A DNA stretch of 63,503 nt, filler included, from Guillardia theta CCMP2712 (taxonomy: Eukaryota; Protista; Cryptophyta): the NCBI RefSeq assembly GCF_000315625.1. It is 5 parts of 5 records of this genome, joined end to end, with 100 filler letters (N's around TTAATTAATTAA, not from the genome) between each part and the next. Parts side by side here need not be neighbours in the genome. Positions count along the whole stretch, not along the records: positions 19,960 to 36,700 come from NW_005434612.1; positions 36,801 to 57,183 come from NW_005434353.1; 3 more parts are not named here. One strand, 5' to 3'. Positions 1-63,503 of the stretch are shown here, one piece after another. Each line of letters begins with the position of its first letter. The first letter of the stretch is position 1. Under the pieces are notes generated by a model. That model was given only the letters and a program-made list of their open reading frames with translations, ran no database searches and was not told where the DNA came from. The position numbers were made by a program, and so were the translations under genes.

Positions 1-590
1 GAGGTGAAAAGTGATTGAAGATGTGCCTTCAAAGATGGGATGTCCTGCAGATGAAGCTAAATTGGAGACAAACTTGGCATGAATCAAGCAATGCTTGGCT
101 GGTGCAAGCCTCTAGGCTATCTGTTTGAAAGTCGAATGCCTGTGCTTGTCATGCTTGAACCATCTGTACAGTGCTATCTGTATCCAAGGCATCATGGAAC
201 CTGGAAGGAAAGATCCCTTACTGCATGCTCTCCATCCTTAGTCAGTATTCATGCCGCTAACAAATGAGGAAACACAACCATCATGGACATCTTGGTGCTT
301 TGCCGACATCGCATGCAGCGCAATTGCCATTCACGATATGTCGAACAGTTCCAAGAAAGAGATAAAAACAAAACTTAAAACTCTAAAACTGAAGGTCAAA
401 GTACTAAATATCAGTCAATTTTTAGGTTCTTTCTACCCTGCTTTCAAGCTATCTTGCATCCGTTCATGACAGCATTTCTCCTAAAACGGACGTCGGATTC
501 AAATCAGCACGAAGGTCAAGGTCAAGGTTAGGTCAACCCATAAGCCCCCTAATAAAATACTAGGAAAACTTTAGTTGCACTCTCTAAAAT
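1..590 (+). repeat. Long direct repeat, copy 1 (cut by the window start)
   Basis: Matches 5463-6052 at offset 5462. I saw one substitution (CATGGAACC vs CATAGAACC), and the small ORFs 79..267 and 251..469 recur at 5541 and 5713. Confidence 0.95.
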
Positions 591-965
591 AAGAGATGTA
601 TTGCCCCTACAATCCATGAAGTACCCGCTTGGACCGGGTCCTCCTACCCCAAAAGTACCCCACTAGCTACATTATGAAAAAGAGGATACGTGTCCTTGAA
701 AGGCCAGAGTGACAGGAGGCTGCCGCCCTTGCCGTGCATCGTAGCTGACGATCGCAAGTATGTTGTTTGCCCATGATGATATCCTCGAACGCATGTTTGG
801 GTCTGATACTGTGATGTAGGGGCATCTCACATTGCGTTAGTTGTGTCCACGGGAGGGAAGTATGAAGACGCCCAGGGCGAACGAACTCTCTCAAGACCGC
901 GACAACCAAGGTGAGACCTATCGATTTTGTACCAGTGTCGATCCCCCCCGTGCTGCGATGGCTGA

Positions 966-1830
966 GTGCGAGGCTCAATTTCTATATGGGAAGCTGACCT
1001 TGCGCGCTGCCTCCCAGGGCCTGAAAAGAAGAGACAAGATGTGAAGCAAGCTTCAACCCCTCGTTCCAAGACGGGTTCTGAGGAGATCCTCAATTCCGGC
1101 ATCTCTGCTGAAGCTCAGGACTCTAGGACTCAGAGGTCTCCATGGATGAATGAAATGGAGGGTGTACACACAGGGATGGAGGGAGTGCAATCAGAAATGG
1201 AGGGAGAACAACAAGAGAGGCGGAATGAAGAGATCCGAGATGTACAAGGAGAGATCAAAGATGTACAAGGAGGGATCGGAGATGTACAAGGAAAGATCGG
1301 AGATGTACAAGGAAAGATCGAAGGTGTACAAGGAGAGATCAAAGATGTACAAGGAAAGATCGAAGGTGTACAAGGAGAGATCAAAGATGTACAAGGAAAG
1401 ATCGAAGGTGTACAAGGAAAGATCGAGGGTGTACAAGGAGAGATCAAAGATGTACAAAAAGAGATTACAGATCTGTTGAAAAGGATGCAAGGTCAAAATG
1501 ACCCAGCTTGTAGAGGACAAGACGCAGCTTGTAAAGGACAAGACGCAGCTTGTAAAGGACAAGAAGCGGCTTGTAAAGGACAAGACGCAGCTTGTAGAGT
1601 ACCAGCAGCTGCTTGTAGAGGACAAGAAGCGGCTTGTAGAGGACAAGAAGCGGCTTGAGGGGCTTATTCCACGTCCTGTGCAACTTCGAGACAGCTTGTC
1701 AAGACCTGAAGGTGAAACAGAATTGAATGTGGCTATCATGGGTACTAAGAGGACTGATGCTAGTTGGCATGCTAAGTTTCTTGAAAGAGCTCTGGACTAC
1801 CGCACGCGCAGGAAAGGGCTTGGTGGCTAA
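966..1830 (+). CDS. Heptad-repeat coiled-coil N-terminal region of the Crinkler-like gene (frame change near 1490)
   Basis: 21-bp units encode DVQG(E/K)I(K/E/G) in ORF 966..1658, then (T/K)(Q/R)LV(E/K)DK heptads in ORF 1498..1830. It lies directly upstream of, and overlaps, the NTPase ORF. Confidence 0.55.
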
Positions 1831-3277
1831 TGAATACGTCAGCTTCTCCACATGCTTGGGAGGCTATGAGACACTTGGAAACAAGCTCTTCATACGAGCG
1901 TGCTACTTGAAGATGAGGGAGTTGATTGCCAATGATTTCAAGTTGGACCCAGAGACGCTAAAGGGCAAGGACTCCACTCAAGGATGCCATCAAGTAATCC
2001 TCACAGGTACTCCAGGGATCGGGAAGTCCTGCTTCGCATACTTCTTACTTCTTCAGCTCCTCCGGCCTGGTGAGGAAGTAGTGTATCAGATAGGGAGTGA
2101 ATATTGGTACTTTGATGGAGAAGCATGGAGCCTGCTCATGGATGGATCCGTAGCGCAACGCTTTCTTCAAACGTTTAGGCACTGGTATATCTGTGATCTG
2201 TTGAAAAAGCAGGGGAACTATTCGATATCACGAACCGCGAAGACAATCATAATCTCTTCACCGAAGTATGGGATGTTCAAGGCCATTGTGAATGCTGGAT
2301 CGGCGAAGAGATATTTCTTGCCGTTGTGGTCAGACGAGGAGATGTCACTCTTCATCAAGATGCAATCGGAGCGTGGTATGGACCCTGACGAAGTACAGAA
2401 GATCGTAGAGGATTGGGGCAATGTGCCGAGAAACATCGTCGTGAAACCTTTAGAGACACTTGGGCAGGCTGTTGGAGGAATAGATTCAGTGATATCACTC
2501 AAGAACAAGATGGATGCAGCAGTGAATGACGACCTTGGAATGCCATCGAAACTGATTCACCTTTCCCCCAGCACTGACTTCAGATCCTTTACCGCTCGAA
2601 TATGCTCGACGAAGGCCGAGAAGATGATATTTGAGACCCTTGTGAAAAGGGATTGGGATCATGTTGTCGACTTTGCTTTTTCGAGTCCTACTTATGGCTA
2701 TCAGTCAGCTGCAGGTGTAGCTTTTGAACACGTTGCGCATGAGGTGCTGAAGGGAGGAGGAATGTACCATCTGCAAAGGCTGGATAAGGATACGGGCGAT
2801 GGAAACGGGTCAGAAAAGCTGAAGTTGAAGGAATCGCAACCGTACAATGAATTTGCGTCATCAATCGGAGACTTGGAGGAGTGGGTGATCATGCCGGATG
2901 CATACTGTAAGCCAAAGGCATCGAACTTTCCTTGCATGGATGCGATGTTATTGTCTGCTAGCGGGGTTCTCTACATGTTCCAGATGACACGGGCGGGGAA
3001 ACATCCTATCAAAGTGGACTCATTACTCAACATCTTGAACGCTCTGCGAGCCAAGAACAAGTTTGAGAGGCAATTATTTGTGTTCGTTGTACCTTCAGGG
3101 CATGAGGAAATGCCCTGCTGGGGACGAGATCAAGGCTTCACATCTCAGGGAGTGAAGGCAAGCCAGGAGCAGGAGAGTCAAATCAGGGGAGTCACTCAGT
3201 ATATCATGATGCTTTCGAAGGAGGATGCGATGCGGAGGCCAAAGGGATGGATGACTGTCACTCCGCCACGTACGTAG
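1727..3277 (+). CDS. Crinkler/RHS-like protein: P-loop NTPase plus C-terminal PD-(D/E)xK-type REase domain
   Basis: Walker A ILTGTPGIGKS, then TIIISSP, YFLPLWSDEEM, WGNVPR, GVAFEHVAH, and REase motif PKASNFPCMDAM...LYMFQMTRAGKHPIK, all typical of CR-NTPase/CR-REase proteins. Confidence 0.8.
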   Translation: MWLSWVLRGLMLVGMLSFLKELWTTARAGKGLVANEYVSFSTCLGGYETLGNKLFIRACYLKMRELIANDFKLDPETLKGKDSTQGCHQVILTGTPGIGKSCFAYFLLLQLLRPGEEVVYQIGSEYWYFDGEAWSLLMDGSVAQRFLQTFRHWYICDLLKKQGNYSISRTAKTIIISSPKYGMFKAIVNAGSAKRYFLPLWSDEEMSLFIKMQSERGMDPDEVQKIVEDWGNVPRNIVVKPLETLGQAVGGIDSVISLKNKMDAAVNDDLGMPSKLIHLSPSTDFRSFTARICSTKAEKMIFETLVKRDWDHVVDFAFSSPTYGYQSAAGVAFEHVAHEVLKGGGMYHLQRLDKDTGDGNGSEKLKLKESQPYNEFASSIGDLEEWVIMPDAYCKPKASNFPCMDAMLLSASGVLYMFQMTRAGKHPIKVDSLLNILNALRAKNKFERQLFVFVVPSGHEEMPCWGRDQGFTSQGVKASQEQESQIRGVTQYIMMLSKEDAMRRPKGWMTVTPPRT

Positions 3278-4887
3278 TCAATCGCAAGAGCAGCGCCAAG
3301 GGAGTAGTTGGAACCTGGGAGGACGCGACAGAAGAAGAGAAGTTTTTGCACGTAGAGAGTCGCCTTGCAAGGTTGTGCATCCAAGACTTTAGAATCGTCA
3401 GGATTCCTGTGGGCGATCATTTCGAAATATACAAAGTTGCCAGAGCCCAGCAATCTTTGCGTTTGAGATGAGGACCTTCGTCGCGATGCTGTAGAAGCTT
3501 GCTAGAATAGATAAACGACACACGTGGCCATCATGACTCTATCTCCTACGAGCCTACTGAGCCTGACAGCGCCTTCCGCAGTGCGATGACTCGACGCTAT
3601 CCAATAGACTTTTCCACTGACGAACCGTGCTAGCAACTCGCAGATGGAAGTTTGTTTTGCGATGATGGTGTGAGTTGCTGCCGTGACCTCCTGCTTTCAT
3701 CTCACGTCACTGATTACTCTATGAATCAACTTCGCACATGGTGGTTCCCCTACACAGCGAGATGCTCCGGTCTATTCGGGACTTCTCTGAAGCCTAGCAG
3801 GATGTTCAATTCAACATTTACATGCGGCGAGATAATATCCGAGCTCTTCAACATCTGGTGCATATCTCCACACCTTTCCAAACCTCCTACCTCAGTTGCC
3901 ACTGCTTTCAAAGCCCCGCCGTTTCTCTTCGACTCTCTTTCTCTCAATCTTCCGCATCGATATCAATCCTTTGTCGCCTCATACTTGTCAATCTCCACAG
4001 CCTTGTAGTGCTCCATGTGCTAATACAGGTTCACTTCGGTACAGGCTGCCTCAAGAGCAAAGTAAGGCAATGACACTTAGATAGGAGCCGCCTGCGGCGG
4101 ATAGGGCGCCCACCTCGTAAGCCTTGGAGGATTTGGGCAAGTCAAGCATGGCAGGGAGACGATATGCGTCATTTCTTTGGGTGCTGATATTGACCCGCTT
4201 GGACGCCAGATCATGGAAAGCTTCCCTGTACTGATCACCCTCCAACGATCTCCTGCCTGGATCTTTGAGTATGTCCAAGATTGATTGGGCATGACGCCAC
4301 ATTTACGGCGGCGCTTCAAAGGTCTGCTCTCCTTCTCCGGTGCTGGTTTGTCGCATCTGCCGCAATGGTTTACCTCGCCTGCCTGGGCCACCACAGACGC
4401 ACAGACGTGATGGAAGAGCTGCTTGCGCTTGCACCATGGGACATGATACACGCCGATGCAAACAAGCAAGACCGGATCATTCGTCAAGTGTGGCTGCTTC
4501 GAGAAGATGACCGTAACTGGGAAACGTCATCTGTTCTGAAAACGTTTCGGTAAGAGCGATGCCTAGGATGTGTGTATGCCGGGACGTTGCCTGCTGCCAG
4601 TGATGACTGATGCAGGATGACATGCTTCTTGTGATGAGGGATGCTCTCTATAGACCCCACAAGCCCGCCTCATCGTCGAATACTCGGAAACGGAGAAGGC
4701 AGCGGAATCCGCTACTCAACCACGCAAGCGACGGCATGACGTAAAACTCTTGTTATCAAGCAATGGGTACCACGTGGTAGTATTCTTTTGTACCAGTGGA
4801 GTAGATCAAAACTTTTTATTGACTGAAAAAGAAGGGTAAACCGGAGCAAACAAAGGAGGACGAGGATAAAGCCTACAAACCCGCCTC

Positions 4888-4973
4888 AATAAAATACTAG
4901 GAAAACTTTAGTTGCACTCTCTAAAATAAGAGATGTATTGCCCCTACAATCCATGAAGTACCCGCTTGGACCG
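4888..4973 (+). repeat. 86-bp copy of 551-636 containing the 40-bp core also found at 6013-6052
   Basis: AATAAAATACTAGGAAAACTTTAGTTGCACTCTCTAAAAT-AAGAGATG...CTTGGACCG is identical to 551-636. Confidence 0.95.
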
Positions 4974-5462
4974 AAGGTCAGCCATGTGCTTAGCAATTAG
5001 TGGCTAAGAATATGAACGACCTCAACGATTGGCTTAGCATAGGGTCCCAACCGTTGCGATCTCCCGGTACCCATTTGAAGCCCTTCCTTCCCCGTTCCCT
5101 TCCATCATGCTCACGCCTGCCGTGACTCTGCTCGCCCCTGCCTTCCATCCTCCCTCTCTTCCCGCGCAGTCAACAACCTTGAAAGCTTGTAGTGTGGTAG
5201 ATCATGTTCCTCGTCTCACAGTATGCATATCAAGTTTCCGAGTGATCTATTTATGTACAATGCAAATTTGAATAAACAGGCTGAGCAAATTCACGGTTGT
5301 GCAACGCGTCTTACGCAAAACTCAAGGATATCGGAGAGCTTCCATGTACTTTACATCAATTGCTATGTTGTCATTTGATCTCTGACAAGTGCATCTATCT
5401 TCACTTGATGAAGATTTCAAGCACACAACACGTTATCAGCCAGTGAACTTTTGTATTTGAAT

Positions 5463-6052
5463 GAGGTGAAAAGTGATTGAAGATGTGCCTTCAAAGATGG
5501 GATGTCCTGCAGATGAAGCTAAATTGGAGACAAACTTGGCATGAATCAAGCAATGCTTGGCTGGTGCAAGCCTCTAGGCTATCTGTTTGAAAGTCGAATG
5601 CCTGTGCTTGTCATGCTTGAACCATCTGTACAGTGCTATCTGTATCCAAGGCATCATAGAACCTGGAAGGAAAGATCCCTTACTGCATGCTCTCCATCCT
5701 TAGTCAGTATTCATGCCGCTAACAAATGAGGAAACACAACCATCATGGACATCTTGGTGCTTTGCCGACATCGCATGCAGCGCAATTGCCATTCACGATA
5801 TGTCGAACAGTTCCAAGAAAGAGATAAAAACAAAACTTAAAACTCTAAAACTGAAGGTCAAAGTACTAAATATCAGTCAATTTTTAGGTTCTTTCTACCC
5901 TGCTTTCAAGCTATCTTGCATCCGTTCATGACAGCATTTCTCCTAAAACGGACGTCGGATTCAAATCAGCACGAAGGTCAAGGTCAAGGTTAGGTCAACC
6001 CATAAGCCCCCTAATAAAATACTAGGAAAACTTTAGTTGCACTCTCTAAAAT
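5463..6052 (+). repeat. Long direct repeat, copy 2
   Basis: Near-identical to 1-590. Identity ends at ...CACTCTCTAAAAT, just before the Crypton remnant. Confidence 0.95.
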
Positions 6053-6119
6053 GCACAGGTACGAATCAGTATGATAGATTTCTGATGTCTTTCCACCGAA
6101 CTATGTCGGTACCAGCACA

Positions 6120-6987
6120 AGGCGACGGTGAAGAGTCGGAGGCAGCCAGGAGCTCAACGGATTTGTTATCGTGCCGGAGGAGAGTGTGTATAGAAATGGA
6201 AAGGCTGGGGATCAAAGCTGATGAGATAGGAACACATTCTGTAAGGAAGGTGAATAAGCCAAGTTTGTGGTGAATAGTGACTCGAGCTTACTTCCGGTAT
6301 AGGGCGCTGCCACCTTCTGTGCAAGTGGAAGTACCCAATGCTCACCTGTAGTGGCACTTACAGGAAGAGCTGGGTGGGCAAATGGAAGGGTTTATGATCG
6401 ATACTTCAAGTTCGAGGCAGCAGGTAGAATTTTGCTAAGTTAGTGACATTTGAAATGAGTTATATGCTCGCAGGGGATGCTTTTGTTGGAAGGACAGCGG
6501 CAGGATTGCGCATCGATTCTGCCTGAGAATTTGCTATCCTTCCACCTCACTTTGGTCCTCAGCAAGACAGTTATGTCAGCGACGCAGTTCAATCGTGCTT
6601 CCCACACATCAGGCAGGAATTTCGAGGTGTAGCAGAACATGCTCTCGCGAGCTTGGTTTATCATTGGGACTATTTGAAGACTCGATTAGACGAGCATCAC
6701 CTGATGTGGAGCTGTGCATTGGTTCGAACAGAAGGGATGCTGGATGAATTGAAGCGTCGAGTGAAGTGTGGGTTGCCTGGTGACCCGCCGGCATCGAAAT
6801 GAGAAGTACTGGTTGCCCCCCTCATGTCATGCAGAACTTGCATTACAAGATGATTGCACAGGAGGTCAGACGACTCAAGGAGGAAATAAGCAAAATGAAG
6901 AAACGCCTCAGGAAGATGATCGGACGGAAATGTTCGTGCTACCAAACGTCGCCGTCAAACTCACAGCGATATAGAAGAGGAAAGTGA
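6120..6987 (+). pseudogene. Crypton-type tyrosine recombinase remnant with two short introns (6250-6302, 6424-6473) and an in-frame stop
   Basis: My spliced translation gives IGTHSVRK|GAATFCASGST...GRAGWANGRVYDRYFKFEAAG|DAFVGRTAAGLRIDSA*EFAILPPHF...LASLVYH...TGCPPHV, matching the Crypton HSxRKG / RAGW / DRY / LPPHF motifs. Confidence 0.85.
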
Positions 6988-6992
6988 GTTGC

Positions 6993-7152
6993 TCTTCCTC
7001 TTCCTACTACCACCTCTCCCTCTTCCTACTACCACCTCTTCCTCTTCCTACTACCACCTCTTCCTCTTCCTACTACCACCTCTCCCTCTTCCTGCTACCA
7101 CCTCTTCCTCTTCCTACTACCACCTCTCCCTCTTCCTACTACCACCTCTCCA
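6993..7152. repeat. Low-complexity tandem repeat (CTCTTCCTACTACCAC-type units)
   Basis: Directly visible; it follows the end of the recombinase remnant. Confidence 0.85.
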
Positions 7153-9152
7153 CATTCTTCATTTCGATGGGCCTTGTGACATTCTCAGCTGTGGCATCCA
7201 CCAGCCCCAGGTAGTTTCCGTCCCAGTCCAGCTACACCTCAACCTTGCCTCCCAGAAGGCGACTGTTATCTCTATAGTACGGCCGTGCAAGATCCTGACC
7301 TCCTCCCGGAACGAGGCTCAGCCGAGACCGGCGAGTACCGTACGGTCGGGGGCGTCTCCGACAGCAGGGAGCACAGGCCGGGGGGGCAGTGCAGCACTGG
7401 TCTGCTTCTGCTGCGATGGTAGGCCAGGCCAGTGACGCCGCTGCGGCACCGTGCGGGGGTAGAGCCTGCAGGCTGAGCAAGACAGCAAGAGAACCTGGCA
7501 GGACGTGGCCGAACCTCCAACTCTGGAGTCTTCACATGCTGACCAGGTACTAGCGGCACTGCAGTTGACCGGGACCCGAGTCAGTGGGACGGTCAGGGAC
7601 AGACCCTACGGTCAAGCAGCCCGTCGCTCCTGGCAGGACCGTCAGGTCAAGCGGCGTGTGCCGGGCCACGCTGAGGCTGCAGGCTAGGGTCTGGCAGCGC
7701 TGCAGCCTCGGACCCGGCCCGGGGGCCGGTCCCGGTCACCGGGTTCAACGGGGGGGGGCGGGCCGCGCCTGGCGCCGCGGGGGGCCGCAGTTTGTTCGCC
7801 GGGAGCCCGTCAGCCTGTGACTCAGTCGGACCTGCCAGTGACAATGCGCTCGCCGAAGGCCCGGAACACGTGACCGTACGGTCCCTGGGCCTCAGCAACT
7901 GGCCCTTGCCACGGATCGGACGGCCGTGTACGGTCCGCGCCCGCCGGGTGACGGTGACCATACGGTCCCGGACAGTCCCTGGGCCGCCCGGCGCGGCCCG
8001 GAGTACCCGGGGTTTGGAGTCACGGTCCCGGGCCTCTGCGTCAAACTTTCAGTGAACTTGAATCGTCACGATTCAGTGAAGCCGGCCCGGGCCCGCGGTG
8101 CGATCGGATCATCCCTGAGTACCGGGCGGCCGGCCCGGCCGCCCAGCCTCCGTATTCCGAGTGCCGCCCGGCGCCTTGCAACACTGACGAACTTTCAAAG
8201 CATGCACTTAATTGTAATGAAACGTGAGGAGACAACTTTTTGCGAATAAATCATAATTTTTATCTGTTTTGCGAATAAATCATTATTTTTATCTGTTTTT
8301 ATAAATCAATTTATAATTTCAATGATTTTTATATTCAATCAAAAAATCTGTTCATTGCTCTTTATTTTCTTTACCAAATCCCTATCATATTTTATTCAAT
8401 TGAAATAATAGCTGCGCATTGGTGCGGATTATCACACAAAATAACCAAAAACAAACGAGCGCACCCACGGAGTGGGCCAGAGCCAAAACATAATATTAAT
8501 TAAAATTATGAATCCTTCAAGGATCATATAAGTAATAAAAAAATCAATGTGGGGTGAAACCGCAAAATATTAAACACGTTGTTTTTGCGAACCCCCCTAA
8601 GTAACAAAATAATCTATCCCCGCCGCCACCCTCCGCCCCCTCCGCCTCTACCCCCCGCCTATTTCACATAACGGCTTAATTTTTCTTTTCTTTATTTTTT
8701 CCGCTCTATTACATGCTTAATATATTTGGCGGGGGGGACGGGGGGGGAAACTCCATTTTTCCATAGCTATATATATATGCCCACATGCCGGATGGTCTAA
8801 ATATATTTATCCTCAAAATCACGATTTTACCCCCCGCCCCCCCCCGCCTTACGTCTATTTACCCTACGTTTACCATTCTTTCACACTCCACCACAGCCAA
8901 AACATGGCGGAGGGACCCACCCGCCTACCTCCCCGCCTACCCCCCGCCTACCCCCCGCCTACCCTCCGCCTACCTCCTTTTTATTAAAATCCCTTTATCA
9001 TTACCATTATTATACTAAATTATATTCTTTATTTTATTATTATCTATCTTTCTTTATTATAAATGTCTTGTGACAATAGATATCAAAATTTATATCAATA
9101 TGTCGGCACTACTAATAACACCACCCCAATTAAAAAAACTATGTATTTATTT

Positions 9153-9608
9153 TTATAATGGTTCCGTCTCAAGGTCATAACTGATAGGACCAATTGGCAA
9201 ATATTCATCATCATCATCTTCTTCTTCTGAATCTTCAACGGTATGTTCAATCTGAATATTTTCCATCAAATATTCATATAATACTTGAAAGGCACAATGT
9301 ATTGTCAATCTCTTTATCTTCTGTTCATCACTTAAACCTTTGAGATCAGGCTCTCCATAGGTGCCTATATAATCAATTAATGCGCTTAGTTGGTTCTTGT
9401 GCTCGAATATTACTTTTTCATCTTTTTTGGTCATATGATGACTTGTATAAGTATCGACACTAATAAGCACCACGTCATAATATTCTCCCTCATCTTCCCA
9501 TGCCACGGTATCATATGACATATAGAAGCTTTCACGTACCTTATCGAAGATCTCATATAAGATCTTATTAAAGGCCCTATTGGTTGTCTTGTTCAATTCA
9601 ATGCTCAT
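9153..9608 (-). CDS. Hypothetical 151-aa acidic protein in the AT-rich island
   Basis: Clean intronless ATG ORF with the island's composition; no recognised motif. Confidence 0.65.
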   Translation of the reverse strand: MSIELNKTTNRAFNKILYEIFDKVRESFYMSYDTVAWEDEGEYYDVVLISVDTYTSHHMTKKDEKVIFEHKNQLSALIDYIGTYGEPDLKGLSDEQKIKRLTIHCAFQVLYEYLMENIQIEHTVEDSEEEDDDDEYLPIGPISYDLETEPL

Positions 9609-9821
9609 TGTTTTGGCTGCGGTATAGTGCTGAGATTCAACCCTGTTTCATTTTTTTGTTACTGATATAATAAGATTTTTCTATGTGATGCTTTTGTTGC
9701 CTATGCCAAAAGGTGGGTTGCCTGACCAGCCATAACACATATAAAACCTCTATGATCTACACATCTGGCCATAGCATAGACTAATACCCAAAAAAAAAGG
9801 ATTCCTTTATTATAAATAAAT

Positions 9822-12800
9822 ATGAGTTGCTGCCGTAACAGTGATAAGCCGCCATATCAATTTATAGGCAGCACAAATGGCACAACTCTAACGCCTATTT
9901 TTAATAAGATAAATTCAAATATCAATGTACTTTATGGTAATGTAGATATCCTTAATCAAAAGACTAACGATCTAGAAATTATCACCATTGAAACAAGCAA
10001 TAACTTGATAGAAACTAATGATTTATTATTTATCACTAGCAATAATTTAATTGAAACAAGCAATATATTATTTGCCACATCAAATTTTGTTCTAGATCTG
10101 CAATCTCTTATCAAATATAATGCTGATACTAATGAAACCATTATAACAAACAACAATAGGAATATATTATATGTCAAATATCAGACTAATCCTAATAAAT
10201 ATATCATTAAATTCACACTTGAAAATGGCTCATTTATTACAATCCAACAGATTAAACAACAATTAGATGATTTAAACAACAATGCTGCCGCGCAAGAAAC
10301 CGCAAATGCTGCCCAATCCTTAGAAGATTTGGACGATACGGCTGAAAATGGTTTTAATTTATTCAATGGGTTGGGCGAAATTGTTAAGGGAGGTCTTGCA
10401 ATTGGAACGGGCTTCATTGGGGGATTGATAGCGTCAGGAACAAACACCTCAAAAGCTGATGGCCTGTTTATTCTCTCGTGGATTAATGTTTTAAGATTAT
10501 CATTAGGTGTTGTTATCTCTGTTCTTGAAGATGAGGTTATAAATACTAAATTACAAGGTAGAGTCATTAAAATATATTCTAGGAATCTCACAGATGGTCA
10601 CAAGCTTGATTTAGTCCCTAATCAGGCATTTATATATGACGACACTTATAAAACTCTTGTCATTAATGGACAAGAACAGACAGTTTTAGACGAAAGAAAT
10701 ATTGTTTTTCAAGGTGAAGAAGTAATAACATTAGGCAATGAATTAACACAAGATGAATTAAATGAATTTGTATTTGGCAGCAATTATGAACTGCAAACAT
10801 TAAAGCAATATAAAACAATATTCAAAGGTAAAACTCTTTTTATTGATGATATTATTGTCCCTAATATCTATGACAAAAATGAGATAGATGATATAATTGA
10901 TAATACATCGAACATATTATATAATCACATATACGATGAGTCAAATGTACTATTTGATCATATATTGACTGAGTCCAATATACTATTCACCAAAATATAT
11001 GAAGAATCAAATGTATTATATAATCACATAAGAACAAAACATACAGCAAGCACACTTATAAACGATGTCAAACCTGGGTTTATAGGCAATCTTTATTTCA
11101 ATGACAATCAAGAATGGGAATTATCAACCGATTTCTACACAAAACAGCAGGGATTAGATACATTTCTATCATATAAAAATCTGGCAAGCTCAAACTTCCT
11201 AAAAACGGATGTCTATGCAAATTATCTCAATAGCTCTAATTTCCTAAAAACTGATGCCTACACAAATTTTATCAACAGTTCAAATTATGTCAATCAAACC
11301 CAAATGGCAAATCAATTTGCTCTAATTGGCGAATCATTCACAACAAAGAAGCTAACAGTAACTGGTCCTGATAGTCTATATATAGCCGATATCTTCCTAA
11401 AATTACAGGGCAATCAACTAATAGCACCGAACTATATTAAAAATCAATTGAATGATACATACACAGTCACTTATGATAATTGGGACTTTTGGAGTGGTGG
11501 TTCTCCTTATGAAACAGTGCCAACATATCCATCTCAAAACAGGGAATGGGTCAGGTATTATTTCGCTAATAGAACAACTGCTATCCCAGACAATTTTTAT
11601 ATCGAATGTTTTGACATTAGTTTTACGAATAAATTCTCTATCTATTTTTATTATCAATTTAGACCAAGTACAAATTTTATGAACCGCAAATATTACAGCG
11701 GCAAATACAATCTTTTCAATTACTATTTAGGTGGTTTAACAACCGAGAATATACCTAATAATAGAGGGTTTATTTGTTATCTAGATTATCAAATAACACA
11801 AGATGGCTCGCTAAATATTACCAACATATCTCTTGATTTAGTGTTTGAGATATATTATAAGAATACAAACAATGTTTTAAGCTACGAGAAGAAGACCATA
11901 AATATAAATGAATTTGCTTATGTTTATCCAAATATTGGCGGCCCTGTTTTTAGTGTTCAAAATAGTCGCATCGCTGAACTAAATTTTTATTGCTTTGTTC
12001 TCCGTGAAGATGGAACCATATTTTATACAATACGCAATCAATTTGAATTGAAGATTGAGGGGACAACGCAAATAACAAATTTTAAAGAGTTATATAATGT
12101 CAATGATAATAATCATTTTAGAATAATAGACCACGAGCAAGGGCCAACAGGTCAAGAGGCTATAAATTATTCTAATAAACTTGATTTAATAGCAATAAGC
12201 AAATCTATATCTTGGACCCTTGAGACCATAAATCTATTTTGGACTGAGAACAAGTATTCTGATGCTATCAATCAGATATTTAACAACGATTTATCGGCAA
12301 AGATTAGCGGTAAATTAGAGGTTGATTTTATAGATATTAAAAGGGGTAATCTTAGCGTTATAGATTTGAGCACGCAAACGGTTGTAGCTCAAAACATGTC
12401 TGTGCAAAATGTTGATATATCAACAGTTGCCACAAGCCTTATCACAAGTGGTGGAGTTGGTAGGAGGAGTTTATCTCTAGGAGGAACAACGGCAGTCACA
12501 AAGGTGACTGATATATATGATGACCAAAATAGAACCGGAATTGTTAAGATAGCATATGATAATACAACACAACAAAACATATCAACAATAGAAAATTTTC
12601 AATTAAACTTTACAAATACAAAAGACGGGAATGTTTCAATTACATTAGATAATTATAATGATGTTAACATTGCCTTGCCTGATGGTATAGCAGGGCCACA
12701 AGGCGCAACAGGACCGCAAGGAGCAACAGGACCACAAGGAGCAACAGGACCACAAGGAGCAACAGGACCCCAAGGAGCAACAGGACCACAAGGCGCAACA

Positions 12801-14915
12801 GGTCCCCAAGGAGCAACAGGACCACAAGGAGCAACAGGACCCCAAGGAGCAACAGGACCCCAAGGAGCAACAGGACCCCAAGGAGCAACAGGACCCCAAG
12901 GAGCAACAGGACCCCAAGGAGCTACAGGAGCACAAGGACCAGCAGGAGCAACAGGACCAACCGGAGCCACAGGTCCAGCAGGTCAAGCCGGCATCAATTG
13001 TCCAGAGATAATATTATTCGATAGTCAAAATAATGAGCTAGTAAGATTTGGCGATTCAAGTGTTTCATCTCAAAACGTAATATTACCTAACCCAGCAGGA
13101 GGAGACGGAACAGTATATTCATTTGATACAGATGACTTTTATCTAGATTTAAGTAATAAGGTTTTTATTTTAGGCGGTGAAGGGGTTATAAATACCTATA
13201 ACACAAGCGACAATAATCTTAATATTTTCTATAACAAAAATATCAAACTAAAATTAGGAATATCAACATATGATTTCAATATCTATAATGATATTTATTT
13301 TTACAAAACATTATCTAATGCTTCATATCTAGTTAAAAAAAATAACAATGTTGATATTACACCTTCTTTGTTTGTATGGTATAAGTTCAATAATGACACA
13401 AAAGATTCAATAAATGGATATGATTTGAATACTAAGTCATTTGGTGCATATGCAATATTACCTACAACATCGCCTACATATACCATAAATAATATTGATA
13501 CTAATTATGCCTATATATTATTTCCTTGTGTTTCACCAACACAATCTATTGCCACAATAACTTTTAATGACACAATGATTATTGATGTTTTAATTGTTGC
13601 GGGTGGTGGTGGTGGTGGAAGCAATGGAGGAGGTGGAGGAGCTGGAGGAATTATTTATCTTACGGGTTTATCTGTATCTAGTGGGACAGTTAAAATAATA
13701 AAGGTCGGAGCTGGTGGAGCTGGTGGAATAAGTAATGGTAATGGTGTGATAGGTTATAATAGTGAATATGATACAAATCAAGCTAGAGGCGGCGGCGGAG
13801 GGGGTGGTTTAACGAGTAAATATGGTAGTAGTGGTGGGTCTGGTGGTGGGAGTATAGGGGTTTTGTATGGTGGCAATTGGGTAACTGGTCAAGGAAATTA
13901 TGGAGGATATAGCTCAGCATCTATGACAACCGCAGCGGGTGGCGGTGGTGGTAAGGGTGGTGCTGGTGGTATTGCCTCGTCAGGACGAGGAGGAAATGGC
14001 GGGTCTGGTTCTTCATATAATTTAAGAGGTGCAAATATCACTTATGGCGGAGGTGGAGGAGGCGGGGGCGATTCAACGTATGGTTTAGGTGGCAGTGGTG
14101 GTGGAGGTCGAGGTGGTACAATATCAATGGGTCCACTGGCTGGTTCAAATGGCTTGGGTGGTGGTGGTGGTGGTAGTAAAAGTTCAACAGTCGCAGGAGG
14201 AAGAGGAGGCGATGGAGTTGTAATCATAAAGTTCAATAGATTGACAAATTATTCTGATTTTTCATTTCAGAATAACGATGTCGTAAGGTTAAACTATAGC
14301 ATATTATCATTAAATGTAACAACTCCTGCAATAAAAGAAACATCATCAACTGTGCCACTAATAACAAGCACAAATAATGATATTTGTATAAGCTTTTGGT
14401 TAAAAATAACTGGATTTCGAACACAAAATGATGAAAAAATTATAACTAGTTTGAATAATGCGATATATATCAAGAGAAACAATGGTGATTTTTATTTTAC
14501 TTTTGATAATGGTAATAATATATCTATTGTATCTGGAAAATATAGTGTGTCAGACTGGCAACATTTTGTATTTCAAAAAAATGATTTGACATCAGAATGN
14601 NNNNNNNNNNNNNNNNNNNNNNNNNNNNNNNNNNNNNNNNNNNNNNNNNNNNNNNNNNNNNNNNNNNNNNNNNNNNNNNNNNNNNNNNNNNNNNNNNNNT
14701 CAGTGAAACAGACAATAACGAATTCGACAACAAGCTTAACATTGACAAGCAGTCAAATAAAAATTGGCCCATTCATTGGAAATCTTCAAAATTTGAAGAT
14801 ATACAGTAAGGCATTAACTCAAGATGAGATAAACAAAGAGTTTGATTATTTAGGAGATGGACCATTACAAATAATAGGATATACACACCCATACAAAAAT
14901 GCAGAAATAAAATGA
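9822..14915 (+). CDS. Giant fibre-like protein: TSN-rich repeats, collagen (GPQGAT)n, Gly-rich domain, LamG/ConA-like lectin domain (spans a 100-N gap)
   Basis: IETSNNL-type repeats; about 30 Gly-X-Y triplets; [11 protein letters not shown]...[10 protein letters not shown] Gly-rich module; LFVWYKFN...ICISFWLK...WQHFVF...[20 protein letters not shown] LamG motifs. Confidence 0.8.
12693..12992 (+). repeat. 18-bp tandem repeat encoding collagen-like GPQGAT
   Basis: GGACC(A/C)CAAGGAGCAACA units. Confidence 0.95.
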
Positions 14916-15486
14916 GAAAATAAATAATGTCATTGCTAACTCAGGATATAGCGACGTTGAAACTCAAGCATATTTAACAGCCAATAATTATGCTAGAATA
15001 TCAGATATACCAACGGCTTATACAGATACAGACACACAAGCCTATTTAACAGCCAATAATTATGCTAGAATATCAGATATACCAACGGCTTATACAGATA
15101 CAGACACACAAGCATATTTAACAGCCAATAATTATGCTAGAATATCAGATATACCAACGGCTTCAAGTACAGATACAGACACACAAGCCTATTTAACAGC
15201 CAATAATTATGCTAGAATATCAGATATACCAACGGCTTCAAGTACAGATACAGACACACAAGCCTATTTAACAGCTAATAACTACGCTACAATATCAGAT
15301 ATACCAACGGCTTATACAGATACAGACACACAAGCCTATTTAACAGCCAATAATTATGCTACAATATCAGATATACCAACTAGTTTTGAATATAATCAAA
15401 TAACAAATTTTCCTACAGATATAATATTGACTGTTTCTTCGGATTTCAATATTGATAATAATCAGCTAAATTTTGTTTTAACTTAG
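14911..15486 (+). CDS. Probable frameshifted C-terminal extension of the fibre protein: six 72-75-bp repeats (AYLTANNYARISDIPTAYTDTDTQ)
   Basis: My translation is open from 14911 to TAG at 15484-15486 with no start codon. Removing one A from the run at 14909-14912 joins it to ORF 9822..14915. Confidence 0.7.
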   Translation, partial: NEKINNVIANSGYSDVETQAYLTANNYARISDIPTAYTDTDTQAYLTANNYARISDIPTAYTDTDTQAYLTANNYARISDIPTASSTDTDTQAYLTANNYARISDIPTASSTDTDTQAYLTANNYATISDIPTAYTDTDTQAYLTANNYATISDIPTSFEYNQITNFPTDIILTVSSDFNIDNNQLNFVLT

Positions 15487-15747
15487 CTTTCCAAGACTTT
15501 GGCCGGCACACTATATACTTTCTTTAAACTCTGAAGGTTTTCTGTCATTTTTATTGTTCACCACATAATTGGACCACCCCCGGGGGCGAAGGGGGGTTCG
15601 ATGACCTTTCAACCTCACAAGTCCGCCTCAGAGTGAAAAACACTTGAACAATTTCGTTTGAGAGTCTTGCTGCATCCTTCAACTCTCATCTTCTTCAACA
15701 AGATTATATTGCAGTGCTATGAATCTTTTTCTTTATTACATGGATGA

Positions 15748-16506
15748 TCAACGATTTAAAAATGCATTGAGATCACTTTTCTTCCATTGTCGCATTTTTC
15801 TAACATAAGTTGTCCATTTCAATTGTCCTTGTCTCCTCGTACGTGCCTTCGACTTAGAACTCACCAATTTGAAAAAGCCTTTGTCATATGTTTTGAACCA
15901 ATGTTGAGCTTCAGCCAGTGTTGGCCTTGCTACAAAACTTCTCCACCGTTCAAGTTCTGCATCTCTGTTCTCTGATTCCATGATTTCCCTCCTCACGAAC
16001 CTTTCAAAAATTTCGACAAGAACGGTCAAGTCGCTAAATCTCCTTCCTTCTTCTTTGGTTTCCATATGCGCTCTGCTCAATTCCTTCAAAGCAGGATGTT
16101 TCTTCACAGTGTCACCAAAATGCCATGCAATCCATGCGTTCTCCCACGTTCCAAAATGTTTGGTGACGTTGAAACCTGACACGTTTGCATCTTTCCAAGT
16201 TGAAATTCCCATGTCATGTGCAGAATGTTCATCCTCACTTGCAGAGCCATCTCGCCCCGTCATCGTATCTTCATTTGCCTGTTGATGCTCAGGAGATCTG
16301 GTAAAATTATTTGTCATACCCCGCCCCATCATGTTGTCGATCTTTTTATCCATCCTATCGAAGGCCTTCATTATCTGGCGATGGCGAACATCGTCCCCCA
16401 TCATCGCGGCAGCTCGCTCACTGCCACTGCCACTGCCACTGCCACTGCCACTGCCACTGTCACTGCCACTGCCACTGTCACTGTCGCCACTGTCAATTCC
16501 TTGCAA
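15748..16506 (-). pseudogene. Crypton-like C-terminal (GCR1_C-like) DNA-binding fragment
   Basis: WENAWIAWHFGD...HPALKEL...RRFSDLTVLV...RRQGQLKWTTYVR resembles the C-terminus of Crypton proteins. The N-terminus is a (CTGCCA)n repeat. Confidence 0.55.
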
Positions 16507-16907
16507 CGAAGGAGCTTACATCCGAGTTGTCATCAAGTTGCGTTGAAGTTATTATGAGGCTCAGAGAGGTCAGTGAGTAAGAACGTGATGTGTGCGATCA
16601 CAATCAATGTAACATCACATCGAACGGCTGAAGTTGAACTTCATCTCTCTTGCAACCCAGTGACAACAGTAATGACTATGATAGCCCCTCCGCACAGTCA
16701 CTACAGTGTGATGCAGCAGTTGGAGAGAAACAAGCAAGGAAAGCAGAGGAAACAAGGATACAAAAAAAGAAGAAGAGGGGAGTTCACAAGGAAAAGCAAC
16801 CCAAGTAAGAAAAAACAAAAAAACATAAGTCATGACAATCATTCCAAATGATTAAGAAATTTCATCAAAACGATATGATGTTAGCTACAAACGCTTCCCC
16901 CAACTTC

Positions 16908-16985
<78 letters not shown>

Positions 16986-16996
16986 CTCGTCCCGCG

Positions 16997-18943
16997 TCAT
17001 CGGAGCAGCCTGTACTTCCTGTACTGCTTTCGCTCCTCCTCCCCCTCCATCAGCAGCAGCTCCTGCAGCGTCACCTGCACCTCGCACACATGCCCACTCA
17101 CCCCCATCCTCCTCGCCTCCTCCGTCTCCAACCTCACGTACACTATCACGTCCTTCCTCCCGTTCGCCTCTCCTCCCCGTCCCGCCATCCGGTTCTTGAT
17201 CCCCTCCACCGCCACCTCCTCCTCCTCCTCCTCCATCGCCTCCAGGAACCCTATCGCTCCCCTCAGGTCCTGCACCGCCACCCGCGCCCTGCACACGTCA
17301 AGCAGCCGCGACGCGTCCCCCCCGTAGCACCGCACAGCCTTCTCCATCGCCCTCCCCTCCTCCTTGAGCCCCACCAGCTCCTCCTCCTCCGCTCCCTGCG
17401 GCCCCCACCAGCTTTCCAGCGCCCTCCTCCTCCTCCAGTAGCTGCTCCTCCTCCTCGTGCTCCCCTGGTCCACGCTCGCCCCCGCCCGCTTGCTCCACCT
17501 CCTCACCTTGACTGCCAGGATGCTCCTGACCAGCTCCGCCTGCGCGTACAAGCGAGCGAGCGAGCACACGGCGTCTGCGGGGACGCTCGAGGACAGCAGG
17601 AAGCGATCCTGATCGCTCCGCTCCTTGTCGTCTCGCTGGTACACCCTCCCTCCGGCTCCTCCTCCTCGTCCTGCTCCTGCTCCCTCCGGCTCTCCCTTGC
17701 CTCGCCTCCTCCCTCGTCTGCTGCTCGCCATCCTGTTGGTCAGCTGCTCCAGCCTCGCCAGGTCCTCCCTCCATCCCTCCTCCCTCATCATCTCCTGCCA
17801 CCTCTTCGTCTGCTCCCGCATGTGCTTCTTGCACAGCAGCGAGCTCTCCAGCACCAGGTTCCTCCGCCGCAGCAGCACAACCACCGCGAACGAGCACCCG
17901 CACATTCCTGGCATGGAGATGAAGGACGACCGCAGCAGCATCCCCGCAGAGCCCCAGATGGCGCAGAGCACCAGGAAGCCGGTCCAGAACGTCTGCTCGC
18001 GATCGAAGAAGAAGAGGATGAAGATTCCCCACACGAAGAAAAGGTTGAAGCACTTGGGGGCGAGATAATGGCCGTCCAGGTACATCAGCCCCACGACGCA
18101 GATGCCGATCAGCAAGGTACATGCGTGCATTGCTACCTTCGCCTCCTCCTCCCTTCCTCCCACGCTCAGCAGCAGCGGAACAAGAAAGGCGCATAGCCGG
18201 AAGATGTTCAGGATCACCAGCAAGACCATCCAGGCTAGAGGAGGACGCAGGTCGATCGCCTCTACCGCCCTCCTCCTCCTCGTCGTCTTGTGCTCCTTCC
18301 TCCCGTCAAACACATACGGAGGTGACGGCGACGCGTCTGCCCGCAGCCAGTCCAGGTTCCAGCCCGACGCTCCCACCACCGTCCTCCTCCCGTCCTCCTC
18401 CTCCCCGTACACCACGAAGCGTACCGGGTCGAGCTCCTCCTCCGCCTCTGCCGTCACGAAGTAGAACCCGTTCACCTCCACCCTCCTATCGTACCTGATC
18501 ACCACCGCCCCGTCCTCCTCCCTCCTCGCTCGCTCCACCACCCTCGCCCCCTCCTCCAGCGCCTTCTCCACGTCCTGCTCGTCTCGCAGCATCCCGAAGC
18601 TCGTCACGTGCGCCCTCACAGGAGCCAGCGACCCGTTCCGAGCCTCCAGCACCGACAGGGAAAACACCCGGTACGACGTCCCTCCCCCCCTCCCCAGCCT
18701 CCTCACCCACCCCACCAGCATCCTCGAGTACACCACGCTCAGCAGCAGCATCAGCACCTGGAAGCTCCTCCTCGTCAGGGCTGCCTGCATCGGCCGCGAG
18801 CAGAAGAGCATGCTGCTGTCAGCCGCTCGATGCATGCTCCTCTCCATCTTCAGCATCCTCTCGTCCAGCGTCTCCTCGGCGTGAGCGAGCTTGACCAGGA
18901 GACGGCGAGCGGCACCGCATGCTCGGTTGCTGCAGGAAGCCAT
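16997..18943 (-). CDS. Multi-pass membrane protein with C-terminal RelA/SpoT-like nucleotidyltransferase domain
   Basis: Several hydrophobic helices, then LKEEGRAMEKAVRCYGGDASRLLDVCRARV...IKNRM...GRKDV...GHVCEVQV. Confidence 0.75.
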   Translation of the reverse strand: MASCSNRACGAARRLLVKLAHAEETLDERMLKMERSMHRAADSSMLFCSRPMQAALTRRSFQVLMLLLSVVYSRMLVGWVRRLGRGGGTSYRVFSLSVLEARNGSLAPVRAHVTSFGMLRDEQDVEKALEEGARVVERARREEDGAVVIRYDRRVEVNGFYFVTAEAEEELDPVRFVVYGEEEDGRRTVVGASGWNLDWLRADASPSPPYVFDGRKEHKTTRRRRAVEAIDLRPPLAWMVLLVILNIFRLCAFLVPLLLSVGGREEEAKVAMHACTLLIGICVVGLMYLDGHYLAPKCFNLFFVWGIFILFFFDREQTFWTGFLVLCAIWGSAGMLLRSSFISMPGMCGCSFAVVVLLRRRNLVLESSLLCKKHMREQTKRWQEMMREEGWREDLARLEQLTNRMASSRRGRRRGKGEPEGAGAGRGGGAGGRVYQRDDKERSDQDRFLLSSSVPADAVCSLARLYAQAELVRSILAVKVRRWSKRAGASVDQGSTRRRSSYWRRRRALESWWGPQGAEEEELVGLKEEGRAMEKAVRCYGGDASRLLDVCRARVAVQDLRGAIGFLEAMEEEEEEVAVEGIKNRMAGRGGEANGRKDVIVYVRLETEEARRMGVSGHVCEVQVTLQELLLMEGEEERKQYRKYRLLR

Positions 18944-19859
18944 CCCTCCTCCTCGTGAAGCAGCTTGTGACCTAGCCTCTCTGCCTTCGGTTAACCACGT
19001 TCACAACTTCAACCTTCTCTCACGTTTTCGCCTCTTGTCTGTTTGGTCGTTGGTGCCTACAAGAAGAAGGCACGGTGAGTTGAAAATTTCGCAAGGTTCT
19101 GCGTCTCTCAAGTTCCTCTAGGATGATAGGAAGTTGAGTTTTCCATCTGCCTATCTCCTCAACGTCTTGTTCCTTTGGTATACGGTACTTTGTTTCGCTT
19201 CCTCTTGTCAGTTTCTGTCCTCTTCTGCCTACTTTACTTATTCCCCACTTTTCTCGCTTACCTCTGCTCTGCTCTGCTCTGCTCTGCTCTGCTCTGCTCT
19301 GCTCTGCTCTGCTCTGCTCTGCTCTGCTCTTTGTTCTCCTCTCTCCTCCCCTTCCCTTCTCTCCTCCTTCCCTCCCTCTCCCTTCCCCTCTCCTCCCTCG
19401 CTCTGTTCTTCCCGCCTTCATGACCAGGCGACGGTAGTCCTCTACCGGTCCTTTTGACCCATTTCTTCTCACAACCCTGGGTGGGGTGGAAAAAACGTGA
19501 TGCCCCTTGGTCACGGTTTCTGATCACGTTACTCGCCCCATGTCACGTGACTTCGAGCCATCCCGGGGCGGACCCGCTCATCGAAGGGCCGCCCGGCCGG
19601 GCCGGGCGGCCCGACCGCATTACGTTCGCTTATAGCTTTAGTTAATTCTCGATCCTGTCCTTCTGGTACTAATCATGGACACGGCTCTAATTGCAATTTG
19701 TACCAGTCCTTCCCCCCCTGATGGCGCCTGGGGGTCTTCTGCCCTTGCCTGGAGTAGACCCCACCCTCACTCTCCCATGGGAAAAGAGTAGGTCGGGTGG
19801 GCGACTTGGCTGGGGCAAGGGTAGGTTGTGAACCTTTTATTCCAAGTATTTGCATGCAG

Positions 19860-19959
19860 NNNNNNNNNNNNNNNNNNNNNNNNNNNNNNNNNNNNNNNNN
19901 NNNTTAATTAATTAANNNNNNNNNNNNNNNNNNNNNNNNNNNNNNNNNNNNNNNNNNNN
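19860..19959. other. Artificial contig linker N-TTAATTAATTAA-N (also at 36701-36800, 57184-57283, 60615-60714)
   Basis: Same 100-bp structure with an all-frame stop 12-mer each time. The plain 100-N gaps at 14600-14699 and 22623-22722 lack it. Confidence 0.9.
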
Positions 19960-21289
19960 GGGGGAGGGAGGGCATGGAGGGCATGGAGGGCATGGAGCAG
20001 GTTGTTTGGAACTCTGATGTCCTTGATAGGATCTTGCGGGAGTATGTCCGCGACTGAAGCAAGTGATCCAAGGCGCGAGAGAGTCGTTGGGTTGAGAGGC
20101 TTGCGATGACTTCACGTACAGACAACGAGGAATCCTTCCTAGGACGCGCTGTCTGCTCTCCGTTGACCTGGGGGGATAGCAAGGCGGCAAGGGCTGTCTT
20201 GAAGGTGCGGCAGCGAGAGTTCTGGGCGGGGGAAGGGAAGGAGGGAGCGGGGGGGGGAGGGAAAGGAAGGGAGGGGGGAAAGGAAAGGATACGATTGTCG
20301 TTTTACCTCGTTTTTGCTTTCTTAGGAGCATTTCAAGGGGAAGTGGCCTGACTTGGTGATATGTACAGACTGCATCTACAGGTATGGAATCATTCATGAT
20401 GATGTTTGTTGAGCTTCTTTCCCTCACAATCTCGATTCAGGCAAGGGATCCCTGAAATCTTGATTGCAACTATCAAAGAGGTGCGAAGGCAGTAAGGCGA
20501 GAAAGGGTCTCTGTAACAAATCAACGTGACTCCTCGATCTAAGGATTGATCTAACGATCTGCACAGATCTGTGTTGACCATGTACAGTTGTTGTCCTAAC
20601 CAGGGTTGAAAAGCAATGTTTACCATCGCTAACGATATTGGGAAGATGACTTCTAACCAGCTAGCGATGTTTGTAACGATGTTCCTAACGTGCTCACCGA
20701 TCTTACTTCTTTCTGAAATCCTTACCAATCTTCCTAACAACAGTTGAGTTCTTGTCTCTAACAACGTTTCTAGCTCCCGTGACCTAACGATCGTCTTGAT
20801 CTTACCTCACCATCTCTGGAAATCTCTGCAACCTCAATCAGCCTTTATGGGGTTTTGCAATGCACTTTAGTGGTCGCAAGTTTTCCCGTTCTTGTCTTTT
20901 CATTCGAGGCTGGTCCTCTTGTCAATCTTACATCTGCCCTCTCGCCGAGTTGTTTTGTTTCGAAGTAAGTCGACTCCGGTCCGAACATTGAGATGATAGC
21001 AAACAGCAAACTTCAACTCGAGGCTGCTTGTTTGTACTTAGGGTCAGGAATTTCTTCTCTTCATCCTTGTTGATTTTCCCTGTTTGTTGCAGGTTGTTGG
21101 GCCCGACACCGTAATGCTCTGTGCAGCAGCGAACCACAGGTGTGTTGCTATGTTTTCGGATCTTCTTCTCCATTTCCCTCTGTCCATAAAATCAGCAGCA
21201 TTTGCTTGCATTGTTTCCCACTTTGAATCCTTGAGGACTCTATCAGAACAAGAAGTATCTTAAGTTTGTCTCGTGCTGATGCTGCTTCT

Positions 21290-22503
21290 CAGACCCGACG
21301 TGATCGAGGATTTCCATCACAGGATCGACTCGCTCAAGTCGGAAGCTGGGGGCGAGGAGAGGAGGAGAGCCGGTCTGACTCATCGACCTTGCAGGAGCTT
21401 CACTGTGAGTAATCTGCGAGACGAGGAGCTCGACGAGTATGTGAGGTCGACGAGCATCGAGGCGTTCTGGTGAGCATGCTGAGCTCAGGCCTGCTGCTGA
21501 CGTTGATCACCCGAGGCTCTCGCGGGGAGGAGGAGAACGTCCGAAGAAAGCCAAAAAGGTGAAAGAGAATTGAAGACAGAAGTGGGGAGGAAGGAGGAGG
21601 CGGGGAGAGGCAGGAGGAGGAGGAGGTTTGTATATAGAGACGCGTCAAAGTGACTCAAGTCTTCTGCTCTTTCTTTTCCATTCCTGCCTTCATCTTCACT
21701 GTTTTTCTCCCCTCCCTCTTGTGCCTCTCCCTCCCCTCTGCGCTCCTCTCCTCCTCTCCTCCTCTCCTCCTCCCCTCTGCGCTCCTCTCCTCCTCTCCTC
21801 CTGTCCTTTTTCTCCTCTCCTTCCTCACACTTCGATCTGCATCGCTCCCGACAGCCCCTCGAGCCTCTTTGCCTCGTAAATGAGATCCTCGATGTCGAAG
21901 TCACGGGGATACTGCTGGAGCCTTGAAAAAGGATCAGGAGGGATACGGCGAGGAGATGAAGGGAGATAGTGATGGTGGTGATGGAGATAGTGATGGTGGT
22001 GATGGAGATAGTGATGGTGGTGATGGAGATAGTGATGGTGGTGATGGAGATGGTTTCGATGATGATTGAAATGAAAGGAAGGAGGAGAAGAAGGGGAAAG
22101 TGAAGGAGAACGAGAAGGAGACGGTCATATCGAGGAAGATGATACTAGCACGACCACGATGACTGTGAGTAGCAAAGAAGTGGAGAGGAGAAGAGAGGAG
22201 AAGAGAGGAGAGGAGAGGAGAGGAGAGGAGAACTCACCTCTGTAGATTCTCCGCAAAGTCCTCCTCCTGCAGGAGGTCAGCCCGGATCCTGATCACCATG
22301 GCGCAGCAGAGGTGGAGGACGAAGGGCATTCGCAGCTCGTCCTCTTGCGCCAGGATGCTGTCCCACAGGCGGAGGACTGGTGACCTTATGAGAGGGGGAG
22401 GAGGATAGGACGGGGGCGTTACCGTCAGGAAGGCGAAACTCCTGCGAGAAGAGCAGGCTGGCGGCAAGGGTGAGAAAGACAGAGGAGGAGGAGCTAGGAG
22501 GGG

Positions 22504-22537
<34 letters not shown>

Positions 22538-24141
22538 GAGGAGGAGGAGGAGGAGGAGGAGGAGGAGCGAGGAGGAGTAGGAGGTAGGAGGAGAAGGAGG
22601 AGGGCAAGCGAGGAGGAGGAGGNNNNNNNNNNNNNNNNNNNNNNNNNNNNNNNNNNNNNNNNNNNNNNNNNNNNNNNNNNNNNNNNNNNNNNNNNNNNNN
22701 NNNNNNNNNNNNNNNNNNNNNNATCGATCAGTCAGTCAATAGCAGACTGAGCACAAATGTTCCGTTGTTTGCAGCTGCTGAGATAACGATTGCCTCTATA
22801 TTGCGTATTATAGCCAGTTTCCTATCACCGTGTTGACTGTCTCCTGTCTCCTGTCCTGTCCTGTCCTGTCCTGTCCTCTCCTCCCCTCTCCCCGTCTCCC
22901 TCTCCTCTCCTCTCCTTCACACCTGTACATATCGAATCCCCGGATTCAGCCGTCCAAACGTGTACAGGATCCTAGAGATGGCTTTTTGATGCCCTCCTGA
23001 TGGAGAAGTAAGGGCGGGAGGGGAAGCGAGGAGGACGAGGAGCAGGCGGTAAAATGCCCAAGAGGAGGAGACGGCAGGGGAGGAGGGAAGGGGGACGGAG
23101 GGACTGGGAAAGGAGGGGTGAAGTAGCGACAAGGGTGTCAGGAGATGGGGGAACGAGGGGAGGCAGCGCGTTACCCTGAACCATGTCCCCTTCCTTTTGA
23201 GCCTTCAGCTCCGTCCTGAGAATTTCTGCCGTCAGGGGCGCAAGGAGGAGGAGGTAGCCTCCTACTCGCTCAGAGTCCCGAAGTTCTCGCGGAAGAAGTG
23301 AAGGTCAGGCCAGGTCCTCTTGGTGTCCTTGTTGATCTCGTCCTGCGCCATGCGGTAAGAGGTCAAGTGGAGCCTTCCTCCTCCTCCACCTCCTCCTCCT
23401 CCTCCTCCTCCTCCTCGACTTCCTCCCTCCCCTCGCCCCAACCACCAAACCACCTCCACCTCCACCTCCATTTGGTTCTCCTCGCAGTGCCAGCCCCCCC
23501 CTTTCCCTCCGGTTCCCTTCCTCCTTATCCTCCTGCTCCTCCTCCCAGCTCTCCCACTCCTCCAGTACCATGAGGTTCTTGCTAGCGAGTTGCGACTTCT
23601 TGACAGCATCGTCCTGGCGACCTGTCGCAGTGGGAGACTCGCAGTCTTGCCTGTCACCATGCAACCGTCAGCCCGTCCGCGTCTCTGCCAGCGATCGTGT
23701 CCGACCATTCTGAAGAGTCTTTCCCCACGGCCACAAGGTCCTGGCTGAACTGCAGGAGAGGGGTCAGATCACAACAGGAGAGAGGGAGGAGGGAGGAGGG
23801 AGGAGGGAGGAGTGAGGAGAAAACAGGGAGGAGGGAGGAGAAAACAGGGAGGAGGGAGGTAGGAGGAAAGAGGGAGGAGGGAGGATGGAGGATGGAGGAG
23901 GGAGGAGGAGGAGTTGGGAGGAGGAGGAGGAGGAGGGAGGGACCTCGGAGTAGAAATTGTGGAAGCTTGTCCGGCTCTGATGCAAGATCTTTGATATCAC
24001 CATCGTCAGATAGACTTTCTCGAGGGGGGACGCGAAGTTGAAGAGATCTACCTCCATCCACTTCCCCTTGTCTGGAGGGAGGTATCCCAGAGTTATCTTC
24101 CAGTAGCGAGACCTTGACGTTGGTACCATCAGCAGTAGCAA
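21290..24141 (-). CDS. TBC-domain Rab GTPase-activating protein, multi-exon (5' exons may extend to about 25525)
   Basis: Exon motifs RSRYWKITLGYLP, QDEINKDTKRTWPDLHFF, ISRILYTFGRLNPGIRYVQ, VLRLWDSIL...LCCAMV, LQQYP. Boundaries are approximate. Confidence 0.85.
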
Positions 24142-24185
24142 GCGTGCAAAAGAATGATTGCAGCTGTCTTCTTTGAAGATGTCGT

Positions 24186-24269
24186 GATGATCATCATCCC
24201 CATCATCAATATTGTCGTCATAATCTTCATCACCATCAACATCATCATCACCACCTTCTTCTTCGTCTG

Positions 24270-24337
<68 letters not shown>

Positions 24338-24341
24338 CCAG

Positions 24342-24388
<47 letters not shown>

Positions 24389-24405
24389 CCAGCACCATCA
24401 TCATC
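24186..24405. repeat. (ATC)n microsatellite, probably intronic
   Basis: Directly visible. Confidence 0.9.
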
Positions 24406-26242
24406 GCCAACAAGACAGTCCTGCTCCTCCTGCTTCTCCTCCCTACCTCAAATCCGTCTTGTCGTCTGGAACCCCAAAGAAACCTTCCAACCCAGTCACA
24501 TATCTTCCCTTATGCCCGCTCGTCTCCTCTCCTACCTGCCCTCCTGAGCTGCACCACAGAGATCGGCTGCTGGCCGAGAGCTGAGAAGAAGGCTTCTGCA
24601 GCTCCGTTCCTGCCATCACTATCAGCGACGGTCACTTGCTGCCAGCCTCTCTCCCACCTCTCCTTGATATACACCTCTCGTTGCAGCCCCTTCACCCCAG
24701 CACCCGCCTGCTGACCCTGCACCATCTCCTGCATCGTCTCGTGGATGATCGCCTTTCCTGACGCGTAGCTCGTCTCCCACATGCTCCTGCGCGCTTGCCT
24801 GTCAGCCCCCGAGCTCGCTCTCAGCAGCAGCACCGGATTTCCTTCCGCACACCAAGGAGCGACATGTCATGGAATGTCGGCTTCCACGCCACCTCCAGCT
24901 CGTCCTGTCCTGCGCTTCTTGCAGCACTGCCTTGAGATGTTTGATCAGAAACATCTTCCCACCCTTCTTCTGCTCCTGCTGCCGAATTCTTTCTTCCCGC
25001 CTCGCCATCTCGACGACGGCTCTCCCCAACTGATTCCTTGGCAAACAGGTCTGACCTCCTCAAGTCCTCCAACCCAGCAGGAAGAGTTCCTGCTCCATAC
25101 ACCTTCACAGACTTCGGCTGCTCCGCTTCCGCTTCCCCGCCCTCTCCCCTCCCAGCATTCTCGTCTAGATCGGCTGCCTCGAGTTTGTTTCGTAGGTTCG
25201 TCACTAGGAATTCTCCAAACTGAGTCACGCGCTCTATCTGTACATGCCTGTCAAGTCGACATGGTGAGATAGAAGTGAAGCATACGCTCGACTCGATGTG
25301 GTGTATCACTCTCTTCGGATTCGCCTGACGGCGCTCAGGTTCTGCTGGCATGTATGAAGGTTCATGTTGAGCATTCATGGGGAGGTTACCGTGTTCATCC
25401 TCGTCCTCGTATGCTGCAACTGGAGCAGGAGACTGCAGCACGGGATCAATGATGCAAAATATGCCGCCATCATTACAAACCTGCTGCAGCCCACGGGACA
25501 ACCGGTCGCGTAGAGAATTCAGCATGGGTTACTTGGAGTTCTCACCATGTTCGAAGTCATCTTAGAGATGCTGAAGGGAGTTTGGACGCGATCTCCCTGC
25601 CTTGACAGTCGATGGAAGATGTTTATCACATTCTTAGCATCGCGGCTGCTCTCCCTCCCCTCCTTCACCCCCCCCTCCCCCGCCTCTCTCTCTTTCCCGC
25701 CATTGTCGGGCAGTACAGTCTGGATACTAATAAATGTTGTTATTCGTTTTAAAATTTAGTTCATTGTGCTTTTTTTAGACTTTTGGTTTTTTTTATAACA
25801 TTTTAAAAGTACATAGGGTACATTTTGTAAAACAAATTGTACTATTTGTAGTATAGCTATATTATTCTAATGTGTGCTCGCCATGCCGCTGAAAATCTTG
25901 GGAGAGTTGGGGAGGGAAGAGGAGAGGAGTAGAGGGAGGAGAGAGGAGAGAGGAGAGAGGAGAGAGGAGAGAGGATGAGCGGTAGGATGCAGATGATGAT
26001 CTGGACGATGATAGAGCAGAGCAAGGGTTCGAGATGGCATTGAAAAGAGTGAACAAAGTTGAATGTAGTCAAGGGGGTTCAGAACAGGCGTTGGACGACA
26101 GCAGCAAAAGTTGACCCGTTTGCTTTGCAGGCATTCAAACAATGGCCTTGCACAATTTCACAAGACTGATCAACGTGTTTGCTCCCGTCATTCATCGATC
26201 GATCGTCCGAACGTATTCTGTTTGCCCTTCCGTTTGTTCCAC

Positions 26243-26569
26243 CAATGACGATGTTCCTCAGGCTAGCAAATAGTCCGCTATTCCAGAAGATCGCATGGGA
26301 TGGCACACAGATGGTGAAGGGTGCGGCTACCAAGAGCGCAGAGGAGCTCAAGAAGTCGGCGCTCTATCGCACTGCAGCGTACAGGATGATGGAACACACC
26401 ACAAAGGTGAGCGGCTAACATAATACTTGTTCCATTCGAGGGTGACGTAGTTCGTAGCTCAAGCACACAGAGGCGTATCAGCAGATTCAATCAAGTCACG
26501 GCTTCCAAAGTTTCCAGAACTTCATGCAGAACTTCATCCAGGAGCTCAGGAGAAACCGGATCCTCTAGA
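26243..26569 (+). CDS. Possible small two-exon hypothetical protein
   Basis: MTMFLRLANSPLFQKIAW...EHTTK, GT donor at 26407, and a downstream frame ...FQNFMQNFIQELRRNRIL*. Confidence 0.35.
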
Positions 26570-26623
26570 GATGACTGCGCCTTCAACTGTCTTCCCTTGT
26601 ACATAAAGCCGAATGAAAGAATA

Positions 26624-28793
26624 TCACTGAAGAGCATGTTCACTTCCTCGCGTCTCAAGCCACGCTTGCAGATACGGCATTAACACTTGTTGCGCGTATG
26701 AAAGGCCCTGAAGACCTTGTCTCAGAGCAGAGCAATCAACAGTCTCCTTCCACTCTCTCACCTCCAATGCACTCTCGTCTACTCCTTCCTCGGTATCCAG
26801 CAGCCCCAGCCTGCAGAGCAACGAGTGAGAGGATGGTGAGGGGAGCAACGTTGATCTCACAGTCTGACAAGAGCCGTGAAGCAAGTATGCCACACCAACT
26901 CATCCCCTTCGTTCTGAGCTCGGACAGGTTAGTGAGAACACAGTCGGATCGAAGCACGATTGTACGTTCTTCAGGCATTCGAGGAGGGCGCTATTTACAT
27001 CGTCCCATCGCTTCTTGTCCTGGACCAGAACTCTAGAAGCGGACGGGAACGCAACAGACTGCGAGCATGGTGGGAGGTTGAACAACAACAAGCAACTCTA
27101 CCTCCAGGGTCTTGACCGCTCGAAAGAGAACTAAGGACTCTAACGTAGCGTGTCTTGCAGTCCCCATCTTCATCCCCTCGGGTCAAACACACGTCGTCTT
27201 GCCCCATCCTAAAACTTCACCTGGGAAAGCACTTCGAGGGCAGGAACGGCGATATAGTCCAGTTCACGGGCTGTCTCATCGCTGGTCCAGAGCAGTCAGG
27301 GGATACGATCGCGGCGGGAGTGCACGACCTCAACAACGACTCTACATGCGCATGTCGAACGCTCCCCTGTTTGCATTTCTGGTTCCTGACAATCTGCACG
27401 ACCAGAGTGAACAGTTAGCCGGCTGCACGTGCGAGTAGCAATTCCCCCCCCCCCGCCCAACCTGTAGCATGCAGTCGATGACTCGGCTGTCTCCTTCAAC
27501 TGCCAGGGACTGTTCGCAGACACGGTGACGAGGCAGACATCGCGATAATGCTCCCTCTGTCAAACCTGGAGGGATCGCACGCACTCCAGCTTCACTTCCA
27601 ACGAGTTGTCCTTCATGGCCGACAGGAGCGCGTCTATCACCTGCCGTCGACGCCGTCAACCCATGGCAGCGAGCAAGGAAAGAACTGACGTCCTTGTCCC
27701 CCTTCTCAGCGACGAACGCGAGGATCGATGCGGCGGAAGCTCTTCAGTGCTTCGAGTCAGTTCACAATCCAGCACGGGGTCTGCTCGCATGGGGGCGAGT
27801 CACCTCGCAATCTCGTCCTCATCGTTAAGCCCCACCTGCCCGGTATCTGTCAGAGGTTTCACCGCGCAGGTCCCACACACGTCGATGGATGACGTCAGCA
27901 TCTTGATCACTCTTGAATCTCCCTTGGGTGCGAGGTCTCCGATGATTCTGATCGCCCTCCTACGAGTGTGCTTGTCCTCGTCGAAGAGCATCTCCGATAC
28001 TCCCGACAGAACCTGCGACGCCCGTCAGCCAGCAACCAGCCACCCAACAGGAGAGCTCGGGGGTATCAGCAACCCCCCTTACCGCTTCCTCGCTGTCCGA
28101 AGACCCCAGTCGCATCCCTCGACTTCCCGCCACCATGGTCAACCGCCCGCACACAAGGAGGCGCTCGCACGTGCACCTGCAGAGACTTGTCTCGATGTCG
28201 TCCAAGGCATTTCTCTTCGCTATCGTCTCTGTTTGTTTCAGGTTTTCCACCTGTCTTGACACGTGAGCATTTCTCAGCTCAGCCCCCATCACATTCACCA
28301 GCGCGTTCATAATGGCACAATCCCCACTCCCTGAACCGTCTCCGATGCCTGCTAACATCAACGAGTATCTACAAAACATCGTCACAATGACCCGAAATCT
28401 TCCTTCCTTTCTCCTCCTCCTCCTCCTCCTCCTCCTCCTCCTCCTCCCCTCCTCACTTCATCCATTGCTGGGTCCTCATGGCAGCTCTTCGTCGTTGAAG
28501 GTCTTCCTGCTCATGGTGTCCATGAGCTGCTTCCTGAAACGGCTCCCCCTCCGCGATTGCAGCGAACGTCGCGTTGCCATCCTCCCGCGCATTGATGCTT
28601 GCTTTCCTCTCCCTGCGGTGGTCTGGTCGTCCAAGACCCTGCTCGGGCGATCTCGTGGCGGTTTCGGACATCGTTCAGCTCTAGGAGGCGCGAGGCATGA
28701 CCTGCTCCCTGCATGAAAGGAGTGAGTGATGCTGTAGGTGTCTAGGAAATGATGGCTGCCGGCATCGAAGAGTCTGTTAAGCCCTTGATTCAA
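26624..28793 (-). CDS. HEAT/ARM-repeat protein, multi-exon, boundaries approximate
   Basis: Exon fragments such as LFDEDKHTRRRAIRIIGDLAPKGDSRVIKML, IAKRNALDDI, VNSALLECLKN and NPLYRFLA-like helical repeats. Confidence 0.55.
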
Positions 28794-29140
28794 GAAGTTC
28801 TCTTCCTCTCATGCCGAGTGTGAAGTGGGCCTTAAAACAAACCTCTCTCTATCCAAAACTCATTTGGTCCTTTTAAAACTTTGGCGCCCTCTGTCCTGTC
28901 CATTGCCCACTTTTCCCTGTTAATTGTCAACCCAATCATCTTTCCACGTCTAGATGTCATATCCTGTTTTTTTGCACGCACACATTCTACACCAACCATT
29001 TCTTTTCATACTGAACGATGTTCTGCTCCTTCTCGAGCTATTTTCATTCGCGCCTCTCTTGTGTTTCTCTCAGACTCTGTTATTTTTCCTCGTCTTCCTC
29101 GTCCTCCTCGTCCTCCTTGTCTTCCTCGTCCTCCTTGTCT

Positions 29141-29175
<35 letters not shown>

Positions 29176-29976
29176 CTCGTCCCCCTCGTCCTCTTCCTCC
29201 ACCGTTCACATGTCAGGCATGTGACGTCCGCCGATGCCCGATCCCAACCCCGAAAGTCTTTCTGGGGTATTCGACAGAAACGCGCAGATTGTTTCGTTTC
29301 ACAGACCTAAAACCTGAAGTATTTTAAAGGATACTCTTCTATGCCTTCACGGGTCCAAACAGGGCAATGTCATGTAAAGGGGGTGGGTACTATTTGGTAC
29401 CAATTAATAATTATTAATTGGAAAGGCCAGATTGATTGGCGGGAAAATAGTACCAAGTATAGCAGTTTGTACGGGGGCGTACTACGGTACTTCAGCAATA
29501 ATTGTTTGTAAAATGGAATGTAACTTAAATTAGTACCGAAATAGATATTTTTATAATGTTAACAATAATTTAGTAGGCGTTACTATCCATATAATTTGTA
29601 CTATCTATCTAATTGTCCTACATCCATATATTTCTGCGCGTTTATGTCGAATTCCCCAAGTCTTTCTAGAGAAACTTTGAAACTTTACCCCGTGAAACTT
29701 TCAGCCCCCAACTTTGGGTTAAACTTTTTATGAAAAAGATTCGTCTCACTCATGAGTTCTCGGCACTAGCCGCATCTACGATGGCCGCGCTATGAGGGAG
29801 GTAGGGAGGAGACGAGGACTCGTCCTCCTCATCTTCATCCTGATGAACTTCAAGGCAAGGTAAGTGCCACTTGGATCTGATCTCCTCCCCTCCTCCTCTC
29901 CTCCCGTCCACTCCTCCCGTTCTTCTCTCTCTCTCCCCCACACTCAGTCCCCTTTCTGCTGAATCTCATCACGCAC

Positions 29977-30933
29977 TTGAGCAGCGTTGGCTTGCAAGGG
30001 AGCGGATCGGGGCAGAGGTGCCTTGGGCTGAGGGGAGGCGCGAAGTTTGTGCCGAGCTGTTCAGTTCGCCCTCGAACCCGCAAGACGAAGACGACGACTA
30101 TGCTGAAACAACGAGAGAAACATGAGCACAAGGCTTCGAGGAAGCGTTTGCACGAGATTGACAAGATGGCTCCTCCAATAGATCCTGATGACGATGAGCA
30201 AGAAAACCAGATCGGAAAACCCGCCAAGAAACTTCTCAAGTAACATCCAACACACGAAGCTTCCTCTCACCTTCCCTCCCAGGCAAAGGAAGAAATGGAG
30301 CCTCTCGGACAGGGGGGGAAGGATCTCGTGAGTGGTCAGTGGACGGTGGAGGAAGAGACTTACGGGTGGGAACAGTTTGAGACAAGCTCGATCGATGAAG
30401 GGGCTCCGCTTCCTGAAGACCATCAACAAGGTCTTTTGCCATGTTGTTATGTCTGGTCTAACCAACTGATCCAGACCAGTCAAGCACGCAAAAAGTGGCT
30501 GGAGGGGGCAAGAAAGCCAAGAGAGGCACGAGTGATCCCGGGGGAGGGAGGAGAGGAGAGGAGCGGCGATGGAGCTGCCCAAGAGAGCTCTGTTGAAGGT
30601 GCTCCAAGGAAGGATAGGTCGAGAATGGTGGACCCTGCACCTGCAGCAGGTAGCTGTCGTCCGGTAGGGAGGAAGGAAACTTCGGGGAAGAATGACGCAA
30701 AGAATGGTTTGAAAGAGAGTCTCAAGGTCAAGACAGGCAAGAAGTCCAAGTCAGAAGACATGTACAGCGATCTTACCTTCTTCTCATCACCTTTCTGGAA
30801 CGGTCCTCGGTCAGGGTTTGCGTACAAGAAGGGACCCAAAGGACTTGGTTACTACAGAGATGCCTGGCTGATGAGGAAGAAAAAGCTGCAAGAGAAGAGA
30901 AACATAAGGGCGAAGGAAGGAGCGAAGAAGTAG
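29977..30933 (+). CDS. Lys-rich hypothetical protein, probably spliced, with an F-x-G-x-R-x-GF-x-YK-x-G-x-x-GLGYY-x-D motif
   Basis: ORFs 29977..30243 and 30295..30933; FWNGPRSGFAYKKGPKGLGYYRD. Confidence 0.5.
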
Positions 30934-32228
30934 AAGCGGACGCAACACTTGTCTTCAAGAATGACGCGCTCCTGGGTTGAGATACCAGAGAATTCTGACT
31001 TGACACTCAACAATCTGCCATATGGAGTCTTTCATTGAGCTCTAGGGCACCAAGGTGTGGGGTTGTCATGGAAGATATAGTCGTGGACTTGTCAGTTGTC
31101 ACTTGCCTGCTAGGGGGTATTGGAAGTTTGGATCCCTCGTGACTGTGGGAATTGTCAGAAATCTGATCGATCTGGGATAGCTGCGGCGATTGCAAGTCAT
31201 CCTCGAAAACCATGTAAATATGTACAAGTACGCACATGAAAGTCCTCGTTGCCGTGAGTTCCAAACGTTTTGTAAGATGGGGGTTGTAGTGGATCGGAGG
31301 GAACAGAAATCAATTTTATCTACTTTACATGGGCCCATTGAACTTGCAAGCTACTTGATCGAGACGTTTGCAAAGTTCGTTCTCCTTCTCCTCGTGTTGT
31401 CCACCATCACCTTGCGGCTCAACCTGTCCGTCTCAAGACCTATGGGATGCTGGTCAGAGGACGACATGACAAGTGTGCTTGTGAGGGTTTCGAGGAGGAG
31501 GAGGTGGAGGAGGAGGAGGAGTGAGACAAGTAGAAGAGTAGACAGAGGAAGAGGAGGAGCAGGTGGAGGAGGCTGTGGTAGTGGTGGAGGAAGGAGGCGG
31601 ATGGGAAGGAGTAGGAGGAAAGATCATGGCAGAGGGGATAACAATGATGGAGAGAGAGGAGCTACGAAGAAGAAGCAGGATAGAGGCAAGGGACGAGGCA
31701 GTGAAGCCAGAAAGAGAGGGGAGGAGAGGAGGAGGAGAGGAGGAGAGGAGAGGAAGATCAACACACCATTAAGTGCGTTCATCAGTTGTTGGGTCCGGGG
31801 AGAGGGTCTATCACGTCATCAGCATGGCAGGGAAGAGCCGGGCCCTCGCTCATTACCTGGCCCCCTCCGAGGGCAGTCGCATCAGCTGCGAGGAGGTTGC
31901 GGCAGCCTTGGCAGAACCGCCGTCCTGTGCTGAGCCTCTGGGACGATCGAAAGTCTTGTCGTAGTTGGGAGGTAGGGGCTGAACCTGAGCCAGGGGGGTG
32001 AGGGAGGGAGGAGTGAGTGAGTGAGTGAGTGAGTGAGGGAGGGCGAGGGAGAAAGATGGGAAGCACGACCAAGGGGATGGGAGACAGGAAGGAGAAGAAG
32101 GAAGGATAGGAGATGGCGATGGAAGAGATGTACAAAGAGAGGGAGAGGCGGGAGGGCGACGCAGCACGGGGCAGGGAAGGGCGAGGGAGGAAGCTGAAAC
32201 AAGGGCAGGAGCGTGATCGCGATCTTCG

Positions 32229-35216
32229 TCAGTGACTCACCGGCAGACCGGAGAATCGTCGATACTTCTCGTTCTTGTTGGGAGGTTCTATGAGGGCTGA
32301 AGTCTCGAACTTCATCAAGGAGGAGGAGGAGGACTTGAGTTGCTGCTCCTGTTCGCTCGCTTCCTCTGCTTTCTTCATCGTTCTTGAGTTCAGCTGCCTT
32401 GCCTTGTCTGCCTGTAGCGCGAGGAGGCTGCCCGGGAGGACCTGCTTCCTGGGCGTGAACTCAGAGTCTGCGGAAGAGGCGGCGGAGTCGGCGAGGGGAG
32501 GTTTGCTGCTGGTGCTGCTGCTGGTGCTGACAAGATTCAAACTCCGCTGTGAGATGGTCTTGATCCTCGGGCTCTGATTGGGAAAGGCGACGCGGGGGAT
32601 CAGATTCCTTGCGGTCTGACTCCCTCCTCCTCCTCCTCCTCCTCCTCCTCCTGCGCTGATTTCGGATGACACGATGCTGTCCTCTCTTGAACGGCTTGGA
32701 CGGGCTGTTGATGGCCTCCTCGGCTGATGAGTCTTCTCCTCCTGCGCTTGGATCCTCTCGTAGCTGATGCGCGAGGCCCAGCCTGTTGGAATGCTTGAGT
32801 CAGGGAAGGAGGAAGGGGAAGGGGATTGCAACATTCTCTGATGATGGTGGTGGTGGTGGTGGTGGTGGTGGTGGTGGTGATGATGATGATGATGATGATT
32901 ATATGATGATGATGATGATGATGATGATTATATGATGATGATGATGATGATGATATTGCTGTTGACGATGTTGATCAAGATTCAATGAGATGCTGGCAGT
33001 GAGGGAGAACACAACCTGGAAGCGGCCTGTTCCAGATGCTCTCCTTGTTCAAGATGCTCCCTAGGTCCTCCTTATGCACATCCAGCCAGTAGTTCACTCT
33101 CGCCTCCTTGCTGGGAGGGGGCCACCACTCTCCCCTGTGGTTCAGGACGCGATTGAGCACGAGCTTCGAGCCGAACTCGCATAGAGACCCGTCAGGGTTC
33201 TTGAGGAAGAGCTCTTCGTCCACTGTGCTCTGCAGGTGCCGCTGGCTGATGTGCTGCTGCATCCCAAGCTTCAGGTTGCTCCACCACGAGGTCAGACGGA
33301 TCGCCGCAAAGTGTTTCATCCTCCTCTGCTCAGCGTTCAGCTCGGCCAGGTGCTCCTCGCTGGCCTTGATCAGGCTGACCCTCAGCTGGCAGGAGGGGAC
33401 AACCTGTTCCTGCTCTACCCCTCCCTTCACCTCCAGCTCCGACCACTCCTTCTTGATGTTTTTCAGCTCCTTCCAGTTGGACGGGGAGTCCAGCGCTATC
33501 ACCCCCCTCTGCTCCCTTCCCAGGGTGAGCATGCAGATGGGTATCATGACGACCCCTATGGGCTCGGAGGTCCCCCCCTGCCCACCAGCATCCCCCCCTT
33601 CCGTCTTGTAGACGACGATGGACAGGAGACGATTCTCCAGGAGGATAGGGATCTTGAAGTTGTCATCCCACCCCAGCCTTTCTCCTGAGCACCTGCTGGA
33701 CTCTTCCTCGGGCGTCTGCTTCCTGTCCAGGAAGAAGCCGAGGTGGTAGGAGGCGGGCTCCTGTTGGGAGGATGGGAGGGCGTAGGGATCGTCGATGACT
33801 GGGATGTTCAGGGAGGTCACCTCGAGTACCATAGTCCTCCTCTCCAGCACAGGAGACGGCAGGTCAAACTGTGTGCCCCACTCCGGGATGTCCAGCACGG
33901 CGGCGGATTTCATCAGCTCGTTGTTCAACTTTGCGGGCTGCCAGGGAGGAGACTCCGACGCCAGCAGCCGCCCCAGCAGCTCCCCCATCGGGGAGTAGAG
34001 GCTGAGAGAGGAGGATGCGAAGCCGACGAGGAGGAGGCAGCCCTTCCGCCCCAGCTCTGTTCGTGTCCTTGCTGTGCTCGATGCAGGTGATGCTGGTGAC
34101 CGCGGAGCTGTCCCCCTGCCACCTGCTGATCAGCTTCTCGTCCGTGGCCTCGAGGTCGAGCTTCTTGGAGGCGCGTTTGAACATCAGGGAGGTGTTGAAG
34201 AGCCTGGAGGAGGAGGAGGAGGAAACGATACTGGCTGTCCTCTTGAAGCTGAACTTCCTCGCCCTGAACGATTCGACCTTGCTCTTGACTGCATTCCTCA
34301 GCAGCGTCTTCACGTTGAACACGTAGATGTTACCCAGTGCGTCTCCCACTGCCAGCAGGGAGTCCGACGAGTCCCCGGCCATGGCGCTGATCAAGTTTTC
34401 CCTCCTTTCGTCAAAGAACACCACGATCTCTGCCAGCTCCTTGGCGTCCGCCGAGCTGCAGATCCGAACTGTCCCGTCGACGCCCGCTGTAGCGTACAGG
34501 AAGCCCTTGGGGTAGGAGGCGCGGAGGGAGATGGGAACTCGGAAGAAGAGCATAGTCTCGATGGAGGTCTGACCTGTCACAGTGAGGAAGAAGGGCTTCG
34601 GAGGAGCCGACGTAATCATCCTCCCAGACGCCAGGTTCCAAACTTCGATCGACCCGTCGGAGGCGCCGCAGCAGAGAATGTGGTTGTTTGCGGACATGCG
34701 GTAGATGTCCGGCAAGCTGCCCGAAGTCCGGGTGAGCTGAAGGCGAGCAGGTCAGCGGCGGAGACGAAGCAGGTGGAGGTGGAGGTGGAGATGGCAGTTG
34801 AGGAGAGTGAGGACGAGAAAGATAAGCAGGGGAAGGGGGAAGAGAAGGAGAGGAAGACCAAAACGTTTGAAGACGCAGATCGGGGAGGGGGAGAGAAGAC
34901 AAGAGGATTGTGGATTGAAGGAGGAGGAGGAGGAGGAGGAGGAGGAGGAGGAAGGAAGGAAGGAAGGAAAACGGTTCTCCCGTGTCCCCCGCTGACAACA
35001 TGTCTCCTCTCCCTCACCTTCTTGAGGTACCTCACAAAGAACTCGCTCTTTGGCGCGCGGTTGGGGAACAACCAGACCACCCCTGACTCCTCCGCAGCAG
35101 CCACCACCCCTTCCGCCTCCTCCTGCTCCGTGGTGCTCTTGCTCGACTTGGTGCTCTGCTTTGCTATGGCGAGAGAGTTGATGTCCGTCCATGCATCGCT
35201 CACCTACCAGGTAAGT

Positions 35217-35251
<35 letters not shown>

Positions 35252-36629
35252 GCCCCTCCTCCTCTTGAACTTGTTCCTCTCCTCTTGCTCATCCCATCTC
35301 CTCCTCTATCTCCTCCTTCTCTACCTCTTTCTCCTCCTCCAACAACCTACCATAACAACCATCCTGTCTTTCGTCAGCTTCCCCCCACCTCTTTCCATCC
35401 CGCTCCTCCTTCCTGCGCGCCTGCCTTACCAGCTTCTGTAAGAGGGTGCCAGAGGAGAAGTTGTATACGAAAATCCCTCCTCCGTTCCACCCGAGGATCA
35501 GCCTACACTGCGCAAGGTCCAAGGAGGCCGCAGTGACGCGTTTGTACGCGGAGGAGGAGGAGGAGGAGGAAGGGGTCGTTTCCTTGACCTTCACGCTCGA
35601 CCCGTCCCCTCCTTCCTCTTGCTTGTTGTGCTGCATGAGGTTCCTGCTCGAGAGCGTGGAGGGTGCCTTGTCGGACGACGCCCTCCTGGTTGCCTTCCCG
35701 CCCTGCTCCCTTCCTGCCTCCCTTCCCCTCCTCTCTTCAGCCCCCCCCTCCGGCTGCCTCCTCCTCCTCTCCTCTCCCGTGCTCTTGGAGTTCGTCTCCT
35801 CCTCTGCCCCCGTGCTCGTCCTCGCACGGAACCACGTGATCTGCTTGCCGCTGCTGACGTCCCACGAGCAGACCAGCCCGCTGCTGTCGATGCTGAGAAT
35901 CTGAGAGAAAGTCTGCGAGAAAAGAGTGGCGAGGATAGGATTCTTGTGCTCCTGCCCTGCAAGAGTGATTTCTTTCTTTGCGCTGTGCAACAAAAGGGCT
36001 ATGTCAGTGGTCAGCACTTGTTCCTTCCTCCTCTCCTCACATTCTCTCATGCTCGTCTAGCTCCTCCTGCTCCCTCTCTCATGCTCGTCTAGCTCCTCCT
36101 GCTCCTCTCCGCCTTCCCTTTCTATCTCTCCTCTCCTCGTCAAACTCATCTTTCTTCTCACTTCTTGGATTCATCTTCATCTGCATTATTGACATACGAA
36201 AGATCTCAATACTCATTCACTTGCCCCCTTTTCTCCTCTCCTTCATGTCCCTCCTCCCTCCTCCCTCCTCCCCTCTTCTCCTTACCTCTGCTCCAGGAAC
36301 TTAAGCTTCCACACAAACAAGCTCTTTCCTCCAAGTATCACATAGTCGTTCCTCCCTGCCCTCCCCCTCGCCGCCACCATGCGGGTCACCCTGACTCTGT
36401 TGGAGAGCATAGGATCGAGGAGGCAGGGGATGGAGCCGAGGAGCTGGTTGCCGCTCGTGCTCCACCACTTGATGACCGAGTGGGCGTCGAGGGAGAGGAG
36501 GATCTCTCGGTTACGGAGGAAGAGGAGGGAAATGACGGAGGAGAGATGTCCTCTCAAGTTCCCCACGTTCTTGCCCGACCATGGCTCCCAGGTCTTGATG
36601 ATCCTGCAAGAGGTTTGACAAGGTGACAT
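32229..36629 (-). CDS. WD40-repeat protein with a C2-like domain and IQ-like motif, multi-exon, 5' end lost in the gap
   Basis: WD repeats LRGHLSSVISL...IKWW, ILSIDSSGLVCSWD, CGASDGSIEVWN, ATAGVDGTVRI, LAVGDALGNIYVFN; C2-like WDDNFKIP...LLSIVVY...IGVVMIPI; AAIRLTSWW. Confidence 0.75.
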
Positions 36630-36952
36630 GGGAAGGAGGGAGGGAGGGAGGGAGGGAGGGGAGGGAGGGAGGGAGGGAGGGAGGGAGGGAGGGAGGGAGG
36701 NNNNNNNNNNNNNNNNNNNNNNNNNNNNNNNNNNNNNNNNNNNNTTAATTAATTAANNNNNNNNNNNNNNNNNNNNNNNNNNNNNNNNNNNNNNNNNNNN
36801 TCCTTCCCCCCCAGTCGCCGCTTGTCTTCCCTCCATGACCATGAGCTGCGCCTGCCTCCTTGATGCTAGGCTTGTTTTCCTTCCCTGCCGCCTGTGCTCC
36901 ATAGGTGGCTTGCCCCTGTGCCGCGCCTGCCCCCTCACCTGCCCCCATCGGA

Positions 36953-39319
36953 CTAGGTCGACTCGCTTCCCCTTCTTGCCGTCCATAGCATGTGTTGCAC
37001 CTCCAGCAGTTGCTTGATTGCTGCTGTCTTGATGCTTTCCCATTCCGTGTCATCCACCCTTAGCCTCCTGAAATTCTCATGCCATTCCCTCTCCATGATC
37101 GATCCTTTCACTCCTGCTATGAATGTTGCTTGTTCAACTTCATGGTCAGGGAGCAGAGCTATGATTTCTGCTCGTAGATCGGCATATTTCTCTTCTTTTT
37201 CCTGAAATTTCTTCTTCAGGCATTCCAGGCTTGTGTGTTCGACTCCGTCATATTCCGATGTCCTTGCGAATTCAATGATGACGATGCGTTTGATGTTTGT
37301 AAAGTAGCAGCAACCGTCTGGTATCCATTGTCCTTCTTGGTGCATTGAAGTCCCCATCGCTTCCATCACGATGCGCATTGGAGTTTCCCACCATGTAGTG
37401 ACCTGTAGCCTTTGTTTCCTCCAACTCTGCTGCAGTCTTACCTTGATCTTCTTCATGACTTGATTGTGTGCTTGTTGGATCATTGCTTGAAACTGCCGAC
37501 ATGCCAGCTGAATATGCCCCCAGGTTTCTTCTCGGTCTGGACAGTGGGGGCAGCATGGTGAGTTAGTCTTCCCCCATTGAAAGAGCTTCTTCCTCGTCGG
37601 TACTGAGAAGGTGATTGCTTGAATTGCTGTTCGTGTGAATGAACCTTGGCATACTCTAAACGCCTTCGCGAGTAGGTTTCTGCCCACATGTACTTCAAGC
37701 ATGAATTTCTCCGTCAAGGTGAGGTCTCCCGCTCGAATCCTCGCAGTCATTGCCTGTTGTCGAATTATATAGTCCCACTTCTTCAATCTATCCATTCCTG
37801 ATGTAGGACTGTCTTCTCCTGCGATGGTGAACTCCATTGCGCTGTCATAAATCGCTTTCTCCCATCCCGAGGCAAATGTTTGTTTTGCTTGTTTGGCCAT
37901 CTCCTTTGCCTGTTGGATGTGTCGGTCAGATTCTTTTGCTAATTGAAGTCGGATCTTGATTCCTCTCCCCTCGAGTTTCTTCATGCAAGTGAGTAATCGA
38001 TCATGTAGGTCCTCCAGCAGTTCATCTTCGTATCGCATGGTATCAATGCGTAATGTATTCGTGATGAAGCGGTGAAAGCGGGTGGACTGATACATGATTG
38101 TGACTTGATTTCCCCTCTTGATTTGTATCCCTTCCTCGAGGATATGTTGGAACAGTAAGCCAATTGCAATTGTATTCGCTCGAATGATGCTGCATTTCCC
38201 ATTGATTTTCATCCCTCCTCCTGCTGCCGTCGCTTGTTGCTGGAGAACATACCCTATTCGCATGGTTCTATTTTTTCTGCTCTGTGTGACGTCTCCTTCA
38301 ATAGCTGCTGTGAAATGCCTTCCGCCTTGGTGATCGCTGCGCGGCTGGATCTGACCCCTTCGTTGGTTACACATCTCCTCATACGTTGGGAGGATGTTGT
38401 CATGAAGCTGAGCTCTGGGGTATGTTGGGAATGTGTGCTTGACGAGTATCCATAGCTCCTCTAACGTTTTCATCAGGCAACGATTCCCTGTTCCCCAAAA
38501 GTTTGCTGCGTATGCTATCTGAGCGCCTTTCGGGATCCGGCTGATAATTTCGAAGCCTTCTGGTATCTCATCAATGTTATTCTTCCATCCTATCAGAATG
38601 ACATGTATTGTGTTTTGCAGGATGTGCTCGCGAAATCTCTGTTGTTTATCTATCCAAACCACCACTCGTTGCAGTTCCTTTGCTCTCTTGTTGCTCAGAG
38701 CCTGGGGATGTGTGTGTAGTGTCGGCCAGTTACGAAATGTACTGATGTCACAATCTGTGATCTCTGCTAGGTGTTGTAAAAACTCGTATGCCAATGGTTG
38801 TGTTGTTTCTTGGCGAACCTCTGATACTACCTCTTCGAGTTGTTGCCACCATGCTGTAGCTTCTGTTTCGCCGTCGTCCAACATATTGACTATTTCCAGC
38901 AACAGATGGATACTTTGATTGCATTCTCTTCGGTGATTCCCGTCTTCTTCTTCCTTTGTTGCAGATGTGAAGGGAGCCGAGTCCAGCGACGCTTCCACCC
39001 ATTCTATTGGTGGGTCCGAGGTTGTGTTTACTCCTGTGTGGGGCGGCTCAAAGATAGCGATGTCTCCATGAACTTTGAAAGGTATGCGCCCTGAAGTGTA
39101 GCAAAATCTTTCTCGCTGATTCTTGTCGTCTCCATAGTAAGTAGCGTCATGTTGGAGGAGCTCCCTCAAAATCTCCCGGGTATGAGCCCTCCTATTTGTT
39201 TCCTCTCTCCCTTGGTCCGGTCTGGCTAGTTTCGTGGGTGGCAGGAGCTCGTGTGGGCTAGCCTCCCTTTTTCCTTTCCTTCTCTTAACCTTCTTTGCAG
39301 TGAACGGCTGTACATTGAA
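36953..39319 (-). CDS. Element A ORF2 C-terminal part: degenerate RNase H-like, CCHC zinc knuckle, restriction-like endonuclease
   Basis: The frame of ORF 36953..39169 stays open up to the inversion junction. RNase H-like IEGD..RIG..RANTIAI..IMYQS..AKEMAKQA (acidic residues lost); CPHC-x7-H-x4-C; AHNQV; PDG...IIEFARTS...KEEKYADL...AGVKGSI. Confidence 0.85.
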   Translation of the reverse strand, partial: FNVQPFTAKKVKRRKGKREASPHELLPPTKLARPDQGREETNRRAHTREILRELLQHDATYYGDDKNQRERFCYTSGRIPFKVHGDIAIFEPPHTGVNTTSDPPIEWVEASLDSAPFTSATKEEEDGNHRRECNQSIHLLLEIVNMLDDGETEATAWWQQLEEVVSEVRQETTQPLAYEFLQHLAEITDCDISTFRNWPTLHTHPQALSNKRAKELQRVVVWIDKQQRFREHILQNTIHVILIGWKNNIDEIPEGFEIISRIPKGAQIAYAANFWGTGNRCLMKTLEELWILVKHTFPTYPRAQLHDNILPTYEEMCNQRRGQIQPRSDHQGGRHFTAAIEGDVTQSRKNRTMRIGYVLQQQATAAGGGMKINGKCSIIRANTIAIGLLFQHILEEGIQIKRGNQVTIMYQSTRFHRFITNTLRIDTMRYEDELLEDLHDRLLTCMKKLEGRGIKIRLQLAKESDRHIQQAKEMAKQAKQTFASGWEKAIYDSAMEFTIAGEDSPTSGMDRLKKWDYIIRQQAMTARIRAGDLTLTEKFMLEVHVGRNLLAKAFRVCQGSFTRTAIQAITFSVPTRKKLFQWGKTNSPCCPHCPDREETWGHIQLACRQFQAMIQQAHNQVMKKIKVRLQQSWRKQRLQVTTWWETPMRIVMEAMGTSMHQEGQWIPDGCCYFTNIKRIVIIEFARTSEYDGVEHTSLECLKKKFQEKEEKYADLRAEIIALLPDHEVEQATFIAGVKGSIMEREWHENFRRLRVDDTEWESIKTAAIKQLLEVQHMLWTARRGSEST

Positions 39320-39402
39320 CGGAACATGCGCACGGGCTGAATGTCAAACAAAGGGAAGAATGATTCCGCTGTACGACAAACGTCAGGAAAACAAAGAACC
39401 AA
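39320..39402. repeat. 83-bp inverted repeat, partner at 41181-41263
   Basis: Both encode GTCARAECQTKGRMIPLYD(K/R)RQENKEP on opposite strands; one mismatch seen. Confidence 0.95.
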
Positions 39403-41180
39403 AGATCCTCTTCTTCTGCAAAAGCTGTCAATTATTCACTTCCATCAAACCACCGGACTTCGACCCCCCAGATCAAATCAATCAATATCAGACCAGGGAG
39501 ATAGAAATAGCATACCCGCTGGAGCCAGGAGAGATTCAGGTCTGGATCCAAAGACTATCCAACCGCAAGGCAGCAGGCATGGATTTGATCTCAAATGAGA
39601 TCCTGAAAGCTCTACCTGATAGCGCAAAGGAGGAGATAGGGGAAGTAATCAGCAAAGCTTTGACAGGAGACAAAAAGATGTTGAATATGCTGGCAAGGGT
39701 CAGGCTCTTACCAAAAAATGAGCTCTGTCACGTCCTGGAGAACCAACGACCTATATGCGTCCTCTCCTCGGTGACGCGGATCTTCCAGGCGGTCATAGCG
39801 CACAGACTCGCGAAAGCAGCTGAAAAACATAAGCTGCTGACGAACAACCAGGAAGGTTTCAGACCAGAGGGAGGGACGATCCGGCAGGGCCATCGTCTAC
39901 TCAACATCATCGAGGAGGCTCAGAGCAATCAACACACCCTCATCCTGTTATACCTTGACTTTGCAAACTTTTTTAACAACGTGGCAGTCGAATCCATCGC
40001 AAAAATCATGGAAGTATATGGCTTCCATCAGCGTGATGTAGACGTGGTAATCAGCGGCAGCAAAGGGATAGCACTGCAGATTCAAACAGAGAGGTTCGAA
40101 ACGGCAGCCATCCCGCTTCTCAGGGGATTACCTCAAGGCAGTCCTGCAAGTCCTCCCAAAACAAATCTACTGCTTAGCATCCTGTCCAGACAACTCGATC
40201 AACAACAAGACGAGATTGCAACTCAGCATCCCAACAACCTGTCATTCGCAGATGACCTTGTACTGATAGCCAACTCAGTGAGGGAAATGAAAACACTAGT
40301 TCAAGTGGTAGAGCGATTCTGTAGATGGAGTGGATTAGAACTGAACACGAAGAAATCTGAAATCACCAGCTTTGATTATCGGCTCAAGAGGGAGATCCCG
40401 GGGACGCAAAACATCAAGTTCTTCGACAAGGAGTTTGTGAACCTACCACCGACGAAATGGTTCAAATATCTAGGGATTCGAATCAGCTTGTGGCGATCAG
40501 GAGGAAGAGGCAACAAGGCGCACACCTGCCCCTTCACGTGGGGAGAGAAGGAGCATATCTTCGAAAAGACCAGGGAACTGACAAACCTGATTGAATCATC
40601 GGCCTACTCTGCAGCCCAGAAATACTACCTAGTCAAAGTAGGTATCGTGAATATCTTTCGATACTCGGCGGTACTCGTTAGCTGGACGTGGAAAGATTTA
40701 CAAACCTTGGATAACCTCTGGACCAGAGCGTTCAAACGAGCTATGGGATTGAGTAAGAGCACAAGCAATGCGATTTTTCGCCTACCTTGGGACAGTGGAG
40801 GCCTCCAACTCCCCCATCCAGCACCCATCTTGGGAAGGGCGGCGATTCGGTATCTAGAGAAAGAAACGAATAAGAAATGCAGGGTGGATGATGATATCAA
40901 AAGCAGTTTGATACACAAACTAACATCATGGTGCAACCAATGGGGGTGCCAAACAATAAGCCAAGTACAACGAGAAATCAGATCGGGCAGACGGGGCCCA
41001 GAACGACTCGCAATATGGGTAGCGGAGAAAATGCAGACAACTATCAGCTGGGAAATGATTGAAAGCAAGAAGAACAATCCCTGCGTACATCTCCTGCTCG
41101 GCAAGGCTGGGAGAGCTTTGCTAAGGCATGGAGAAAATTACCCCAAGTAGGCTATTACTACCTAACAAGTATCTTACCTG
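39320..41180 (+). CDS. Element A reverse transcriptase domain (inverted segment)
   Basis: KAAGMDLI, LLPK..NQRPICVLS, NQEGFR, LYLDFANFFNNV, RGLPQGSPASP, LSFADDLVL, GLELNTKKS, FKYLGI, GGLQLP: non-LTR RT motifs in order. Confidence 0.95.
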
Positions 41181-44100
41181 TTGGTTCTTTGTTTTCCTGA
41201 CGTCTGTCGTACAGCGGAATCATTCTTCCCTTTGTTTGACATTCAGCCCGTGCGCATGTTCCGCACGATATCTGCAAGTGAACGTCATCTGGGCAAAACT
41301 CGGTCAAGAGCAGGCAGGAACAGGGAAGCAATCTCATGGGGAGGAATTGCTCGATGTTTTTGTATCCTACTAAGCGCCACCCTCCTGGCTGCCCCCGGGT
41401 GATCAGTCCTCGGATGATGGGTACGATTGCGTGTGCAGGCGCCAGAGTTATGTACATCTTTTGTGGTGCCTGGTTTCTCGCCCCGAGAGTCTCGACGTGT
41501 AGCATGGTTTGATGTCTTGCATTCCAAAAGGTTTTGCTTGATTCTTTGGAGCTGCTTTGTAAGAATGTTTCGATTAACGGGTTCAGTTCTTGAAGATATG
41601 CTGTCTCCGGCTGTTGCAGCGCTGGCTGGAGATCCCTCCATGACGTAAGTTCGATTGTATTTGGGTGGCACTTCTCTGACAGTTGACTCAGCATTGGGGC
41701 TTTGGGCTTAAAGTCTGACTTCTTGCCCATTGCGTTTTGAGACTCTTTACTCCCTATCGTCCCCAAGCGTCTTCTTCGTTCGTCGCATGTTTTCAGAAAT
41801 ATCTCTTGGTCCTGTGCTGCGCAGATCTCTTTGAATTTGGTCATTGTCTCTCTTATTTCTGCGTGTAAGCTTGACTCCTTGTGTGCCCGATCAATAAAGT
41901 CGGGAATTTCTGATGCGCTTCTCAGATCCCTTTGAAGCTGCTTGAGTTTCCGTTTCAGATCCATCTGAATCTTAGATGCATGTCGTTTACCGCCTGAGCC
42001 TCGTAGGGGGATTTCCTTGGTGGGGAGGGCTGTTGTTATCAGTTCGAGAATGTCCAAGTCTTGGTGTAGGGCTTTTGCCGCTGTTATCTTCTCATCCAGT
42101 GCTATTGCCCATTCTACACCTAATCTTCCTGATAACTTGTCCATCTCGACCACCCTTTTCTTTCGTCGAGGAATTGCTTCTCGATCTCTCCTTTGCGGGA
42201 GAATTTCAATCTTTGGGATGGCTTGCTCCCCCTCAGCATCGAGCGAGCTCACATTCACTACGAGTGCTCTGTGGTCGACGGCAGCTCCTATGATGCAGTC
42301 TTCTGCGGTCTGCGATATCAGGCTTACTGTGCGAGATGGATGATGGAAAGCAAAGATATGATCCAGTTTCGCTTGGTGGTGACCCTGCTTGTACCATGTG
42401 GAGAAGGTGAAGTGTGTGCTGCTTCTGCACATCTTCTCGCAGGTGACTGTCTGGACTCGCCCAAGCTCATTTAAGACTTGCTCCATTTTCTCATCTGCAC
42501 GGTGTACACTCGAATTGCTTCCGTATCCTATTCTCATGGGGATCTCTGGATGTTGTCGAGATGCATTGAAGTCGCCTCCGATGATGATGAGCTTGATGTT
42601 TGGGTCTGGCTTGAGCATCTGGCTTAGCGCCTTCCACATGCTGTCTTGTTCCCCCTCCTCCGTCGCCACTGGCATATGGATGTTACACAAAAGTATGTTT
42701 TCTTTTTTTCGTGAGATCTGTAAAACTTGTATTTTTTGTCTGTGTGCCCCCTCCAATGCTGTACCATTTGGCGAGGAGGGGGGGCGCGGGAGAAGGTCAG
42801 CATGCGCCAGTATCACAAGGCGTAGATCACTCTTACCCTTTCTCCCAAACCCTGTACCCTTGGTCATAAACATTCGGTAACATCCCCATTCTTTCTTGAT
42901 CATCATTCGGAGATCTGTTTCCTTTTTCTTACCACGCCCCACCCTGACTTCCTGCAACATGACAATAGATGGATGATACTTCTCAATCAAATATGCCAGG
43001 ATGTGTTTCAGCACGAATTGACTGCATCCATTGATATTTTGAGAGATGATGTTGCCTGGAGCGTTGTCCTTCTTGTGGGTTTCCACCCATGCTGAGTGCA
43101 CTGACCTATCGGTGGTAGCCTCGTGTGCGTTGCTGCTTGCTGTTAGGATTTGCTCCTCCGCCTCCGATGCCCATTGAAAGTGGGACGCGTACCTCTCTTG
43201 CATCTTCGTTGGGGCTGATGGCTCCTCCTCCCCCCTAGTCTCCTTGTCGTGCTTCGAGTTTGTCTCTGCGTGCATGTCTGGTGGGGGGGAAGGTGGCTGG
43301 AGTGGAGAGACGGGGCATGGGGCGGGAGGTGGTGGAGGGGGGTATGGCAGGATGTCCCCCTGTGCTGACCTGTCTGGTATTTGCAGGGCCGCTCCGTCTT
43401 TCCATCTCTCCTCTAGCCATGCATCTTCGGCTACCTGGGTCATCTGAAGCTCGCCTGCGCGTTTTTGGCCATTCTCTCGCCTTTCCATCTGGTTAGGTCT
43501 ACGTTCCATGGTGAGCTTTGCTGCTTGCCATTCCTTGTAGCCTGTTTCTTGCGCGTGTTGTAACGCTCTGCAGATGCATTGGATCGTTTCTCGCATGTGA
43601 ACTTGTTCTAGACCCCCTCCCCAGAGCCCATCCAGCAGCAGGTGCCTTGTTCTCACGAGCCATTGTTGGTGTGGCGGGACGCCTTGTTGCCTACCTATGT
43701 TGAAGATATCGTGTTGTTGCGTCTGCTTTCGTGTCTTTGCGATCAGCAGCAGATGCAGTAGTACAAAAATTCCGCAGTTGTAGCCGTCCGTTTGTTGCAG
43801 TCCCGTTGACACACATGCCCTCCATGCCTTGTCGTCTTGTTCTTGTTGGTCGCTAATTGCCTCGGTGATGATCGTCGCCACGAGTGATGCTAGGTCCATT
43901 CGCTGTGCGCCCCCCAATTGAAACTGTGCATCCCTTTGACTTCTGACTGTCCCCAGGTCTCTCTCCCCGGCCGTGTTGAGCGAGTCGACGATGTGTATTC
44001 TTTTTGTGTTGACATCTGCCACGATTAGGATCCAATGATTGCCGTTTTCTACGCATGGGAATAATAATGGTTGAGCTGCTCCGGCTAACAGTCGCTTTGC

Positions 44101-44529
44101 TCTCCTTGCCCTTCCCTCCTGATCTCTCAAACCCGCTACTATTCTCGGGAGAACAATGGTCCCTCTCTGCAGCCCAAATTGGTTTCTAGTTTGCTCGCTG
44201 GCATACCTCGTGCCTTGGAGCCATGCTATTTGAAATCTGTCTTCCGCTGGTTCTAAATTTCGGTTTACCTCAACGATTAAAGCCTCCATAACGTCCTCAG
44301 AGAGAAATCCATCTTCTCCTGAGTTGAGCAGCGCCGCTGCTCCGTACTCTCTATTGTTTTCCCGTAGACTCCAGGGGATCTCCCCTATCAAGTCGAATGT
44401 TTGTATTTTTCTGTTTTTTGGATTCTTTTTGTCATTCTTTTTCTCACCTTCTTGTCTCTTTCTGCTTGATTCCACCACGCCCTGGTGCCCACTGTCCCAC
44501 CTGCCCTCTCCTCCTCCTCCTGCTTCCAT
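41181..44529 (-). CDS. Element A ORF2 N-terminal part: Ulp1/C48 cysteine protease plus APE endonuclease
   Basis: Protease LLFP...NHWILIV...IVDSL...QQTDGYNCGIFVL (about 43740-44330); APE IISQNING, IVMLQE, NIHMP, GGDFN, KLDHIF, VDHRAL (about 42260-43055). Confidence 0.9.
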
Positions 44530-46682
44530 TAGGCGTCAAGCGGCGCGGTTGGGGAGGAGTCAAGCGACATCTCTTCCACTTCTACCGCTCTGCTCCCTGC
44601 TTCGGGTGCATCTTCCACTCGCGCGTCTTCCATCTGTATCTCACTGCTCAAAACAAGTTTCAATTCGTTTCTGTCTCCCAGCATTCCTACGAGGGAGAGC
44701 GCCGTTTCCTCCAGGAATTTATTCAAAGCAATGAAGAGAAGGTCAGTTTTCAAGGGCTTCTCCTCATTTGGTGCGAAAGCGCTGCTCTTGCGTTTCGCTA
44801 CCTTCCACGTATGCTTGCCTGCAATCACCCTGACTCGTTCACGCAGTCGCTTGCTCACGGCATTCTCTGCCGCGTTGGCACCCTTATCAGCCCACTCTTG
44901 TAGCGTGGGGAAGGATGCATTTCCTGGGCTCTCCGGAGCCATCTCTTGCACCGCGTCATCAAGATGGAGTTGAAGCTGCCCTTGCTGTTGCAGCTCGCTC
45001 CTAGTTACGTCAGCAATAGTTTCCTTAAGTTCTTCGACGACCACGTCCGTTCCCGCATCTGGGAAGTTGGTTTCATTGATAATGGAACTGAGCTCGATCT
45101 CTTTCCACACAGTTCCCTCTGCTCTGGTCCCCGTCGTTTGTGACCTGGCCTCAGGGTTAGACTGATCGCGAGTTGCCTGAGGCGACACTTTGAGGTTCAG
45201 ACTGCTCGCTGTCGTTTGGATTTCAACTGTGCCTTGCCAGCAGAGGAGCTGTGTGGGGAATTCAGCCATCATCTTTCTTGCACTACTTTCACTGCGTAGC
45301 CGGAGAATGATACCAGACCCATCCCAGATCCCTGTTTCTGGATCGCATTGGAGGTGGATCCGTTGGAGATCTTTTTCCACCTGTGGATCAAAGCAAGCGA
45401 CAGCCCTCCGAATGTTTCGGATGACTTTTGCTCTGCCCGTTTCGTCACTTGCGCAGATTTTTTCGATCTCATTTCGGGAGAACTTCCCTGACGGCACAGG
45501 AGAGGAGATTTGTACCGAGTACAGCATCTCTGCTCCCGTTGCCATTGCCGTGCCCTCTTGTCGCACCGCATTCTTCATATTCTTGTGCAGCGCCGTTGCT
45601 TCCATCTGCACTGAGAACCATTTCAGTATTTTGTCATTCTCTGAGACCAGTCCCAAAGTGACTCCTGCACGATCCTTTCCATGTCGATCGAATGCTTGAA
45701 GAACGATGTCCGCTGCTTCAAGGCTCGAGCACGTTGCGATCCAGTCGACCTCTCTGTTCTGGTTGACTGTTTCTATTCCTACCGCAGCGAACACCTTCTT
45801 TGGCGGTAGGTTCCTCTTGGGGGGGAGGTTCACTGTCATTCCCGCGTTTGGGATCAGATCAATGATCGCTAATCCCTGCTTCAGGCATAGCTGCCTGTAG
45901 ATCTCACATATGTCACCTGTGCTCGAATCGTTGAGCATCAGGAGTTGGGCCACCTCAGCTAGGATTCCAACTCTGCTCATGTTCTCCTTCTTTGGCCGCA
46001 TCTTGAACGAGATCGGTGGGTTGGCTGCTGGGTTCACTGCTAGAATCCTCCTGCCTGCCACCTTGAAGGTACCCTCTCCTTTCCAGAGTTTCTCAGCCGC
46101 CTCATTGCGGACAAATGTGATCACTGCTGGGATCTCCGCTGCCTGCACAAGGTCAGGCTTCAAGGGAGCCTTGAAGATCAGGCTCCTGCTATCTTGCGTC
46201 TGATCGACGATCAAGCCTTGCTCTTCAAGCTTGAGGCATAAGTTTTCCACCTGTCTGGAAAAGTATGCAGGGATCCCAAGTACCTTCATGGTAATCGTCT
46301 GCACATTGGTGCCCTGATCATCATATGATCTGGCCTCCATCTGCCTTTGTCTGTCAGCTTGGAACTCTGACAGGTACCACTGCTTGACATCGTCACCCCA
46401 CTGCCTGAACCCTTTCGGATTCTCCAGTGACGAGGGTTCAGCAAAGCTGCATGTCTGACTGATGGCTTCGGCTAAGGCTTCCAAGGAAATTTCTTTTGCT
46501 TTCAGAGCTTTGCTCGTCCTGCTTTTGGGGTTCTGCCTTGCGAATTCATCCAGTCTCCGCATCAGTTCGGCTGATGACGGCATCGTTGCAGCTTCCGTCT
46601 GCCTCTTGAGGTAGCTGGAGGTACGGTACTGCACGATCTCGTCAGGGTTCACAATAGATATTGGCCACATGTTTCGAAGCAT
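44529..46682 (-). CDS. Element A ORF1 (717 aa, gag-position protein)
   Basis: Intact ORF whose TAA overlaps the ORF2 ATG. Homologous to the B and C ORFs (FKAPLKPD..EIPAVITFVRNEAAEKLW, SAFAP, LLFIALNKF). Confidence 0.85.
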   Translation of the reverse strand: MLRNMWPISIVNPDEIVQYRTSSYLKRQTEAATMPSSAELMRRLDEFARQNPKSRTSKALKAKEISLEALAEAISQTCSFAEPSSLENPKGFRQWGDDVKQWYLSEFQADRQRQMEARSYDDQGTNVQTITMKVLGIPAYFSRQVENLCLKLEEQGLIVDQTQDSRSLIFKAPLKPDLVQAAEIPAVITFVRNEAAEKLWKGEGTFKVAGRRILAVNPAANPPISFKMRPKKENMSRVGILAEVAQLLMLNDSSTGDICEIYRQLCLKQGLAIIDLIPNAGMTVNLPPKRNLPPKKVFAAVGIETVNQNREVDWIATCSSLEAADIVLQAFDRHGKDRAGVTLGLVSENDKILKWFSVQMEATALHKNMKNAVRQEGTAMATGAEMLYSVQISSPVPSGKFSRNEIEKICASDETGRAKVIRNIRRAVACFDPQVEKDLQRIHLQCDPETGIWDGSGIILRLRSESSARKMMAEFPTQLLCWQGTVEIQTTASSLNLKVSPQATRDQSNPEARSQTTGTRAEGTVWKEIELSSIINETNFPDAGTDVVVEELKETIADVTRSELQQQGQLQLHLDDAVQEMAPESPGNASFPTLQEWADKGANAAENAVSKRLRERVRVIAGKHTWKVAKRKSSAFAPNEEKPLKTDLLFIALNKFLEETALSLVGMLGDRNELKLVLSSEIQMEDARVEDAPEAGSRAVEVEEMSLDSSPTAPLDA

Positions 46683-46777
46683 TCTCGATGGTTTCCCGAG
46701 CTTCCTGCGTTCCTGGCGACTCTTGCTCTACCACGCAGGGACCCCGCTGATCTGCATGCCTCAGATAAAGGGATCCT

Positions 46778-47103
46778 CCTAAACCCTAAACCCTATTATT
46801 ATTATTATTATGTGAGTTTATTAGAATGCTAGAATGTTGCTCGGGGATCCTGCCTCAGATAAAGGGATCCTCCTAAACCCTAAACCCTAAACCCTAAACC
46901 CTAAACCCTAATAGCTAAGAACTTTTGCTCTTTGCTCATCTCTCGCCTAATGATATGTCTAAAGGGGTTAATGTTGCTCGGCCTCGTTGTGGGCTTGTGC
47001 AATTTGATCCTAGTCTAAAGAGGCGCTCGAGCACTGGGAGTACACTCCTCAGATAAAGGGATCCTGCCTCAGATAAAGGGATCCTCCTAAACCCTAAACC
47101 CTA
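46778..47103 (-). repeat. Three TTTAGGG tracts (46778-46795, 46872-46911, 47086-47103) separated by two miniature retro-insertions
   Basis: CCCTAAA runs alternate with the 20-bp TCAGATAAAGGGATCCTGCC unit and copies of the element B 3' end. Confidence 0.9.
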
Positions 47104-49882
47104 TTATTATTATTATTATGTGAGTTTATTAGAATGCTAGAATGTTGCTCGGCCTCGTTGTGGGCTTATGCAATTTGATCCTAGTCTAAAGAGGCGCTCG
47201 AGCACTGGGAGTACACGGCCTACAATGCGAACCCTGCTTCTGAGGCGTCTTTCTACTCTCTACTTCTGCTGTCTTCTCTTGGCTTCCTCAGCCTCAGTCA
47301 GGAGAGTTGCCTCTCCTCACCTTGGCCTTCGGTCACCACCTACTCTACCTCCATTCAGCTTCCTCAGCCTCAGTCAGAAGAGTTGCCTCTCCTCACCTTG
47401 GCCTTCGGTCGCCACCTACTCGTCCTCCATTCAGCTTCCTCAGCTTCAGTCAGGAGAGTTGCCTCTCCTCACCTTGGCCTTCAGTCGCCTCCTACCTTCT
47501 CTCCTTACCTTGGGCTCAGCTCAAGCTCGGTACGGGCTCGCCCCGTCTTCTTCCTCGCCCTCGCCTTGCTCTTCCTCCATGTCTTCCTCTTCTTCGTCAT
47601 CTTCCCTCATCTCCACCCGCAGTCGGTCCTTCTTGTCCACCTTCAGCGAGCAGGCCAGCACATGCATCTCTGCGAATTTACTCAGTGCTATGAACAGGAA
47701 GCTAAGAGATCGACGCTCTATGTCGTCGCTCTCCGCCTCCTGCTCAAGCTCAGCAGCTGCCGTTGCCCGTGGCGAGAACGCGCTGCCCCTCCTTGCCTTC
47801 TTGCTCTCTCCTTGCACGCGAGTCCAGCGCTTGCTCTGCAGCCACTTCCCCAGCTTCTCCTTGAGAACGTTGCGCCCAACTCCCTGCTCCTCTGGCATCT
47901 TCGCCCACTCTCCCAGCGACATGAACTCCAGGCTCCCCGGAGAGTAGAACGTGTCGTGGAGGTTGCCAACGGCCTTGTCCAGGACCAGCTTGATCGGCTC
48001 GCTCGTCCCCGCCTCGTTCAAAGAAGCTGCATCTTCGATGACTGCTGACAGCTCGCTGACGAGCTGCATGTCCTCTTGGCTTGACGGAGATGCTGCCTCC
48101 ATTGTGATCCTCTCCAGGTCTGTAAACTCCAGCCACTCTCCCTCGCTTTCCTCCTGTCGCTGCGCTGCGTCGCTGGTGCCCCGCTGACCAGCCGCCTCAG
48201 AGTCAGGCTCCTTGTCGAAGCCGACTGCTTCGAGCTTGGTTGCTGCGCCTTCGAGATAGAAGGGCAGCTCCTTCATCATGCGTCGAGCATCCTCCGTGGA
48301 GCCGAGGAGGATGCATAGCTTGGACCCGTTCCAGGACTTGGTGTTCAAATCCTCCTCCATGTCGATGCCTTCAACGTTGATCTCGAGCCTGTTAGCGATC
48401 TCCAACAAGACTCTCTTGACTCTTGCGATAGACGTGTTGCCGCCGTTGCACAGCCCCTCCATCTCCTTCCTCGTGAAGCGACCAGATGCCGCCGTCGACT
48501 TGATGATGATCTTGATCTCCTTGCCGTCCTTGCCGCCTGCCTTCTTCTGCATCCTTGATGCCTTCTTCAACTTATTTCTGGACACAAAGCGATCAGCTGT
48601 CAACTCGACTGCGAGCGCCTCTCTGATCTTCGGGTCCTCGCTGAACAGAGTCAGGTGTACTCCCTCCATCGCTTCGCTCTCTCGGAAAGCTCGAAATGCT
48701 GTATCATTCGCCTCTGGGCAGCTCGAGGAGACGATCCACTCCACCTCCCTCTGTCTCCAGATGACGTTGGCCCCTACAGCGATGAAGCCTTTCTGACCTA
48801 AGCCTTTGTGGACTTGCTGTCCTGGCGCCCCAGCGACCAGCATGCCTGCCAGCGGCTGGAGTTGGACCGCTGCAAGGGACTGGCGCAGCAGCTGATAGCG
48901 ATAGACGGCAGCTATCTCAGCCGTTGTCATGCCGCCCAAGGTTAGCAGGTGAGTCAGCTCTGCCAAGCTGCCCCCTTTGCCCCAGGGTCCTCTCTTGGCT
49001 CGAATCTTGAAAGATCGATCGTGCACGATGCTCACATGTACAGCTGTGAACTTGCGACCATCGATCGCGAAGTCCTCTCTTCCCTGCCAGAGCTTCTCCG
49101 CTTGTGCATTGCGGAGGAAGGAAACAGTCACCGGGATCTCCTCAGCACTCGCTATCTCGGGTCTATACGGAGCCTTCCACATGATCGCTTTACTCTCTTG
49201 CACTGAGTCTACGATCAGTCCGATCTCTTCAAATTTCTTCTTCAGCTTTTCTTCATGGTTGACATACACCGAGGAGATGCCCAGGAGAGTCATGGAGATG
49301 AAGGAAGTCACCTCGTTGCCTGCTGAGGCGGTGTATGTCTCGACCTTCTCCTTCTTGGCTTCTTCAATCTGCTGCATAAACCACTCTCTGGATGCGTCAC
49401 TCCATCCAGCCATCGCTTCTTGCAGAAGCTCACGTCGTGCCTGCTGACATGTCGAGCGGATGGCTTCTGCGATAGCGTCGGGGGTGCATCCCTCCACAGC
49501 CTTGCAAGCCTGGGCTGTCCTGCTGTTCGGATAACGCTTCGCGAAGCTCTTCACCCTCTCGACGAGATCAGCTTCGAGGACAGAGGCATCCACAAGTCCG
49601 CTCTGCGTGTATTGGCATGATCTCCGATACAGCAGGTTGCGAACATTTTCATCATACTGAAGAACCATACTTAGAAAGCTATTTGAAGTATACAAACCTC
49701 TTGCTTGCAGCTTCCTTGGCGCCCTGGCGGCTTCCCCTACACCTGACGAGGAGCCATGCTGCCGAAAACAACGGCGCCTCCATGCTGCCGAAAATAACGG
49801 CGCCTCCATGCTGCCGAAAATAACGGCGCCTCCATGCTGCCGAAAATAACGGCGCCTCATGCTGCCGAAAATAACGGCGCCT
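47104..49882 (-). mobile_element. Element B: ORF1-only non-autonomous telomeric-repeat retroelement
   Basis: Five 26-bp repeats at the 5' end (49754-49882), ORF1, 3' UTR with 76-bp repeats, AATAAA, (TAA)n tail, and TTTAGGG tracts on both sides. Confidence 0.85.
47521..49668 (-). CDS. Element B ORF1 (715 aa from MVLQY)
   Basis: Start placed by homology to the element C ORF (MVLQYDE.VRNLLYRRSCQYTQ). The longer track ORF only reads through the 5' repeats. Confidence 0.85.
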   Translation of the reverse strand: MVLQYDENVRNLLYRRSCQYTQSGLVDASVLEADLVERVKSFAKRYPNSRTAQACKAVEGCTPDAIAEAIRSTCQQARRELLQEAMAGWSDASREWFMQQIEEAKKEKVETYTASAGNEVTSFISMTLLGISSVYVNHEEKLKKKFEEIGLIVDSVQESKAIMWKAPYRPEIASAEEIPVTVSFLRNAQAEKLWQGREDFAIDGRKFTAVHVSIVHDRSFKIRAKRGPWGKGGSLAELTHLLTLGGMTTAEIAAVYRYQLLRQSLAAVQLQPLAGMLVAGAPGQQVHKGLGQKGFIAVGANVIWRQREVEWIVSSSCPEANDTAFRAFRESEAMEGVHLTLFSEDPKIREALAVELTADRFVSRNKLKKASRMQKKAGGKDGKEIKIIIKSTAASGRFTRKEMEGLCNGGNTSIARVKRVLLEIANRLEINVEGIDMEEDLNTKSWNGSKLCILLGSTEDARRMMKELPFYLEGAATKLEAVGFDKEPDSEAAGQRGTSDAAQRQEESEGEWLEFTDLERITMEAASPSSQEDMQLVSELSAVIEDAASLNEAGTSEPIKLVLDKAVGNLHDTFYSPGSLEFMSLGEWAKMPEEQGVGRNVLKEKLGKWLQSKRWTRVQGESKKARRGSAFSPRATAAAELEQEAESDDIERRSLSFLFIALSKFAEMHVLACSLKVDKKDRLRVEMREDDEEEEDMEEEQGEGEEEDGASPYRA

Positions 49883-49921
49883 CCTAAACCCTAAACCCTA
49901 AACCCTAAACCCTAAACCCTA
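49883..49921 (-). repeat. Telomeric tract, about 5.5 copies of TTTAGGG
   Basis: CCTAAACCCTAAA... between the 5' end of B and the 3' tail of C. Confidence 0.95.
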
Positions 49922-50511
49922 GTAGTAGTAGTAGTTGAGTTTATTAGAATGCTAGGTAGGTTGCATGGCTTGTTATCACCTTGCTCTACTCTAGTCTAAC
50001 AGGGATCTCGTGACCTGGCAGTTCGGCCCGACTTGGCTGGCCCTTATGGCAGCCGTGCTTCTGCTCTGCTCCCTCCTCTGATATACTTGAGTGGTCTTCC
50101 CCGGCCTCAGCCAGTGGAGTTTCCTCCGCCGGCCTTGGCCTGGGTCGTCCGTGCTTTCAACTTGTGTTGCTTCCTCGGCTCCGACACACCTTGGCGGTCT
50201 CGGCCGGCCTTCGGCCAGTGAGTGAATGAGGGATAAGGACAATCAGGAGATAAGGTGGTAGGTGGAATGCGTATGGGTCCCTGGGACTCACGTCCCTTCC
50301 CCCGGGCCTCGGTCCGGACCGGGCCCGAGAGCCCGGCCGGCCTCCGCCCGGCCTCCTCCTCCCGGCCCCCCTCCCCCCTCCCCCACCGGCTTACCTGCCC
50401 TTACCTTCGTTGCTTGCCCCATGTCCACCTGCTTTATTTCTTCCTCCTTCCCCCCATGGGGCCCACAGCTCCGCTCCGCCTCTTGTCCACCTCTAAGACT
50501 TGACTCGAGCC

Positions 50512-52662
50512 TCAAGCGCGCGAGGGGCCTGCACCGGCCTCCTCCTCCACGCCCTCGCCCTCCTCAGCCTCCATGTCGACTTCCTCCCTCATCATCAGCC
50601 GCAGTCGGTCTTGCTTGTCGACCTTGCCCGTGCAGCTCAACCCATGGTGCTCAGCAAATTTACTGATCGCAAGAAACAAGAGGCTAACAGATCGACTCTC
50701 GATGTCATCGCTCTCAGCCTCCTGCTCGAGCGCATCAGTCGCTGCTGCCCTTGGAGAGAAGGCGCTGCCCCTCCTCGCTGCCTTGTTCCCTTGCACCCGT
50801 GTCCAGCGCTGCTCGCCGAGGTACGCTCTGAGCTTTTCTTTCATCATGTTTCGCTTCGATCCCAGCGTCGGCGTGGCTGCCCAAGCTCCGAGCGTCATGA
50901 ACTCCACGTTGCCCGGCGAGCAGAAGGTGTCATGCAGCTTCCCAACACTCTTGTCTAGCTCCAGCGAGATCGGCTTGCCAGCTAGCAGCTCCTCCTCTGA
51001 TGTCTCCAAGAGCATCGTCGAGAGGTCGAGCAAGACCTGTTGGTCGACTGGCCCTGACGGTGACGCTGCTTCCATAGTAATCCTGTCGATGTCGCTGAGC
51101 TCCAGCCATCCAGCGCCTTGCTGCTGCCCTTGGGGCTCTTGGGCTTGCTCCTCGCTGCTCGGGCTCCTCTCCTCCTCATGCTGAGGGTTGAGCTTAAAGC
51201 CCATAGCTTCCAGCTTGACTTCCAGGATCCCTTCCAAGTAGAAGGGCATGTCTTCCATCAAGCGTCGAGCCTCTGCCTTGGTCGCCAGGGAGAGAGCTAT
51301 CAGGCTCCCATCCCAGCTGAGCGTGTCACGATCCTCCTCGACCTCGACGCTGACCAGCTTGAGGTTCATTCTTCTTGCTAACTCCAACATGGCTCGCTTG
51401 ACTCTCGTGATCGATGTGTTACCTCCTCCGCACAGCGCTTCCATCTCCTTCCTCGAGAAGCGGCCTGTGCTCATGCTTGACCTCGACTTGATCTGTACTC
51501 TGAAGCTGCTGCGCCCCGCATGATCTCTCTCGCGAAGTGCCTTCCTCTGCTTGGCAATCTTTCCCCTCGGCACGAAGGTGTCGGCTGTGAGCTCGACTGC
51601 AAACGTCTCTCTGAGCTTGGCGTCGTCGCTGATGAGAGTGAGATGCACCCCCTCCATCGCCTCGCTCTCTCTGAACGAGGCCAAGGTCTGCTCGCAACTT
51701 GCCGTCGAAGGCGAGCTGAGCACCCACTCCAGCTCTTTTTGCTGGAGAGTGCCCGTACTTGCCCCAACAGCGACATACGTCTTCGGGCTCGGCCCCTTGC
51801 GACCTCTCTGCCCAGGACCTTGCACGAGCATGCCTGCAAGCGGTTGTACCTCTGCGGCTGCAAGAGATTGCGAGAGCAGCTGAAATCGATAAATCTGAGC
51901 GATCTCAGCCGTCGACATTCCTCCGAGAGCTAAGAGCTGCGATAGCTCGGCAAGGCTCCCTCCCTTGCCCCAAGGTCCTCGCTTGGCTCGAAGCTTGAAC
52001 GACCGGTCGTGTGCAATGCTCACCTCTGTGGCTCGGAAGGCTCTCCCTTCTATGCAGTATTCTCTCCTGCCTTCCCATAGCTCCATGGCTGCTTCATTCC
52101 GAAGGAAGGAGACGGTGACTGAGATGTCGTCTGCTCGTGCTATCTCAGGTCTGTAAGGTGCTTTCCACATGATGGCCTTGTCGACTCCATCGACTGAGTC
52201 TACCATGAGACCTAGCTCCATAAGCTTCGATTTCAACTTTTCTTCTTGTCGAACAAACATCGAGGAAATCCCTAGGAGAGTCATGGAGATGAAGGAGGTC
52301 CCCTCGGTGCCTTCGGTGCCGATGTATGTCTCGACATTCTGCTTCTTGGCCTCCTCCATCTGTTGAATAAACCATGCTCTCGACTCTGAGCTCCATTCAC
52401 TCAGAGAGTCTTCAAACAGGTCGCGTCTCGCCTGCCGACATGTCGAGCGGATGGCTTCAGCGATAGCGTCGGGAGTGCATCCCCCCTCAGCTCTGCAAGC
52501 CTGAGCTGTCCTACTACCAGGATACCGCTTCGCGAAGTTCTTCACCCTCTCGACGAGGTCGGCGGCCTCCTCGGCGTGGCCTCCAGAGCGCTCGCCCTGC
52601 GTGTATTGGCATGATCTCCGATACAGCAGGTTGCGAACGCTCTCATCATACTGTAGTACCAT
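50512..52662 (-). CDS. Element C ORF1 (716 aa)
   Basis: Intact and collinear with the B ORF over its whole length (AKRGPWGKGGSLAEL, FRESEAMEGVHLTL, RRGSAFSPRA), more distantly with A. Confidence 0.88.
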   Translation of the reverse strand: MVLQYDESVRNLLYRRSCQYTQGERSGGHAEEAADLVERVKNFAKRYPGSRTAQACRAEGGCTPDAIAEAIRSTCRQARRDLFEDSLSEWSSESRAWFIQQMEEAKKQNVETYIGTEGTEGTSFISMTLLGISSMFVRQEEKLKSKLMELGLMVDSVDGVDKAIMWKAPYRPEIARADDISVTVSFLRNEAAMELWEGRREYCIEGRAFRATEVSIAHDRSFKLRAKRGPWGKGGSLAELSQLLALGGMSTAEIAQIYRFQLLSQSLAAAEVQPLAGMLVQGPGQRGRKGPSPKTYVAVGASTGTLQQKELEWVLSSPSTASCEQTLASFRESEAMEGVHLTLISDDAKLRETFAVELTADTFVPRGKIAKQRKALRERDHAGRSSFRVQIKSRSSMSTGRFSRKEMEALCGGGNTSITRVKRAMLELARRMNLKLVSVEVEEDRDTLSWDGSLIALSLATKAEARRLMEDMPFYLEGILEVKLEAMGFKLNPQHEEERSPSSEEQAQEPQGQQQGAGWLELSDIDRITMEAASPSGPVDQQVLLDLSTMLLETSEEELLAGKPISLELDKSVGKLHDTFCSPGNVEFMTLGAWAATPTLGSKRNMMKEKLRAYLGEQRWTRVQGNKAARRGSAFSPRAAATDALEQEAESDDIESRSVSLLFLAISKFAEHHGLSCTGKVDKQDRLRLMMREEVDMEAEEGEGVEEEAGAGPSRA

Positions 52663-52750
52663 GCTTAGAAGCTGTTTGAACTATACCAAGAACTTGCTCG
52701 CAGCTTCCTCCGGTCCCCTTGCGCTCTCCCTACGCGCCGCGGATGTGCAT

Positions 52751-53190
52751 GCCTCGGGAAGGGGCGGCCTTGCCTCGGGAAGGGGCGGCCTTGCCTCGGG
52801 AAGGGGCGGCCTTGCCTCGGGAAGGGGCGGCCTTGCCTCGGGAAGGGGCGGCCTTGCCTCGGGAAGGGGCGGCCTTGCCTCGGGAAGGGGCGGCCTTGCC
52901 TCGGGAAGGGGCGGCCTTGCCTCGGGAAGGGGCGGCCTTGCCTCGGGAAGGGGCGGCCTTGCCTCGGGAAGGGGCGGCCTTGCCTCGGGAAGGGGCGGCC
53001 TTGCCTCGGGAAGGGGCGGCCTTGCCTCGGGAAGGGGCGGCCTTGCCTCGGGAAGGGGCGGCCTTGCCTCGGGAAGGGGCGGCCTTGCCTCGGGAAGGGG
53101 CGGCCTTGCCTCGGGAAGGGGCGGCCTTGCCTCGGGAAGGGGCGGCCTTGCCTCGGGAAGGGGCGGCCCTTGCCTCGGGAAGGGGCGGCC
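52751..53190. repeat. 21-bp tandem array (GCCTCGGGAAGGGGCGGCCTT), about 21 copies
   Basis: Near-perfect units; one has an extra C. Confidence 0.97.
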
Positions 53191-53213
53191 CTAAACCCTA
53201 AACCCTAAACCCT
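53189..53213 (-). repeat. Telomeric tract, about 3.5 copies of TTTAGGG
   Basis: CCCTAAACCCTAAACCCTAAACCCT. Confidence 0.95.
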
Positions 53214-53230
53214 TCATCGTGTACGACCGG

Positions 53231-53915
53231 CCGCCGGTCGTACACGATGAACTCCCTGTGCTTGTCCAGACACGCCTGCGGGTGAGTGTCTTGCGTTACT
53301 CCGATCACTGAGTCATGCAGCCGGCTGCTGCCCGGCATGGCTGGTGGTCGTCGAGCTCTCCTCATGGTTTGCAGGGCCTCGTACGGCGTTCCTAGCGCCA
53401 CAGGCTCGCACGAGCAGCATGCGGCAGATCCCGCGGCTGTCGGGCGTGCAGTACTCGTCGCTCTTGCTGGAGTTCTCCGCTAGGTAGACCCCAGCTCCGA
53501 ACAAGCCTTCTAGGCTGCAGACCCGCTCGTCGAGCCCGGACTTCAAGATAGCTTCCGCCATGTCGTGCTTGGTCCCGTGGAACAGAAACACCTCGTTGCT
53601 CGTCTTGTCCTGTAGCAACGAGCTCTTCATCCAGTCTCTCCAGGTGCTGACCTTGGTCTTAGGGTGTCGATTCCCCTGCTGCAACATGAGCTGACCTATA
53701 GATCTTCGCTCTAGAGCATACGCCGACCACAGCCCCGCATGCTCTACACGGAAGACTCGCTCCACCTCGTATCCTTTATACTTGAGGCCCTTGTTGTCTC
53801 TTCCTTGCGCTGCTGGGGTAACACTCTGACTTTTTTTTAAGATGCTTTCGCTGCGCTTTTCTCTGAAAGAGTCCAAAAAGGCATTTTTCCAGTCTGCCAG
53901 CCCTCCATTGGATGC
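53231..53915 (-). pseudogene. PARP catalytic domain (tankyrase/PARP12-like), frameshifted near 53400 and 3'-truncated
   Basis: NEVFLFHGT, GLFGAGVYLAENSSKSDEY, RMLLVR, then in another frame VALG...HDSVIG...REFIVYD (H-Y-E triad). The final strand is missing. Confidence 0.85.
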
Positions 53916-54030
53916 TTCCAGTGTCTCTCGTACCTCTCCATATCCCCTTGGATGCTTCCAGTGTCTCTCGTACCTCTCCATATCCCCTTGTATGCCACCA
54001 GTGCCTCTCGTACCTCTCCATATCCCCTTG
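53910..54030. repeat. 39-bp tandem repeat, three copies, possibly intronic
   Basis: CCAGTG(T/C)CTCTCGTACCTCTCCATATCCCCTTG units. Confidence 0.85.
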
Positions 54031-56831
54031 AGCCCATTTTTTCCATCTCGCCGGGATCCCACAGACTTCGTATTTTTGCGAGAAAAAGAGTGCGTCATGA
54101 AGTCAGTGGGATGTTGGCATGAATTGAAAAAACAAATGGCGCACCCAGCGGTAGCGGTGACGGGGAGTTACCCAACTTGTTGGGTGACTCCACGGCAGGG
54201 GGCATGAATCCACTAATATAAGGACTGTGTGAGTTTCCGCGCATAATACGTAAGAACGAACTTTATTTCTTTCTCTATCTGCTCTTCTCAATCGCTATCA
54301 GAGCCTGCTGTCTCAATCATAGGCTTGCGAGAGATGCTGCCAGTCTGCGTCCTCGTCGCGTGAGTCGATTGACTCTGTGAGGAGTCTGAAGGCAAGCGTT
54401 AACCCTGCTCTGAATGTCTGTCATAGCCTTCTCCATCAACAAGCTTGTCAATTTGATCTGCTTGGCCTCGAGCGGCGACAGAGGGTAGGGGTAGGCGGGA
54501 CTTGGGGAATAATGTGGAGGTCAACTGTACAACGTAAGTTTGACCTTTTCAGCGAACTTTGAAATCCTCCCCTCAGATTTCAAGATATCCACCAAACCCT
54601 CTTTCAACTATCTCCCTTATCTGACTTCATTGTCATCTGAAGGTTTCAAGTTTTGGAGCAATCTTTCAGCCCCCTCCAAGAATCCATTTCACTTTCAAAC
54701 TTCTTTCTACGTCTCACCGAAACATTTCAAGTTTCAGTGGTTATAGCAGTGTTCGCCGCTGATTCCTCATTGGCCCCGGCTGCCGCCCGGGCCCCGGGCG
54801 CACCCGGGCCCGGCAGTGAAGTACAAAGGGGGCCCGGCGACTGAGTGTCGAGGCCCGGGACCGAGGAGATTTTCAGATTTCCTGAGGCTCCGCTGAGCTC
54901 GATCCACCCTTGAAGCCAGGGGTCAGCTGGCAGTGGCGAGGGAGCGCTCGGACCTGCCAGCTCGGAACTTCGGAAGCCAGGGTCAAGCCTTCAGTGACCA
55001 GCTGTTATTAGCAACAGGCCCGCTCAGCTCGTGTCACGGCTCATGACCATATGCTCTCAGCTCGTCAGCCTCATCGCCCCCCCGTCAGCAAGACCTCTGG
55101 GTGTCTCTCAGCTCCTTCACTGAGCACAACCCGACATGCAACACAAGAGGGCTACCGGGCATCGACTCATCCGATCAGATCGCGCACATGACGTTTCCTC
55201 GGTGACTCAACTGGATCTCGTGAGACGCAGTGGAGTGAAACGAACTTTGATTGATCAGACATTCAAGATCCGGAGTTACCCCCTGCGTGAGCGAGTGCGC
55301 CCCAGTGACCCGACGAGCTCTGGTGAAGTTGCTGCAACGCAAGACGCACCCCTCCTGTTTACCTTGTAAGTCCCCCACGGGTACTCGGTTGCTGCAACAA
55401 AGACCTCCATAGGGGTCCTTTCAGCAGCTTCACACTGGAGTAGAGTATCCTGGGTCATCCATCGGAGCACGAGTACGAGGCAGCCAGCTGTCCTTTCATT
55501 CTGATAGGCCTTTGTCTGAGTCGGGCTCGGTTCCTATGAGCTCTGACAGCTCAGTGACCCGAGGAGCTGTGATGAGATCAGAGCCGCGAGCAGCTGAGAA
55601 CCTCTGATCAGCACACGGTGACTCTTGGGACAAGCGATGCTCGGCACGAACCAACTTGTCTCTTCGTCTCGGGTCGACGCGCGGCGTCAGGTGACCGATG
55701 GCAGCGTCTCACGCGGGAGAGTGGAAGAAGGTGTCAAGTTTTGGAGCAATCTTTCAGCCCCCCCCATGAATCCATTTCACTTTCAAACTTCTTTCTACGT
55801 CTCACCGAAACTCATTTCAAGTTTCAGTGTTGCCAAGAGAAACAAGAGTGAGAGACTGATGGCTTCTGCTAACTTTGAAATCCTCCCCTCTGATTTCAAG
55901 TATTCAAGTATTATTTCAAACTCATTTCAAGTTTCAGTGTTGCCAAGAGAAACAAGAGTGAGAGCAGAGTGACTCTAGAGCAAGATGGGGTGATGGATGG
56001 GAGGGAGAGATGAATGGGAGGAGAGAGAGGATGTCTTGTCGCATGTGATGATGGATGAAGACATCGGGGGGGTTTATCGCTCTCTCTGCTCTCTCATGGA
56101 CGCGATGCTGAGCCATCTTAGGTTGGCGAGTGTCTGCCGGTACACTCGGAGGACTGTTTACGAAGCGGCGGCTCTTCCACACTGTGTGAGACTGGAATGA
56201 GTTTCAAACGGTCTCAAGACTCTGAAATCCTCGAGTCTGATTTCAAAATCAGACTCGAGAAATTCCGTGCGCCACACAACGTCGGTCCACTTGGAGCAAG
56301 CTTGATTTCGATCCGTCATGACCCAGCAGTCTCAACCCTCGTTGACATGCCCAATCATGTTGATGCAATTCCAGTGTCACACTCTGAAATTCTCGGGTCT
56401 GATTTCAAAATCAGACCCGAGAATTTCCGTGCGTTGGTGTTTTTTCGTTTCTGCTGCAAACTCGTGCAACCCCATCGAGTCTCGTTACACACATTCAGAC
56501 GACTCTTCTCTTCAATGAGGCTCTCTCTCTAGCCGCAAGTTGTTTCAAGTCAGCCCTATCACTAGTATCCCAGCCACAACTTGTTCGATCCGTCTTCGCA
56601 TGCACTCTAGGAAAAACAAGCCTCTCCCCAGCCAGATTGGTCGGTCGGATATCAGCTACACTGTGGACCGGACATGAAGTTGCCGGAAAACACTCGGAGC
56701 TACTAGTCGATTCCGAGTCTCACAGTTGTTTCAAGTCTCTTGATCATCAGCTTTGAGTAGGATGCAATCAGCAACTCCCAGGAGACTGCGATCTAGGCAA
56801 GTGTTCATGTCACAGAGCTGCTGGTGGCTAG

Positions 56832-56915
56832 GATCGGTGAGCAAGCTCACTTGTAGATCGGTGAGCAAGCTCACTTGTGGATCGGTGAGCAAGCTCACTT
56901 GTGGATCGGTGAGCA
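56832..56915. repeat. 24-bp tandem repeat, about 3.5 copies, each with a GTGAGC-AA-GCTCAC hairpin
   Basis: GATCGGTGAGCAAGCTCACTTGT(A/G) units. Confidence 0.9.
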
Positions 56916-57316
56916 AGATAAGACTGCACAACCTCTTCAAATGCCTTGAAACGGATGTTCCACCCTCGCGACAGCAATCTCTGGTTACAAGATCTTTACG
57001 GTTCAAGTATCATCTTTTAGATATCAAAAGCCGGCGGGCAAGCTTGTCTCTCCTTGTTCAAGTTCCTCTCTTATCTTCTCCTCTATCACAACTTCCTCCC
57101 CTACATCACCCCCTACTCTGACGCTCTCGCATGACCCCCCACCCCTCCTTGTCCGTACCCACCCCTCTCTTCCCCTCGCGTCTNNNNNNNNNNNNNNNNN
57201 NNNNNNNNNNNNNNNNNNNNNNNNNNNTTAATTAATTAANNNNNNNNNNNNNNNNNNNNNNNNNNNNNNNNNNNNNNNNNNNNGAAAAACCCGGTCAGAG
57301 CCGTAAATATAACCGC

Positions 57317-57447
57317 TCCCCCCCTCCTCTGACTAGGTGTAGACTGGCTGATTTCACTCTTCCCTTCCTCCCCTCTCTCTCTCCCCCCCTCCTCTGACTA
57401 GGTGTAGACTGGCTGATTTCACGCTTCCCTTCCTCCCCTCTCTCTCT
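57317..57447. repeat. 65-bp tandem duplication
   Basis: CCTCTGACTAGGTGTAGACTGGCTGATTTCAC occurs twice, 65 bp apart. Confidence 0.85.
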
Positions 57448-59391
57448 TCTATCTCTGGCTGCAGACTCTTCCTATTCTCTGTCTTGTCTTGCGTGACTCT
57501 CCTCTCCAGACTTTCACCGTCACGTTGACGAGGCGGGCGAGCAAGGTCGCAAAGAAGAGCAAGGCTCCAGTACCTGCTTCAGCTGCAGCGCCACCGGGGG
57601 TACCATGCCACTCCTCTCTTCCTCGTATGGCTGACCTTCTGTCAGGCTGCAGGGGCTGCCCCCTCACGCCCTAGCAAGCAAGATGCCGCTGTTGCCTCTG
57701 CTCCCTCCGGTTCCTATCGCCTCTCCCCTAGCCCTATCCTTCACTGACGGGTTTCACTCTAGACGCCCCGCAGCGGACCTCCAAGCCAGTCAAAGTGAGT
57801 GATCCTCCTTCTCTCTCTCTGCTTGCCGCCTTTCCTCCATCTCTCCTTCTTTGCCTCCCTCCATCTCCTTCTTTGCCTCCCTCCATCCCTCCCCTCCCTC
57901 CCCTCCCCTCCCTCCCCTCCCTCCCCTCCCCTCCCTCCCTCCCTCCCTCCATCCATCCATCCATCCATCCATCCATCCATCCATCCATCCCTCCCTCCTC
58001 CCTTGACTCTTTTCTCCTCGCCATTTCGTGCGCAAGACTTGACGGGCCATCAGAGCCATACGGGCGAGAAGAAGGTCGGTTCCTCCAAGACCACCAAGAA
58101 ATCCTCTGCCGGCGTCTCTGCCTCGAGGCCGGCGAAGGCGGGGCCCAGCCAGCGAAGGCTGCCGCAGAGGAGGCGGTCGGAAGTCCCGACGATACGACAA
58201 AGAGCAGGAGGGAGGAGGAGGTCGCAGGCAAGGAGGAGGAGATCCTCTGAGAGAGCGGAGGAGGGAGGAGGGGTTGGTTGTAGGGACAGGAACAAAGAGC
58301 AGCGAGCACAGGACACGTCGCGCGGAGATGAGTGTGGCTGGTTGCCATGTCACAGCGCTGTCTGATCAGGAAATGCCATGCGGAGGCGAGTCATGTTGGG
58401 GGGATGGGGGAGTTGCACCTGACGAAGAGGAGAGGCGGAGGAAGCCAAGGAGGCAGAGCAGGACAAGGCAGAGCATGTCGTCTCGCGCTTGCTGCCTCCA
58501 GAAGTCTTGAGACCCTTGCGCTGACTTTCGTCGACGAACCTCACTGAGCTCCTTCCACTCCTCACTCCTCGTCGAGCACCGGGTCGCTGCCGCTCAAACT
58601 CTCAGGCCCGACACGCGCCAGGTCCCGGGGCTCATGCCAGGGTTGCCGAGGCTTCAGGAGAAGCCGATCGCTTAAGAGGAGGAGGGAGCTGGGTCGAGAC
58701 ATGTGACGGGCAGAAACGTCTGAGAGAGCTCTGAGCTTGACATGTCAGCCAGATCGTCACCATCCTCACATCCAGCATCCCCCGCACCTGTCCTGCGCTC
58801 TCTCTTCCCCCTGCTGCCATGTCTCTCCGGGTCTTCCCGGGGGACCGCGCTAGAGGCCGCCCTTCCTTCCCGCCGTCCAGCGCTCTTGAGCAGGCGATGC
58901 CGACGACAGCTCAGATCCTCGGGACCGAAGGTCAGGAGACCTGCCAGACATGCCTTGAGTGAGGGGTCGCGACAGGGGCTCGTCGCTCCCCTCCTGGCTT
59001 GTGAGCATGAGGCGGTGATCGGAAGGCATGTCGCGAGTGCTTCCGCACGTGCATCAGTCCCGATGTCACAAGGCTTCACATCAGGTCTTGATGAGTCACG
59101 TTGTCTTGTTGTGCTGTTGTTGTTCCCTACTGCAGTGATCATCTCGTGTTCTACCTCGACAGCACGCGAGCGCTTGTGCAAGTGAGGCCCTCTGGTCGTG
59201 GTCTTGAGCATCGCCCGCCTCCTCTCCTCGGCACGGTACCTCACGGGGGGCCAGAGCAGCAGGTGGCGAGGGAAAGAGCCCTCGCGTGGGAGCTCGCGGA
59301 CGCTAGACCACAGAGGTAAGACAAGTTTATTATCAGATGTAATGCACACTACAAGGAACATTGCGTGTTGAGGTCAGCGAGAGTCTTCGCA

Positions 59392-60198
59392 TCAGATCTT
59401 GGAGGCCGTCAAGCTCGCAACGACGGCGAGAAGGAGCATGGCGAAGGACATGGGTGCTGAGCCCATGGCTCCTGAGGTAGTAGAGACGCAGTTGGTGTCC
59501 GCACAACCGCCGCCAGTCTTCAACCCAGCGATGACAGCATCGAGAGTAGCGCTAGGATATTCGCAAAAGTTGGAGTAGACGGTCTTCAATGAGCTGCAGC
59601 AAGGCTTGGGAACAGGAACGGTCGTCGTCGAGGTGCAGTCCGAGTCAGTCATGCATCCAGTCACTGTGGTAAGCAACGGACAGTACGCGGCGCAGTCGGA
59701 TCCCTTTGCCTTCTGCGATCATGAAACAAGTCACTAGGCTGTAGGCAAGCAAGCCAGCTTCTCTCTGACTTACAACGCCAGCGCACTGTGCGTCGATCTT
59801 AGCCTTGCAAGCTGCATTGTCAGCCGGTGCTACGAGCTTGTGTGCAGCGATCAAGGCGTCGACGCCAGCATCAGCCACAGCTTTCGACGCGCAGCTTCCG
59901 TACTTGAAAGTCGTCTCGGGGCATCCGCCTGCGTCATAGGTCAGCACAAGCATCTGTGAATCACTTTTACACGGTTGAAGAAGATCTACAACCCGATACG
60001 ACACCAAGAGGACGATGAGGAGGAGGAGCAAGAGGACGAGGAGGATAAGGACAAGCACGAGAAGGACTCAAGAAGCAGAAGAGCCTGAGAGACAGGAGGG
60101 AGGGAGCTACCGTTGGTGGCCTTCTTCTCAGAGATGTAGCATGTGGTAGCAGCAGTAGCCGCCACGAGGGTGAGGCAGAGGAAGGATCTGAAGAGCAT
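59392..60198 (-). CDS. Secreted Cys-rich surface protein, probably GPI-anchored (about three exons)
   Basis: Signal peptide MLFRSFLCLTLVAATAA, many Cys, and a C-terminal small-residue site plus hydrophobic tail SGAMGSAPMSFAMLLLAVVASLTASKI. Confidence 0.75.
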
Positions 60199-61869
60199 CG
60201 CGATGGAGCGTCGGCTGCGTGGTCAGTCGGGTTTTATACTCTTGGTTTTTTTTTCTACAACTTTGGAGGGAAGTTGATATTCTTGAAGATGATGTGCAAA
60301 ATTTGTAATGGTGACATGAGTATCTTGAAGTGGGTTCAAATCCGCCTCACGAGAGCTTGCGTTAAAGTTGACCGAGTGTTTGAAATGCTCGGGCTAACTT
60401 AGAAGAGCGAGAGGGAGGGTTCGAAACGACTTGAATTACCACGTAACAAGAGGCCACGATCAACAGCTGGTACGACAGCCTCTAAAGAAGATGAGAAATA
60501 TCTTCGTCGTCATCCTCCTCCTCCTCCTCCTCCTCCTCCTCCTCCTCCTCCTCCTCCTCCTCCTCCTCCTCCACCACCACCACCACCACCATACCACAAT
60601 TCCTCCCCTCTGCTNNNNNNNNNNNNNNNNNNNNNNNNNNNNNNNNNNNNNNNNNNNNTTAATTAATTAANNNNNNNNNNNNNNNNNNNNNNNNNNNNNN
60701 NNNNNNNNNNNNNNCCTCTTCCTCCTTCGTCCCCTTCCTTTCCCCCCCCTCCCCCTTTTCTCCCTCCTCCTCTTCTTGCTCAACTCTTAGGTCTCCCCAG
60801 GCATCTCCACCGACTTTGACGCGGACACGGGTGAGACTCTCTCGGTTTCTCCAGCACGTGACGAGCCGTCAGGATACGTGCGAGAGCCGACTCTCCTCGC
60901 CAAGTTCATTGGCCCCTCCTACAACCTGACCGCATTCGGCAACGTCTCTGCTCCAACTACCTCTACTCTTATTCCTATTCCTATTCCTCCTCTGCTACTA
61001 CTCTTACTACTTCTCCTACTCCTACTACTCCTACTTCCACTCCTACTACTCCTACTACTCTCGTAGGCCTGATGCCAGCATTGCTGCAGGCAGGGGGAGG
61101 GAAGGCGGAGATCGGGATCGAGCAGAGGATCACAAGCAGCTTGAGGTCTGCGCGGGAGGAAGCGCGTGAGCCTGACGGGGCGGCAGAGCGCATGCTGGAC
61201 TTGCGTGCAGTGGCAGCTCTTTGAAGAGCGGGAACTCAGTAGTTGTAGGTGAGAAGTCGAGGACAACGGGGGAGGCAATCAGAGCAGGGGCGGGGGTTGA
61301 GCGAAGAGGGATGCAGGAAACAAGGAGGACGAGGAGAGCAGAGCAGAGTACGGGAAATGAGAGGGAGGAGAGGAGAGGAGAGGAGAGGAGAGGAGAGGAG
61401 AGGAGAGGAGAGGAGAGGAGAGGAGAGGAGAGGAGAGGAGAGGAGAGGAGAGGAGGGGAGAGGAGGATGAAGTGACGGCGTGAAGCTCTTCAGCAGCGTT
61501 GGAACGCCAGTAAAGTGAACATGAGGATGGACAGCAGCTCTCAGGTAAGCTTTATGTCAGCTTGAGGAACTCTGAGAAAAGGGGCAGTCGGTGACAGCGT
61601 CAGGAGCGCTTAGAGGCGTCATTCCTAACGTGATGCTCTTTGGGTCTATGAAGGTGACCTGCTCCCCTGCTGCTCTCCTCGATTCCATCCTGTGCTCTCT
61701 CTCCAGCTCCTGCCAACTGCCTCGTTCGCTTGGGTCACGCGGCGACTTGCAGGTCGACAGCTCTCTCAAGTGCGTCTTCGGGTTCAACGCCAAGGTCGTG
61801 GTCTGAAGGACGAGGAGAGCATGGGAGGCAGCGGCGGCAGCAGAGGAGGGAGGAGGGAGGAGGGGGGGC

Positions 61870-63100
61870 GGAGGGTCACCAGGGGTAGGATGAACGACGA
61901 CCCACTGGATAACGAGCAAGAGATGATCAGAGAAGAGCACAAGGATCCAATTGGAGAGGATGACAGGAGAATGGTAGAAAAATCCGAGAGAAAGGTAGGA
62001 CATTTGGTGGGAGTACCTTGCCCTCCCTCGTCTCGTGGTCCTTATCGGAATCTTTCGTGTAGAAGACCTGAAACCAATATGAGAAGCGAAGAAACATTAA
62101 CACGGATTACACCTACACTTACACTGACACTGACACTTACACCTAAAGTCACTCTCACACTACACTAACACTGTTACTGACACTCATATTCACACTACAC
62201 AATGCAAGGCAGCAACACAAGATAAGACAAGCTTCAGACATGATATCATATGCCAACTGGTCAAGTCAAGACATTACACGAGACAAGAGACGGCCAGCCA
62301 ACAAAAGAAATATGGAGATTCAAGTAGGGAGAGGAAAGGGGAATGTTGAGAAGAGGAGAAAAGAGAATGAGGGGCGAGAAGCAAGGTCAGGAAAGAGAGG
62401 GGAGAGAGAGAAGGGAACGGGAACGCTGACCTGCAGTGAGTGTGGTTGGTCGTACTGTTGCCTTAAGATCTGCATACATCAGCATCACGTGTTGTTACCA
62501 CCCCCTCCCCCTCCCCCTCCCCCTCCCTCCTCCTCCTCCCCCTCCCCCTCCCCCTCCCCCTCCCCCTCCTCCTCGTATCTCTCCCTGAGAGAGATACGAG
62601 GAGCTACATCTCGTCTCGTCTCTTTGCCCCTCGTCTCCTTGTCACCGTTAGCAGCCCGGCGTCGGTGTGGCGATTGATGGCCAAGAAGCCTTCGTCTTCC
62701 TTGGGGGACCGAAGGGGAAAGTCTGCATCCACTGGAAGGAAAATCAGAAAAGAGGACAGGACAGGACAGGACAGGACAGGACAGGACAGGACAGGACAGG
62801 ACAGGACAGGACAGGACAGGACAGGACAGGACAGGACAGGACAGGACAGGACAGGCGGCAGCACCTGGACGCGGACATGGGGGATAGAAGTTCAAGCGCA
62901 GGTAGCTCGTGTGCTCTCCCAGCATCTGCAAGCGATTGAGACTGGAGGAGGAGGGGGGAGGGGGGGGATGCCTTGTCGAAGTGCTGCTCCTGCTGCCCCA
63001 GACACACAGCGAAGGCTCTGAGCAGCGACTTGGAGAGAGAAGTGCAACGATCGAAATAATCCTTCATCGCAGCCTTGAACTTGACATCGCCTGGCTGAGG
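61870..63100 (-). CDS. 2-oxoglutarate/Fe(II) dioxygenase, partial, multi-exon
   Basis: FKAAMKDYFDRCTSLSKSLLRAFAVCLG, TSYLRLNFYPPCP, AINRHTDAGLLT (HxD), ILRQ..SLQ, WVVVHP. Confidence 0.8.
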
Positions 63101-63503
63101 GAATGAGCTGAGAAGAAGGGGAGAGGGAGAGAAAGAGGGAGGGAGCGAGGGAGAGGGAGAGAAAGAGGGAGGGAGCGAGGGAGAGGGAGAGAAAGAGGGA
63201 GGGAGCGAGGGAGAGAGGAGCGAGCGAGCGAAGGAGCGAGGGAGAGGACGAGGGGAGGAGACAAAAGGAGGAGGGAAGGGGAAACGATCACGAAACGAAG
63301 AGCGAAAAGCAGAGGAGGGTAGGAAGATACTGAGCGCCAAGTTGAAGAAGTATGGTGATGTTTAGGGATAGATGGCATGAAGAATGAAAGGAGAAAAGAC
63401 AAGATGAGACGAGAGGGATGGGGAGAGGAGGGGAGGGGAGGGGAGGGGAGGGGAGGGGAGGGGAGAGGAGAGGAGAGGAGAGGAGAGGAGAGGAGAGGAG
63501 AGG

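Follow-up and report, generated by a model that had tools for sequence, protein, structure and literature searches.

In this study, an array of non-LTR retrotransposons associated with telomere repeats was identified in the cryptophyte Guillardia theta CCMP2712, within a window (the whole stretch of DNA analysed) of 63,503 nucleotides. This is very probably a head-to-tail LINE array, each element of which was inserted by target-primed reverse transcription at a fixed position in the TTTAGGG repeat, and the evidence from the window and from other loci supports the view that these elements are telomere-repeat-specific LINEs residing at scaffold (chromosome) ends. Autonomous families (A and E) encode ORF1 and an ORF2 of ~2,575 aa, which combines an Ulp1 protease, an APE endonuclease, a reverse transcriptase (RT), a CCHC motif and an R2-like restriction-like endonuclease (RLE), and they are accompanied by families (B and C) that encode ORF1 only.

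The array part of the window is an entire contig of 20,383 bp. It contains three co-oriented elements (C, B and A) placed head to tail on the minus strand (as are all features below, unless stated otherwise), with homologous ORF1s of 717, 715 and 716 aa in A, B and C, respectively. The ORF1 of A shares 32–33% identity with those of B and C, which are 61% identical to each other, and the protein matches of these ORF1s were G. theta CCMP2712 proteins (95–99% identity). The junctions are formed by five TTTAGGG tracts: T1 (53189..53213, ~3.6 repeats), T2 (49883..49921, 5.6 repeats), T3 (47086..47103, 2.6 repeats), T4 (46872..46918, 5.7 repeats) and T5 (46778..46795, 2.6 repeats). A search with a TTTAGGG 14-mer (≤1 mismatch allowed) gave 13 matches against 0 expected. 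The preliminary description had claimed three such elements, five tracts as their junctions, an ORF2 in A alone and, in B and C, an intact ORF1 running straight into a 3' UTR, AATAAA and a simple-repeat tail; all of this was recovered, the tails being (ATA)6 and (CTA)5.

T1 separates element C from a truncated PARP-like gene (catalytic-domain fragment at 53313..54098; PF00644, 1.7e-16), which is the last ordinary gene ahead of the array. At the broken end of this gene, adjoining T1, there is a perfect palindrome of 18 nt with a 3-nt spacer (53213..53251), which looks like a fold-back at the break that was later healed by telomerase. Two small pieces located between B and A had been overlooked in the preliminary description. 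The first, chimeric fragment F1 (46919..47085), consists of two A-type 5' units, a B-type 3' UTR piece and an A-type 3' UTR piece that stops short of its end and is directly followed by telomere repeats (the parts were assigned by comparison with the A 3' end in locus L001 and with the B 3' UTR). In the second, mini-element F2 (46794..46871), an A-type 5' unit and a partial one are joined to a B-type 3' UTR end (the final ~45 nt of the 3' UTR and an (ATA)6 tail).

The 5' part of element A (44529..46777) comprises one 20-bp 5' unit (beginning with GGATCC), the 5' UTR and ORF1 (46682-44529, 717 aa), whose stop codon overlaps the ORF2 start as TAATG. ORF2 is split into three pieces in the window, a feature missed earlier. 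Its N-terminal part (41329..44529) carries the Ulp1/C48 protease (aa 155–272) and the APE endonuclease (aa 496–733). The next 2,042 bp (39287..41328), lying on the plus strand and inverted as judged against colinear copies, contain the RT (ORF2 aa ~1081–1785; RVT_1, 4.6e-29; FADD motif present). The C-terminal part (36953..39286; aa ~1807–2575) comprises a linker, a CCHC zinc knuckle and a PD..E..R..K restriction-like endonuclease, and ends with a stop codon at 36955-36953. At the inversion breakpoints 32 and 39 nt of the colinear copy in locus L002 are absent, and within the inverted block an 83-nt patch (41181..41263, plus strand), being a 99% inverted copy of 39320-39402, takes the place of the native ~85 nt. 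The window copy of A has been inactivated, recently, by this inversion; since the inverted block holds the RT, it is not a working master element. Only the first 152 nt of its 3' UTR (36801..36952) are present, because the contig ends there, another point that had escaped the preliminary description; complete A 3' ends were found in loci L001, L004 and L005.

Pfam searches of ORF2 detected C48, APE, RVT_1 and zf-RVT domains. For APE (Exo_endo_phos, aa 496–733), the window copy scored above the cut-off (9.7e-06) and the intact copy in L004 scored more weakly (0.0061); the N, E, D-N and D-H motifs line up with those of the L1 endonuclease. In the C-terminal region an alignment of 24 sequences showed conservation of C-x2-C..E..H..C and PD..E..R..K..Y, and the AF2 model of this region (pLDDT 94) had C-terminal regions of R2 structures as its top 7 PDB fold matches (TMq 0.56–0.67, E-values down to 9.5e-09), followed by cap-snatching PD-(D/E)xK nucleases. 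The RT matched R2 (2.4e-22) better than L1 ORF2p (2.8e-13) in the PDB. The nearest long relatives have a SET/C48/APE/RT/RNH/RLE architecture; these two observations speak indirectly for a putative position of the RT in the Dualen/RandI group, between RLE clades and APE clades. The nearest relatives (P0067, P0091 and P0069) carry C48 peptidase, APE, RT, CCHC and RLE in one polyprotein. No RNase_H match was obtained with Pfam in the intact 2,575-aa ORF2 at E-values up to 1, and in BLASTP alignments with RNase H-bearing relatives the C48, APE, RT and RLE segments aligned and the RNase H segment did not; this domain may have been lost from A or may have diverged past detection, and it is not regarded as essential to the dual-endonuclease definition. 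Judged from its sequence, the autonomous member is of the Dualen type, with APE and R2-like RLE in the same protein, as had been proposed. In ORF1 no recognisable domain was found, and its AF2 model was poor (pLDDT 51.6).

In element B (47102..49884) a 26-bp unit, repeated 5 times, makes up the 5' block (49884-49754); this is followed by ORF1 (49668-47521; 715 aa from a conserved MVLQYDE start), a 3' UTR in which a 76-bp repeat occurs 2.9 times (47504-47282), AATAAACTCAC and the (ATA)6 tail (47119-47102). A 779-aa version of the B ORF is an upstream extension into the 5' repeats. Element C (49920..53190) has 21 copies of a 21-bp unit in its 5' block (53190-52750), ORF1 (52662-50512, 716 aa), a 3' UTR (50511-49936) containing AATAAACTCAA and the (CTA)5 tail (49935-49920); no ORF2 homology was detected in it. 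Both elements share the order ORF1, 3' UTR, AATAAACTCA, (ATA)6 or (CTA)5, GGGTTTAGGG. The same ORF1-only layout was found in at least 12 B copies at other loci, in at least 5 further C copies (in L007, L008, L009, L001 and L013) and in a B-type element of a metagenome contig (L014). Expression of B is indicated indirectly by its sequence words, 66–78% of which occur in runs guessed to be RNA (vs 0–4% of those of the unique flank), and by a B ORF1 (99.8% identical) in the transcriptome-derived EukProt set.

The junction comparison covered the window's contig plus 13 fetched loci, 14 in all. Each of the 27 3' ends that could be recognised adjoins telomere repeats, and in 22 cases the join is exactly (NTA)n|GGGTTTAGGG. 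At the 3' junction TCTAATAAA(C/A)TC(A/G)N is followed by (ATA)n or (CTA)n and this in turn by GGGTTTAGGG, and an alignment showed the terminal motif (TCTAATAAA..TC.. with an (NTA)n tail) to be common to the families. The 5' junction lies at TTTAG(G), with 0–2 extra bases. The sense strand of the elements is the G-rich strand, with the 5' end facing the genes and the 3' end facing the chromosome end. The same arrays were present at all 10 further G. theta loci sampled, at most 45 kb from scaffold ends (which are not proven chromosome ends), although these loci were reached via ORF1 gene models and non-telomeric copies were possibly missed. Elements point outwards in 8 of these 10 loci; the other two (L001 and L013) hold convergent arrays 12–35 kb inside scaffolds, which might reflect mis-joins or fusions of ends long ago. 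Ordinary genes (kinesin, RCC1, TIP49 and PARP) directly precede the arrays. The claim of a telomere-resident LINE system with non-autonomous members that keep their own ORF1 was supported in this respect. Of the three outcomes that the preliminary description had named as refuting it, none appeared in the sample examined: every copy was flanked by TTTAGGG, ORF1 dN/dS lay well under 1, and no earlier account of the family was found in the literature.

The idea of one master element fared less well. An intact autonomous copy was not found in any G. theta locus examined: the A of the window is inverted, the copy in L002 is decayed and those in L009 and L007 are 5'-deleted. Intact A-type elements (ORF1 and a 2,575-aa ORF2, with TTTAGGG on both sides) came from metagenomes of a related organism (L003, L004 and L005), where their neighbours have B-type ends and where contigs terminate in 12–16 TTTAGGG repeats. 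Moreover, G. theta has at least one more autonomous family, E, with an ORF2 45% identical to that of A, and the 3' UTR and tail of C, and partly of B, are closer to E than to A, so that a single master is too simple a picture. Chimeras between families (A/C, C/E and A/B) indicate that RNAs of different families meet the same RT, and combinations such as ORF1_C with ORF2_E, or ORF1_A with a C tail, speak for a pool of modules and against one master with dependants.

It could be argued that B and C do not depend on the Dualen elements as partners and are 3'-processed or ORF2-deleted dead copies, whose ORF1 has no role in mobilisation and which pile up only because telomeric DNA tolerates junk. 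In line with this, the 3' UTR of C is most like the one in the autonomous family E, a chimera in L011 (ORF1_C with an ORF2_E tail) suggests that C arose when a full-length element of E type lost its ORF2, and the loci examined yielded no full-length element whose ORF1 is of B or C type. Against it, every full B and C copy has the same boundary between ORF1 and 3' UTR, implying one founding event with subsequent amplification. Intact ORFs are present in the 4 copies of B and the 3 of C that were examined, with ORF1 dN/dS values of 0.07–0.17 among B copies, 0.18–0.37 among C copies and 0.27 between B and C, far below neutrality; the layout and ORF1 of B are kept in the metagenome relative (ORF1 dN/dS 0.21, 3' UTR 84% identical), and B and C together outnumber autonomous copies in the loci sampled. 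The dead-copy explanation is therefore unlikely, and sequence comparison identifies B and C as real multi-copy ORF1-only families with ORF1 under purifying selection, not as one-off deletions.

A second explanation, still less probable, is that the arrays are passive subtelomeric segmental duplications: a few old insertions beside telomere-like interstitial repeats would have spread from one chromosome end to another by recombination, and the uniform TTTAGGG junctions would be copies of one ancestral block, not the outcome of target-specific insertion. Sequence exchange is common among subtelomeres, and window positions 49772-47047 (B with its downstream junction) are indeed 99% identical to L001 4527-7256. 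Yet element order, type and number differ at every locus, and the lengths of tracts (2–18 repeats), tails (2–13 units) and 5' blocks (1–21 units) vary; the same junction phase is seen in families A, B, C and E, in 5'-deleted copies and in chimeras, and also in a different organism or population (dS 0.15–0.6). The low dN/dS among copies argues for replication through functional RNA lineages. Hardly credible is a Drosophila-style system, in which telomere maintenance was replaced or co-opted and elements are added by end-priming instead of endonuclease-dependent insertion into repeats. The terminal head-to-tail arrays with gag-only members are superficially like those of HeT-A/TART/TAHRE, but canonical TTTAGGG tracts lie between all elements and finish the metagenome contigs, catalytic motifs are kept in both endonuclease domains, and the orientation, with 3' ends distal, is opposite to that in Drosophila and cannot result from end-priming. 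Telomeres were also added de novo at elements truncated on their 3' side, with telomere repeats directly after the truncation (L001 12550, L010 6660 and window 46919), which implies that telomerase is active.

Insertion at a fixed repeat position, the preferred reading, could proceed as follows. A nick by an element endonuclease between CCC and TAAA of the C-rich strand would leave a 3'-OH from which the RNA tail is copied into cDNA; given the distal 3' ends and the sense orientation on the G strand, priming would have to start from such a nick and not, as in Drosophila, from the 3' end of the chromosome itself. A cut in the G strand 2 nt away would produce a GG duplication. We infer both an allocation of the two strands between the endonucleases and a trans-mobilisation of B and C, whose RNAs would be copied by A or E ORF2 proteins recognising the shared 3' end and would require their own ORF1 protein in cis, as for HeT-A. 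The terminal motif and (NTA)n tail common to the families, and the chimeras between families, speak indirectly for such a trans-mobilisation. Telomerase would still heal eroded distal elements and supply fresh target repeats, so that the arrays would grow outwards.

A more far-reaching reading, which we consider doubtful, is that G. theta and probably other cryptophytes independently evolved a telomere retrotransposon community of the Drosophila/Bombyx kind on a Dualen chassis, whose members would not just be tolerated parasites but would work next to telomerase in protecting chromosome ends or buffering their length. The C-strand nick, which primes cDNA synthesis, and the G-strand cut would be split between the two endonucleases, and the gag-only families B and C would be obligate to the community as sources of ORF1 or as factors for targeting, as HeT-A Gag is for TART. 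Telomere-specialised retrotransposons are textbook elements of insects (HeT-A/TART/TAHRE and TRAS/SART) and are known in a few fungi. The system described here is a well-developed telomere-LINE example from another eukaryotic supergroup (Cryptista), on another, early-branching LINE lineage, Dualen, in which the two types of LINE endonuclease occur together. With its 7-bp repeated target, a site-specific Dualen element offers a clean substrate for dissecting the role of each endonuclease in target-primed reverse transcription, the ORF1-only families indicate that the gag-only partner strategy evolved more than once, and the phase at which telomerase heals ends in a cryptophyte can be read from the junctions. 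As regards annotation of the genome, ~50 G. theta "hypothetical proteins" recovered in two ORF1 searches have A-, B- or C-type ORF1 as their best match.

The G. theta system is similar to the telomere transposons found in flies and silkworms, though of independent origin. As here, SART1/TRAS1 of Bombyx mori occupy one fixed position in a telomerase-made repeat, with a precise 3' junction and a ragged 5' junction, telomere repeats lie between arrayed copies, and telomerase repeats persist; SART1 is likewise sense on the G strand. The SART1 ORF1 stop and ORF2 start, as Kojima, Matsumoto and Fujiwara reportedly described in 2005, overlap as UAAUG, which is matched by TAATG in element A. Unlike the Dualen-type proteins found here (C48, APE, RT, CCHC and RLE), SART/TRAS (R1 clade) have APE only, and they end in poly(A) instead of (ATA)n or (CTA)n, target the insect TTAGG/CCTAA repeat rather than TTTAGGG of a cryptophyte host, and are not known to have gag-only partner families. 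HeT-A/TART/TAHRE of Drosophila also form terminal head-to-tail arrays of RT-encoding elements and an abundant gag-only one, HeT-A, whose conserved gag parallels the conserved ORF1 of B and C. However, they belong to the Jockey clade, have APE or no endonuclease (two are encoded here), and are end-primed with their 3' ends proximal at chromosome ends without the telomerase repeats that persist in G. theta.

MoTeR1/MoTeR2 of Magnaporthe oryzae (cited in PMC4640811, ref. 15; PMC7367193) are likewise targeted to telomere repeats and have an RLE-type enzyme, lie head to tail between such repeats and include an autonomous and a non-autonomous element with shared termini. MoTeR is CRE-like, with RLE only and neither APE nor ORF1, MoTeR2 is not known to keep a gag-like ORF homologous to that of its master, whereas B and C keep ORF1, and their fungal host has TTAGGG repeats. 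Cryptophyte Dualen elements (Dualen-1_GCr together with Dualen-5_CCu) were described from transcriptomes by Lescot et al. 2016 (PMC5029228) as single giant ORFs of 5,287 aa with SET and RNase H, and no target site, ORF1 or non-autonomous partners were reported for them; an RNase H between RT and RLE has been reported for Dualen (PMC4640811, PMC5029228). The novelty suggested in the preliminary description does not extend to the dual-endonuclease architecture, already published for cryptophytes (PMC5029228); it would lie in the telomere targeting and the ORF1-only partners, of which no report was found for cryptophyte Dualen in the literature. Like those elements (PMC5029228), A combines C48 peptidase, APE, RT, CCHC and RLE in one polyprotein, and it differs from them in having no SET and no detectable RNase H, a separate 717-aa ORF1, and a specificity for telomere repeats.

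Positions 36801-57183 of the window represent one entire contig (20,383 bp), in which all features of interest are placed on the minus strand. Read 5'→3' on this strand, the series opens with part of a PARP-domain gene (54098-53313; PF00644 in Pfam, 1.7e-16), at whose broken end lies a perfect palindrome of 18 nt with a 3-nt spacer (53251-53213). Five short TTTAGGG tracts (T1-T5) then alternate with the elements: C lies between T1 and T2, B between T2 and T3, a chimeric fragment between T3 and T4 and a mini-element between T4 and T5, while A follows T5 and is cut off by the contig end. The telomere-repeat 14-mer gave 13 matches with at most one mismatch, versus 0 expected. The palindrome is an inverted duplication of the last codons of the PARP-like gene itself, with T1 directly behind it; this arrangement suggests that a broken chromosome end folded back and was later healed by telomerase. 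The unique flank also carries two tandem repeats, one inside the PARP-like ORF region (40 bp × 3.1; 53908-54030) and the other at 56831-56917 (24 bp × 3.6).

The ORF1 proteins of A, B and C are 717, 715 and 716 aa long, respectively, the B length being counted from a conserved start at MVLQYDE; that of A shares 32–33% identity with the other two, while those of B and C are 61% identical. In B and C the ORF1 stop leads into a 3' UTR of 400–580 nt, ending with TCTAATAAACTCA, a single further base and a tail of (ATA)6 or (CTA)5, with GGGTTTAGGG directly after. Thus, the co-oriented elements, the TTTAGGG junctions and the lack of ORF2 in B and C, as given in the preliminary description, are all present in the window sequence. 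An Rfam scan of 36801-46870 gave no match.

Searches with the ORF1 proteins returned "hypothetical proteins" of Guillardia theta CCMP2712 (95–99% identity), encoded across dozens of scaffolds. Two such searches combined yielded 43 gene models, each of which was compared with the ORF1 types; in one of them (P0054) the match is limited to the first ~106 residues. ORF1 matched no Pfam family and gave no match in the Atlas, and its AF2 model, built from 16 sequences, was poor (pLDDT 51.6).

Through these gene models, ten further G. theta loci were fetched, on scaffolds that range in length from 41 kb to 1.19 Mb. None of the ten is more than 45 kb away from a scaffold end, and each is a head-to-tail array, in which every element is placed between TTTAGGG tracts of 2–18 repeats and whose start directly adjoins ordinary genes. 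Elements point outward in 8 of the 10 loci; the remaining two, L001 and L013, hold convergent arrays with 3' ends face to face 12–35 kb from the scaffold end (L001 ~13323 and 14157-14198; L013 ~12700-16700), and these may be either mis-joined telomeric contigs or old end-to-end fusions. GGGTTTAGGG follows exactly in 22 of 27 recognisable 3' ends, the other five having a slightly variant tail or an adjoining degenerate repeat, and 5' junctions read TTTAG or TTTAGG with 0–2 extra bases. Elements on metagenome contigs show matching junctions on both sides, and two of these contigs terminate in 12–16 repeats. TTTAGGG flanking is not confined to the window, as it is found in all ten fetched loci and in the metagenome elements.

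In several elements the distal (3') part is missing and telomere repeats follow directly, most of the new tracts beginning with (A)GGGTTT. Such truncated elements running into repeats are the signature of erosion at a real chromosome end, followed by telomerase healing. Of ~12 junctions at which repeats had been added to sequence that is not telomeric, 8 read A|GGGTTTA (L007 6874; L008 5780 and 6630; L009 9697 and 19583; L010 6660; L002 7288; window 53213), a preference which may reflect the alignment register used by the cryptophyte telomerase.

Element A is the only one of the three window elements with an ORF2. Pfam searches placed an Ulp1/C48 protease and an APE endonuclease within a 1,123-aa minus-strand ORF and a zf-RVT zinc motif within the last ORF of that strand; the reverse transcriptase (RT) was located in an ORF of the plus strand (39186-41147). 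Comparison with colinear A copies, found in the G. theta reference (L002 and L001) and in metagenome contigs, revealed a clean inversion of 39287-41328 (2,042 bp), holding the RT, with 32 and 39 nt missing at the breakpoints. At 41181-41263, a patch of 83 nt repeats, in inverted form, the sequence of 39320-39402 at the opposite end of the inverted block. That the two might be the original arms of an RT cassette able to invert was rejected because the colinear copy L002 carries no such repeat, and twin priming does not fit the observed layout (direct, inverted, direct). All three ORF2 pieces are still open and, compared with an intact relative, show dN/dS values of 0.26, 0.10 and 0.18 (dS ~0.6), so the inversion appears to be recent; the window copy of A is predicted to be unable to produce the ORF2 protein.

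Intact A-type elements are present in three metagenome contigs (L003, L004 and L005), with an ORF1 of 713–719 aa and an ORF2 of 2,575 aa that overlap by one base (TAATG in the window copy). The intact ORF2 comprises C48 (aa 156-270), APE (497-728), RT (1219-1476) and CCHC (2355-2395) domains. Alignment with the L1 endonuclease showed that the N, E, D-N and D-H motifs are present in the APE of A, and in the last 276 aa of ORF2 the motifs C-x2-C..E..H..C and PD..E..R..K..Y are conserved among 23 aligned relatives, which came from an exhaustive HMMER scan (a region-limited homologue search returned 2 proteins only). A phmmer search of the PDB with the last 326 aa gave no match. The AF2 model of the C-terminus (pLDDT 94) was used in a fold search, in which the seven best PDB matches were the C-terminal linker, zinc-knuckle and restriction-like endonuclease (RLE) region of R2 (TMq 0.56–0.67, E down to 9.5e-09), with PD-(D/E)xK cap-snatching nucleases ranking next. 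The APE motifs, the conserved PD..E..R..K..Y and the R2-like fold together bear out the earlier proposal of a dual endonuclease. The RT of A also matches R2 better than L1 ORF2p. The nearest long relatives combine SET, C48, APE, RT, RNase H and RLE in various ways, and cryptophyte Dualen elements with a C48/APE/RT/RLE architecture plus SET and RNase H have been published (PMC5029228). Neither a domain search of the intact ORF2 nor comparison with the relatives revealed an RNase H in A.

ORF1-only elements are recurrent. A common boundary between ORF1 and the 3' UTR is shared by at least 12 copies of B and at least 5 copies of C, and dN/dS among intact copies is 0.07–0.17 for B and 0.18–0.37 for C. 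A metagenome scan with the B ORF1 found one locus (L014), comprising a B-type ORF1 end (311 codons; dN/dS 0.21, dS 0.15), a 356-nt 3' UTR of 84% identity, an (ATA)6 tail and telomere repeats. Among the loci examined, no full-length element joining a B- or C-type ORF1 to an ORF2 was found. Judged from these sequences, B and C are families and not accidents, in line with the earlier description of them as members that keep their own ORF1; dN/dS between the B and C ORF1s is 0.27. There are also indirect signs of B transcription: sequencing runs guessed to be RNA contain 66–78% of the sampled words of B versus 0–4% of those of the unique flank, and a 461-aa protein (P0047), 99.8% identical to the G. 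theta B ORF1, occurs in a transcriptome-derived EukProt set labelled as the dinoflagellate Heterocapsa arctica, most likely because G. theta RNA contaminated that set. A consensus fold computed for the 3' UTR ends yielded only a weak hairpin of 8 pairs (-0.99 kcal/mol), so no structure is claimed.

The single master element of the preliminary description proved too simple a picture, since there is a second autonomous family (E) and chimeras cross the families. E, represented in L007 by a 5'-deleted copy with an open frame of 1,224 aa, is 45% identical to A in ORF2 and ends with ..CATTCTAATAAAATCGA(CTA)n. When the 3' ends are aligned, that of C comes nearest to E, that of A stands furthest apart and that of B falls in between; all share CCYTTTAGAC and a terminal TCTAATAAA motif. 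Chimeras include the C ORF1 (aa 1-414) fused to the E ORF2 end with an E tail (L011 9426-11831), the A ORF1 fused to the C ORF1 end with a C tail (L001 7333-9884) and an A-like ORF2 with an E-type 3' end (L013 16705-18499), while in the two small elements of the window 5' units of A are joined to pieces of the B and A 3' UTRs. Internally deleted copies retain the first ~10–28 nt of the 5' unit (e.g. L009 12729-12760). The chimeras match what would be expected of template switching between RNAs at one RT, which supports a shared machinery, and together with the internally deleted copies they suggest that switching is frequent and includes jumps to RNA 5' ends.

Further families were found in L001 (reverse strand, ~14150-13325), L009 (18205-19510) and L012 (19814-20482), and among proteins (P0012 and P0013). 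The community extends beyond A, B, C and E, as one further element has 5' units TGAGCTAGCAA(A/T)TGG and an ORF2-like segment, and further ORF1 types are 42–47% identical to A. In L012 (15625-15942), a piggyBac-like DDE_Tnp_1_7 gene fragment lies in the telomeric array, interrupting a C element.

In every family, tandem units of 20–26 bp stand directly after the telomere repeat, with 1 to 21 units per copy (window 46777-46758, 49884-49754 and 53190-52750; L001 12584-12760; L006 1-90). The unit starts with a GGNNCC-type palindrome (GGATCC, GGCGCC, GGCC/GGGCCC) and ends with ..AGGCA. These units may serve as promoter monomers, or they may have arisen when the 5' end of the RNA was copied reiteratively.

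The sense strand of the elements is the G strand and their 3' ends are distal, hence the chromosome's own 3' end cannot prime cDNA synthesis. Priming would instead occur from a C-strand nick, which the junctions place at 5'-CCC^TAAA-3', and if the G strand were cut 2 nt away, at TTTAGG^G, the GG on both sides would be accounted for. The two predicted endonucleases could supply these two cuts. In orientation and in the logic of insertion this resembles SART1 of Bombyx.

Full-text literature searches, which also covered Guillardia retrotransposons, telomeres and subtelomeres, yielded no report of telomere targeting by Dualen elements and no description of telomeric retrotransposons in cryptophytes. 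Among known systems, SART/TRAS of Bombyx are the closest in behaviour, Drosophila HeT-A with TART/TAHRE and MoTeR1/2 of Magnaporthe are the closest in community structure, and the published cryptophyte Dualen elements are the closest in enzyme.

Follow-up and report, generated by a model that had tools for sequence, protein, structure and literature searches.

A rearranged copy of a putative telomere-specific, dual-endonuclease retrotransposon of Dualen type in Guillardia theta

The Dualen/RandI elements of Chlamydomonas, reportedly described by Kojima and Fujiwara in 2005, carry an APE-type endonuclease (APE) and a restriction-like endonuclease (RLE) in one open reading frame (ORF), with the reverse transcriptase (RT) and RNase H lying between them. 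Since 2005, the question raised by Dualen has been why there are two endonucleases and which of them does what. R2 targets 28S rDNA through N-terminal zinc-finger/Myb domains. The telomere-dedicated LINEs known from Bombyx (SART1/TRAS1) and Drosophila (HeT-A/TART) are members of the R1 and Jockey clades and possess an APE only. In Chlamydomonas, insertions of Dualen-4b are widespread, come with long target duplications and do not target telomeric repeats (PMC9977147). In cryptophytes, Dualen-1_GCr of Geminigera cryophila was described in 2016 with a C48 peptidase, APE, RT, RNase H, CCHC and RLE (Lescot et al., 2016, PMC5029228). An N-terminal Ulp1-like protease combined with an RT and a C-terminal RLE has also been described in NeSL-1 and Utopia-1_TSP (PMC4640811).

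In this study, we have analyzed a stretch of 63,503 nt (the window, five parts of the Guillardia theta CCMP2712 assembly GCF_000315625.1 joined with filler) and propose, with a probability of roughly 85%, that the region 36801-46777 as a whole represents a single copy of a Dualen-type non-LTR retrotransposon with two ORFs, belonging to a G. theta family specific for (TTTAGGG)n. The host is the cryptophyte itself: the ORF1 of the window is 95% identical to GUITHDRAFT_114135 and 95-97% identical to G. theta CCMP2712 proteins, and the DNA is 96-99% identical to scaffolds of GCA_000315625.1. Intact members of the family would produce a bicistronic RNA with ORF1 (~715 aa) followed by ORF2 (2575 aa), the latter predicted to encode, in order, a Ulp1/C48 protease, an APE, a Cys-rich motif, an RT, a long linker, an RNase H fold, a CCHC and an R2-type RLE. 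The preliminary description of this DNA had proposed a single ORF2 carrying APE, RLE and a Ulp1/C48 protease, along with a separate ORF1. Pfam, fold and profile matches and intact relatives bear out the first of these, with an RLE of R2 type and an N-terminal protease, the window, L003 and L004 all have two ORFs, and every motif that had been claimed was recovered where it had been placed (Pfam, motif mapping). The features are collected in Table 1, where L and P numbers denote relatives.

Table 1. Features of the element copy in the window, from its 5' end to its 3' end
Feature	Position	Strand	Remarks
5' end and 5' UTR of autonomous element	46683..46777	-	directly follows the TTTAGG that closes a short tract of telomeric repeats; matches L003 collinearly from position 607
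ORF1, 717 aa	44529..46682	-	35% identical to L001 ORF1
TAATG, ORF1 stop and ORF2 start	44527..44531	-	one-base overlap
N-terminal ORF2 part, normal orientation	41329..44529	-	L003 ORF2 aa 1-1066; blastp 70% identity
Ulp1-like C48 cysteine protease domain	43714..44067	-	Pfam PF02902 (Peptidase_C48), E 3.8e-6, 27.3 bits against a cut-off of 20.7
APE-type endonuclease domain	42259..43044	-	Pfam PF03372 (Exo_endo_phos), E 9.7e-6, 25.9 bits against a cut-off of 24.5
Inverted block (2.04 kb)	39287..41329	+	L003 6103-8225 (blastn; local alignments with L003 and L004)
Cys-rich motif between APE and RT	39309..39428	+	C-x5-C-x4-C ... C-x2-C; conserved in L003, L004, L001
83-nt inverted repeat, arm 1, in its normal place inside the block	39320..39402	+	L003 6137-6218; arms 99% complementary
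Reverse transcriptase domain	39711..40484	+	Pfam RVT_1, E 4.6e-29
83-nt inverted repeat, arm 2, reverse copy of arm 1	41181..41263	-	occupies the place of L003 8071-8158
Linker segment	41263..41329	+	L003 8159-8225 (local alignment, translation)
C-terminal ORF2 part, normal orientation	36953..39286	-	L003 ORF2 aa 1798-2575; blastp 80%; 88% identical to P0128
RNase H fold without catalytic residues	37877..38323	-	E, N, Q, K replace D, E, D, D
CCHC zinc knuckle	37499..37555	-	C, C, H, C invariant in 40 relatives; aligned to R2 CCHC
RLE (PD-(D/E)xK) core	37184..37474	-	AHN, PDG, IEF..R, K..KY; nearly invariant in 40 relatives
3' UTR start	36801..36952	-	truncated by edge of NW_005434353.1 piece

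ORF1 has no Pfam family, and an ESM Atlas search with it gave no match of at least 0.8. Its one-base overlap with ORF2 also occurs in L003 and L004, and SART1 has a UAAUG stop-start overlap as well. In the N-terminal part of ORF2, the C48 peptidase is located upstream of the APE (Pfam PF02902) and, besides scoring above the Pfam cut-off, it contains all four residues of the His-Asp-Gln-Cys set claimed earlier, the His in NGNHW (44020-44046), the Asp in HIVDSL (43978-43995) and the Gln and Cys in QQTDGYNCG (43771-43797). This domain is common to L003, L004, P0082, P0025 and P0114. The APE domain shows the motifs QNING, LQEV, GDFN, LDH and VDH; its Pfam score is just over the cut-off in the window and under it in L003 (17.8) and L004 (16.8), with the motifs retained, and P0110 is also above the cut-off for PF03372. 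All APE motifs are conserved between families that are only 33% identical. A homologue search with the 1123-aa N-terminal piece found no match, probably owing to the length range of the search, as full-length relatives exist.

The RT piece, with FADD at 40245-40256 on the plus strand, is 88% identical to L003 ORF2 aa 1078-1687, and its best PDB sequence matches are R2 (7e-23) and L1 ORF2p (2.5e-13). A Cys ribbon had been reported earlier, and a genuine Cys motif does exist between APE and RT, but the minus-strand reading of 41328-41264 is antisense linker, and its 'LPCSC...' is spurious. The RNase H stretch of the window has no RNase_H match in Pfam; its AF2 core has a pLDDT of ~70-80 and its top PDB matches in Foldseek are RNase HI (E 6e-7). 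When the acidic positions are read by alignment to relatives passing Pfam RNase_H, all four of them are replaced, in agreement with the earlier mention of an RNase H-like stretch lacking its acidic residues. More distant relatives retain DEDD and pass Pfam RNase_H. Judged by these residues, the RNase H in the ORF2 of this element is predicted to be catalytically dead, which would mean that a lineage can retain the domain as a scaffold while its relatives still possess one that looks active.

The C-terminal 269 residues are modelled by AF2 with a pLDDT of 95.3. Foldseek matches this domain to R2Tg/R2Bm (E 4e-9 to 2e-5, TM 0.64-0.69), and a profile search against PDB retrieved R2Tg at E 2.5e-23 with the motifs aligned; phmmer of the N-terminal and C-terminal pieces against PDB gave nothing useful, only the profile search having worked for the C-terminal part. 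The preliminary description had offered the C-terminal fold as a check, and this part indeed models as a PD-(D/E)xK nuclease, matching the zinc knuckle and RLE of R2. In L003, L004 and P0110, the CCHC-RLE lies C-terminal to the RT within the same ORF.

The three pieces of ORF2 do not all lie on one strand in the window. By blastn, window 46795->41329 corresponds to L003 607-6070 and window 39286->36833 to L003 8264-10705, and the inverted block between them contains the RT together with the Cys motif and some of the linker. With the middle piece in the opposite orientation and an 83-nt inverted repeat bounding it, it could be imagined that the pieces come from different nested elements never joined in one ORF2. 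We consider this extremely unlikely. Uninterrupted ORF2s are present on metagenome contigs that are 80-87% identical in DNA (L003 and L004, 2575 aa; P0110/L001, 2481 aa), and the window pieces are collinear with the ORF2 of L003/L004 at 70%, 88% and 80% identity (N-terminal, RT and C-terminal, respectively). The pieces map in order onto single ORF2s of L003, L004 and P0110 with only the duplicated arm overlapping, P0128 is one ORF bridging the RT tail and the C-terminal part, and contigs of other copies link the N-terminal part to the RT in frame. An intact copy joining the three pieces, which the preliminary description had called for, is thereby found in these collinear relatives, and on this alignment evidence the nested-element reading is already refuted. 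The G. theta reference scaffolds themselves yielded no intact ORF2.

The rebuild of ORF2 in the preliminary description was correct in taking three pieces from one element, but 39319-39287 is part of the inverted block, 41328-41264 is antisense and ~216 nt are missing. In the window copy, 32 nt and 38 nt are gone at the inversion edges, there is a 58-nt internal deletion, and 83 nt copied in reverse from an earlier internal segment stand in place of an 88-nt stretch. Because of this internal inversion with losses, the window copy is dead and unable to encode the rebuilt protein. We rejected the 83-nt inverted repeat as the inversion boundaries (both arms are inside the inverted block), and also 41075-41182 and 41264-41328 as foreign filler or introns (both are element sequence). 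The inversion may be peculiar to this assembly or reflect a mistake in it. In other copies, the contig ends at 39287, 41074, 41182, 41263 and 41329 all run on as uninverted sequence (four public runs), so that every loose end at the breakpoints has the uninverted form; no public run came up for a 62-nt query over the 39286/39287 junction, a weak blank result from only 2 sampled words; and, rearrangement aside, all three pieces are open reading frames. These observations would suit an artefact of assembling a repetitive chromosome end, with an intact element at the real locus. We nevertheless regard such an artefact as rather doubtful, since the pattern is not a simple flip but includes four small losses and an 83-nt reverse insertion, and looks more like a product of template switching, either in replication or in reverse transcription, than like a misjoin.

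The APE lies N-terminal to the RT and the CCHC and RLE C-terminal to it, both as in Dualen/RandI, and membership in Dualen rests on domain content and the literature. The architecture of C48, APE, RT, RNase H, CCHC and RLE is not new, as it has been published for a cryptophyte Dualen (PMC5029228). The proposal of a distinct Dualen-like lineage with a different protease is therefore retained in part: the element is Dualen-type with a separate ORF1, but its C48 layout was already known from cryptophyte Dualen (PMC5029228) and its host is a cryptophyte, not a green alga. [quoted passage not shown] Unlike Dualen-1_GCr, it has no SET domain (Pfam found none in ORF1 or ORF2 of the window, L003 and L004), and its ORF1 is separate, linked to ORF2 through TAATG, instead of being part of one giant ORF. 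Compared with cryptophyte Dualen, its RNase H has lost the catalytic residues and its family is telomere-specific, whereas telomere-specific insertion is not mentioned in PMC5029228. The two ORFs, the missing SET and the dead RNase H, in which the element departs from described members, leave room for a separate lineage that is not related to Dualen and acquired its APE and RLE on its own. This is improbable, given that a search with the C-terminal part returned relatives with the full C48-APE-RT-RNase H-zf-RLE order, one of them (P0025) with an N-terminal SET domain like Dualen-1_GCr. The Chlamydomonas Dualen/RandI elements have a similar dual-nuclease ORF in a different host group. R2 (R2Bm, R2Tg) is also site-specific and has a homologous CCHC and RLE, but it has a single ORF and no APE, protease or RNase H fold. 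In NeSL-1 and Utopia-1_TSP there is no APE, the hosts are nematodes and the targets are spliced-leader or U2 genes; the RLE, their sole endonuclease, is accompanied by an APE in the window element.

Like SART1/TRAS1 and HeT-A/TART, the G. theta family appears dedicated to telomeres. In the neighbouring elements of the window as well as in L003 and L001, the 3' ends consist of TCTAATAAACTCA with (TAA)n or (TAC)n, followed by TAGGGTTTAGGG; in L003, ~460 nt of 3' UTR precede the (TAA)n tail. As the window copy's own 3' end is beyond the edge of its piece, the junction evidence comes from neighbours and relatives: telomeric junctions are seen at the 5' end of the window copy and the neighbouring 3' ends, at both ends of L003 and at the 3' end of L001. 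Full-length and shortened copies have telomeric repeats on either side, at fixed junctions and in one orientation (window, L003, L001), as in telomere-specific LINEs.

The sense strand being G-rich, it must be the C-rich strand that provides the primer. Furthermore, the 3' end of the element points towards the chromosome tip, opposite to HeT-A/TART, and insertion would thus need a nick and not priming from the chromosome end. One possible mechanism would be that one nuclease nicks the C-rich telomeric strand, with the RT copying the RNA from that 3' OH, and that the other cuts the G-rich strand for second-strand synthesis. By analogy with SART1/TRAS1, the APE would more likely be the first-strand nuclease and the RLE the second-strand one. 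Removal of the RNA would be left to host RNase H, and the protease probably serves either to process the polyprotein or to strip SUMO off a host factor. The roles could also be reversed, with the RLE nicking first to prime synthesis, like its R2 counterpart, and the APE acting as second-strand or accessory nuclease: the CCHC-RLE is clearly homologous to the R2 module that makes this nick, the RT is nearer to R2 than to L1 in sequence, and the APE is weak in Pfam. We hold this reversal to be possible but not probable, since the APE domain sets the target in the telomere-specific SART1 and TRAS1, the APE motifs all persist across the divergent families mentioned above, and R2 needs N-terminal zinc-finger/Myb DNA-binding domains, of which Pfam found none here. 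In a family whose target is short, defined and repetitive, whose junctions are precise and of which intact copies exist (L003, L004), the roles of the nucleases become directly testable, with the two recombinant domains on a strand-labelled (TTTAGGG)n duplex.

Finally, the autonomous element has company. Two ORF1-only units adjoin it upstream and end in the same 3' end, recalling HeT-A beside TART. We lean, with some caution, towards the view that a dual-endonuclease LINE specific for the telomeric repeat forms head-to-tail arrays at the chromosome ends of G. theta, together with ORF1-only partners sharing its 3' terminal motif, a HeT-A/TART-like partnership that evolved independently. If this is true, the family would give Dualen its first member with a defined target sequence; our search of the accessible literature turned up no report of such a telomeric dual-nuclease LINE/partner system in G. 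theta. We also considered whether the upstream ORF1-only units could be 3'-truncated copies capped by healed telomeres and rejected this, each unit having a complete 3' end with the family motif.

The three pieces of ORF2, which the preliminary description had joined into one protein, do belong together. In long relatives, a single ORF encodes the same set of domains in identical order, and the pieces are collinear (33%, 55% and 44% identity) with P0110, a 2481-aa protein that clusters at 90% identity with one from Guillardia theta. Much nearer copies, on the metagenome contigs L003 and L004, have ORF1 and an unbroken 2575-aa ORF2; against that of L003, the pieces cover aa 1-1119 at 70%, 1078-1687 at 88% and 1798-2575 at 80% identity. 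In the relative P0128, one ORF runs from the RT tail into the C-terminal part. The map against L003 (table) indicates that a single block of ORF2 is inverted in the window copy, which is broken: 32 and 38 nt are lost at the block edges and 58 nt within, and a stretch of 88 nt has been substituted. Neither arm of an 83-nt inverted repeat marks a boundary of the block, as both lie inside it. Contigs of four public runs mapped to the window end at 39287, 41074, 41182, 41263 and 41329, and past each of these five ends they carry on with uninverted element sequence; a 62-nt query over the junction 39286/39287, with two words sampled, listed no public run. That the inversion is a misassembly rather than a real rearrangement seems to us less likely than not.

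Coordinates of features in the window and their counterparts in L003
Feature	Position	Strand	Detail
ORF1	46682->44529	minus	717 aa
First ORF2 piece (long ORF)	44529->41158	minus	starts at ORF1 end
ORF with RT	39234-41150	plus	638 aa
Third ORF (C-terminal piece)	39169->36953	minus	
Real Cys motif	39309-39428		
N-terminal side	46795->41329	minus	L003 607-6070
Inverted-block segment	39287-41074	plus	L003 6103-7911
Inverted-block segment	41078-41178	plus	L003 7970-8070
Reverse copy of L003 6137-6218	41181-41263		replaces L003 8071-8158
Inverted-block segment	41263-41329	plus	L003 8159-8225
C-terminal side	39286->36833	minus	L003 8264-10705
Inverted-repeat arms	39320-39402; 41181-41263		99% complementary
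Introns skipped in X13	38038-39136	plus	C-terminal part
Introns skipped in X13	39457-40786	minus	inverted block
Mosaic of element ends	46778-47216	minus	
ORF1-only element	49922-53188	minus	5' repeats 21 nt x21; 716 aa
ORF1-only element	47104-49884	minus	5' repeats 26 nt x5; 779 aa
PARP-motif ORF	53313-54098	minus	261 aa

The catalytic motifs first read in the N-terminal piece are all in place, with complete sets for the C48 protease (His, Asp, Gln, Cys) and the APE-type endonuclease (APE; N, E, D-N, D, D-H). Pfam finds Peptidase_C48 at aa 155-272 (E 3.8e-6, above cut-off) and Exo_endo_phos at aa 496-733 (E 9.7e-6, barely above it), RVT_1 in the plus-strand piece (E 4.6e-29) and, as the sole and weak match of the last piece, zf-RVT. 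A Cys-ribbon stretch proposed in the first ORF, LPCSCLLLTEFCPDDVHLQIS, was rejected, being the antisense of the linker on the L003 map. Across 40 of the 107 relatives of the last piece found in a full-database search, C-C-H-C is invariant and H (AHN), PD, R (E-F-T-R), K and Y are almost so. Modeled by AlphaFold with this 40-relative alignment (pLDDT 95.3, pTM 0.90), the C-terminal nuclease retrieves R2 proteins first in Foldseek (9dou, 9nl3, 9nl2, 8gh6; E 4e-9 to 2e-5, TM 0.64-0.69) and then cap-snatching PD-(D/E)xK nucleases, and its profile matches the R2Tg sequence at E 2.5e-23, with CCHC, RHN, KPD, D-V-T and K..KY all aligned. The proposed restriction-like endonuclease (RLE) thus does model as a PD-(D/E)xK fold. 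The RNase H-like stretch indeed lacks its acidic residues: E, N, Q and K align with D, E, D and D of the relatives passing Pfam RNase_H (P0082, P0085, P0078, P0089), and the window's nearest relatives are just as degenerate. Its model is poor overall (pLDDT 56.6), with a core (residues 63-211, about 70-80) in the strand-helix order of RNase H and bacterial and archaeal RNase HI as best PDB matches (E 6e-7, target TM 0.6-0.68). Judged by its residues, the domain is predicted to be catalytically dead.

The ORF2 layout is already known, since the cryptophyte Dualen-1_GCr combines SET, C48 peptidase, APE, RT, RNase H, CCHC and RLE (Lescot et al., 2016, PMC5029228); of the distinct Dualen-like lineage first proposed, the separate ORF1 stands and the novelty of the layout does not. 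Ulp1 proteases occur in NeSL and Utopia (PMC4640811), and LINE/Dualen is reported from the compared cryptophyte genomes, apparently expanded in all but G. theta (2025 paper, PMC12747079). The family departs from the known layout in having two ORFs that overlap at TAATG, in lacking the SET domain found in Dualen-1_GCr, and in its putatively dead RNase H and its telomeric target; we found no report of a telomere-specific Dualen in the literature searched. The chief interest of the element is that its defined target makes it possible to test what each nuclease of a Dualen does. The ORF1 stop and ORF2 start share one base in the window family (44527-44531; L003 2873), whereas 9 nt separate them in the metagenome contig L001 (2270-2284), a more distant G. 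theta-like family, so the coupling signal is unlike between sister families.

The window ORF1 is 89-97% identical to four G. theta CCMP2712 proteins, and GCA_000315625.1 scaffolds match the array at 96-99%. The element's 5' end lies directly after TTTAGG at 46778; the L003 element has telomeric repeats at both flanks, and the 3' ends of L001 and L003 run TCTAATAAA.. plus a trinucleotide repeat, then TAGGGTTTAGGG, a type also seen upstream in the window. Since the element's sense strand is the G-rich one, the 3' OH priming reverse transcription must arise by a nick in the C-rich strand, the opposite of end-priming by HeT-A/TART. One region is a mosaic in which very short pieces of both element ends are interleaved: 3' terminal fragments (~50-130 nt) that all carry (TAA)n followed by 2.5-5.7 telomeric repeats, and fragments of the 5' end 20-40 nt long (GGATCCCTTTATCTGAGG). 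This pattern suggests that short telomeric tracts were hit again and again by insertions that aborted or were heavily truncated.

Two complete ORF1-only elements have one ORF each (30% identity to the autonomous ORF1, 58% to one another) and their own 3' UTRs, ending in CTAGCATTCTAATAAACTCA plus (TAC)n or (TAA)n and then telomeric repeats; no ORF2 homology was found downstream of ORF1 in either. They look like non-autonomous partners that would borrow the autonomous ORF2 protein, much as HeT-A borrows TART protein. This family also follows the L003 element, and the GCA_000315625.1 scaffolds JH993036.1 (L005) and JH993140.1 (L006) again have an ORF1-only element and then an autonomous one (96-99% identity), in L006 at the scaffold end, suggesting an array structure common to several G. 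theta chromosome ends. Contigs of run X13, guessed to be RNA, skip 45-71-nt GT..AG stretches on the strand antisense to ORF2, a sign that a spliced transcript runs antisense across the element; these joints are absent from all three DNA runs. Finally, an ORF with a PARP catalytic-type motif (HGT ... GAGVYLAENSSKSDEY) is probably a host-gene exon just centromere-side of the array.
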